This document shows positions 1-64,000 of a DNA stretch of 64,000 nucleotides, in pieces; positions within the stretch are counted from its first letter, which is position 1; each line of letters begins with the position of its first letter. The notes beneath the pieces were generated by a model. The model saw nothing but the letters and a program-made list of their open reading frames with translations, did no database searches and was not told the DNA's origin. The translations under genes and the position numbers were made by a program. The stretch spans positions 1 through 64,000 of the forward strand of contig NGBS01000333.1 of NCBI GenBank assembly GCA_002245135.1. Reading direction: 5' to 3'. Source of the DNA: Proteromonas lacertae. Lineage: Eukaryota.

Positions 1-293
1 GAATATGAAGTAAAATTGATGAGAGTGATTGTAAGATATATAGAAATGTTTAGACGGAAACAAGATCTTCATCATTAGTTGATAATTAAATAATTATAAG
101 TACTTATTTACAAATTATAAAATTGCAGTGAATCTAAATTTAAACATAATCATAATAGTCATTATTAAATAATCATTTACATATACAATTATTACATATA
201 AGTGATGTTATTAAGAGAAAATAAAATTACACCTAAAAAGCATAACGACTATATTATTTAATTGATTTTCTGTTTTAATTTAATAGTTGGTAT

Positions 294-1779
294 ATGGGTA
301 ATAAAACTTCTAAACAATTAGGATTAGGCTTTTAAGTAATTATAAAGTATAGTAGTTATAATTTTTACACTAGATACTGAAAAATTTAGATGCTTCTAAC
401 CACATGAATATATTTCTTGTAAAGAACAGAGAAAATGGTAGAATTGAGAGACTTAAAATGGTAATTTGTGAAAACTTTCCTGATCAAAATGTAGGTTACT
501 TTTATAGTAGGTTAAACATCATTCAATCATTTTGTTCATATTATATAACTCCTTACATTATGATAAGAAGAACCCCAGAATATGTAGTATTTTCAGTTCC
601 AGAATTTGAAACGTCACTATCGAAGGTAAATATTAAGGAGTACTTTAGAGAATTAGACAGATATACGCTTATTTTAGAAATATGTTATGCAACCAAAATA
701 TTACATCATTTTCATGGATTAATAAATGGTAATATAAAACCAAATAATATTCTAATTAGTAAAGATGGGCATTACTATGTTTCTGATTTGTCTTCATATT
801 TATTATATTCTGATACATCAAGTGGCTACCCTTTAAATGTAAATAGTATTGATTATATGCCTCCAGAGATGTTGTATAATCAAGAAATCACCACTAAATC
901 AGATATGTGGAATATTGGAGTTATTATGTATTATATATTCTTTGGAATAACTCCATTTCATGGTAAAAATATAACGGACATTATATTGAATATTAAATTA
1001 TGTTCTTATTCAATGAAACTTATTGGATCAACTGATGAAAGTAGTAAAGTAGAACAAGAAATATTTCAAGAAGAATGTAAAAGAGTATACAAAATAATCC
1101 AGAAATTAATTGTAAAAGATGAAGGTAAAAGAATTAATATTGATGAACTATTTGAAGAAATAAAAAGTATGTACATTGTTTATATTTTTATATATTTTGA
1201 TTAGATGCAAATGGAATAAACGCTATGTCAAACAAAGAAAATGAAAAAAGTGTGAATTTAGATATTCATTTTGCTAAAGATTATAAACACAAAAAACATT
1301 GATATTGATGAAGATGATCCTAAATGTATAACTAATATAAAATATAAGAAATCAACTTGGCCGCATTGCTATACAAACATTAAATGAATGTAAATACAGG
1401 TGTTTATCATATCATATTTCAAGTATTTGTGAGTAGAAAAGAAGGAGGACAATTCTTCTTTGGAGGTACAAATAGTTTAAAATATAAAGGAAATGATATT
1501 ACAGATGGTAAAGGAACGTGTTGTATTTTCTGTTGGTTGGAATGGATCGTTGATTTATGGTAAAAATGGTGATATAATTCAAAAACCTACAGGTTATGCT
1601 AGTGATGGTGAAAAAATATGAACTTATATTTAATTCTAATCATAATAGTTTCAGTATCAAATTTGAAGGATGGAAGAGAAGAAATTCTTTTCAAAAACAT
1701 CAAATATCCCTTAAAAGTATTTGCAATACCTGCCTATTTGGGAGATTCTGTTGAGGTTATTAGTTGTTGGAAGTTGTAA
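294..1779 (+). pseudogene. Pseudokinase with C-terminal SPRY/B30.2-like domain; multiply frameshifted (pseudogene or error-rich assembly)
   Basis: ORF 404-1204 has a kinase C-lobe with degenerate catalytic motifs (NGNIKPNN, SDL, YMPPE, SDMWNIG). An upstream ATG (MGNK) at 294 runs into a stop. Fragments downstream of an intron near 1169-1204 read GVYHIIFQV...PLKVFAIPAYLGDSVEVISCWKL* across several frameshifts. Confidence 0.55.
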
Positions 1780-1904
1780 GATATGTATATATTATTTAAT
1801 TTATTTAATACACTTTTTATGGTGTTAAAAAACGAAATTACATATTTGTGACATAATGACATTTTGACATTTTAACTGTCATATTTTTATTTTTTCTCTT
1901 TCTG

Positions 1905-2821
1905 ATGAGTAATAAACAGGGAGAGATTAATGAATTATGTGATTGGATTAATGGACTGCCATTGACCAGGGAAATACATTTCTTCATAGGGATATCAGTG
2001 ATGGAGGTATATTGTTTTATTTAGTGAAAATAGTAATTGTTTTCAGAAATAGTTTATTCATATGTTCCAAATATAGTTAGATTTACATAATTATAGTCAA
2101 GCAAATTCAGTAGCTTTAAAGATATACAATTGGAACACTCTTAATCGTAATAATCACCATATATAATAAATAGAAAGAGTATTTTGTCATCTAGGCTTTC
2201 AATTGAGTGATAGTGAGATAAGAGAGCTGTCATCTTCAAATTGCAACGCTTGTGTTAAATTTATAAAACAATTAAAAGAAGCAGTATATTTACAGCTGGA
2301 TATTATTAACTATAGATAAATAATTTTCTTCTAAAAAGCCATCAAATAGAAGTTAGAAACAAACAATTAACAACTCCAAGAAGTAAAGCCAATAGTATTG
2401 CTAATAGTAATAACCAAGATGATTTAAATAATGCACCAACAGTGGATAGTATCAATGTACATAAACGAAGTTCAATAATAAATAATTCAAAATCATTTAA
2501 AAGGTTAGAATCTTTTTATAAATCACCAAAAGCAATAAAAGGAAGAGAAGATACTATATTCATAAAGAATGAAAGAAATGATGATGCAGAATATAGTAAA
2601 GTGGATGATAAAAGAACTTCGATGGTTAATACATCATTACACAAAGATAAACAAATAAAACAATTGATTGACAAGAATTATGTATAATTGATTGTCATAC
2701 TTATATATTTATATAGAAATTGGAGAAAGAAATGGAAAAGTTAAGATCTTTACTAAAACAAAAAGATAATCAAATTGAAGAATTAACTCGACATTTAAAA
2801 AATGCGTCAAAATTAAAGTAA
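1905..2821 (+). CDS. SPEF1: SPEF1/CLAMP-like calponin-homology microtubule-binding protein
   Basis: Spliced translation gives LCDWINGLPLTRE..LHRDISDG..VDLHNYSQANSVALKIYNWNTLN..VFCHLGF, matching the SPEF1 CH domain, followed by a C-terminal coiled coil. There are four short GT-AG introns and one apparent 1-nt deletion near 1980. Confidence 0.8.
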
Positions 2822-2973
2822 TTTATGTTTTTTATTCATTTTTTAATTTCAGTATTACTCATACTAACAAAAAAACAATATAAACAAAGTTCAACAAGAA
2901 TTTTCATTCATAAATGACTTTTAATTATCTAATTTTTAAACTATATATAAACTGAATATAAACAACAACACAA

Positions 2974-5221
2974 TTATTCTGGTTCCCACATAATAGCTTG
3001 TTCTAATTTACATCTCAGTCTAATATTCTCTTTTGTTAAAATACGAATGTCTTCAATTGCTTCAGCCAATAATCTTCGAGATTCATCCGCTGATGTGTGC
3101 GATCCTTTCAATTGATCTTCATACACTTTAAACATCTCTTTTACCACAGATGCTGATTTATCTCTTTCAATATCAAGAGCTTTTTCATGAGCTGTTTTAA
3201 TTTCTTTTATTTTTCATTAAATTGTTTTTCTGCTTGTGACTTTTCATAGACCAATTTCTGTTTTTGTAGTTTCTCTTCTGCTAATTCTATCTCTAAATCA
3301 TCTATTCTTGATTTATATTGATTGATTTCCCTTTCATATTTCAATTTTTCTCTTCGAACACTCTTTTCAAAATCTTCCTGTAATCTATGTCGTTCTAATT
3401 GTAATGATTTTTCTAAATAAGCATCTCTTTCTATTCTCATTTTTTCTCTTTCTTCATTCTGAATTGCTTCTCTTAAAGCTGCATCACTTGACACTACTGT
3501 TTTCTTCACTTCTAATTGATCTTTCTCTTTTACATATTCTTTTTCTATAACTTCTAATTGATTTTTTGTTTCTTCCAAATCTGACTTTTCATCTAATACG
3601 ACTTGCCTTTGTTTCTTTATAAAGTTACCTGTTTCTTCAAGTTTCTGTTGTATAATCGGCTTTTCTTCTTCTTTACATGTTCCATCTTGTAAGGTTTGTT
3701 CCAAGGCTTGATATATTTTAAATATCTTATCAAAATCAGCTTTTATTTCTTTAAATCTCATTTTTTGTATTTTATATCTTTCTCTCAGTTTTGATCTTGC
3801 TTTCTTCAATTTCTTTAATTTCTTCATTGATTCTTCAGTTTCTTCTTTTATATTATTCATTACTGCTAAAATTGTATTTTCATTCTTCATATTTTGTTTT
3901 CTTTCTTCTTCATACATTTGATGCAATCTCTCTTTCTCTTCCCATGATTTAGATTTGGCTTGTTCAAGATCTGCTATTAAAGCTTCCATCTCTTTCATTT
4001 TCTGTTTTTCTGCTTCGCTCATTTCTTCACCTGCAACCATTGGTTGTCCCTGTTTTTGTAATTGTTCTCTTAACGCTTTGATTTGATCTCTTAATTCTCT
4101 AATTACAGTTTCATTCTTATCTTCATTACGTCTTGTTTCGTTCTTAATCATTTTTGCACGATTGGCAAACTATACACATAAATTAATAATAATAATAATA
4201 TATATACATTTAATGTAGATATTGTTTCTTCATAATTCACTTTAGCAGGTGATATAGCAGCAATCATAATAGTTAAAGCATTACCACCTAATGATGTCTG
4301 TAGCAATCTTGTTAATTTACTGTCTCTGTATGGAATATGTTTATTCTTTTTAGGATCTGTCAAGGCATTTATCACATTACCTAAGGCCGATAATGATTTA
4401 TTAATTGCAGCACCTTCTTTTAGAGTATCACCAGTTGCACCTGTTTTTGCGGCTCTCTCAGATCCTGCTAAATCGACTAAATTTATCTTAGCTTCTAAAG
4501 AAGTTTCTTTTTGAGTATCTCCTTCTATTACTGTTTGCTTTTGATCTACTTTAATAACAAAACAACTGTGACTTCTACTACTTCTATTGTTCATATTAGT
4601 AGAAGCTACTCTTCTTACTTGATTACCTTGTTCGATATATTGGTTTAACTGATCTGCTGAGTTGACTATGAAATGAGATAATCCTTCAACATAAACACCT
4701 AATTTTGGATTTTCTCTGATTGTTAATTTTTCATCTGATAAACATAGCAAATCATTTATTTGTTCATTATAGATTTCTAAGTAAGATACTTCGATTAAAA
4801 ACTTTCTTTCATCGGTTGTAAGGTCTTTGATTCTTTTAAATATATCCATATTCATTCGAGGTATAATACCTAGATCTCCATCATAACCCATCATTGTATG
4901 CGTTTTTCCTGAAGATGTTTGGCCATATGCAAAAATTGTACCATTATAACCATCAAATGCTTTAGTTAACAATGGCAATGCTAGATCATTATAAACCATT
5001 TCTTGTGTAGTATTCATATCATAAGAATGATCAAAAGTATATGTTCTTGGTTGACCTAATATTGATATAAAACATTAAAATATACTAGCTGGATCATCTA
5101 AATTTTTAACGAGTGTTCTAACACCTTCTTCCATATCAATGACTGGTTTTTCGTTTGCATCCTTCTCTTTTTGATTTAGAGGTCTACATCTAACAGCCAC
5201 TTGCACATTTACAGATGTCAT
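2974..5221 (-). CDS. Kinesin motor protein (kinesin-3-like motor) with coiled-coil tail
   Basis: Motifs VQVAVRCRP, GQTSSGKT, SSRSH, DLAGSE and HIPYRDSKLT. Introns lie near 5058-5086 and 4171-4207. A one-base frameshift in an A run near 3210 precedes the last ~77 codons, which end QAIMWEPE*. Confidence 0.9.
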
Positions 5222-5346
5222 AATCTAATAAACACACTCTCTTTTTAAATTAGAAAAAATTTGAGCTGTTATTTTAGGGGCGACTAATATGAGTGCCTAA
5301 ATTTTTAAACCCCAAGAATCGTTTGTTTTTGTTTTGTCTTGATTTC

Positions 5347-6657
5347 ATGGCTAAATTACCAGACGAGGTAGAAAAAGAGTTAAATGATTATATGAAACAA
5401 CATAATATAACAGATTTGTTCAACCATGTGGCTGAAGCTTTACTTTTAGCAAAACCTGAACATCCCGTTAGATTTATATTAGATTATTTAATAAAAGAAT
5501 ATCCAGATCAAGCGTTAGGAGCAGTTATGTGTATGCTTTGTTTGTATTATCATAATAGCACCTGTATTAGCTTCAGAGATAGAAAGAAAAGCCAAAGAAA
5601 CTGAATCCAAAAATAAAACTGTTATACCACCACTGATTGAAGAATCAGTAGCTGAATTAAAGACTATAGAGTATTAATCAATTTATTTTTATTCTACATA
5701 GAGGGTTATCTATTAGAAAACGAAGATCAAGAAGAGCATCAGTATCAGCAGAAACAATGAGTTCATCAGTATATAGTAATAATCTAATAAAAAACTATAG
5801 GAAAAATTAACAACAAAAGATTTAAAAACATATCCAAAATCTCCAATGGATTTAGAATCAATACACAATATATTATCACAGAATATGTATATTTATCCTT
5901 CTATTTATATAGTTTATTTGATAATCTTGATGAAACATCCCGTGAAATCATCGTAGGAGCAATGTTTCCAAAAGAATATAAAAATGGTGAAATCATTATA
6001 AAACAAGGAGATGATGGAGATAATTTCTATTTATTATCAACAGGAGAATGTGAAATATATGTAGAAAGAGATAATAAACCAGTATTGGTGAAGTTATGTC
6101 AAGTTGGTGATTCATTTGGTGAATTAGCTTTGTTATACAACGCTCCAAGAGCAGCAACAGTTGTAGCTAAAGGAGATGTTAAAGTATGGGCTGTTGATAG
6201 AACTACATTCAGAGTAATCTTAATGGAAACAACAGTAAATCAAAGAAAAAAATATAAAACATTTTTAGAAAAAGTACCGTTATTAGAGTCGTTGACTGAA
6301 TATGAAAGATTGACTGTAGCTGATGCTTTGAAGCCAGTTATGTTTAATAAAGGTGAAATTATTATAAAAGAATGTGATAAAGGTGATGCTTTTTATATTA
6401 TTGAAGAAGGAGGTGTTATTTGTACAAAATTAACAAATGGAGTTCAATTAGAAGTAAGCAGAGTTCATAATGGTGAATATTTTGGTGAAATTGCTTTATT
6501 ATCTGATGTACCAAGACAGGCTACAGTTACTGCAATTGAACCAACCAAATGTTTGGAAATTGAGAGAACTACGTTTAATAGAGTAATGGGTCCTTTGACT
6601 GATATTCTTAAGAGGAATATGGAACATTATAAGAAAGTTACTGCTGAATATAAGTAA
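5347..6657 (+). CDS. cAMP-dependent protein kinase regulatory subunit
   Basis: N-terminal D/D domain (YMKQHNITDLF..LLLAKPEHPVRF), inhibitor site RRASVSAE, and two cNMP-binding domains (FGELALLYNAPRAATV, FGEIALLSDVPRQATV). Four short introns. Confidence 0.93.
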
Positions 6658-6850
6658 GTAGAGTAAATATTATAAATTTTATTAATATTTTATTTTTAAT
6701 ATTCTGTTATTTCTAATTAAAATTGTGATTTTATATATACTATTGTGTTATGTGATATTAATAATGTCTAAATGATGAGATAATTAAATTTTTCTAAATA
6801 AAATAGCAAGCCAAAGTTTGTCAGTCACGTTGATTTTTTATATATTTATT

Positions 6851-7821
6851 ATGAGGAGATTTAAAGGGATTAAAATTATACTAATATGTGCATTGCTTAT
6901 GGTACATACTATCAGATGTGAAACCGATGAAGACTTTGGTACAGAAGAACCAGAAGAGGGTATTGACTTAAATATTTATTATTCGCTTTAGATATATATG
7001 AATCTTATATGAGATGTCAAGAAACTCAAAGATGTCCTATGGCTTACAATAAATATGATGAAGAAACAACAATTGAGACATACTTTTATTCTAGGTTTAG
7101 GGATGGTGTATTAGATCAACCATTTATTTTTTGTGATTTTGAAAATCCACTTGTTGGAACGCATGGATGGAGGAAAACAGATCTGAACGAAAGTCGTATA
7201 TGTTTCATTATTTATACATTTTATATAATAGAATACTATCAAGAAGACATGGATGTATTACATTTCAGTTCTTACGATGATGAACTACCACTTGAAGAAG
7301 AATTAGAAATGCTTGAAGGAACAATCACAATAAATACAGATATCCCAACATTTGTAAGAGATGATGATAATACAGTAATAGAAGGTACATTTTTACAAAC
7401 ACCAATAGCCAATCGTACAGTAGCTGTTTTTAATTTCAAAAATATAATAATTGGTGAAGATGTAACATTGAATGTAAGTGGTAGTTATCCATTAGCAATC
7501 ATTTCTAGAAATAATTTCATATTCAATGGAACAGTAGAAGTACCGCCAGGCAATTTAAGTGGATTTTTAGGAGTGAATGACACTGATTATTACAATAAGT
7601 GGGGTAGAGGTGCAAATCCTACTATGTTTTATTTTTTTACACTATATTTCAGTGTAGAACCTAATCCTGAAGTGCAGTGGATCAATACTACGGTATATAC
7701 AGGCGATGTGTTAAGTGGCACATTTACAATAGATATTGGTAGTGAATGTCATACTGTTCCAATATCATCAAATGCATCAGTAGAAGAACTAAAACAAGCA
7801 ATAGATGAGTATATATATATA

Positions 7822-7873
<52 letters not shown>

Positions 7874-10800
7874 TGTATAGTTGTTCTGATTATTATGGCA
7901 CAGTTACTGTAAATAGAGAAATAAGAGAAAGAGGAATGAACCATTGGACGATTACATTCGATACAGCGATAGGAGATATTCCACAATTAACTATAAACAG
8001 TGATGAATTAAGAGGATATGAACATAATATATTTACAGGGACATATAATGATGGTAATGTTATAAATGGCAGTTATTCATTGATATTCACTGATAAGGAT
8101 GATAATGATATAATTGTAGATGGATTTACTCCCAATATGACAGCTAAAGAGATGGAAGATATGATTATTGATAAAGTTCCCTATATATATAACATTACAA
8201 TAGCTAAATCATGTCCAGATTATTATGAATGTAAAAATGGTTTTTGTGATAGTCAATTAGGTTGTTATTATGGTTGGGGACATAGTTATTACATTACAAT
8301 ACAAACTAAATACGATATTGCTGTTATTGATACTCCTACTGATATTGTAGAGTTATATAATCCAATGAATATCACTGTAGAAAGTGATTTATATGATAGT
8401 AGTAATATAGATGATGAAGTGAATATAACTATAGTGCCATATCATGTTAATAACAAATTTGGTGAATATATCCCTTACAATCTTACAGATATACCATTTG
8501 TCTATTATTATGGAAGTTTTGGTGGTTCTTATGGAGGAAAAGGAGGTGGTATAATAGAATCAGCTCCAATCTATGGTGATAATGATATTAGAGATTTTAG
8601 TGGTGGTTCTAGTGGTGCTTTAGGTACGATTGATTATCACAATATATTCGATGTTCCAATAGAAGAAAGAGCAGGTGGTAGTGGTGGAGGTGCTATTGAA
8701 TTCAGTGCGGTGAATGATTTGTATATATTTGAAACTGCTAAAATTACAGTGAATGGTGAAAATGGTAAAGAGAATAAAGGAAGAGGAAGTGGTGGTGGTT
8801 CTGGTGGTGCTATTGTATTATCAGCTGGTGGTATTGTAGAGAATAAAGGAATATTACAAGCGAATGGTGGAGATGGAGGAAATGGAAGTTTTATTGAATA
8901 TGCTGGTGGAGGTGGTGGAGGTGGTAGAATTACAGTTTATGCACAAAGTTACTTCAACCACAGACCAGATTTAACAGTAGCAAAAGGTGGAAAATCACCC
9001 AATCCACTGTATAATGGTGAAGATGGTGTAGTTTATAAGAATGTGAAATATAATATGAATATAACTATCGATGTAACTGGAACTATGGGAACTAATCACA
9101 GTTTATTAGTTCAAGGAGCTGAAGAGATATTAATCGATCAACCAATGAATTATTCATCATATATAATATCTGGACCACAACATTCATTATTGAATGATAC
9201 TGAAGATAATAATATTGAAGATGGACCAAAACCAACGAGAGTATCATTCTATATGAGAGTAAAATTATTATCTAATCAAACTAATTGGGGTGGTTTCTTT
9301 TGTTTACATAGTAATGAAGTTGATAATACTAGAACATCATCATTATCTTCTAATTTACCAAAATATTTAATGATGATAGGAACAGCTTATGTTGATGGAA
9401 CATTCAGATATGGTGCTAATAATAGAAGAACACCTGCTAATACAGTGAGTTCAACAGCTCCACCAGATTTATCAAAGTTATTATTAGATAATGTTGAAGA
9501 AATGAAATGGTATAGATTTGATTATCTCATTGATTGGGAAAATCATGTATTTGAGATAATGATCGATGGTATAACAAGAGCTTGGGATGTATTTTATGGT
9601 GATTATACTACAACAGTTGGTTTATATAATTTATATCCACTCACTGTATGGTATGATGAGATATTTATTGGTGGTGATCATTTGACTGGTTTTCATAACC
9701 CCAGAATATTTAATGATAAAGATTATCCATATGATCCTATCATTAATACAACTACCTTTACATTTACAGCTTGGGATGTTGAAGATATAGGAAATGAAAC
9801 ATCTTACCATGAAGAAACAGAACATCATTCTCATTTATATAGAAGACAGAAATATCATAGTTGTAGTAATGAATGTAGTGCAACTTGTAATAATTCAATG
9901 ATATGGTTTGATGGACCTCCACATATGAAGTATTTATCAGATATTAAAGATAGAGATGATCAACCATATGGTATATAAATATATTATTATTATTATTATT
10001 ATTTATAGCTCAAAGTACATTTTCAATGGCAAGTGTTATCTATGTTCCTGATAATCAGACAAAGGTTGAGACATATTTAGAGAGATATGTTACTGCTATT
10101 ACTAGTATATTATTATTATTATTATTATTATTGTAATAGATTCAAGTACAAATTCACCCAATCCAAATTCTCAAGGTAAAGTTGGTAGATATTATTGGTA
10201 CAGTAGTCAATATGAAACTCCACTAATTTACACTGATCCATCAGGTGTTGAATATGAATATACACTTCCATTCTATAATAAAACACTCAATAAAACAGAT
10301 ATGAACTTTCATTGAACAGAATATATCAATGTCAATTGTATGTTCATCCACTGACGATTTTATTAATTGGAGATATGAAGGAATAATGTTATATTCAGTA
10401 AATGTAACTGATGATGAAGATGATAGAAAAGGAATGTTAGGTTTTGATAAACCCAAAGTATTATATAATGAGAAGAATGATAATTATGTAATGTGGTTCT
10501 TAGTAGATGATGCTGAACATACTTATGGTGCTAATGGAATAGCTATATCTGATCGACCAAATGGTCCATTCACCTTCTTAAGAACATTTTTACCAGATGG
10601 AAATGAAACTCATGATTCTACAGTTATTAAGAGAAAAGATGGTATTGCTTTCTTAGTTCGAACTTATTATCAAACTTATACATATTGGTTACCAGCTCCA
10701 GTAATGCAACCAATGTGGGAAAGTGTTAAATTACCTCCAAGACCTGATGAAATAAAAGAAGGTGATGATTATAATACTGAATATGATAATGAAAATGGAT

Positions 10801-12180
10801 TTAAATGTCCTGGTTATTTCACTACTTGTGGTATTGATGAGAATTGTAAAGATCCTGAAGTGAATTATGCATTGAATTACCATAGAGCATTTTATAGTCC
10901 TGAATATGATAATCAACATGATATTTATATGCAGAGATGGAGATTAGAAGATAAACGATGGAATATTGCTTATTATAAGAGAGAAACAACTGCTGAAATG
11001 AATTTAAGAGTGAAGAATACATTAGAATGGTTGAAGAATAATACAGATAAAGATTTTGAGGATTATCCAGATCAACCATATATATATAAGAATGGAATAT
11101 GGTATGAAATTGCTGATGTTGAATATAGAGGAAGTATTAGATATATATATAATTATAACAACAACAATGAAGAGGAAGAGGAAGAAAGAATGAATTTATA
11201 TAATGTAAGTGTAGTTGATCGATTTGATGGTTTAATGAATCTTAAAGAAACAGAATCACTTGGTTCTATTATATTCTTTAAATATGATAATAGTAGTAAT
11301 ACAACATTGTCACTAGAAAAACAATCACAAGAGTTAAAAGAAGAATTATATGCAAGTTGCTGTAATAATGAATATGCAACTTGTTGTAGTTTATTTGATG
11401 AAGCAACTCCTACTCTAGAAATAGTAATCAGATTAGTTCATTCATTAATGGTTGATAGTACAGATGATAATAACCATAAATTGTATCTTGATTTCTATGA
11501 TCTAAGTAAAGAAAAACCACCTGTTACAAAGTATATTTATACATTTATATATATATATTATATTATATAGTTATCTACATGTTTGGGATATGAAAAGAGT
11601 GATTTATGGTCAAGGAGATCCATATGGAAGTATTTCAAGAAATGCAAATCCAGATCCATTTGATGGAACATTAATCAGTAGATTCTTAGATCCGAATAGA
11701 ACAGAAAATAGTTGTTGGCATCCTTCTAGTGTTCCTGCTGTAAAAGCTCAAGATTGGAAAGATAATTATTATGATAATAACATAGCTGATAATCCAATTC
11801 ATCCAACTGTTCCAGATAAATTAATAGCACCTGAACATATTGTATTTGAAAGAAGAACGAAGTATATTGCTATTTCACAGTTGACTGATGATTATACTGA
11901 TACATTAGGAGTTGCTTATATATTGGAAGGTGAAACATTAGATGATGAACCATTAGTTGATTTGGTTGAACAATTTGATCCATTTAATTTCAGTACATTA
12001 GTGATTAACCAAAAATCTGATACTAAACAAAGACATTTCCATGGTGATGTTAAGCCTCCGTTTAATTTCACTACTGCTGATGATTGGGAGACTAGATATT
12101 GGCAATATTATGATGAACCTGGTGATAGATGGAATGATACTGTTAATTTTAGAGATCAAATTACAGAAGGACATACATAA
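6851..12180 (+). CDS. Large secreted protein with Gly-rich region and GH43-like beta-propeller segments
   Basis: Signal peptide (MRRFKGIKIILICALLMVHTIRC), Gly-rich GGGSGG repeats, and the segment STDDFINWRYEG..KPKVLYNEKNDNYVMW..GIAISDRPNGPF..DSTV, which is typical of GH43 propeller blades. About six short introns join the ORFs; one frameshift lies near 10303. Confidence 0.7.
7822..7872. repeat. (TAT)n microsatellite inside an intron
   Basis: About 17 TAT units between the GT donor at 7809 and the TAG acceptor at 7880. Confidence 0.85.
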
Positions 12181-12368
12181 GTGATTGTTTTTTTTAGATT
12201 TATTTATTTCAACACATATATAGAATATATATAATATAGTTTTTGTTTAATTGGGTTGTTTTAACAAAATCATTCATTTATCTGAAAAGAATAAATATCA
12301 AAATCACTCAATTTAACAAAAAATGAAAATGAATCAAAATAAAAACCAATACAACAATAATAAAACAT

Positions 12369-14189
12369 TTAATAACACATTTCAGGATAAAATTGAGAGG
12401 TATTTTCATACAATATTTCTTCAATATTCTGTAAATCATTCTTTGAATGAATAATACACAAATACAATCTACCTTCTCTTTTCTTACCATAAATCCAATC
12501 TTCTTCTACTTTAATCAGACATTCATTACTTCCATTCTTTAATCTCAAATAAACATTATCTAATCCAATTAATATCGATCTTTCAAAATGATGATGTAAT
12601 TGTTTTGAACTCAATGGCAACTATTTAATAATAATAACAAATATATGTATATATATATACTTTATGTGGATAATTAACATAATAATCAATATCTAATATC
12701 ATTGTATTCTCATGGAATAATAAACATTGCATTTTAGATGAACTATTCTTTGCAGAATTTGATCTATACCAATTACAATAATTACATCAATATATTAATA
12801 CAATATAATTGATAAATCTCTCTCAACAACTGATCCTATTTTTATCAAATCTTGTTCAATAATGCTTATTATATTGTTTCTAATTGTCTTTACTGCTTTC
12901 ACATCTAAATCATCATTTTCTTCAAATTCGCCTTCCACAGTAAGACTTTCTACTGATATTTTACTTAATACAATTGGTAATGGTTTTACAAACACAGAAG
13001 GTTCAAAGATAAAGAATATAAAGAAATTATAATTCTATTATATAATAATAATAATTATATATCTATATACTGAATATAACATTAATTTATATGTTTGAAT
13101 ATTTGCATTATCTCCTATATTGATGGTTGGTAAGAATATTTTACTCTATAAATAACAAATAATCATTCTTATACTCCTTCAGCATCTTTCTTAGCACTTT
13201 GAAATCCTTTTAAATCTAACGAATCTGTTTTTATTAAATATTCATTATATAATAACTGCATAACATCAATAGGTAAATCATAATATAACATATGATTATT
13301 GTATAAAATGGCACAATATTTTAACTCATTAATATTATTCTTCACTTTTTGAATGGTTAATCTTAATGACAAATAAATTGTATGATTTAGTTTGTACGTC
13401 TGAAATCCATTTAAATCTAAGAATAAATCAGGAAATGTAAAATCTAATGATGTTAAATATTTTGGTAAAGTTGCTGTTAATTTTCTCCATATTGCATTAT
13501 TTGGATCATCAGATTCCAATAAAAATAATTCTTGTTGTAATTCACTTAGTTCAGGATGATGGTGCTTCTTTAGCAGATGGATTATAATTTCTTAATTTCT
13601 TTCTTAATTCCATCATACGTGATATAATTGTCTTATTTTCTTTTTCCAACTTTTCTATATAAATATTTATCAGATAACAATATACGTTCTAATACTGGAC
13701 GTATTAGACCATGATATAATCTATAGAATTCATAACAATGTTTTACAATATCTCCTATTATTTCATCAAATAATGTGTATGAATAAGAAACTTGTGGTTT
13801 CTGTAAAATTATAAATATTTTCTTAATACTGTCTCGTCTTGAGTATTATTTCCTAATGGAGCTTTAATTATTAATATAAACCAGATATCAGGCTCGGCTT
13901 CATAAAATACATATTTCAGTAGATTCATTCCTACAACTTTTACATTCTCTTTAGTCAAGCTTTTTGAAAAATCGATTAAACCTTCAAATAATGATACTTG
14001 CATTACTTGTTGATCAACTGGTATAGTTGGATAAGAAAATAATATCATCTGTTTTCTTTCTTTTTCAGTAGAACTTTCATCGTCACAATCTAAGGAAGTA
14101 CATCATAAATCTTTGTTACGTTGTGTTCTATCTATAACATAAAACTGACCAAATGCTGGAGATGTCATGACAGGTTGTTTATAAGACAT
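12369..14189 (-). CDS. CCZ1: CCZ1-like longin-domain vacuolar fusion protein
   Basis: N-terminal longin ILFSYP..DQQVMQVSLFEGLIDFSKS..YVFYEAEPDIWFILII and C-terminal DWIYGKK..RLYLCII. About seven short introns; one apparent frameshift near 13580. Confidence 0.7.
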
Positions 14190-14330
14190 AATTCAATAAA
14201 ATATCAAAATGAAACACAAGCCAAGATTTGTTTATCGAAAAAATCCCCACAATACAAAAAATGATTAATATATCAACTTATTAACTTAGTTTATCTTTTA
14301 GAATAACACTAATATACTTCAAAAAATGAT

Positions 14331-16046
14331 TTAGTATTGAGGAGGATATATTTTTCGAGTAGGAGGTGATTCTATAGTATCTATTATAAATATTAAGAAA
14401 AATCATCATAACCACGAAAGGAATAAATAAAAAGATATATTCTTGATATCTTGATTTAATTTCTTTCACATTATCAATACAACTCTGAATATAATCTTTA
14501 TCCATAAACTCAAGATAATGATGCAAAAACAATTCACTTTTAAACAACTTTTCACATTTTGATAAATAATTATCAAATACTTTATAAATACCACAATTAT
14601 TGGTTAATGTTAATAAAGATTGTTTCTATATATATATATATAAACATACACTTCCAATAGATGCTTCATTACAATGACCAGTTTTAAAACCTTCACTATT
14701 CCAATAAATCATTTTCAATTCATTTTTCAATCTAAACAACATTCATTATAATAGCAATAAAATAAAACTATACTTTTCAATATTTCTATTGATATCTGAA
14801 ATCATTATATTTCCTCTAAACATTAATGAACAGGATAGTATCGTGGAAACTCTTGGATCAATTTCTAACAACTGATTTCGACTATAATAAGAAAATAAAT
14901 AGCAAAATAATAATTAAAACAAATTATATACAATTTAAATGCATCACTAACCATTGTATCTACAACTTTTGGCCCACTTTGTAATTCCATATTCTTATAT
15001 GTATATAAAGGAGAAATGGAAGATAATAGAAAATGTAAATGATTATAAGGAACCATATTTGTAATAATTTCATTTATATCGATATTCATTGAACCATTGA
15101 ATCTCATTCCTGCTGTTATATCTGTAATCTAGTGACAGATATACATATATATATATATATATACAACTTTACTTGCAATTGCATTCATATCATCATAAGC
15201 TTCACTTTTTGATATTTTCTTATGATCTGTTAATATATCACTTTTGATTTCTTTTCCTTTACATTTCTTTGCATTTTGTTCTTTTATGATCTCTGATATT
15301 TTGATTAATGATTGATTCTCTATTGGTAATACACAATCTGCACATTCTATTAATTGACTATGTATGTTATTATATATATATATACTTTAATGATAATATT
15401 GAATTATATGGAGAAACAACAACATCATCAGCTTCCGATGGAAATACAGATACAGTAAATCTATATGTCGATTTATAATTATCATATAATTCTTTTAATA
15501 TCCTACTCCCTAAACCTGAACCTGTTCCACCACCTAGACTGTGAATTAAAAAGAAACATTGAATTGAATCGCATTGTTCTACTGCACAACGAACTGTTTC
15601 TAATAATTTATCATAGTAAAGATTGCCATATTCATAAAATCCTCTACCCCAGTTGTTTCCACTACCTGATACATCTGTTAACCTTAGATTTGTGTCAAAT
15701 AATTTGCCTAAAGGTGATTTCATTACCTATATGATAGATAATATTATTTAATACTCTGCCAACTACTCCTTCTTCCATATCAACTAACACAGATCTGGCT
15801 TTAAGTGTATTGATTTTGTTTCTTCCTTCACCTACAGGAATATCTTTAGGTGGACTATATTTAGTATCGACATTACGGAAGAATGAAGACATTGAATCAC
15901 TAAAATACCCTGAATCTCCTTGTTTCTACAAAAACTGTATTCAAACTATATACTTTTCCATATTCTGACAAAGCTAATTCCCAGAATTTACATCCTATCT
16001 GGTTTCCACACTGACCAACTTGAACAGTCACTATTTCTCTAGGCAT
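14331..16046 (-). CDS. TUBE1: Epsilon-tubulin
   Basis: Motifs [78 protein letters not shown] and FLHHY. The last intron is proposed to be of the AT-donor (U12) type, so the 3' end depends on that model. Confidence 0.9.
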
Positions 16047-16101
16047 TTTTATTTTATCGATCAAGCTTTTTGGTTCGATTTGTTTCATTTTTTTCTTTTT
16101 C

Positions 16102-16671
16102 ATGAGGACTTTCGAGGAAATAGTGTGTTTGCTGTTATTGACAGGAATACAATATGTAGTGTTTAGATCATCAGATATATCTTTTTCTTTAATAATATAT
16201 ATTTGTTTCTTAATTGTTTTATTTGACTGAAGCAACTCCATTTATTGTTAGATCAATTTTAGTTTATGCCTCCATTAGAATAGGATGGGAAGTTATTGCA
16301 TTTATATACAAATCGTTGGAAAAGACTCACATTACCAGTATTTGTTGTGAATATAATTCATAGGATGGATTTCATATATACTAATTACATTAAGTGGATT
16401 GGCATGGTTCTTTATTACAAAATCACACAAAACAGCTTTGTATTCTTAATTACCAAATATTACCTCTTTTAGATATAAACTAATTGTTAAATACAGTTCA
16501 GAGACATTAGGGATAATGCTTTCTCGTCTAGTTTATGTTTTGAGAGATAAAATGCTTTTGGTGTTATACTATTTTGATGTAATAATGGTTGCTGCAATAC
16601 TTTATGATTTAATCAGCAAAATATTGTATTATGTTGGAGTATTTGCATCAAATAAGGTTAAAAGAGAATAA
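16102..16671 (+). CDS. Small multi-pass membrane protein, TMEM147-like; absent from the ORF track
   Basis: Spliced model [40 protein letters not shown]...|[16 protein letters not shown]...|YKLIVK...NKVKRE*. It uses two GT-AG introns (16338-16363, 16440-16472) and one AT-donor intron (16177-16222). The TMEM147 resemblance is from memory of its N-terminus (..YKCSGLSE). Confidence 0.6.
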
Positions 16672-17056
16672 TTTTTCTAATTGCTTTTATTTTTGTAGAT
16701 TTTTGTTTTGTGAAAAGTAATAATAATCATATAACTCTTTTTCAAGTTTAAACTTCTAAATCTTATTAAATACTTCGATAGATATAAATAAAAATATAGT
16801 CGTTACATATTTTTTCAATTTAGTTTATTTAAGAAAAATAGAATAATCTAACATATCTATTAACGGTACATAATATTATTCAATTTAACCTAATATATGT
16901 TTAATTATGAAAGTGATAGATTAATTAATTCACTAGATTTACAGTAGAAGGCTGTTTTAAAATTATAATCAACAGTATTTAACTATGAGAAGTATTACTT
17001 CATGATAAATTTATTGAATTAATTGATTTATTGAATAAAACTACCATCTTAAATAA

Positions 17057-19202
17057 TTATTCATAATGCATATATGATATTAATTCTATTAAACATTTTG
17101 ATCCTGGTTCACAGCATGGATATAATGGAGAAGGTAAATCTTTAACAAGTAAAACAGGAGATGAATTATTATGACTTATCCAAAATTCTCTTTTATTCAT
17201 ATCAACATTCACTTCATAAATTGAACCATCTCCACAATCATTGAAATATGGATTTTTATTAACAACTCTTCCAATATTACAATATTCAGTAGAATCTAGA
17301 CTTCTACCATTTTCTATAGCATATCCACATGAATAAAACTCATAATTACCATAATATCCTCCACACATTACAATAGATAAACTAAACGATAGTGAATCAT
17401 TATCTGATCTATTTTGCAAAAATTTATACACAAAACGATATATCCCCCTTTCCATCTTTATCTCAATGAAACAATGATCATTAATATCATCATCATCATT
17501 ATTACTATCATTATTAGTTATTATTTTGCCATTATAACAGACTGTCACATATTTATTTTTATATTCCTTAGAAAATACAATATTTTCATAAACTAATGTT
17601 ATTTTATATTCCAAATTGTTAATCATATTATGACATCTTACTAAATATTCAGTGTTATTAATTTTTTTATCAATACAACCATTAATTTCTCCTGTTTCAG
17701 AATTTAACATAATTCCATCTGGTAATTGTGGTTCTATTGAAAATTTACAATGTTTACCATCATATGTTGGTTTAATTGAGAATTTGCCATATACTTTTAT
17801 TATTGATGAAGGATAGGTAAATGAGGTAACTTTTATTAATTCTGATATTATTTCTTTATTGTACACTGTTTTTATCATCATTTCATATTCATTATCATTA
17901 CAAATTTGATTTCTTATATAAGTGATTAATTTTTCTTTTATATCATTAGTTAAATAACAGCAGTAATTCAATATATGAAAGAATATTTCTATTCCACATA
18001 AATATCTAATTGTTGATATAGTATCTGTATCTTTAATGAATAAACAAAAGCATTTATATAATCTTTCACTTTCATTGGATTTATATTCATTTGCTAATAA
18101 CATAATTAGATTAGACATTTCTTCTTTACTAATTATTTCATCTACATTTTCATTTCTCATTTTACTATCAAGAATGATCATCATGCTTATTTCTTTCATT
18201 TTTATATCTTCATGTTGTATTAGCATTTCTATTACCTTCTTTACATCACTCTTTTCTAATACTTCTATATCTCTTTCTTCTATTAATATTAACTCATCTT
18301 CTATATAATATTTAAATATTATTTCTTCTATCTCTTTATCTTCTATCTTATTCAAATTAATGAATATATGATTATTATTTTTATTATTACTTTTGTAAAA
18401 CAGTTTTGACAAACTCATTTTATCTTTTATAAAATCAACTTCTCTTGGTCTTAATAATCTCATCTCTATTTTATCAAAATTAATTGATTTTGTTATTAAA
18501 TCTATATATTCATTCTCTATTTCAATCTTTTCTTTTTCATTATATATTTCTTTTTCCATTTCTTTTTCATATTTTTCGAACAAAATATTAAATAACCAAT
18601 TCTCATTATTCTTTATATATTTCATTTCTTTTATTATTATTCTCAAATCTTTCAATTCTAATTCATTCAAATATTCTTCTTTCAATAGTTTATATCCATT
18701 TTTCTTGACATAATTATCAATTATAACCTTTACCTCTCTTATCACTTCTTTCATTCTTTCAATATTATCTTCATATGCATTAATCATTCTTATCAGTTTC
18801 ATAATGACTTCTTCATTTAAATGTTCTTTTATAAACTTCAAACAACTTGGAATTACTTTACATTCATTATAATAAATACATGTTGATAGCATGTCACATA
18901 CATTATTCTGATTTATATTCATACACCCTCCACTGTAATACTTTTCTAGCTCAAAAAATGATTCAATACTACAATCCTCATATAATTCAATAACATTGCC
19001 ATTTTCACTATTTTCTATCAATTCTTTGAATATAGGGTTTGAAACTATGAAAACGGCCTTTGAACTAATAATTTCTTCTCCTCCAACTAAAACTTTTAAA
19101 TCTCCAAAGCCTTGATTTGCAATTTGTCTGCATAGTCTATTTTTGTTACATTTAATATATATAATACCCATTTTCACTAATATATGAATCAGATACTTTC
19201 AT
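17057..19202 (-). CDS. BTB/POZ + Ig-like (He_PIG-like) + SPRY-like domain protein
   Basis: BTB-like FGDLKVLVGGEEIISSKAVFIVSNPIF, Ig-like FSIEPQLPDGIMLNSETGEING, and C-terminal GSIYEVNVDMNKREF..LPSPLYP. A short first exon MKVSDSYISENG is joined by a GT-AG intron. Confidence 0.7.
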
Positions 19203-19403
19203 TTTAAGAAATGCAAATTGTTACATAATAATGACAATGTCAATGTAAATTGGTATTAATTTCATTTTTCTAATCACAGAGTTGCTATAGATAAACAAAA
19301 ATGTTATAATTCTAATGCATGTGTTCTGATGATAAGTATGATTCAACAATTGGGTATTAATAACAATGAAATTAAAAATTAGAGTATTAATGAAGATATA
19401 TAT

Positions 19404-22204
19404 TTATTTATTAGCAATATTTAAAACACGATTTGCAGTAATATAAGCTTTATACACTGCTTCTTTCTTTTTGAAATCCTTCTCAGTTGCGTATAGTGTG
19501 TTATCTATAATGATTTTACATTCGTATTGATCATCTGAAAGTAATGTACATTCAATAGACATATTCATTTTATTCTCCTGAACATAAAGCTGTAGATTAG
19601 TAGCAGGATGGTGTTTAATATTATCAATATTCATATGTTTAGACAGAAAAGGTTCCATTATTCTATGTACAACTTGAATTGTCTTGTTTATTCCACCATC
19701 TAATAATACACCTCCAATTAAAGCTTCAAAAGTATCACTTAATACTTTCCAGGTTATATTTCTATTTCCACATCCAAATTCATCTATTTTTTCAATTTCT
19801 AATAATGTAGAGGAAGGACATAAAGGAGAGATTGTTTTAAATTCACTTCCATTTCCAAAATTAATTTGACCTTTTCTTAACTTTTCAATCTATTAAATAT
19901 ATATAATCATGAATATATAAATACATATTCATCAATTTTGGAATGATCAGTTGTTGTATCTATCAAAACATTATGTAATCCTAAAGAACAAAAGATATAG
20001 CATTGTGCTTCATTTGATGTTAAGTTAGCTCTTAGATCTATATAAATATATATACTCTTTATCATATATACCATATATAATAAGTGGAGTTAATGATTCT
20101 TTATATTTGGAATAAATATCTAAAAATAATATCCAATCTAATATTGCATCACCTAAATACTCCAATCTCTCGTGATATATACTCTTTGAAAATGATTCAT
20201 ACAGAATTCTTTTATCATCAAAATCATAATCCAATATACTTTCAATGTTATGTTTTCTTACAATTTCTTCTTCCTCTTTAAACTCTTTATCATGATGAAT
20301 TGTTGTATGACAATAATGATTTATATTTAACACAGCTACAACATAAGCATAATAATCCTTAAACTGTTCTTCCATTATATAACAAATAAAATACACTGCC
20401 AAATCTACTGAATCTTCATACAAAGCAAAGGTAATAGACTCTATAACATCTGCTATTGTTTTTCTACTAAATTCAATTTCACATTTACTATCTAAATCAG
20501 GAGTAAACCATTCTCTTGGATAATTTGTTCTTTTTATCAGTTGATCAATTTTAAGTTTCTTACATTTTTTGCTAAAGTAATTATTACTTGTAATTAATTC
20601 TCTCATTTTGCTCAATTCACCTTCATTACTATTCTTTGATTTGTGGAAGAAAATAATAGAAGCAATTACTTCATATAATTTATCACCCATTGTTTCAAAT
20701 ACTTCATAATTCTCTTTACTATTATATTCTGAAGGAGTTAAAGCAATTCTTAAATTGTTTCTTAGTTTATTTATATCTTTGCATCTTTCAATAAAATGGT
20801 ATTTATTGAATAAATATTCAAATTTCATTGCCCATTCAAATTCTATAAGTAATGTCGGTAACTTAAATACCAAATTATCAATATCACTTCTAGAATGAGT
20901 AATTACTAATAACTCTGGTATAAATAAATCATTTCTTTCTTTTTTCTCTTTCTTTATACCATTTTCTTCTTTTTTTTCTTCATTACAATCATTCTTTGTG
21001 TAGATTTTTATCTTAGTTGATCCACAAATATTAGATGCATATATTAGTGGTTGATTAGGTTTTGGATTTATATTGTATTTCTCTCTATAATAATCTGTAT
21101 ATGTTGGGAATCCTTTGACATTAAATAGAGAAAGAGGAGTTGAATTATGTTCAATACTTTTTAAGAGAATTGGACATCTATAAAGATATATATTTTAAAT
21201 ATGTGTGATAATACTTTCTTAGATTCTCATCACCATATGTTCTTAATGCATAGCAATCTTTAATATCTCCATGTTCGTTTATATAATCAAGTACATTCAT
21301 ATTATCATCTATATAATAATATATAAAATAAATAAATAATTAATACAGTTCTTTGTTGATAGTGTTTTCTGTATTTGTTTCATATCCAATGTATTATCAT
21401 CTTCTTTTAAAATACATATTAAGTAATCTTCATTTTTCTTTTTCTTTATAGTTTCATCATCTAGGTTCTTTGACTGGTTTAATTTGGTAAATAACAAATT
21501 GGTATATATTTCTATGAGAAATAATTGTTTAGAATCTAATTCTATTCTTTTAATGTATTTCCAATTTGCTATTGTCTTATTCTCTTTTTCGTACAAAGGA
21601 AATGAATAATCTATACTTATTTTACATTTGCAAATTACTCCAATATTCTCTACAATAAAATGATATCCTGAATTTGGTTGAAAGGTCAAAGAATAAAGAT
21701 AATATTCTGATTTTTGTGGAATGAAAGACATAAATTTATCATAGCTAATACTAGACATTGATGTTTGATGATGATGTTTTTGTTCAACTGGTTTAGATGG
21801 TATATTTCGTTGTTTAGATGATGCATTATTCTCTATTGAATGCTCTTCATTACTATTTACTGTCATGGTAACAGCTGGTTCTGAATTTTGTTGTAATGCT
21901 GTTTGTTGAACAGCATATCGTTTCTCCAGTATTCTATCAGGGTAGAATTTACATATTATCTTTTTTGCTAATGCCTAAAATGATAAATTTTCAAAATACT
22001 TCTTTAGCTGAAGCTTCTGTAAGAGTTTTAACTTCAAAGTTTTCCTCATGGTATGTATAATGACATGTATATCCCCTATCACCATCACTGTTTGAATTAA
22101 TTCTAATTGTCTATATAAAAGTCTTTATACTCAAAGCTAGGTATTTTCTCATTATTCTCGGTACATATATTCACAAATAGTTTGTAATATGAAGCGTTTG
22201 TCAT
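19404..22204 (-). CDS. Dicer-like RNase III (PAZ, two RNase III domains, dsRBD; no helicase)
   Basis: PAZ-like TYTDYYREKYNI..QPLI..LFIPELL; RNase IIIa YEVFETMGD..ADVIES; RNase IIIb ERLEYLGDAILD..SDTFEALIGGVLLD; C-terminal dsRBD-like HPATNLQ..KKKEAVYKA. The 5' exons are uncertain. Confidence 0.85.
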
Positions 22205-22395
22205 AATTTAGGGTTGGTAAAACAAAAGTAGAAATATATTACATTGAATGTCTCATTTATTGGAATGGAAAGAGTTATTCACTGTGACAGCAATAACATA
22301 ATACATTTGTAATATGTCTGACATCCCAAAAAACAGATTTAATAATATCATATATATTAAAAGAAAGAGAATAGTGTTACATTAATATAATATAT

Positions 22396-23535
22396 TTAGT
22401 TTTCTTTGATCCACTTGTCTTCTTTATAACGATATGTCCCTGGCTCTGTGATTTGATATTCATCACTTTTCACTGTCTTATTACTTATAATTACACTGCA
22501 TTTTGAAACATCGAGTTTATATTGAGCAATGCCATTATTAGTTGTTAATTTTACACCTGGAAAATTAGGACAAACAGTTGGAGAACAATTCCAGAAATAT
22601 CTATCAGAAAATATAGAAATTAATAAAGTACATGTATGGTTCTTCAACATCTTCAACTATTATAATCACATCTCCTGTATTTTCACTATCTACATCTGAT
22701 ATATGATGTTTTCTCTCATTAATTATTGGTTGTAGTTTTTCATAACACATATCAAATACTTTCTTCATTAATATTATAACAATAGCCCAAATAAATACCC
22801 ATATAGAAAAAATCATGCCTGGAATACCATAACAGCTGTGATTAATATCATCACATTTGTTCTGTACAAATTTACAACAATCAGAGATGTGGTAATAATT
22901 ATCTATCACTTTGGCTCTTTTATATACCTTAAAATGTCTATCTAACTCATCACAACAATTCAAGATTATATCTCCTGCTTGTTCTATATTGATGTATATT
23001 AATATATGTTGATTATACTTTTCACACCATATTGTTCATCAAGTTCTTCGGCTTTTTCGACTGTTTTTAAAGCAGCATCACGTACATTTGTTGCAATTGT
23101 TGTCATTGGTGTTCTATAATATACAATTAATAAATATATGAATAATAATAATATCTCATACTTCATGAATTCTTTTATTTTCTCTATATTAGCAGCTTGT
23201 CTCTTTTTAATTTCAGAATACTTCTCTGATACATTATTCATTTGTTTTGGCACTTCTTCTGATACTTTATCGTATATGGAAATTAATGGGACTATAGCTT
23301 GTTGAAGTTTTGATAAATCCTTCTCATCTTTCATGTTCTGTCTGGTCTCTTGGATGACCTTTGTTGCATTTTCAATAGCAGAGTTTATTGAATCACTAGC
23401 TGCGCCTACAATTCCTTTCTCTTTTACATTTGTTTTTGCAACAGCAACCATTTCTTCTAAACCCTTGATCACTTCAGTGGCATAATTCTTAAGCTGTTCT
23501 CTTGGTGTAACACCAGATTCAGATGATGAACTCAT
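22396..23535 (-). CDS. Hypothetical single-pass membrane protein with helical N-terminus
   Basis: Three ORFs join in frame through short GT-AG introns. There is one hydrophobic segment (MIFSIWVFIWAIVIILM). Confidence 0.6.
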
Positions 23536-23802
23536 AATGAGAGAAGAAATTTATGAAAAATGATTTTTTTGATTTGAATGGTTTGATATTGGCTTGAAAT
23601 TATCTAATTTGTACTTTTATCAAATACTTGATTTTTAGAAAGTGTATACCAATTGCATTATTGTAGTGATGATTTATATGGAATATAATAAATGTATTTC
23701 TGAAAAACAACTGTAAGTGATTAACAATGATTCATATAGTGTATTTAATAAATAATATTACCTTCAATGAAACAAAAATCAATAAAATAATGTATGATTT
23801 AA

Positions 23803-24658
23803 TTATGGTAAATTATCACACTTATTGTCTTTTAAAAACTTCCACATACGTTCTTGAAAGGTAGACAAATATTGTTCAGTCTCTTTAATCAAAGGAATAA
23901 CCTAATATTACAATAAAAAACACAAAAATACTTTCTCTTTTGGTAAATCACCTTGTAAAGCAGTCATGAATGTTTCTTTGTATGGGCAAGCAACTAATGA
24001 AGTCTATTTGAATGATATTATTTCTTATAATCATTATACTGAAAAGGTTGTTCTGACAATCCAAGTATGATGAGGTCCTAAACACTTTTCATAGGATTCT
24101 CTACATATAGTACTTAACTCATCCTCTGTTCTTTCTACTAAACCTTTTAACATATCTTCAACAAAATCAATAAACCACATTAAACGAAGTATAGTTCTGG
24201 AACTACAACAGTAGAATTTACCTTTACCATTATAACCGTTATATCCTGTCTCAGTTGTACCCATGTCAATATCAATACGAATCAATTGCTAGATAATAAA
24301 AAACAAAAATGATGTACTTCCAAAGTGACTTCTTCTGGAGGACAGTTTATTTTTTCTAATAAGTTATAAATAATAATATTTTATACTCAACTCAATCATT
24401 TCATTTCTTCTGTCTCTCAGATTTTGTATTTTCGTTAAAACGTCTGAAGTGGCAAATGAAAATGCGATACCAAGAGTTCCTATATGTCATATAAGCAATA
24501 TACCGAATATAAGAGTAATCTCTTCCTGAATTGATAAAAATAGATCTAATTTAGTCTCTCCAGTCACTGCAGCTATTTGTTCAGCAAGTCCTTTTGCACG
24601 TTCGAGATTAAAAACTTTTTCTAATAAAAATCATGAGAAGAATAATACGTTCTGACAT
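23803..24658 (-). CDS. Glycolipid transfer protein (GLTP/ACD11 family)
   Basis: Spliced LGIAFSFATSDVLTKI..SSRTILRLMWFIDF..SYEKCLGPHHTWIVR..ACPYKETF, with six short GT-AG introns. Confidence 0.85.
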
Positions 24659-24788
24659 TCTTTCTTTTTAATGATTCAAAACGGCTATAATTGTTGAAAC
24701 AGTGAAATTATAAAACATCCTTTTGTCGATATGTTATAATAAATCAATCTTAACTAACAACCAATAATAAAAACATAATAATAAAAAT

Positions 24789-25731
24789 TTAGATAATCTT
24801 CTCCATTTCTGGATGCATAACTAATCATTTTATCAACTATTGCTTGAGCTGGTACAACTGGAGCTGATTTCTGAGGTGGAGCAAAATAAATTATATTGTT
24901 ATTGATGATCCAACCTTTCTAATCATCAAATTAAAATAAAAAATGTATAAATATAAATATATACAGCTCCTGCTATCTGTTGTATTATTGACATGTCATT
25001 GATCATCAACATATTTAATAAAGCTTGACATGATAACTGCTTATATGATTTCTCAACACAATTAGTTATTTCATTTCTAACTGATTGCATTAAAGGTTCT
25101 AATAAGCAGGTATAATATTTATTTGGTGAATTTTTATATAAAGATGTTATCTACACTATAAAAACAATGCACTATACCTTATTGTAAGAACCATCTAAGA
25201 TACTTCTTTCAATTAATAATGGGAATGCGATATATGCATCTTTAAATTCAGCTTCACTAATTGACTCCAACTAAAAATAATACATTAATGAATAGAAAGA
25301 ATTATACCCAAGTGTGAAAATCTGCAAGTCTATTCTCTGATATTAAGTATAATAAATGCAAACCGATATGGAAGAGACTTCTTGATTGTGGATAAATCAT
25401 GTAAATTGAGTTTAATAATGCAAAATGTCGATCAACTTGTTTATTATTCGTTATTACATCATATAATAATGCAGTTTCATATGTTTCCTCTAAATATATT
25501 TAACATAATTTTAATATACTTGCAATTTCATATTCTTCCTTTTGAGTTGGTGATTTGAAACAGAATGGAGGCAATGATGGGAAATTAGAAACAGCAAGCT
25601 ATATTATAATTAATATAATATAATACCATTAAATCAGCAAGAAGTGGAGCAGATTGTTCAGCAGGTGCAGAAGATTCAATATTCTGTTTGAACTGAGCGA
25701 GGGCCTTTTTAATTTGGTTTAAATCAGTCAT
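24789..25731 (-). CDS. RPN12: 26S proteasome regulatory subunit RPN12/PSMD8
   Basis: Spliced IGLHLLYLISENRLADFH..FPLLIERSILDGSYNK..VRNEITNCVEKSY..MISYA(x)EMEKII*. A 1-nt insertion is apparent near 24812. Confidence 0.85.
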
Positions 25732-25902
25732 TTTGATAGCAAAAGCTTAATAGGTAATGAATAAAAGCAAGAAGAAATTATTCAAATTTCTTGAAACGAA
25801 TACTTTAACGAATATAATTTTTGAATTATGTAAAGAAAAAAGAAATAAATAACAAGTATATCAAAACTTTATCAAATAACAATGAAGAACACTTTATAAA
25901 AA

Positions 25903-27443
25903 TCAAAACCATATTTTATTTGAAGGTGTTACTATTGTCAGATTTACTAAAGGCTGTTGTTTAAATCCATAACTTTCCAAACACTTACTTAACTTTTTGA
26001 ATCCCAAATATTTCTGTATTTCTAACTTCTCCCCATACTTCTCTTCATACAATGAAGAAATTCTTGACAGTGGACATTTATCAACACTATAATAACAATA
26101 ATATAGGCAATATATATACGTTTTAACTATATATTCTAATCTCAATAATATTCTATTTTTATTAATTTGATAATCAACATGTTGAGCTACAGAGTCATAT
26201 TCGCTATCTAATCCTTGATCTCTGTTATATGCTTGTATGTCTTTAATAAGTTGTTCTCTGCCAACATCGTCCATTGTTTTACCTGGATATTTCTTATATA
26301 ATTCGTTTATTGGTAATGGAATTTCCCATTTTTCTTCTTCTCTAATTAAATAAATAAATAAATTTATATTATTATTATATATAAATATATATACGGCTCA
26401 GATTGTTGTTGTTGCTGTTGTTCATAATTTGAATTAATGGAACTGTTATCTGAATCTGATTGAGGTGATGATGATGTATTATTATTAATATTATTATTAT
26501 TACTGTATGGATGTTGTTGTTGTTGTTGTTCAGAGGTATTTGTTGGTTCTATATCATAACTTGCCCATGCTTTATCTCTACTATTAGAACTACTCCAACT
26601 ACTTTCTTGTTTATTGTTATTATTATTATTATTTAATAATGGAGTAGCAGTAGATGTAATAGATGTTTGTTGCTGTTGTAACATCGGAGGTAATGGTTGT
26701 TGTTGTTGAATAGGTGGTGATGGTTGTCTATTCAAATCATTTGATGGACATTGTTGTTGTATTGATGGTACTTGCATTATTGGTTGTCTCTGCTGTTGTA
26801 GTTGTGGTGGTTGTAATGGTATTATTGGAGGTAATGGTTGTTGTGATTGCTGTTGTATTTGTGGTTTAATATCTTGATATTGGATTAATGGAGGTTGAGT
26901 TGAAATTCCTGAACCATCTAAGTAATTTCTATTACTGTTATACATATTATCTCTAGATCGAGAATAACTATCATCACGATAATGACGGGATCTTCTTCTT
27001 GCAGAAGGAGACCTTGATCTTGATCTAGAACCTGAATAACTTCTAGAATGTCTTCTTTCTCTATGATTAGAATGACGGGATTGGCTATGATGGTAAGGGG
27101 AAGGAGAACAACGAGATCTTTCATTATTATACCTATAATAATCTCTATCAGATACTCGGGGTGGAGAATGATAATTTTGAGAAGAACGAGATATATAGGC
27201 ATCATAACTATCATTTCTTGTATCATAATTGTAATTGTTCTTCAAAAATGCACTAATGACTGGATCGTTTCTACATTCACCAGTCATAAGATTTTTTTTA
27301 TCTAACCATGCGTATATTTTACCACAACTACACTTCAATTCTTTACCAGCCATATTTCCATCCACAAATACAATATACGATTGGGGTGCTTCAGGCAATC
27401 TAGGCATGTCATGATCTGGATTCTGGTTGTTGTTGTTATACAT
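25903..27443 (-). CDS. RS- and Q/P-rich protein with C-terminal LOTUS/OST-HTH-like domain
   Basis: SRSRSRSPS tract, poly-Q/N tracts, and C-terminal PLSRISSLYEEKYGEKL..YLGFKKLSKCLES. Two introns; the start codon is uncertain. Confidence 0.6.
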
Positions 27444-27521
27444 TCCACAGTTCAAGATCTGAGGCTGACTGTCATTTACAGAATTACATTTTCAGTACGT
27501 TTGAGCTTGATTTGCATTAAA

Positions 27522-28102
27522 ATGAAATTTTCTCTTTTTCTAGCTGTATTATTCATATCAGTAACTATTGTTGCTGCCCAAGAAAAACCAGTATTATATT
27601 CTTTGTATTTACAAATTAGACTGTTTTAGTTGTTCCAGTTACAGTAGGATCTGTACAATATTTATTAAAGGTCCGTGAAGGAGACACTGTATTTTTAATA
27701 AGTTACTTGAATAGATAAGAGAAGCAGCTTTACGTTTTATCCATGAAAACAGTTTATCCGAAGAAAGCTACAATGAAATTGCAGATGGCATTCAAAAGAA
27801 ATGGCAAGAAAGAACGCATAATTATTTTAGTATTATTTTATCAATAGAAACAATCCAAATCCAAGAAAAGCTCAAATTCCAGTAAGTATCAACGCTCTTA
27901 TTGATATTGATGAAACAAAAGGAGAAGATGCTTTATTAGCTGCAGTTCGTTTTGTTGAAGAACACGGATTAGATTATAATCAAATACCACAATTAACTCA
28001 AGTTATAGAAAATTATCTTGAATCTGCTGTATATTATTCCATTTTAATGTTTAGAAACAAGAAGAAGCTGCTCAACAAAAAACTCAACAAACAAAGAAAT
28101 AG
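27522..28102 (+). CDS. Small secreted protein with two internal repeats
   Basis: Signal peptide MKFSLFLAVLFISVTIVAA, then repeats VPVTVG..EGDT..AALRFIHENSL and IPVSIN..GEDALLAAVRFVEEHGL. Four introns, one of them GC-AG. Confidence 0.7.
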
Positions 28103-28264
28103 AGAAACGGATTTAATTTTTTAAATGACTTTTATTTTTTGAATTTGGGAATTAAGAACATCATATTAATTTTGATCAATACATCTTAAAAAACGTTTAC
28201 ACTATCTTATTATTAGTAATAGTTTAAAAACACAAGACTATATATCTTTTCCAAATATTACTGT

Positions 28265-31200
28265 ATGGATTCAAAAGAAGACTTTTTATTTGATTATAAA
28301 CCATCAGAAAAAGAAATAATTGAAAGTAAGGAGAATAATGCTGAAAAACCAAAAATTGCTACGAAACCACTTACAAGAACCACTAAACCAGTCACTTCAA
28401 AACAATCTTTTTTATCTAAACCTATAACAAAACCAACAACAGCTACTACTACTGCAAAGAGAGAAGGGCAAAGAAGATTTCTATAAAGATCCTGTAATAG
28501 TAACAAATAAACCAACAACAACAACTACAACAGCAAAACCATCAACTGTTACTAAACCAACAACAGCAGCAGCAAAGAGAATATCAGAAGGCAAAGAAGA
28601 TTTCTTTAAAGATCCTGTAATAGTAACAAATAAACCAACAACAACAACTACAACAGCAAAACCATCAACTGTTACTAAACCAACAACAACAGCAGCAAAG
28701 AGAATATCAGAAGGCAAAGAAGATTTCTTTAAAGATCCTGTAATAGTAACAAATAAACCAACAACAACAACTACAACAGCAAAACCATCAACTGTTACTA
28801 AACCAACAACAACTGCAGCAAAGAGAATATCAGAAGGCAAAGAAGATTTCTTTAAAGATCCTGTAATAGTAACAAATAAACCAACAACAACAACTACAAC
28901 AGCAAAACCATCAACTGTTACTAAACCAACAACAACTGCAGCAAAGAGAATATCAGAAGGCAAAGAAGATTTCTTTAAAGATCCTGTAATAGTAACAAAT
29001 AAACCAACAACAACAACTACAACAGCAAAACCATCAACTGTTACTAAACCAACAACAACTGCAGCAAAGAGAATATCAGAAGGCAAAGAAGATTTCTTTA
29101 AAGATCCTGTAATAGTAACAAATAAACCAACAACAACAACTACAACAGCAAAACCATCAACTGTTACTAAACCAACAACAACAGCAGCAAAGAGAATATC
29201 AGAAGGCAAAGAAGATTTCTTTAAAGATCCTGTAATAGTAACAAATAAACCAACAACAACAACTACAACAGCAAAACCATCAACTGTTACTAAACCAACA
29301 ACAACTGCAGCAAAGAGAATATCAGAAGGCAAAGAAGATTTCTTTAAAGATCCTGTAATAGTAACAAATAAACCAACAACAACAACTACAACAGCAAAAC
29401 CATCAACTGTTACTAAACCAACAACAACTGCAGCAAAGAGAATATCAGAAGGCAAAGAAGATTTCTTTAAAGATCCTGTAATAGTAACAAATAAACCAAC
29501 AACAACAACTACAACAGCAAAACCATCAACTGTTACTAAACCAACAACAGCAGCAGCAAAGAGAATATCAGAAGGTAAAGAAGATATATTGGAAGTAGAG
29601 AATGTAAATAATAAAGTTGATAAATCAGATAATAGTAAAGATGTTAAAAATGAAAGAAAATCAAATAGTAATGAAAATTCTGTTAAAAGAATATCTGAAG
29701 GAGAAGAAGATTCAAACCAAAATAATGATAATAAGAATGAAATAGCTGCTGGAGATACGTCAATTCCTCAAACTGCAAATAATGGACTTAATCCAAATAA
29801 TGGTGAATATTTGAAAGAAGAAAAGCCAGACAATGAGCGTGAAGTTGATGAAAATAATGAACAAAAATCCAGTTTAAAAGAGAGTCAACCTGAAAATCTT
29901 TGTACAATTGATGAAATTGAAGATGAAGAATCTTTAGCTGATATTATTCCATCAACTAATGAAGTTGAGACAAAGAATAAAGAGAATGATGATAATAACG
30001 AAGAAAAAACATCACCAAAAAAGAAACAAAACATAAATCAAGAAGCACAACAAGCAAAACAAGAAGAACAAAAACAACAAAGTGATGATCAAAAGCAAGA
30101 TGAGAATAAAAATAATGAAAATTCCAATGTTATTGATAATTTAATATCACCTACAGAAGAAGATAATGTAACTGAAGAAAAACCTCATCCCAACATCAAC
30201 ATACCAAATCAAGTTAATGAAATTGATGACTTGCTTGTTGAGAGTAGTGAAAGTATTTCAGTTTCACAAACTCATAAGCCACTACAAAATAGAAGAATTA
30301 ATCAATTGAAACATGAGAGTCACAGTAGATCAGATGATTTTAAGAAAGGAAAGAAGCACAATTCCTATAACAGTGAATCTCCCTTGAATCAATATCCAGC
30401 TGGTTTGCCTGATGATACAAGTTATGAACATACAAAATATCCAACACATTTACAGAATGGTTTTGTTAAACCATCAATAAGAATAACAGAAAGTATGGAA
30501 GTTGTGCCAAGTCTTAATTTTGATAATCAACAGAATGAACCTTTATCTCCATATAATCCTGTTAAATGCGATTATAATGAAAGTTTGAAGAAACTGAGGA
30601 AAATTACTCCAACAAGAATGTATAATCAATTAGATGATATGATGTCTCCTTTAAAAATGTATATAATTAATATATTTGCTTTTTGTATAGATTTGCTGGT
30701 TATACTACTCCTGAATATTATGATCATGACATCTTAATAGAAAAACAAAAGATAAAAGAAACGCAACCACTTAAATATGCAATTGATTTCTTTGGACAAT
30801 ATATAAAGTGTGAAAAAATAGAAAAATTAAGTGATGAAGGAGATGAGTATGTATTAGTAAATGGAAATCAAGCGATTAAAACAATAGATATAATTACTGT
30901 TGAAAGAAAACCAATTGAATATTCTGCGAAAGATAAAATTCTTTATACAACAATTGGAGGTATTATTTGGTCAGAAGGCATAATTATGAAGATATTACCA
31001 TCCAATAATAATCTTCAAATTCAAAGTCTTGAAACAGGTAAATTATTAATATTAACTCCTAATGAAATCAGATTATATGAAGATCATATTCTCTACCAAG
31101 AATGTGATGAAGTTGATTGTTTATATACAAATGGTCAATGGTATAGTGGAATAATAAAATCATGTCATCATGGAAAGAACAATATATCAACAAACAATAA

Positions 31201-32164
31201 ATACTCAGTAATTTATGATGATGGAGATACAAATGAATATGTTGATTTTGTAAATATAAGACAGCATTTTATCAAAGGAGATATTGTTATTTATTGTAAT
31301 TCAAATACCTACAGTAGTAATTTAGGTAGTACACTTAATAATATAAGAGTTAAATGGTATATTGGTAAAATAGTGGAAAGGACAATGAATAATAAATATA
31401 CAATTTATAATAAAGAATATAATATGACTTTAGAAAATATAAGTTATAATGACATAAGGTATTATAGAGATTATGATTTCAAAGTAAATGATGAAGTTAC
31501 TGTATTATATTCAAACTTAGTTTGGTATAAAGGAAGAGTAATTAGAGCAAAATCTAATAGATTGTATGATATATATTTAGATTATGGTGATATTGTGTTT
31601 AATGAACATCCTTTTAATATGAGGAAAATATATGATCCACGAGTATTTAATGTTGGAGATAGAATAGTATATGGTGTTCAATATTTAACTGGTATTGTAA
31701 ATAGAGTGAATGAAAGAAATACATTTAATGTTTATTGTGATAATGGATTGTATATTGAGAATGTTACAACTATGGATATTTTATATTATCAACACTATGA
31801 TAGAGAATTGAAGTTTAAAATTGGTGATATAGTTAGAACTGGTTTGAGTAATAATGGTGACTTGTTTACTGGTGTTATACAGAATATTAATTATGCTGAT
31901 CGAACTTATGATATTCTTACTGGTATTTTCTTTCAAGATCAATATCATGAAGATGGTATAGCTTATAATTGTATTGAAAGGAATATTCAATATGAAACAG
32001 AAGTTGAAGATGACGAATTTGAAGAACCAGGTGAAATAAATGATTCTTTATCTACAGCAAGCACACCAGCTAATAAAGAAAGACCTGATTTATTAGAACA
32101 GTCATTGAAAAGATTCAGTGTTAGTTATTTATCAGTAAGATCTTCAATATTTTCACCTTCGTAA
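28265..32164 (+). CDS. Protein with 41-aa Thr-rich tandem repeats, low-complexity linker and tandem Tudor/Agenet-like domains
   Basis: After an extra G near 28467 the + frame is open through the repeats into ORF 29589-30737. An intron at ~30659-30690 joins ORF 30683-32164, which has repeated (D/E)V..LY..G.WY.G.I..Y.V.YDDGD modules. Confidence 0.7.
28463..29585 (+). repeat. 123-bp coding minisatellite, about 9 near-identical copies
   Basis: GATCCTGTAATAG recurs at 28488, 28611, 28734 and so on to 29472. The unit encodes EGKEDFFKDPVIVTNKPTTTTTTAKPSTVTKPTTTAAKRIS. Confidence 0.95.
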
Positions 32165-32297
32165 TCTAAGTATAATTGAATTTTTGTGATAACAATATTT
32201 TAATTTGAATAACATTCCTTTATTTGATGAGAAAAATTCAAAAAATAAAAAGACAAGATCTGTCCGATTTCTTTTAGCCGTTTTTAAAATCGTTTAA

Positions 32298-34891
32298 ATG
32301 TCAGAAGAGAAGAAAAGCGAATCAAAAGTATAAAATGATAATATTTTATGTTTAGACCAATGATGTTGATGTTGATTCGGTGACAGAATTATCAAAAATT
32401 CGAGATGTGGTTGAAATTTTTCAATCGGCAATAACAGGATTTACAGATCATACCAAAGATGGACTGAGCAACATCCAAACAGATACAATGGCTGAATTAC
32501 ATACACTACAAGTATTTTTGTTTGATAGTTAATCTTTTCATTAGACAGGTTCATTGTTTAATATTCTTCAAGGAGACAATCCAGATGAAGAATTAACTGC
32601 ATTTAATGAACAGACAGAACAATTAGTGTGGAAATCAATGAGAGAAGCTCAAGAACTAACTCTAAATACATTTTCCGATTTACAAGGTAAATTAACAGCA
32701 TTATTTAACCAAGAATTTTCCAATTTATCAATGAAATACTCAAAACAATATGTATGGGCAAAAGAGACAATGGATAGAAAGATAAATAATGTTAGACTAG
32801 CTCATGAATCTCAGCTACTTACGTACAGAATACAATTAGAAGAACACAATAGAATGGAGCAAGATACAATCCGAAGACAATATGAACAAAGTATAAAAGA
32901 AATGGAAGATACAATTGGTGAGAATTTAAGAAAGACAAAAGAGGAATTAGAAAAAGTGACAAAAGAAAGATCTGCCTTAGCAAATGTACATCATGAGATG
33001 GTACAGAGACAGAAGGAATTAGAAACAGCAATAGAGAAGATGGCTAATGAAAGAGATAAAGCATTAAAAGAAGCTACAAAGATTGCTGAACAAAGTGTTA
33101 AAACTGTATCACAATATGATGATTTAGGAACAAAGTATATATTTATATTCATTATTATTATTATTTTATAGATATAAATCCATATTACCTGAGTTGCAAA
33201 TATCACAAGCTCAAGCTGCTGAATTGCAGGAGAAGTATGAAGCATCAGAGAAAGAGAATAAAGAATTGAAAGTATTAGAATATTAATTAATATTTTATGA
33301 TTAGAGAACTTTAGAAATAAAAGAAAAAGAATTACAAAAACAGAAAAGAATAAATGAACAACATGAAAGAGAAATTAATAAATTAAAAGAGTATTATATT
33401 ATACATATCATATATAATATTATAGTAATATAAAACAATTGCAAGCAACAATCAAGAAACAAGAAACTTTAATAGAAAAGTTACAATTTTCAGAAAAGAG
33501 ATTTGAACCAGTTAGAAAAGCATTGGAAGCACAAATAGAACAATTGAAACAACAACTACAGAAATATATGCATAGTTTAGATGTAATGAGTGCAGATGTA
33601 TATTCTTCAATTTTTATAGTATTAGTACAAAGTGATATCTGATCAATTGAATTTGAAATCTCAAGAATGCGTTAATTTATCAAATGAATTATCAGATTTA
33701 AGAAGAAAATATAACGAAGTTGCTGAAAAACTATTGAGTTTAGAAGAAGGATTAAAAGGAGTAATGTCAAATCCAAATATTGATGATGCTTCAAAAGAAG
33801 ATGTTAATAGAAGATTAAGTGAATTCTCAACTCAATTCAGAATCAATGTAGAACAAGAAGCACAGAATTGTGTTACAAAAGAAAGAGTTGAATATATTAA
33901 ACAAGAATTGAATGAAAGATTATCTAGACAAATATCATTAAAATCAAGAGAATCAACGTTTCATGATTTTAAAACAGTTCCAGGTCAATCATTATCAAGA
34001 GCTTCAACTGCAGATTCATTGAATGCTGAAAATAGTAACAATAATGGATCTCAAACAGATTTTCAAAGATTGTCTACTCCTCAAGCATTTGTTCCTCAAT
34101 CTAGAATTGAAGAATATAATATATCTTTTCTTTTTACTTGTATGTTATAAAGATGATAAGTTTATCTTTAATTCTTATGTAATTGAAATTAGAAGAGTTA
34201 AATCTTAGATTAGAAGATAAAGACACAGAATTAGAAGCTTACCAACAAGCAATACAAGAGAAAGAAGCACATATTGCAGAATTGATATTATTAGTTCGTT
34301 CACAGAAAGACGATATAAACAGATATCAAAATATGGTAAATACTAAGATAAGTGGTAGACAAGTTGGAATGAGTATAACAGGAAGGCAAGTTGGTGGTGA
34401 TTCAAGATCGCCTTATATAAGATCATTTAAATCTGAATTAGGAAGATTGAGATCTACATCACCTGTTGTTTTACCAGAAAGAGCAGAAACTGTATATTTC
34501 TTATTTTGTTTATTTTATTATTTATTAGAGTCTATCTGCTTTACCACCATTCAAATGTAAGAGTGTTAATTCACCTACATCTTCATCAAGTTATGGTAAA
34601 TCATTACCTGGTGCTATTCAACCTCCATTACCAAGAACAACTAAAATACCAGGACATGTTAAATATGCTGCACAATTATCACTGCAAAATAACTTCATTG
34701 ATACTTATAGTGAGGTTTATCCATTAGATAGTGAATGTTATGCAAAATATCAAGGGAAGAAATGGATGAAAGGAACAGTAATTAGAGTATATGGGAATAA
34801 TTGCTTTGATATATTGTTTGAAAATGGTAGAAAAGAATCAAGAGTGAGTGGTGAAAGAATGGCAAAAGAAATAGGTGAAATAAGAATATAA
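32298..34891 (+). CDS. Long coiled-coil protein with C-terminal Tudor-like domain
   Basis: Several coiled-coil exons are joined by short introns. The last exon ends ECYAKYQGKKWMKGTVIRVYGNNCFDILFENG..IRI*. One junction (34121-34182) requires an AT-donor intron. Confidence 0.7.
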
Positions 34892-35013
34892 AAGAAAAAG
34901 TAATAGTATTGTTAATATGATAAATATATTTAATTGTTCATTTATTAAACTGTATTTTATTATGTAATAAGGAAATAAAAACATAAGAATTAAAAAAATA
35001 ATAACAATATTAT

Positions 35014-37257
35014 CTACTTACCACCATTTGTATAAAACATAATCAAAGCTTGATCTACAGAATATCTACCTCTATCTTCATATTTCAGCAATTTATCAAT
35101 AATATCAATCATAAATTTAGGAACAAAATTAGGAAGAGCTTTTCTATTATGTTTTTGTTTAACTAATAGCTCTTGCATATTTCTAGCTTGATAAGGAACT
35201 TCTAAACTACACATTTCATACAAAACACAACCAACAGACCAACTATCTACTTTATTTGTATATTCTTTATTCTCTAATAATTCAGGAGCCATATACAATG
35301 GAGTACCAGCAACAGAACGACATAACATATTCTCATTCTCTATCATTTTTGATATACCAAAATCACCTAACAACAAACCATTTTCTTCAGAATTTAAAAA
35401 CAAATTCTCAGGTTTTACATCTCTATGTATTACAGATTTGTCATGAATATAAGCCAAACCATTTAATAAAGAATCAGTGAAAGATTTAATCATTTCAATC
35501 TCCATAAATGTTCCTTTTTTCTTATAATTCTTTATTAAATCCTTCAAATCTCCATTATCACAATAACCCATAATCAAAAATATATCTTTACCTTCACAAA
35601 ATGCATCAATAAACTTCACTGTATAAGTAGAATCACTTAACTCAGCATGAATATACACTTCATTAATAATATCCTTCTGTTGAACACCTCTTTTACATGT
35701 GATTCTTTTTATAGCTAATTTTTCATTAATCATCTTATTAGTACCTAAATATACAACTCCATAACTTCCATGTCCAATTTCTTCTAATAAATAATAATCG
35801 CCGTGTTTCTCAGCTTTATTAATATCATAATTCTTAATATTCATTTGAGTTTTATATTGTTTTGGAACTTTTGTTATCACTTTATTATTATTACCATCAT
35901 TATCATTATTAGAAGGTTGTGGTGGTTGTAGAGGAGGTGGTTCAGGTATTACATATCCTGTAGAACCTCTTCTTAATGGCGGATTCATTTGTCTTGGAGT
36001 TTGTTTCGGTGTTTTTTTAGTGGAACTCGTGGAGATGATAATATTGCTGGAGATTTTGGTGTTGGTGATGGTGTAGATCTTCTTTCAGATAATTTATCTC
36101 TTTTTAGTAATGGCGAATGAGTAACTGGTGATTGATTATTTCTATTGAACGAATGAATGACTTTATTTTCATTATACAAATTGTTAGGGTTTGGATAATA
36201 CGGATTACCACTACTTACATCAGATTGTAAATGAAGATTGTCTTTAATAGCTGGAGGCGTTTTCTGCTTCGTTTCTGGTGAATTAAATGGTGATTCTAAT
36301 AGATTTGGTCCTGAATTATCTTCATTATAATCATCATCATCATCATCAGAATATTTCCTATTCTTTGAGCTACTACTATGAGTGTTATTGCTACTACCAC
36401 CATATTGATAATTCGACTCTACAACTTCATTCTCACCTGTAATAAAGTTGGTATGAATAGGTAATTCTTTTTTCTCTTTTCTTAGATCATTATTAATTAT
36501 ATCAAATACTTGTTTACAAGTTAATCTTTCCCTTGGATTTGGATTTAATAATCCATGTAAAATATTAAACACTGTTTCATTTACACCACAAGGAGGTCTT
36601 AGTAAATGATGTTCATCATTAATATACGTTGATAAATTATCACTATTGGCAAAAGGAGGAATATTAAAGCCATAAGTATATAATATAACACCTACTCTCC
36701 ACATATCAATCTCTTTACTCATCTTTTTTTCGTATTTTTTATCACTGTTTTGAAACTCTTCTGGTGATGTATATAATATATTTTTTCTAAGCAAATTATC
36801 ATTAAGAGGTGTTACATCATTTAAATATATTGATTCATATCTTTCGTAATCAACTATAAAACTACCAAGCGTTAAATAACCATGACAAACACTATGACTG
36901 TGTAATTCATTCATACAGTCAATTACGTCTCTTATTGTTTTTAAATCAAGTGCACACTCTGTATATTTAGTTGCTAAATCAGTTAGCGTTGAAAGAGTAG
37001 CTTCAAAATGGATTTTTATCAATGATACACGATCTTTATGAACATTACAACTGTACGGGATAATAAATCTTTTCAATACACCACATTTTTCTCTTTGTTC
37101 AATCTATGATTAAAATATACAATTATACTGTTCTTCTAATCTCATCTTTCAATCGAAGTGGATACATTTCTTCTCTATACTGTGCCTCTCCCTTAGTAGA
37201 AGCAGCCATCCATATATCAATCACACTATCGTCATCTATTAACGACAATCTATTCAT
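35014..37257 (-). CDS. Tandem kinase: N-terminal pseudokinase plus C-terminal NEK-like Ser/Thr kinase
   Basis: The C-terminal domain has IGHGSYG, AIK, HRDVKPEN, DFG and GTPLYMAPE. The N-terminal domain is degenerate (HGYLTLGSF, YTSPE, DMWRVG). The two ORFs fuse if one A is added to the A7 run near 36015 (KKTPKQTPRQMNPP). Confidence 0.75.
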
Positions 37258-37935
37258 TTTTAAATTTAAAAAGTTTGAAACTTATTTCTAACGACTATCT
37301 TTTTTGAAACAAAATAAAAAATTTATCTGTTATATTATGGAAAGTAGAGTATTTATAGCTTCTGCAGTAGGAGTTTGATAAAATAACGAAGAATAAAATA
37401 AATTCTATTATAGAATGAAGCAACTAAATAAAATATTTATAGAAATATCTTCAAAACATGCTGAATCTGAATAATGTTAAATATAACTGTTTGTGACATT
37501 TAAATATTCTTTTATTTTCACTAACATCAGATCTTGTTCTATAACAATTACTTTTAGTGTTTCATACTTCATCACCAACCAACTTATCATGCCGATATAA
37601 TAGAGAATTATGAATTTTAAATCTTTGAAAGAGGAAATAGAAAAATTAAAAAATCCTCTTTATAAAAGAGAATAATAGAAAATTCTTAACCCTTAACATA
37701 ATATTATTAAAAAAAATAGAAATCCTCCATGATAGAATTTTATGATCCTCTATTATTTTTATCTGACCATAATTCTGTAATAAGAAAGAGAATGCTATAG
37801 AAGAGGATTTGAAGTGTGTATAACGCTATAATTATGTATTTTAAAAGAAAAGTGGAAAAACAAACACAATTTCATCTCATAAAGAGGAATTATCATTATC
37901 ATCTAATTAATGAGTCTTTTTCTTTTTGTTTGGAT

Positions 37936-38178
37936 TTAATTTATCAATCCTTCTTTGATCTTCTCAACATCCTTCTGTATTTCATCAACCTCATTTTCAT
38001 AATCCTCTTTTGCTTTCTTGGAATCATTGTATTGTTTTTTGTAGGATGCTTTATCTGGGAAGTTTTGAATATCATCGGTCTGATACTGTTCCTTATACTT
38101 ATGCATTTCTTTTAATAATTCATCAATACGGTCGGGTTTTTTGTATGCTTTGTTCATCTGATTTTTCTTGTACTTCAT
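37936..38178 (-). other. Short charged ORF, possible gene remnant
   Basis: An 80-aa Lys/Glu-rich ORF in an otherwise stop-ridden ~1 kb intergenic stretch; no recognisable domain. Confidence 0.25.
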
Positions 38179-38387
38179 CAGTTTAGTCTTTAAATAACTA
38201 CTTCATAATATAATTCAATTCACATCACATAATTTAATTACTTTTACTTTGATTAACTGTATTCTATTTGAATAGAGAAAAAATAATAGTTTTTCAGTAA
38301 TAATTAGCTTACAACATTAAAAATAAAAAATGAAAATATAGAAACGGATATATTTTATTTCGCTCCAAATTTTAATTTTTCATTTAT

Positions 38388-39629
38388 ATGGCTACTGTAG
38401 AAAGTATCAATTCAAATACTAGCAACAGTGTTAGTAATCATATGCCTTGGGTTGAAAAATAGTATAATTGTATTGTTTTTATTCAAATTAGCCGTCCAAA
38501 GAAAATATCTGATGTTTCTTGCCAAAATGAAGTAATACAAGCATTAACAACATCTGTACAGTCAGGTCATGTAAAAATTACATCTAATATATAATAGCTT
38601 CCTCATTTGTTATTTTATGGTCCTCCAGGAAGTGGTAAAACGTCAACTATTCTAGCATTTTGTCATGAAATCTACGGGTAAGTTATATTTGTTATATTGT
38701 AATATTAGAGATGATGTAAAAGATCGAGTTTTGGAAATGAATGCATCAGATGAAAGAGGTATAGCAGTCATTAGAGAAAAGATAAAAACTTTTGCACAAC
38801 GTAGTGTGTCTTCAAAAAAGTAAATTTAATTAATTACCTATTACTTTAATAGTCAAAATATACCTCCATTCAAGATAATAATATTAGATGAATGTGATAA
38901 TATGACAGGTGATGCTCAATCCGCTCTTAGAAGAATAATTGAGAATTACACAAAAGTTACTAGATTCTGTTTGATATGTAATTATATTAGTAGGTATGTA
39001 ATAATAATAACTATTATTTTTAGAATAATACCACCACTTGCTTCAAGATGTGCTAAATTTCGATATAAGCTGTTATCTTGCAGTTCAATGGTAGATAGAT
39101 TAAAATATATAGCATCAAAGGAGAATATTTCAATTTCGAATGATGATGTATTTGTTACTTTATACAGTATATCAAATGGAGATATGAGAAAATCAATTCA
39201 AATATTACAAAATGCATATTTATTATATGGAAATAATATTAACAATAATGAAATATATGAAATGGCAGGAGTATAATTATAATATATTAATTATATATAG
39301 AAAGTACCTAAAGAGAGAATTGATGAAATATTTGCTGCTTTAAAGTCATTTATATTTGATAATGTTAATAAAGTTGTATATTTATATGTATGTTATGTAA
39401 ATATGTATAGATAAATGGACTAGTACAAGATGGATATAGTGCTGCAACAATAATAAATGAATTTTTCGAATGTTTAAAAACAAGTGAATTATTTGATGAT
39501 AAACAACGTTCTGATATTTGTTTATCAATTGCACATTCAGATTATGCTCTTTCAAAAGGAGCTGATGAATATTTACAACTAATGTCTATTATGTCTACTA
39601 GTATTCAAGCATTATTAGGAGAATTATAA
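38388..39629 (+). CDS. RFC4: Replication factor C subunit (RFC4 / yeast Rfc2)
   Basis: Motifs [59 protein letters not shown] and SRC. Seven short introns. Confidence 0.92.
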
Positions 39630-39735
39630 CAATAATGTTAATCAATTTTGATGTTTTTCTATAATTGTGTGATTAGACTAAAATAATATACTAAAAATGA
39701 AAAATTAAATAAAATTAAAACTAATAAAACTATTT

Positions 39736-40862
39736 CTATTCATCATTACTAAATAACGAATGAAAAATGATTGAAATTGATAATGAATCAGATAAAAAAT
39801 CCATAAATCTCTGTCTTGCTCCACTATCATTTTCAGGAGCTGCTAAATTCATCAATGCACCAATAGAACACGTCTGACACAATACATCATTCGAAAACAC
39901 CAAATCACCCAAATAATTCATTATTTTATCATTACTCAAAATTTCATTTTTACTTCTATCATCTCTCGCTAAATTCTGAAGACAACCAGCAGCAGAACCA
40001 GCAACCATTTCATGTGGATATCTTAATAACTTTATAATAATTGGAATTATTCCACTTTCTCGAATTATAGGTAATGACATTGGATCACTCGATATATTGT
40101 GAAGCGTTGATATTGATCTGATGGTAATATCATGATTATTTGAGATTCTGATTAAATTACATACTAAAACTACTCCTTCTAATTCTCTTACCTTTATCCT
40201 TCCTAATGAATTGTATGTAATACTCTGTAAAGCACCTAATGAAGCACATCTTATATCAATATTGTCTATTCTCAACATTTTGATTAAATCGTCTATTATT
40301 CCATTATTAATTACACTTCTTATCTATTATTGTTAATAATAATTAAATGAATAGTATATAATTTTATACATTTTCTCTTTCGTAACATAGATTTAGTATT
40401 ACTTTTGCAGCTTCTATTGCATGTCTATTTATAACAATTAAAAAATAACAAAAAGAATGATACTCTGAACTATATGGTACTTTTAGAATAACTGAAATAG
40501 TTTCAATACAAAATGGTGGAGGATTTTTTCTATTGCTTTCAATTCTAAACAAAACTTTTAAACACTAATTAGTAAATCTTCATAAAATATATACTGATAA
40601 AAAAAGCAGTTGCAGTTTTTCATCACCTGTATCAACAGTTTGTCTTAATGCCCTTTGTATAAAACCCATTTCTTGAGTTTTAGAATCTCTATCTCTGGGA
40701 CTATAATGATTAAATTAACAATGTGTTTATATTTATATAATCATACACATTATTTGCTGATAGGTAAGCTTCTATAAGAGAATGTAATTCTTTATGACAA
40801 TGTTTTTCAAGTGAAGAATTCTTTTCCAAAAAATCATTTAATTCTTTTAACTCTGTATCCAT
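39736..40862 (-). CDS. Armadillo-repeat protein
   Basis: ARM repeats (ASLGALQSI, STLHNIS, AAGCLQNLA, IGALMNLA). Upstream exons are joined by four GT-AG introns. Confidence 0.75.
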
Positions 40863-40972
40863 TGCTATTTCCCCTCTATTCCATACTTACAGTTATTTTT
40901 GTAAATTGACAATGTAATTGACATAATATTACCAAGCTTTTGATTTGATTTTCATTTCTCATTTTTCATAAA

Positions 40973-41500
40973 ATGCCATCTACAGGCCATTTTTACTTTA
41001 GATATTAGTATAATACAAACAATATTTATATTATCTTGCATTTTAGTGTTGGTCATAAAGATAGAGTTAATGGACACGAATTTATGGAATATGAGTTTGA
41101 TCACGATGGTCATTTAAAATATGCAAATAGTTCTCATTATAAAGGAGATTTTCAAATTAGAAAAGAAGGTATAAATACATTTCTTATGTAACTGTGATAA
41201 ATAGCATATGTAACAAATGCAGTGTTGAAAGAATTGCAGCAAATGATAGAAGAAAGTCATATTATGGATTGTGATGATTCAAACTGGCCAGAACCAAATG
41301 AATTAGGAAAACAAGAACTTGAAATTAGATATGGTGATTATCATATTTGTTTTACATGTTCAAAGATAAATACAATGGGTGAAATACAAAAAAGTAAAGA
41401 TGTTGATGGATTAACGACCTTTTATTATTTAGTTCAAGATGTTCGTAGTTTAGTATTATCACTAATTGGTTTACATTTTAAGATTAAGCCAATACCATAA
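40973..41500 (+). CDS. MAGOH: Mago nashi (exon junction complex)
   Basis: [69 protein letters not shown], with two introns. Confidence 0.95.
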
Positions 41501-41784
41501 TTTGTATCTTAATTCTTTTAATTTTTTGTTTAACCCAATAAATGAATATATTATTAAATAATATCATAGACATACATACATATTTATATGTGTTATTAAA
41601 TCATCATTTCAGGCGTTAGTGGTTTTTCTTCTTCCATTTGTCTAACATATTCATTCAACCATTCTTCAATCTATAAATAACATTAAATATAAACAATATG
41701 AATATTATACTTTAACAATATTGTGATGATCCATTAATCTTTTACTAACAACAATATGTTGGAAATCATCTCTACAACCTTCAT
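41442..41784. repeat. Direct repeat, left copy (mago nashi 3' end, intergenic, lipase 3' exons)
   Basis: Near-identical to 45548-45877, differing by a 12-nt deletion in the right copy and a few small changes. Confidence 0.92.
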
Positions 41785-41867
41785 TTGTTATTAATGAATG
41801 ATTTTATTTTCTTACTGAATTAGTTATTGAATACATACTATGATCAAACTGCTGATAGAAAAATAAG

Positions 41868-41912
<45 letters not shown>

Positions 41913-44900
41913 GATTAAGTAATTAATCAATTCTTCTAAATAGCATATCTAAACAAAATTCATTCACTCTATTATCATTTATTTGAATGTATATTGTGTT
42001 CTTATCTCTTTTATACTCATCACAAATTCCTATTAAAGTAATTTCTGTTTTAGTCAATCCAACATTAGGATCAATTCTCAAATATTTTTTGATATCATCT
42101 AAAAAGTAATCAACTTCATAATCAATTAATTCTTTGATTATTGAATCTAATACATTTGTTCTACTTGCTGTTTTAAAATTGGTAATACAAAATTTTTTAA
42201 TTTTTAAGGCTTCTTCGTATGTATTTATCCTTTGATTGCATGCTTGAGTATATTTTTTTATTTCTTCACTAACATATTCACTATAATTTCTTTCAATTGT
42301 TTCTAAACCATTTACTTTGTATTTGAAAATGAAGTGAGATAATGATGTATCTTGAGGCTTTGTAATAGTAATACCTTCCTTATCATCTATAACATTACTT
42401 GCATAGCAATATGTCTCAAGAAAATCAGCATATTCCATATCTGCTGCTATACTTTCGATGCATTTCGAATATATTTTAGCCCAATAGTCTTCACCATATA
42501 ATACATTATAAATAGAAGCAAAAAGTAATTGTCTTGGTAGATTCCTAATAACTTTATATTCTATAGCTTATTTCTCATTCTAGAGTAGACAATATTCCAA
42601 TCTCTTCATTAGAAAATACATCAAAATATAATTCTTGTATTGGTTTTCTATTCTCTATAATGTTGCCATAATTTTTTTCATCTGGAGATGATATGCAAAA
42701 TATATTTGTATTACCAGGATTGATGTTATATGTATCTACAATTATCAATGCGAGAGGCTTTATTTTCATATTGTCATAATTCTCAAATGTTCCATTATTA
42801 ATTAAATATTTCGATGGATCACCTTTATGATTTCCTTTCATTATTATCACAGTGAAATTATTATTAATCTCATTTTGATATTCCATTATCTTTAAAATCA
42901 CAAATATCAAAAAACTGGTTTTGCCACAACCTGGATGGCCTCTTAATAACATTGTTATACGATCTTTTTGACGAATATGATACCATATCGTCTAATATTT
43001 TATTCAAAAACTCCCAAACTTGAATATAAACAGATCTAACATATATTATATTCCTAAGATAGTTAGATAATTTTGCTCCATTCAATATTATTATATATTT
43101 GTTGTCTGGTGTTAATATTGGATTCTTTCCAAAAAATATAGATTTTAAATAATCTTCATGTTTATTTATGATTGTTTCTTCTTTTCTATATGTAAATATT
43201 TTATTACCTTCATAAATATAATATCCATTTCTACAATCACATTCATAAAATAAATCTCTTCTATCATCTAAAACACCACATTTCTGACAAATATAACCAT
43301 TATTAAGTTTTCTTTTAAATGGTTCATTTGATCCACATGTTGGCAAATTTATTGGTATAATTGAATTCGAAGGTGGTAATGAATTTGATGTAATATCTGT
43401 TGTAATTCCACTACTATTTTCTAATATTATAGCTTCATCTACACAATTACTTTTTATTGTTAAATAAAAATTATCTATACTTCGTTCATCCAGTTTTAAA
43501 GTATAAAAACTTAACCTATCCAGATTTGAAATAATTTGACTTCTACTATTTGTGTCATTCCAATTATATCCATATTTATTATTAATCATGAAATTTGTCA
43601 TTGATGCTTTTAAATATTCACCATATGGTTGAAATGAAGCATCTCCATTGGATAGATCAGGTCTTACGTAATCATTAATACTAATAAATACTATATTCAC
43701 TTTAGGAATGAACTGGATATCATTTTTGAATGCATTGACGCATTCCATCAAATATTTCATATCACGATTACTGTAATAATTTTCAAAAGAGAATTTACTC
43801 TTAACAAGAGCATATAATATGCTATTATTACACAGTAATATCTGTTTATCATACAAACTGTATATATAATCAGCTTCATTCTTCAATATGTTCTTTTCAT
43901 TATTTGGAAGATTATTGTAATTATTTATTCTGTTGATACTAATATTTTTCAAATTTTGGCAATTTTTATCAATTTCTCTTTGTATAACATTATCTTTCTT
44001 TAATATTATTGAATTTACAAAATGCTATAATATATAAAATAATATTGTTATACATATGTTAGTAGGACTTTGAATTTATCATTCTTTACCTCCTCTTTTG
44101 CGATTTCCTTTAACTCATCATTTTTAATATACTATAATAATATACAAATAAATATATATACACCTAAATTTTGTAACGATTCTCTAATTTCATCTTCACT
44201 ACTGTGTTCTAATTGTTGAATGATTTCTTCCTTCATTTCCACAATATACATAAGCAGTAATATCATCACTGTGTCTTTTACTTCATGAGCATCTGATACA
44301 GTGATCTGTATTCCAGATATACTTTTATGATTTAATATAGATGCATCAATCACTGGAAAATTTGAACAATTTTGATATGATAAAAAACTGTTTACATGAA
44401 ACTTTGAATCTTTAATGCATTTAACTCTATCTTCAATCATCGCATTTGTAAAATATAATGGGACTTTTATTGATTGATTTTGACCTGCTTGATTTGTTCT
44501 TGGACGACCTCTTCCTCTTCTATCTTCAGTAGCTGGCATGCTTGAAATACTTAATATCTCTTTATTAATTATTCTAGTAAATATGTAGATTATTATCTTC
44601 TCATAATATAATCCTTGATTTTCTTGTTTATAAAGTCTATAAAATGTGTAAAATTGTTCCTCATTCTCTATAGAAAAGTATTTTCTAGCTATATCTTCAC
44701 ACTCTTTACAAATAAATCTCACATTGTAAGGGTTGTCATCAACTTTATTCACATTGTATATATATAAATTAGCATCATATTCAGAAGGCATATGTGTATA
44801 AAATTTAATTTCATTTTTACCAACTTCCACTCCCTTCTTAAGAAATGGAATATAACCATTATACTTCTCCACATTCTCATTGAATTTTTCTTTTTCTTCA

Positions 44901-45547
44901 TCCGTCATTATACAACAACTCTTAAAATAATCTAAATTATCTGTTCTACTGTTTAAAGGTAAAAGATAGAATATAATTGGGTTTCTCTTTGTCTTATATA
45001 CTTTGTAAAGTTTTTGGACATAATTACATACATTAATAACAATGTCATAATTGGTATATTCATCCTCTGTTATTTTTATATTATCTATTATTAGAACACT
45101 TTTTTCTTTTCCATTTCTTGCAAAACTAGACACACCTATATCTTCACTCTCAATACAATCTACATCATATTTCTGTTTTAATCGAGTAGCTAAATAAGAG
45201 CAAAATATACTCTTCCCTAATCCTGGAGATCCATACACAAGAAAACATATTTGTTTTATATACGGCTTACTATCCTTAAACGCTATCTTTTCTTCCATTT
45301 TCTGTAATATTTCATTATAACATGGCCTGATATACCAACTGTTACCTTCAATGTCTATAAACTTTTCATTTTCGGGAATACTAATAACATTACTACCATT
45401 CATCTAATAATATAGTAAATATGTTAAATATATACACTTTATAATATAACAATAATTAATTAAATAGGTTTATGAGTTAGATTGAGAAATGCAACAATCA
45501 CTTCAATATCAAGCCAAACCTATCATTCAAAAATTAATTCTAATTTC
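41785..45547 (-). mobile_element. Putative inserted cassette carrying a Crinkler/RHS-type NTPase-REase gene
   Basis: A unique 3.76 kb segment lies between the two copies of a ~330 bp duplication of host sequence. No terminal inverted repeats were seen. Confidence 0.55.
41923..45403 (-). pseudogene. Crinkler/RHS-like P-loop NTPase + PD-(D/E)xK nuclease + second NTPase; 3' half disrupted
   Basis: First module YIRPCY..VYGSPGLGKS..LIIDN..GLYYE..NFPVIDA..GIQITVSDAH. Two GT-AG introns (~44132-44161 and ~44025-44053) splice in frame into ORF 42870-43952. A second module YVRSVY..GHPGCGKT..IIVD..ISSPD follows, with a frameshift near 42953, a stop at 42575 and further shifts. Confidence 0.7.
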
Positions 45548-45877
45548 TTCGTAGTTTAATTGGTTTACATTTTAAGATTAAGCCAATACCATAATTTGTA
45601 TCTAATTCTTTTGATTTTTTGTTTAACCCAATAAATGAATATATTATTAAATAATATCATAGACATACATACATATTTATATGTGTTATTAAATCATCAT
45701 TTCAGGCGTTAGTGGTTTTTCTTCTTCCATTTGTCTAACATATTCATTCAACCATTCTTCAATCTAAAAATAACATTAAATATAAACAATATGAATATTA
45801 TACTTTAACAATATTGTGATGATCCATTAATCTTTTACTAACAACAATATGTTGGAAATCATCTCTACAACCCTCAT
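45548..45877. repeat. Direct repeat, right copy
   Basis: Matches 41442-41784. It holds an orphan mago nashi 3' end ([11 protein letters not shown]) and the functional last exons of the lipase. Confidence 0.92.
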
Positions 45878-47933
45878 GCGCTCTGAATGTAATATCTTCT
45901 TTACCACAAACACTCCAATGATTATTATACTTCATTCTAATATGAATTATTTTACCAGGCATATAACCATGCACAGAAGCTAATCGGTGATTTGTATTAA
46001 CTTGTATTCTTGGATCATAGTTCTTTGTCTCTTCATCTATGAAACTGATATATTCATCTGGATTCTTATTCTTAAACCAACTTTGTAATGCATGGAATTT
46101 AGTTGTTTCTGTATGTGCTAATGCCCATGACTATTGAATTAATAATAATATAATAATTATATATATATATACCATTGATGCTATTAATTTCTCTATTGAA
46201 TGAGGTGATAATCTTGGTATTACATCATTACCAAATACAGTAGAAATAGTATATTTCTCAGTGAATTTAGCTAATTCTAATGTCATTGTACAACCAACAG
46301 GTTCATATAAATAACACTTTACATTTGGATAATCTTTATAGAGTAATAAACTCAATACACAAGCAGTAGATGCACCTAATGAATGACCTGTTAGTAATAA
46401 ATCATATCCTGTACAATCAATCTATATATATATATATTATATAATAATACATTAATATTTGGATGATAAAAAGCATATTGTGATTGTTGTCCTTTCAATA
46501 ATACTGGTAGACAAGGACATTCATTCTCTAACTCATCATAGATGGTTTTAGCTGTATATAATACACCTTTATGAATAAAATTATCACCTCCACTTATTCC
46601 TAAAGATTCTGCTAAATCATCTACATTCTCCATATTAATCTCTAAATCTGTGAATAAATCTACAATATCCAACGTACCTCTAACTGCTATGATAATTCTT
46701 CTCTTAATATGATCAATTGCTACAACGAATGGAACACGATATAAACCACTACTTAAATTAGCATATAATATATCTTCATTGGTTAATTTACCCCAATCTA
46801 AAAAGGCTCTCTATAAAATAATATAATATAAGTATCCATACAGTATATATCTCACCTGTACAATGATTATCATTAACAATATTCTTAGGGATATTCACAC
46901 AACAACAACATCCTTTTGAACCACATGTTAGTTTAATAAAGTTAGTCCATTTCTTATATGAATATAATGTCCAACCATATACACATGATGCATATTTACA
47001 CACTTCAGCTAAATCCTTCATTTGTTCATAGGAAGTACCACTAAATGGCATGTTATCATCAAATCTTGGAACATCACCAATATCAAATTCTAAATGGAAA
47101 TTTCCATCTTTATAATTGACATGAGTTAATGGATCTGTTGGATTTTCTGTCTTGATGATTTGTAATTGTCGAACCAAGCCTAATGCTGCTACAATATCAC
47201 CAAATGTAGCATCTTCTACTATTCCTGCATTTTTGATTGTATTTGCTACACTTTCATACACTTCATTATTCTTTGTAAAACAATAACATGTATATCTCAA
47301 TCTATTTAAATTATATAATATATATATATATATATACATTGCATTTAGCCATTTATTACTACATAAAACCAACCCTGTTGTTAACATTCCACAACATCCT
47401 CTTGTCATTAAATCAATTAATGACAAAATAATATAAATTATAATTATTACTGATAATTCTACAGAAACACATGTAATTCCAGCTAGTGATAACTTAACAA
47501 TTAGGAAAACAATCCATAAAAAACCTGTTGCTATAAACAAAAAATATGCTAACAATAAATATGACATGAAATCGTAGTTTCGATTCTATTGATACTTATA
47601 TTATTCAATTATACACTATGCATTGTAGATTTGTATGAAACTAAGGAAAGAACACCTTCAATCTATGATAAAGTAATAATTAAAAATAAATATACGATGC
47701 CATAAACAATCTGATGTAATATAGATAAAGAAAAGAAAACATGAACAAATTCCCTACGAATAAACGAATGATTCATACATTGAAAAACAGGTATGTTCTC
47801 TGAAACTAGCATCAATCCATCCCACCACCAACAGAATTGATAGAATCAATCTTATGATTACAAGGTATCCCAGACCTGTAAAATCATCATAACCACAAGG
47901 CAACCGTCTTGAAAGTAGTTTTAAATGACCCAT
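45689..47933 (-). CDS. Diacylglycerol lipase-like (N-terminal TM helices + lipase class 3)
   Basis: N-terminus MGHLKLLSRRLPCGYDDF, TM helices, PFVVAIDH..IIIAVRGT, IHKG, nucleophile motif TGHSLGA, DVIPRL, PGKIIHI and LMDHH. Confidence 0.85.
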
Positions 47934-48355
47934 CTACTTCTTTGCCTTTCAGAACTAAACTAAAATTAAAAAAGAGTGATTCTATATTTTCGAGCTTTTA
48001 GCTTGATATTAGTTTTTTAAAGAAGAAAATTCTTCTAAAATAGAATAATTTATAATCAAAAGACTAAATAATAAGCGAAATGCATGGACATAGAAGAGGA
48101 GTGTAAATCAATCACAAGTTTTTTAGGTTCGAAAAGATGTATTTAGCAAATATAGGCTTCTAGAATCATAGTATTGATGTTCTTTATTCCTTTATCACTA
48201 GTAAATCTGTTTTAGTTTTTAAATTTCATCTCAAACATGTTTGCTTTGTCGTTTTAACTTTCAAAAAGACATTTTTTTAGAATCAACCATCCATTATATT
48301 TATTATTTGTTGTTATATTTGGCTTAATTTATTTATTATATATTTATAAACTTAA

Positions 48356-51300
48356 ATGGGAAAGTATAGAACACATCATTTATATTCTAGGCAAAAGAAT
48401 AAAATTCTAGTGGAAGTAGAAAAATATAATTTTTATGTAAATGGTAAAGCATATCAATTTGCTGAGAATTCTTTATTCTTGTTTTCTGAAGACAATCCGC
48501 TGAGAAAACTTGTAGTGAGGATAGTTACACACAAATTTTTTGATATATTTATTTTACTACTTATTATATTTAATTCAATTTTGCTTGGCTGTATAGAATA
48601 CAGTTGTATAGATAGAAAAACACATGTATATGCATTTAAAATATAGTAAATAGATACCTTCATTCCATGGAATGGACCCTATGACAAGATTAGACTGTAA
48701 ATCTGATGTTAATCACGTTTTCGAAATTACAGAATTACCTCTTACGATACTTTTCACATTAGAGTTTGTATTAAAAGTAATAGCAATGGGATTTTTTATT
48801 GGGCCAGGAGCTTATTTACATAATGGTTGGAATTGGATAGATTTTATCGTTGTGGTTACTAGTTTGTTACAAAGTCTTCCAGGAATGCCAAATGTATCAT
48901 TTCTAAGGACATTTCGTGTGTTAAGACCACTTAGAACATTAAACAGAAGTATAAATTCTTAAATTAATCGTGTTTTATTATTTTCATAGTGCCAAGGATG
49001 AAGATCTTAGTATCTGCATTGTTGAGTTCAATTCCTGATCTAGTAAATGTAATGATTCTATTATTATTTATATTCGCAATTTTTGGTATTTTAGCACTTC
49101 AGTTTTTGAAGGGTTTTATTCATTTAAGATGCAGATTGACTCCCTATCCAATAGCAGTTAATTCTTCAATCTATGATCAATATACTGATTTAGAATCAAG
49201 GTGGTTTCTAGATGGTAAACCAGAGAATAGTGTGGTGTATGATATAGTGTATAATCGAGAGAAATTTCCATACTGTCATTTTGATGGAAATGTTTCAGAT
49301 GTTATTCCACTGGAGAATGTTCATTGGAATCAGAAAACCTCACCTTGGTCAACACGTATATATAATTATTTTTATTTATTTTAATTATATATAGCAAGAA
49401 TGTGTGTTTGGCCAACTGATCAAGATGTAATTCGACTATGCGGTGGTGCTTATAAATGTCATAATAACTATACATGTGGTAGTAACTGGGATAAACAAGG
49501 AAATGCACGGTTTCCTGATAATGATAGGAATTATCTATATGAAGCTGAGTTTTATGAAGAATTTGGTTATGGTTATCCAAAATTCGATAATATAGTTGAT
49601 ATAGTGATTGTTATACTTCAAACACTGACTTTAGAAGGTTGGAGTGATATTATGTATACGTTTATGGATAGTTATAATTACTGGATGCCTCCTATTTGGT
49701 TTACTTGTTTGGTATTATTTGGCAATTATTTCTTATTGAACTTAATGTTGGCTGTTATTTTTACAAAGTTTAACGAATCACAAGAAGAAGTGAGAGTACA
49801 GCAAGCATTACAAAGATCTATTAAGAAACAAAATAGTAAATATGTCTCAATGACAAAAAGTTTAAAAATAAAGAAATCATTAGATGATGCTGGAGTAATA
49901 AGAAGATTTTGTTATAATTTAGTTACTCATCCATGTTTCGAACTATTTATTGTTATTTGTATTATAATGAATACAATCGTTTTAGCATTAGATATGTATC
50001 CATTACAACCAACAATCACTAGTAATTGTGAATACATCAATTTTGTACTTACATTGATATTTATTGTGGAAATGGTGTTGAAAATGATCGCTTATAAGTT
50101 TATCTATTATTTTTTTGATAAGTTCAATATATTTGATATGATTGTGGTAATAATTAGTATTTTTGAGTTTATATTTGCACCACCGTCTTTCCTTGCAGCA
50201 GAAGCTGTTAGTCATACTTCAGGTGTATCTGCATTAAGATCCTTCCGATTATTTAGATTGTTTAAATTAGCAAGATCATGGACGTCTTTACAGGAATTAT
50301 TTGTTACATTATCTCGTTCATTTGAAGATATTTTAAACTTTGCTGTATTGTTGTTATTATATTTATATATTGAAACATTAATGGGAATGCAATTCTTTGC
50401 AAATGAATTTCACTTTGATCCAATTACACAATATCAAATACAAATTGATGAACCTGGTTATATGGAAGCTGATATTCCTAGGTGTAGATATGATGATTTC
50501 TATTATTCATTATTAACAGTATTTCAACATTTAGCTATTGATAATTTCAATATGGTAATGTATGATCAAAGAAGAGCAACAACTGCTTATAGTGAAGTAT
50601 ATACAGTCAATTTAATAGTAATTGGAAATTGGGTAGTTTTAAACTTATTCTTAGCTATTTTGTTAGGTAATTTTGATTCAAAAGAAGAAGAAGAATTGAA
50701 TAAAAAGACAAGTTCAGTAGTTTTAATGATGAAATCATTAATAAGAATAGTAAAATGTTGTTTTTGTATAAGGAAAATTGCACCTGAGAACTCTATTACA
50801 GTTACTGAAAGTTCAGTCAGAGCAAGTCAAATAAGTCAAAACCATTCAAAGAGATTTTCAACATTGAATAAACCAGGAATGATGAAACAGCATAAATCAG
50901 GAAAAGAGTTTACTAATCTGATAGGAGAAACATCAGTTCAAGCTGCACCAATAACACCATTTAATTTCAATAATACATCAGTTCAAGAAGATAATAAAAT
51001 TACACTAACTTCACCTCAACATGGAATAATCAAAAGTGCAATGAAATCAACTGGAAATGTTTGGAATAGTAAGCATGTTCCAAATGCACCAACACCAGCA
51101 AGATCTATGGTTAGAACGGATATAAGATCTCGTAGACCATCTGCAGCTATTACACCTTCTAGAAGACCATCTACTGCAAAGATGTTAGAAGGATCTGATT
51201 CTACAGATGAAAGATTGTTATTGAAAGCATCTCAAGCATTGAATGGAGCAAATAACGAGAAGAAAGAATTGAAACAAATCACTGCAGCTGCTTTTTTGAA

Positions 51301-54300
51301 GAGAAAGAAGTTAGAAAGTCAAAAGAATTCTACTTATAACCTAGTCAATACCACTAACAATAATACATCAATGGCTAATGATAAAAAGAAATTGTATATG
51401 TCAAATAGAAGTTCCAGAAGATCTTCAAGATCCAGTAGAACCTCATTTAGTACAGATGGTGATGATGATTTGGATTATTTCATTGCGACAGTATCAATAA
51501 CTGAAGAAAAGGATATTGCTATTGAAGGTAGATCACTATGGTTATTTTCACCAGAAAATTGGCTGAGAGATAGATGTGCTAGAATTGTACAAAATAAATA
51601 TTTTGAGAATTTCATTTTGGTATTAATTCTAATAAGTTCAATTACATTAGCTATTGAAAATCCATTAGATAATCCAAACAGTGTATTTAAGAAGATATTA
51701 GAAGTGATTGATTATATATTAACAGCATTATTTGCAATAGAAATGATATTAAAAATTATCACATTTGGTTTACTTATTGGTAAACATGCTTACTTAAGAT
51801 CACCTTGGAATGTATTAGATTGTTTTGTTGTTATTATATCAATATTAGCTGCATTGCCAATGGTGAATGTTAGTTCAAATTTAACTGCATTAAGAGCCCT
51901 TAGAGCATTTAGAGCTTTAAGGCCATTAAGAGTTGTAAGTAGAAATCCTGGTTTGAAATTAGTAGCAAATGCATTGTTATCTTCTGTACCAGGTATTGGT
52001 AATATTTGTTTGATTGCTGTTATGTTCTTTTTAATATTCTCTATCATTGGAACTAACTATTTTAAAGGTTTAAACTATGGATGTAAAGGCGATAAATTTG
52101 ATAATTTATCTGAAGATCAACAAGAACTAATAGTTCATCCAAGATATTACAATAATCTAACAACAATAGAAAAGAGTTGGTTTCCAGGTAATTATACAGA
52201 TAAAACATCCAAACAAGTATGTTTATGGATGGGATGTGAATGGGTAAATAAATATCATTGTCCACAAAACTTTGATAATATCATCCAATCATTCTCCTCC
52301 TTTTATCAAATGACAACTACAGAAGGTTGGCAAGATATAATGTATATAGGTACAGATGGTACAGGTATTGATATGCAGCCAATTCCTGATAATCAAAAGG
52401 CTTGGTCATTCTTCTTTATGGCATTTATTGTTGTAGGTGCATTTTTCATTTTGAACTTATTTGTTGGTGTGGTTATTGAGAATTTTAATAATATGAAAAG
52501 AAAGTTAGGTAAAGATCATTTATTCTTAACTGAAGAACAAAGACAATGGGTTGATATGCAAGAAGCATTGTTGGCAATGAAAGTACAAAAACCATTGAAA
52601 AGACCAAGAAATAAGTTTAGATTAAGATGTTTTAACTTGGTACATACTCAAGCTTTTGATTGGTTTATTATGATTTCTATTTGTATTAATACAGTATTTA
52701 TGGCATGTACTTATTATGGTGAACCTTTTTTATTAACACAAGTTTTAGAAATATTGAACTATTTGTTTGCTTTTATATTTACTGTTGAAGCTGTATTGAA
52801 AATACTGTCATATGGAATAAAACAGTATTTTACTGATGGTTGGAATATATTTGATTTCTTCGTTACTATTGGTTCTGATATTGGTGTTGTATTGAAGTTG
52901 ATGTTAGGTGATTCAAGTGTATCTGCTTTATTAGTAGTTAGAATGTTTAGAATTGGCAGAATATTTAGACTTATACAAAATGCAAAGTCATTAAGAACAC
53001 TTTTTAACACATTATTATTGACTTTACCTTCATTAGCTAATGTTGGTGGTATTTTAGCGTTGATGTTGTTTATTTATACAGTTTTAGGTGTTCAGTTATT
53101 TGCTAAAGTAAAAGATGGAGAATTATTAGATGATAGAATTAATTTTAGGAATTTTGGTACTGCTTTAGTTACTTTAATAAGAAGTGCAACTGGTGAAATA
53201 TGGAATATTCTGATGTATGATTGTGTAAATACTGAAGATTGTGAAACTGATCCGCCATATAATCCAAACTATTGTTTACATAGTGGAGATGTAATTTGTG
53301 TTCCATTGACAGGATGTGGAAATTGGATGGCTTATATGTATAATATATTATTATTGTTATTATTATTATTTTATAATAGATTCTTTTTTTCCTTCATTTT
53401 GATTATCAGTTCAATTTTAGTTCAATTATTTATTGGTGTAATTTTGGATGGTTTTGGTGATGTTTCTCATTCAGAGAATTCAATGTTAACTCCTGAACAA
53501 TTTGAACAATTCGTTAGAGCTTGGAATGAGTTTGATGTTGATGCAAAATGTTCAATTCCATTGTCACAATTAGATGATTTATTCAGTCGAATACCACCTC
53601 CAATGGGATTTCCTGAAGATTTAATAGGCGAAGATAGAAGAAGAAGAATAGCCAAAATGAAGATTCCTATGTATAAAAGAGATAATGGTGAACCAAGAGT
53701 GTATTTCAGTGATGTTGTATTAGCATGTGCTAAGAGAATAGTGGAAGATGATTTAAGAGAGAAAGGAAACGATAATTTCAATATTGAATTACCTGCTGAT
53801 CATAGAGCTGTAAAAGCATGGAATAGAAAGTATAGAAAGATGAAGCATATTACAAATCGTGATATTGAATATAATATTAGACATTACTACTCAGTTTTAC
53901 AATTAATTACTGCATATCAATTGTATAAATTCAGAACTAATATGAAGCGTAATATTATATTACAATCACCAAATAGCAGAGCTGTTTCACCTAAAAGTAA
54001 TGATAGTTATGAGAATAACAATAATAATAATGAATATATCATCAATAAAGAGAAAATAAAAATGTCTTCTCCATTACCATTAAAACCAATAAAGTTAAAT
54101 GTGAATATTAACTTAGATGATAGTCCTTATTCTAAATCAAATAACACTAATAATCACAGTAATGATCCAGATCCAAATAGTCCATATAAAGAAGATGATG
54201 AAGAAGAAGTAGAAGGACAGACTTTTACACCAATTACCTTTGAATTACCACCACTTCATGATGATAATGTAATAATACATTCATCACCAAAGATATTTAA

Positions 54301-54448
54301 TCATCCTTCAATTAGTCCACAGAATCATTCTTTACCAAATTGTAGTTCTCCCATTAGTAAAATTGTACATAGTAGTATTACTGATGCAAATTCATCACCT
54401 GTTGCTAAAGATGAAATTACTAATAATGAGAATTCAGTACCTGTTTAG
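48356..54448 (+). CDS. Four-domain voltage-gated Ca2+ (Cav/Nav family) channel alpha subunit
   Basis: Four 6-TM repeats with S4 segments (LRTFRVLRPLR, LRSFRLFRLFK, LRALRAFRALRPLR, VRMFRIGRIFR), pore loops TLEGW/AIDNF/TTEGW/TGEIW, and an EF-hand-like C-terminus. Four short introns; the 5' end is uncertain. Confidence 0.92.
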
Positions 54449-54508
54449 ATAGTATAAACTTTAATTATTTTATTTTTTATTTTCTTTCTTTTATTGCTTA
54501 TAATATCC

Positions 54509-54951
54509 TTAAATGTATGGATTATTCACAATCAAGTCAAGTGGTTGATATGAATGATTCTTCTGTAAGTTATGCTGGTTCAATATTTACTGTTTAAATT
54601 AATGACTATTTTGTATTTTATATTTTTACTTTTTTTTTATAAATGAATAATAAAACGAAAATAAAATATGTAATATTAATGAAATTAGTTAATAAAGGAT
54701 AATGTAGTAATAAAAATAAAAATGAAAAAAGGGCTCAGCCGGGAATCGAACCCGGGACCTCTCGCACCCAAAGCGAGAATCATACCACTAGACCACTAAG
54801 CCTACATCAAATTTATTGACAAACTCTGCATATAAATATCTAATAATACTTATTCAATTTTAATTTTTAGTTATGTAATACATAATATTTTGTCTATAAT
54901 TCGTGAAATAAAGGAAATGAAAATACTATTATTTTATACTAGATGATAATA
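54509..54951. repeat. Inverted repeat, left arm (orphan MEMO1 3' end + tRNA-Pro)
   Basis: Reverse complement of 55098-55540 with at least three substitutions; the spacer is 146 bp. Confidence 0.93.
54731..54802 (-). tRNA. tRNA-Pro(TGG)
   Basis: Reverse complement reads GGCTTAGTGGTCTAGTGGTATGATTCTCGCTTTGGGTGCGAGAGGTCCCGGGTTCGATTCCCGGCTGAGCCC, followed by a T-run Pol III terminator. Confidence 0.96.
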
Positions 54952-55097
54952 AAGATAATAAGTATTTTATAATGGATTTCTATATATAGACAAAAAATCA
55001 TTTACAAAAGGTAAAAAATGAAGATTATGTTATATTATAAATAATAGATAAAGATGATAAAAATTTAAAATTAATATTCTGAAAGACATTGTGTAAA

Positions 55098-55540
55098 TAT
55101 TATCATCTAGTATAAAATAATAGCATTTTCATTTCCTTTATTTCACGAATTATAAACAAAATATTATGTATTACATAACTAAAAATTAAAATTGAATAAG
55201 TATTATTAGATATTTATATGCAGAGTTTGTCAATAAATTTGATGTAGGCTTAGTGGTCTAGTGGTATGATTCTCGCTTTGGGTGCGAGAGGTCCCGGGTT
55301 CGATTCCCGGCTGAGCCCTTTTTTCATTTTTATTTTTATTACTACATTATCCTTTATTAACTAATTTCATTAATATTACATATTTTATTTTCGTTTTATT
55401 ATTCATTTATAAAAAAAAAGTAAAAATATAAAATACAAAATAGTCATTAATTTAAACAGTAAATATTGAACCAGCATAACTTACAGAAGAATCATTCATA
55501 TCAACCACTTGACTTGACTGTGAATAATCCATACATTTAA
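55098..55540. repeat. Inverted repeat, right arm (tRNA-Pro + true MEMO1 3' end)
   Basis: Reverse complement of 54509-54951. Confidence 0.93.
55247..55318 (+). tRNA. tRNA-Pro(TGG)
   Basis: Identical 72-nt cloverleaf with TGG anticodon, GTTCGA T-loop and a downstream TTTTTT. Confidence 0.96.
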
Positions 55541-56356
55541 AATTTACACTGCCCTTTAAATCAGAATTTTCAATACAATGAAGTAATAAAGTAATAGGAT
55601 TTCTACCGCATATAGTATTCTGTGTTTCGTCTTCATAATCACGATAGACTTTTGGATTTAATGTAGATATGGCCTTTAATCCTTCATGATCTAATTTATC
55701 AATAGATTGCCATATTTCACCATCCTCTTTATTGTAATGAGTATATCTAAATCTTTTACCCCAATGACAGAAATCTGAACTAATGGCAAACAAGACATTT
55801 TCTTTTTCAAAGTAAGGTTTTAATACTTTTGAAACATTTATCATTTCATCCCATGATAAATCACCTACAAGAAAAGGAACCAATTGAAATTCATGATCTC
55901 CCATAACAGATTTGATAAATGGGCAATGCATTTCTAAACTATGCTCTTCTTCATCATCATCACGATCTAAATATTTAAATAGAGATGTAGTAATCAGTTT
56001 ATCAACAATATCATTGTTAACCTTTATATCACCCAATGGAGTTTGAAAGGCTTCAGCTCTACTAAGCATACAATGTTTAATATATTTATAGTGACTAGGA
56101 CCCATTAAAAAAATTGTATCAATCTTCTCAGGGTTGATTTGAGAATACGCTGCTGCAAGTGTTTTTCCACAGTATCTATAGCCAGCATGTGGTCCAATTA
56201 CAGCCTTTACATTAGATTTATTACCATTTTCCCACTGCTTCACAAGATCTAGAAATGAATTTCAAATTTAATACCTTTGATAAATGGTCCTAACCTATTA
56301 GGATTACCTTCATACCATGAACCTGCGTGAGTAGCTACACGTGTAAAAGGTTTCAT
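55452..56356 (-). CDS. MEMO1: MEMO1 family protein
   Basis: Motifs RVATHAGSWY, AVIGPHAGYRY, MGPSH, EEEHSLEMH, ISSDFCHWG, NTICGRNPI and DSSVSYA. One intron near 56248-56274. Confidence 0.93.
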
Positions 56357-56383
56357 TTCAGATGAAAAAAAACTCAAAATTCT

Positions 56384-57422
56384 TTTCAATTCTAACCAAT
56401 CAAATTAAAGTATTCTATTTCAAAAATATTTTCAAACCCCATAAAACAATTTTAATATAGTATGAGAATATAATTCAGAATATTGAAAGATAAAAGTTAA
56501 ATGTTCAATAAATGAACAAATAACTCGCAATTTGTAAACTTATGAAGCGAAGTTTACTATCGCACCCATAGTTGAAGCAGCTACAGAGTTCAATAAAATC
56601 AAGGCTGGTTGTTGAATACATACATCGATTGCCATTGAAATTGCAGAAGATATTATCCAACTGTTAGCTTGTTGAGATGCAAATTTTACTCCATATAATA
56701 AGTTGATATACACCATAAACACGATGTAAATGAATACTACACTGTTTACACAGATTGTTATCGTTGTTCTCATTCTTCTTTGTCTTAACCATTCAACATA
56801 TTCTTTCTTTCTTTGAATCTTATTCTTTGTTACTCGAATTCGGAATAAATTCAAGATTTTATTTCCAGCTTCTTTTATCTCAGCATTTTCAAAATCAGTA
56901 TTATCTTGATTATTTAATACTTTATTGAAATTGAAACAAATGTAAGACATTTCTAAAGACATCTTTTCTAATAAACATAATATTCCGACAATAAAATAGA
57001 TTATCCAAATGTAATTATATTTCTTAAATGCATCAGATAATTTTGAAGAACAACTTATTGGATCAATTCCTACAGCTAAATAATCATTATCAAAACAATT
57101 TCGAACATTATAATCATCTACACTTTTATAACCACAACATTCGAGATTATCTTCGATATAAATTATTAATTCTTTTGTTCCTACTGATTTCGTCAAAGAT
57201 TTCCATAAAGAATGAATACTTCCATTATTATCAAATGTTACTAATATACTGTAAATAAAACATACCAGACATAATACAAATAGTATTAAGTCACAAACAA
57301 ATAAGTAAATAAATGGAGTTTTCTTGAAAGAATTTACACTGATAAAAGTAAAGATTGATTCGATTATTAATAAAATCAATACAACAGTAAATATCAAGGA
57401 TGGAGGTCCAAATGGCATTATA
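56384..57422. repeat. Inverted duplication, left arm (3' part of the polycystin-like gene and downstream DNA)
   Basis: Reverse complement of 62962-64000. The match runs to the window edge, so the true arm may be longer. Confidence 0.93.
56540..57417 (-). pseudogene. 5'-truncated inverted copy of the polycystin-like C-terminus (open ORF from MPFGPP)
   Basis: The translation from IMPFGPP to the stop is identical to the end of ORF 61091-63844. Confidence 0.7.
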
Positions 57423-57514
57423 AATATATATATGAAAGAAATACATATCAATATTTTCAATCAATAATGCAAATAAATATAAAAAACGATAATTCATTTT
57501 TAGAAAATTCTAGA

Positions 57515-60500
57515 ATGAAATCTATCTTATTCATTACTTGTTTTCTGCTCTTACTCTTGTCAAACGCAGGAGCTGCTTCTCTTGATGGTCTTACTGACTC
57601 AGTTGAAGTGAAAGATGGAATTGCTAGGCTTTTAAAACCTATCCAGATTGAGATGACTAATCCGAATCAGTTTGCACTTGATGGAATAACTGGTATTATT
57701 GGTAATGGTACTAATACTTTGATTACACTTAAATACACTGTTGATGATACTATAATTCAATCATACTCTTTGGGTTTACGACTATTTAATGGAGGTATTG
57801 TTGAAGGATTTAAGTTATACAATGTTGCTTTTCGCATAGAAGTAGATGATCATCTTTTAACAAACCCTGAAGATATTATCTTTACACAATGTGGTATTAT
57901 TGATCCAGGTGTTAAAGTTGATTTTGTAGATGTGACAGTACAAATTGCTTCAAGCATAAAACTAGCTTGTAATAACAATAATAATGTTGGTATATTAACA
58001 AATGAAGTAGCTGCTGGTAGTAAATTACGTGGTGTTGGTGTTATATTAAAGGGTGAAAGTAGTCCTGTTACAGTAACTGTGTCTATGATTTCTGGGAAAT
58101 ATTTTGGATTTATAAGTGGATATTATCATTCTACCTATGATTTAGATCCTCAATCTAATAACAATATTGTATCTGTATCAGAGAATTTATTCGTTACAGG
58201 TGATAATGTAATAGTGGAAGATGGTACTTCTCAAAGTTATTTTGGTAATATATTTGGCTTACATGAAGGACAAACATACAACAATTATGTTGATTTGAAC
58301 AGTTTAATCATTAAGTCAAGTAATATTTATGTTGGTGGACTATATGGAAATGTAGATTCATTTGCACGAGGTTTAACTGAAAATAGCAATGCATATGGTT
58401 CTTCATTTACATCAATTGAGAATAATCTATTTAACATAAGAACTGAATTATCTATGATAAACAATATAAAATTTGGAGGTATTGTAGGATATATGCAAGC
58501 TCCAAGCATTTCCAGTTGTTTTGTACAAATGAAGATCAAAACTGCTTTTCCATCAGGAACTAATTTTGGTGGATTAACTGGTGCAAGTACTAGTAATTCA
58601 TTTAAATTAGATAAAAGTGGAGTGATTATACTAACAAGCGGTAATTTTGCTGTATCAAATCAAGGTAATTTTGGCTACTTTATGTATTCATCAGGTACTG
58701 GTTCAATTTATAATTCTTATGCATATGTTGATGGTGTTGAAAGTCAACAAATGAAAGCTGTTGGTGGTGGAGTAACAATGACTATGGGAAATGGTGTTGT
58801 TATATATGGTAATGGAATTTTTGAAACTAACAAAAATGCATATGTTAATAAAGCTGATGGTGATTATATTGAAAAAATAAACAATATATTAAAAGATAAT
58901 TTCTATTTATCATCTGAAATTGTTGGTAATGAAAGAATTCCAATATTTGTTCAACCAAATATGCCACTTATTACTAGTGATGGTTTATTAGCTAATAGTT
59001 CATTCAGTAAATACATAGAATTAGATGGAAGTAGTAAAATCCCAGAAATGAGAAGTGGAATGAATATCTCATTTGATATTGGTTCAATAGTTGATAATAC
59101 AGTAAATAGTGCTCAAGTTTATATAAGTTTAAATGTTACACCAAGTAAAGATGTAACAATAAATCCAGTCTTATCATCAAGAATTACAACAAGTGATATC
59201 AATTACAATAAAGTATTTAACCAATACAACATGAAACAAGATTATGCCATTACATTTGATAAAAGTGGAGATAGTATAAGTGAAGAATCCTTTTCATTGA
59301 GTATGAAAAGTGATGATTTATTTTATTCATCTGCACAAGTTCCAACATACAAATTCACAATCTATCCCAAAGAAGTAAATTGTAAAGTAGGTGAAGAATG
59401 TTTAATTCCAATAAGAGGAATATCTTATCCCTTAGTTCATTACAATGTGAGTGTTAATAATGAAATAATTAGTGAATTGAATTATGTATATACTGATAGA
59501 GGTGATTTCTTTGCGAAAGTAACAATTCCTAGTTCAATTCAAAGTGAAGAAATTTTAGTGAAGATAATAGTAGGTGTTAATCCATATTATGTTGATTATT
59601 ATAAGAAAGAATTTGAATATCAATTCCATCAAGAAGTATTTAATGATTTGTCAATAAAAACTGCAAGATTTGTATCTGCTTCTGCAATCGAAGTAGAATT
59701 TGAAGAAGAAATCAAATCAGGTATAACAACCAAAGAAGATGTATGTAGTTCAATATTAAAGAATACTAATTTAGGTTCAAATGCAAGATGTTTCTTAAGT
59801 GAAAATGATAGTAAGAAGATGATGATTACCTTATCTAATGATGCAACAATTTTGCCAAGTGAGTCATCTGAGTGTGTGGAAGGAGATGTATATGATAATA
59901 CCTTACAATTTATTGAAAGCTCATTACAAAGTGATAAAGAATCATGTGAAAGGTTGTATAAATGTAAAATATGGAGTAGTGATTGAAACAAGAGCAATAA
60001 TTGAAGGTGGAAATTCAATAGGCTGTTATGATAATATAATATTAGATGGAAGTAAATCAATAGGAGATGGTAAAAGAGACTTAAAATATGAATGGTCTTG
60101 TTCTGATGATAAACAAACTCCAACATTAATTGAAGCAATAACAAATGCCAATATAAAGAATGATAAAAAGATTGAATTAACTCCAGGAATGTTTTCTTCA
60201 AGTGGTGATTATGAATTTAAGTTGAAAGTAAAATCTCCATTAAATAAAGATTATAGTGAAGAAGTCTCTCATACTGTTCATTCTGAAGATTGTGATGTTC
60301 CATTTAAGGGTTATATTGAATTTGTTAATCCTACTACTAATCCAGTTGATTTTGGTACTTCTGTAACTATTAAAACCGCTGGATGGAAACAAAAGACTTC
60401 ATCAAAATCATCTGAAGAAATAGAATATGAATTTATGGCAACAGTTGATGGTAATAATTATTATTTACAAGATGGTTTTAAAAGTGAAGCTAATTACACA

Positions 60501-63500
60501 GGTATATTACCAATGGGTGAAGTAACAATAACAGTGTTTGCCAAAGGAAGTAATGGTCAAATTGGTTCAACAAATAAAACACAAGATGGAAATGAAGCTA
60601 AAATTAACATTAAGAGAATTAATGTTAATGATAAAGCACAATTAGTTCAAAATACAAAAGAAAAATTAGATACTTTGCAAAGTAGTTCCCAAGTATTTAC
60701 CTACATTGGTTCAGTATCTAAAGAATTAAATCGAAATTGTAAAGTTGAAACTTGTATTCATGGAACATGTGATAGTAATAGACAATGTAAATGTAATGAT
60801 GATTATTATGGTGAGAGATGTGAAAATCACAAACCAGTTGACTGTAGTAATTGTAAACCTGTAGAAGTATGTAGTGGAGATTGTGGAAGTGTAGAATGTC
60901 ATAGTTATAATAAATGTGAAACAATGCCTCAATATGGAGGAAAAGAATGTGAATATAATCCTCAAACATACACCAAACATTAAAAGAATGTTCAAATGAA
61001 GGAAATGTAAAAGGTGAATGGAGTAAATGGATAGAATCAGAATGTAGTGCTGAATGTATAAACTTCAATGGTTTAGAAGTTAAAGGTAAAATGATTCGAT
61101 CTAGAAAATGTGAGAATGGTAAAAAATGTGATGGTGAATGGTTTGAAATAGTTGATTGTTATAAAACTTGTGAAGCTCCATCAAAATTATGTCCAGGTGA
61201 ATATCTTGACAATGATGGTAATCGACATGGTAAAGCATGTAGTGATCATGGTGACTGTAAAAAGACTGATACTAAATGTAAAGAATATGATTTGAACTGT
61301 TATACAAAATGTGAATGTCTATCTGGTTATTATGGTTCAAATTGTGAATTTAGTAATGAAACAGATAGTGAAAATGTAATAAAATTAAACAATCAATTTA
61401 TGAATTATACTGAAACAGCAAGTGAAAGTTCAAATTCTCACGAACAAAAATCATTTGTGATTGAAAGTTTATTAGAAAATGAATCAATGTTAGATGAAGA
61501 AATAGTGAAGAAATCATTAAAATTAGTAAATTCATCAATAAAATCTTTATCATCATCATCATCATCAGTAAGAATCGATAGTTTATCATCCTATTTGAAG
61601 AGTATATCCTCGATGGTTCGATTTGAAAAGAAAGAAGAAATGTTTAATAAAAGAAGAATCTTAGTTGATGAAGATAAAAGTGTGACAAGTGAAGCAAAGA
61701 ATTTAGTAGATGAAATCTCCAAGAGTTATTCCAAGAATGTAAAAGGAAATGAGCAAGAGGAAGAGATTAAAATGGAGAATGATATATTTGATATAAAATT
61801 ATTAAAATGCAATAAGAATAAAGATGGTGTGATAAATACTTCAAGTGGTTCTGTTGATTTGAGTAATTATAATACAAATAAACGACTATTATCTGGCGAA
61901 ATAGAAGATAAATCGTCAATCGAGATAGTAGAATGGAAAGATAATGCAATAAAAGAAATGGAAAATGAAAATATAACGAGTGGAACTTTAACAATTTCAA
62001 TAATAAAAGAAGATGGTAAAAATGAAGAAGTTGAAAATTTAAATGATCCAATATACTTTACTCAACGAGTATCGAATGATGTTGCATTAAAAGATGTGGA
62101 ATGTACCTATTATGATCCTGAAACGAAGAAATTGAGTAGTAAAGGTGTTTATGTATATAATATCGAAAGAACTTCCAGTGTGACAATTGTAACCTGTGGT
62201 GCAATTCATTTAAGTGATTTTACAATTCGAAATAATAAAATCATTCCAAAAATGAATATAGTAAATCCAATAAGTGATGCGAAGTTATTAGGAAATTATG
62301 ATTCTAGTAATATGATTGTTCCAATCATCTTAGGTTGTGTATTATTGTTATGTGCTTTATCTTGGAGTTATACCAAATATCGAGATAATAAAGAAAAATC
62401 TATAATAAAAGAAAGGAAAGCTGATCAATTCTTGAATGTAGGTGTATTGGATGAGAAAGTAGCTGAAAATACATTGAAGAAGAATATTGAAGAAGAGAAA
62501 GTAAATTTCTTAGTTCGATTCTGGTTAGATTTAAAAGCTGAACATAGTTGGTTATCTCCAACATTAAAGCCAGTAAATGGAATAGTAGTAATAACTCGAA
62601 GTCAACGAATCTTATGTTTAACATGTCAATTAATGACATCCACCGCAGTGAATGCCTTATTCTTCTCTAGTGATGCTGAGAATGTAGCTCAATTAATCTC
62701 AACTTCAATAATCTCTACATTATGTATGTTACCTTGTACTTTAATAATTCCTTGGTTATATAAATATGCGAATGGTTGTACATCAAAGACAATAAAAGGT
62801 AAAGGCAAATGGTATAATTTGAGTTTCTTGAAGAAGAGATTAGATTATATATTACATAATAATGTAAGTAATCCAACCTTAACTCGAATGAAGATAGGTT
62901 TATTAGGTGGATGTTTTGTATTATTCTTCTTCAGTTTAATATTCTACATCTGTGTATTATGTATAATGCCATTTGGACCTCCATCCTTGATATTTACTGT
63001 TGTATTGATTTTATTAATAATCGAATCAATCTTTACTTTTATCAGTGTAAATTCTTTCAAGAAAACTCCATTTATTTACTTATTTGTTTGTGACTTAATA
63101 CTATTTGTATTATGTCTGGTATGTTTTATTTACAGTATATTAGTAACATTTGATAATAATGGAAGTATTCATTCTTTATGGAAATCTTTGACGAAATCAG
63201 TAGGAACAAAAGAATTAATAATTTATATCGAAGATAATCTCGAATGTTGTGGTTATAAAAGTGTAGATGATTATAATGTTCGAAATTGTTTTGATAATGA
63301 TTATTTAGCTGTAGGAATTGATCCAATAAGTTGTTCTTCAAAATTATCTGATGCATTTAAGAAATATAATTACATTTGGATAATCTATTTTATTGTCGGA
63401 ATATTATGTTTATTAGAAAAGATGTCTTTAGAAATGTCTTACATTTGTTTCAATTTCAATAAAGTATTAAATAATCAAGATAATACTGATTTTGAAAATG

Positions 63501-63844
63501 CTGAGATAAAAGAAGCTGGAAATAAAATCTTGAATTTATTCCGAATTCGAGTAACAAAGAATAAGATTCAAAGAAAGAAAGAATATGTTGAATGGTTAAG
63601 ACAAAGAAGAATGAGAACAACGATAACAATCTGTGTAAACAGTGTAGTATTCATTTACATCGTGTTTATGGTGTATATCAACTTATTATATGGAGTAAAA
63701 TTTGCATCTCAACAAGCTAACAGTTGGATAATATCTTCTGCAATTTCAATGGCAATCGATGTATGTATTCAACAACCAGCCTTGATTTTATTGAACTCTG
63801 TAGCTGCTTCAACTATGGGTGCGATAGTAAACTTCGCTTCATAA
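57515..63844 (+). CDS. Polycystin-1/REJ-like receptor (signal peptide, beta-rich ectodomain, REJ/PKD, EGF, TSP1, GAIN/GPS, multi-TM)
   Basis: Signal peptide MKSILFITCFLLLLLS; REJ-like IILDGSKS..LKYEWSC; EGF CIHGTC..CKC..YYGERC; TSP1-like GEWSKW..CS..RSRKC; GPS CTYYD..VTCGAIHLSDF; polycystin-like HSWLS..TRSQRI..AVNALFF and W..S..D..IQQP. No introns; two 1-nt frameshifts near 59950 and 60975. Confidence 0.75.
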
Positions 63845-64000
63845 GTTTACAAATTGCGAGTTATTTGTTCATTTATTGAACATTTAACTTTTATCTTTCA
63901 ATATTCTGAATTATATTCTCATACTATATTAAAATTGTTTTATGGGGTTTGAAAATATTTTTGAAATAGAATACTTTAATTTGATTGGTTAGAATTGAAA
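62962..64000. repeat. Inverted duplication, right arm (runs off the window)
   Basis: Reverse complement of 56384-57422. Confidence 0.93.

Follow-up and report, generated by a model that had tools for sequence, protein, structure and literature searches.

AT-AN introns are a named subtype of minor introns, with AT-AA and AT-AT among the accepted U12 ends (PMC8280824; PMC1557818; PMC10639083), and the choice of the 3′ site in U12 introns depends on its distance from the branch point, with an optimum of 11–13 nt (PMC3584512). The nearest published set is that of Blastocystis ST1, in which minor introns are RNA-supported and all four minor snRNAs are present (PMC5608401, PMC10639083). Donors there read ATATCC in 336 rows and ATATCT in 3 rows (PMC5608401), and our tally of 150 rows of S11 Data of PMC5608401 gave 90 AC, 50 AG, 6 AA and 4 AT ends, with A as the penultimate base in every one of these rows. 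In Physarum polycephalum, U12 introns with non-canonical ends number 1,014, among them AT-AA (27%) and AT-AT (8%) (bioRxiv 10.1101/2020.10.12.336362).

Here, three segments in a 64-kb stretch of DNA (hereafter the window) are likely to belong to a known class, the A-type (AT-AN) U12 introns. As a whole, we give a probability of roughly 70% to the reading that these are AT-AN U12 introns in which the minor spliceosome cuts at the first A-N some 8–10 nt past a branch box, whatever the last base. AT-AN ends themselves are already known; the unusual part is that all three predicted ends are AA or AT.

Shared signals and the intron background

The original prediction described three genes, each with a junction, a common donor, a box and a segment of 46–62 nt, and all three were found in place with these signals. 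Each segment starts at its 5′ end with ATATCTTTT, its donor being read as ATATCTTT, and carries a branch-like box, TTCTTAAT in introns 1 and 2 and TCTTTAAT in intron 3. In agreement with that prediction, the best protein was obtained with a cut 8, 8 and 10 nt past the box in introns 1, 2 and 3, respectively, which gives predicted ends of AA, AT and AA, lengths of 55, 46 and 62 nt, and phases 1, 0 and 0. Cutting introns 1 and 3 at a closer A-N, 6 nt beyond the box, would put the exons out of frame, and neither intron 2 nor intron 3 offers an in-frame AC or AG within 24 nt of its box. The 8–10 nt threshold was set post hoc on three introns. Counted from the putative branch A, with ends that come from protein fit, the distances are 9, 9 and 11 nt; they fall between those of Blastocystis ST1 and the mammalian optimum, and the two putative 9-nt spacings are shorter than the 11–13 nt optimum of PMC3584512. 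The coding score of each segment fell below the first percentile of 270 coding windows, and the flanking sequence scored as coding.

The donor ATATCTTT departs from RTATCCTT by a single C-to-T change at +6 in all three introns and qualifies as a U12 5′ motif. The boxes likewise differ from TCCTTAAC by C-to-T changes and qualify as U12 branch motifs, a resemblance from which their branch-point role is predicted.

The 74 modelled GT-AG introns of the window are 24–53 nt long (median 33), with only 5 reaching 46 nt, and so the segments are, as had been claimed, longer than most. GTAT begins 71 of the 74, GTATC[CT] begins none, and none has a C-containing box; C at +5 and TTTT at +6 to +9 each occur in 3/3 segments as against 1/74 major introns. 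None of the three segments has the major GTAT...TAG form at 24–53 nt. Frame-joining GT/GC-AG alternatives number 3, 10 and 8 in genes 1, 2 and 3, and both signals are normal in just one of them (gene 1, 100 nt). Read-through of intron 1 stays open for a further 52 codons, and no stop compels splicing there.

The post-hoc motif pair of the original prediction occurred 3 times against 0.08 expected, with at least three occurrences in 0/300 local dinucleotide shuffles; a general U12-like pair occurred 4 times against 1.16 (10/300 shuffles), and looser pairs were at chance level (133, 156 and 237 of 300 shuffles). Enrichment of the motif is thus too weak to serve as proof by itself, and the real evidence is the position of the matches: RTATCYT with CTT(T)AAY has six matches, of which the three on the sense strand are the three junctions and the other three lie antisense within coding exons.

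We counted about 33–34 genes in the window, rather than the 25 or so first supposed, and about 95 introns. The high density that had been suggested was not borne out: at the rate seen in Blastocystis ST1 (346/35,412), finding 3 among ~95 introns has P = 0.07, and the window was chosen for these very introns. Gene finding restricted to GT-AG did go wrong in the manner foreseen, giving a false epsilon-tubulin tail, splitting gene 3 and losing gene 2. A gene model in which intron ends of every kind were permitted, at a heavy penalty, recovered 0/3 junctions, and therefore has no power to exclude further junctions of this kind. Runs allowing ATAT or ATATC...A-N introns found regions 1 and 3, the former with shifted ends, never modelled gene 2, and gave nothing else in the window except gene-end artefacts. 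An Rfam search of the window returned two tRNAs, one sub-threshold snoRNA match and no minor snRNA; a 64-kb stretch lacking minor snRNAs or minor-specific proteins carries no information on the whole genome. No protein derived from a transcript turned up.

The three host genes

On the sequence evidence, candidate intron 1 is the best supported of the three. It lies at 14384..14438 on the reverse strand, with its putative branch-point box at 14392..14399, as the last intron of an epsilon-tubulin gene (14331..16046, reverse strand; 474 aa, seven further introns, all GT-AG), and it alone gives access to the last exon (14331..14383), which scores +0.64 bits/nt as coding; the intron itself scores as non-coding at −0.10 bits/nt. 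Against a profile of 57 homologues, the AA junction ranked first among 41 options (66.3 bits; a TA end 65.9, AT-AG 62.0, read-through 56.4). It yields 20 residues from an invariant Tyr to the C-terminus (homologue median 21) and places Leu-Asp at +3/+4 past that Tyr, where homologues have Leu in 38/57 and then Glu or Asp in 41/57.

Three relatives (P0124–P0126), 81–88% identical across the alignment, read Tyr-Ile-Phe into the intron-1 segment; the codons of the donor are retained, divergence sets in after them, and the reading frames stop 6–12 residues past the exon. An intron that begins with AT and has T at +6 fits these Tyr-Ile-Phe codons, which exclude GT or a C at +6. The three were seen as protein only, and the ends of their reading frames may be contig edges. 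An ancient, conserved position is typical of U12 introns though not a defining trait. Intron 1 seems to be present in the close relatives, and none of 16 distant epsilon-tubulin loci (of 80 fetched, an intron-poor sample biased to uninterrupted matches) has an intron where it lies. In a quick-method tree of 45 rows, the epsilon-tubulin of the window fell on a long, unplaced branch.

Read-through of this junction, at almost 10 bits below the AA junction, and GT-AG introns of 32, 35 and 100 nt were rejected on homologue score. The 100-nt intron has two normal signals, yet it removes a conserved helix and scored 48.8 bits against 66.3.

Candidate intron 2 (16177..16222, forward strand; box at 16207..16214) is the first intron of a gene for a small membrane protein (16102..16671, forward strand) that also has GT-AG introns at 16338–16363 and 16440–16472. 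Read-through meets a stop at 16228, and removal of the segment, which is 11% GC and scores −0.29 bits/nt, leaves a complete open frame for a hydrophobic protein of 154 aa; all ten GT/GC-AG alternatives have donor scores below that of the weakest real donor. The last exon of gene 2 has relatives at 88% and 49% identity, with no confirmed homologue spanning the intron-2 junction. Relatives reading through intron 2 were looked for and none was found, and a metagenome scan for gene-2 relatives returned none. The protein may resemble TMEM147. Pfam, PDB and Atlas gave no backing for that name. Neither TMEM147 nor TUBE1 was found in eight supplement files of PMC6717393.

Candidate intron 3 (34121..34182, forward strand; box at 34165..34172) interrupts a gene modelled as a 767-aa coiled-coil protein with seven GT-AG introns besides (32298..34891, forward strand), which has only weak Pfam matches, all below cut-off. 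A gene model told only ATATC...A-N, and nothing of the box, recovered the intron exactly. Its AA end alone among seven in-frame ends keeps the heptad register, its composition scores −0.36 bits/nt, and the 150 nt that follow it, ahead of any Met, have a coding score of +82 bits. The case for introns 2 and 3 is built on frame, composition and heptad register.

Alternative explanations

The segments could be genuine U12 introns whose ends are partly conventional, with AA and AT a genome-wide minority as in Blastocystis ST1. A later in-frame end of intron 1 is possible, an AT-AG at 14381, 3 nt further downstream, used alone (58 nt) or together with the AA site; it lies 12 nt from the putative branch A, within the 11–13 nt optimum (PMC3584512), and AT-AG accounts for 50 of the 150 ST1 rows. 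With two of three ends left as AA or AT, the one-sided 95% lower bound of their share is 0.14. However, the AG end trails AA by 4.3 bits and would set Tyr where 0/57 homologues have it, introns 2 and 3 offer no such end near the box, and even two of three differs from the 10/150 of the ST1 rows tallied (Fisher P = 0.016). We consider partly conventional ends unlikely. Removal by the major spliceosome, as U2-type AT-AN introns, seems somewhat less probable. ATAT is a G-to-A variant of the GTAT donor that dominates here, and U2-type AT-AC introns are known, with 85 human major AT-AC or related introns (PMC8280824), but the C at +5, the TTTT at +6 to +9, the C-containing box and the greater length all match the minor class of Blastocystis ST1.

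Assembly error at junction 2, junction 3 or both would draw on at least six apparent single-base frameshifts in the window, and an exact look-up of eight window ORFs in a protein collection gave independent copies of 0/8. Segment 2 is 45+1 nt, such that one surplus base would turn an in-frame hydrophobic insert into the junction seen, and gene 3 contains a canonical GTAT...TAG intron of 53 nt (34140–34192), with ideal major signals, that would join the same frames with a stop at the join, where the gene could end or contain a base error. Against this, the coding score is −13 bits for segment 2 and −22 bits for segment 3, the sequence after intron 3 is strongly coding, a base error would not also create a matching donor and box, and intron 1 would be left unexplained given P0124–P0126; error of this kind is very improbable. 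Least credible is an origin of the segments by copying of a small mobile element, whether Introner-like or by the transposon route proposed for Physarum. AT ends 3/3 of the 5′ exons, and the intron-1 position appears lineage-specific, yet the intron middles share no similarity in any of the three pairs (best local scores 8, 11 and 13), unlike Introners, and intron 1 has diverged directly past the donor in close relatives.

Proposed 3′ site choice and comparison with known systems

Under the preferred reading of AT-AN U12 introns, U11 and U6atac would read ATATCTTT as the donor and U12 snRNA would read TTCTTAAT or TCTTTAAT, the C-to-T changes being tolerated as G-U pairs. The 3′ site would be fixed by a penultimate A and a minimum spacing, the cut falling after the first A-N dinucleotide about 8–10 nt beyond the box, and the last base may have drifted to A or T because the intron sequence is 90% A+T. 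Placement of the 3′ end of U12-like A-type introns by distance from the box, as originally put forward, is in this sense supported by inference. An AT-shifted minor spliceosome, also put forward, appears unneeded because the only departures from ATATCCTT and TCCTTAAC are C-to-T changes, and these would keep G-U pairing with unchanged snRNAs.

More tentatively, and at slightly less than even odds, the minor spliceosome of this lineage may have no last-base preference, with AT-AA and AT-AT normal genome-wide by mutation bias and the 3′ site set by branch distance and penultimate A only. Published surveys put non-canonical ends at about 4–7% of minor introns, not counting AT-AG in Blastocystis. 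Were AA and AT to dominate this genome, the rule pairing first and last bases (A with C, G with G) would be dispensable in routine minor splicing, and the spacing rule could be tested directly over many introns and over relatives of differing GC content. Loss of last-base preference would provide a natural genome-scale test of U12 3′ site choice and would leave a few per cent of introns unseen by standard annotation.

Like those of Blastocystis ST1, the three introns are short with an AT donor, exceed majors of ~30 nt, carry a box near the 3′ end, have a predicted penultimate A and variable last base (AA and AT included), and are commonly in phase 0. They differ in having T at +6, where ST1 has mostly C, and a box that ends in T, and in a box-to-end distance of 8–10 nt against mostly 5–6 nt by eye (about 4–8) in ST1; the 25 GTATCCTT introns of ST1 are ordinary introns of 29–33 nt. 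Their ends, predicted from sequence, are AA or AT in 3/3, against 10 of the 150 RNA-backed ST1 rows tallied (Fisher P = 0.0005). The relaxed 3′ choice of the original prediction is not new as such, given the AT-AN subtype (PMC8280824) and its presence in Blastocystis ST1 and Physarum; the difference lies in the AA/AT share. With Physarum they share the +6T donor class, and the branch motif there lies 9–12 nt from the 3′ site; unlike Physarum, which has a TTTGA branch motif and compensating U12 snRNA changes, the box here shows C-to-T changes only. Non-canonical ends are a small fraction of all introns in Physarum, and a large expansion is not shown here. In A-type introns of animals and plants, non-canonical ends make up about 4–5% of minor introns (PMC8280824; PMC1557818; PMC10639083), as against all three predicted ends here.

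Three AT-AN segments among GT-AG introns

Segments with a shared donor, a putative branch-point box and AA, AT and AA as their last two bases were found where the original prediction had placed them (3/3). They interrupt an epsilon-tubulin gene (gene 1; intron 1, 14438-14384, minus strand, 55 nt, AA end 8 nt past the box TTCTTAAT), a gene for a 154-aa hydrophobic protein (gene 2; intron 2, 16177-16222, plus strand, 46 nt, AT end 8 nt past its box TTCTTAAT) and a coiled-coil protein gene (gene 3; intron 3, 34121-34182, plus strand, 62 nt, AA end 10 nt past its box TCTTTAAT). All three begin with ATATCTTTT.

The case for introns is carried by the position of these motifs in the window (27.3% GC). 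The post-hoc motif pair of the original prediction occurred 3 times versus 0.08 expected and was matched in 0/300 local dinucleotide shuffles; a general U12-like pair was marginal (4 versus 1.16 expected; reached in 10/300 shuffles), and three looser pairs showed no excess over chance in 300 such shuffles of the window. RTATCYT with CTT(T)AAY matched six times, the three sense-strand matches all being at introns 1–3. The scan disregarded the intron's 3′ terminus, so an AT-AC intron with the same signals would also have turned up.

The first pass of a purpose-written small gene finder kept 74 GT-AG introns (24–53 nt, median 33), with 7 doubtful ones left out. Among these 74, none had a GTATC[CT] start or a C-containing TYYTTAAY box near the 3′ end, and one had C at +5. 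The major introns were unusually uniform (GTAT start, 71/74; TAG end, 73/74; about 9% GC). Later runs gave 33 genes and 90–92 GT/GC-AG introns, gene 2 excluded from the count; at about 3/95 introns (P = 0.07), the high U12 density that had been proposed was not borne out. Introns 1, 2 and 3 scored −0.10, −0.29 and −0.36 bits/nt under a coding model whose training set left out their host genes; among 270 coding windows the 1st percentile was +0.11, and the exons on either side scored +0.38 to +0.64.

Elsewhere, a four-repeat voltage-gated channel gene (48356-54448, plus strand; four Ion_trans domains and GPHH) was modelled with GT-AG introns only; animal voltage-gated channel genes of this family are typical AT-AC intron hosts. 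At 19404-22204 (minus strand) a Dicer-like gene, compact in size, has PAZ and RNase III domains. Nine near-identical 123-nt repeats at 28462-29585 (plus strand) each code for a unit of 41 residues rich in Thr, Lys and Pro; the gene that holds them has an Agenet/Tudor-like region at its C-terminus.

Junctions in the host genes

Read-through of intron 1 is open, so the intron is not forced by a stop. A C-terminal profile from 57/69 full-length homologues (12 were left out for an absent anchor or odd tails) was applied to 40 candidate 3′ ends and the read-through. The 55-nt AA end ranked top (66.3 bits), with a TA end at 65.9 and AT-AG at 58 nt at 62.0 bits; read-through (56.4 bits) and the GT-AG readings (58.4, 58.3 and 48.8 bits) were rejected. 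The AA end puts Leu and Asp at the third and fourth residues after an invariant Tyr, where homologues have Leu (38/57) and then Glu/Asp (41/57); the AG end puts Tyr at the Leu position, as in 0/57 homologues. Three close relatives available as proteins (P0124-P0126) match the exon, continue as Tyr-Ile-Phe into the intron 1 segment and then diverge, ending 6–12 residues past the exon versus 52 in the window, although some ends may be contig edges. The codons for these residues are consistent with a segment that starts AT and has T at +6; they exclude GT, or C at +6. An intron-free, epsilon-type tail in one open frame was found at 16 of 80 fetched tubulin loci (the others were other tubulins, cut short or not shown that far); intron 1 looks lineage-specific, in a sample biased toward uninterrupted matches.

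Exon 1 of gene 2, unspliced, meets a stop at 16228, and removal of the 46-nt intron with two GT-AG introns yields a single 154-aa open frame, which may resemble TMEM147, although searches of Pfam, PDB and the Atlas lent this likeness no support. Its last exon has relatives with 88% and 49% identity, so the gene is real. All ten GT/GC-AG alternatives had donor scores of at most 0.6 bits versus 1.5 for the weakest real donor, and an AC end 13 nt beyond the box does not keep the frame. The possibility of assembly error has to be taken into account, because the window contains apparent single-base frameshifts: the gene finder placed six in real-looking, otherwise intact genes (3209, 13559, 28466, 36005, 59951 and 60975) and a seventh within an antisense shadow model, and a further one was seen by eye near 24790. 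The six and the one near 24790 are probably assembly errors. A single-base error may also lie behind intron 2, the segment then being a 15-residue insert of gene 2, but its GC content is 11% and its score against coding −13 bits.

For intron 3, a gene model restricted to ATATC...A-N introns, with no box term, recovered the exact 62-nt intron and a single 767-aa gene, and this end alone of seven in-frame ends kept the heptad register across the join. The 150 nt downstream, ahead of any Met, scored +82 bits as coding. An overlapping 53-nt candidate (34140-34192, plus strand) counts against intron 3; it is a well-formed GTAT...TAG intron connecting the same frames, but its splicing makes a stop codon at the join. 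Were both spliced, major and minor splicing would compete, giving full-length or truncated protein. The remaining GT-AG options (65–137 nt) had poor signals.

The window also contains duplications. A perfect inverted one of at least 1043 nt (56384-57426 and 62958-64000), which carries the 3′ portion of a gene for a large membrane protein, is either recent or an assembly artefact. A 465-nt inverted repeat (54509-54973 and 55076-55540; 97%, arms 102 nt apart) carries a tRNA-Pro(TGG) gene in each arm, and a direct duplication of about 350 nt (41463-41809 and 45557-45902; 96% over 300 nt), comprising the 3′ end of a gene together with an intron, lies on both sides of about 4 kb of P-loop ORFs.

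Choice of the 3′ site

Canonical U12 signals, RTATCCTT and TTCCTTRAC, pair with snRNAs, according to a Physarum preprint (bioRxiv 10.1101/2020.10.12.336362). Departures from them in introns 1–3 are all C to T and would face what would be G; G-U pairing would suffice, so that the AT-shifted minor spliceosome originally proposed is not required. Ending introns 1 and 3 at their A-N site 6 nt beyond the box would lose the reading frame, and the first A-N at least 7 nt past the box is the best junction in 3/3, with a threshold set post hoc and three in-frame outcomes expected by chance about 1 time in 27. With introns that are 90% A+T, the probability of three AA/AT ends would be 0.74 if the last base were free to vary; under the rate seen in Blastocystis ST1 it would be 0.0003. 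We consider introns 1–3 most likely real A-type minor introns, a Blastocystis-type variant drifted to A/T (probability of the full reading about 0.7). That AA/AT ends are the norm genome-wide is a tentative suggestion, at slightly worse than even odds.

Comparison with known minor introns

AT-AN is a named minor-intron subtype (PMC8280824), branch points lie nearer the 3′ site in U12 than in U2 introns (PMC5378181) and optimal branch-to-3′ site spacing is 11–13 nt (PMC3584512). The Physarum preprint describes +6T donors, a motif 9–12 nt from the intron end, and AT-AA and AT-AT within 1,014 non-canonical U12 introns. A literature search for Proteromonas with U12 found no report, though the genus's genome paper, outside the results, may describe such introns; the available parts of PMC12129017 and PMC5953543 do not mention minor introns. 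A tree gave no placement for the window's organism; GC, introns of about 30 nt, ordinary stop codons and a flagellar tubulin would fit a Proteromonas-like relative of Blastocystis (27.0% GC in PMC12129017; an intron position and size common with Blastocystis in one gene, PMC5953543).

In Blastocystis ST1, 346 of 35,412 introns are U12-type, and the four minor snRNAs are all present (PMC5608401). The S11 Data of that paper give 336 of its introns an ATATCC start and 3 an ATATCT start; among the ST4 and ST7 rows covered (ST7 in part), no ATATCC intron occurs. Counted by eye in five blocks of 30, 150 of the 336 ended in AC (90), AG (50), AA (6) or AT (4), with lengths mostly 37–50 nt and the box about 5–6 nt from the end; AT-AG thus makes up a third (50/150), though termed disfavoured in a review (PMC3584512). 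The AA/AT share of introns 1–3 differs from that of ST1 (3/3 versus 10/150, Fisher P = 0.0005; with 2/3, P = 0.016).
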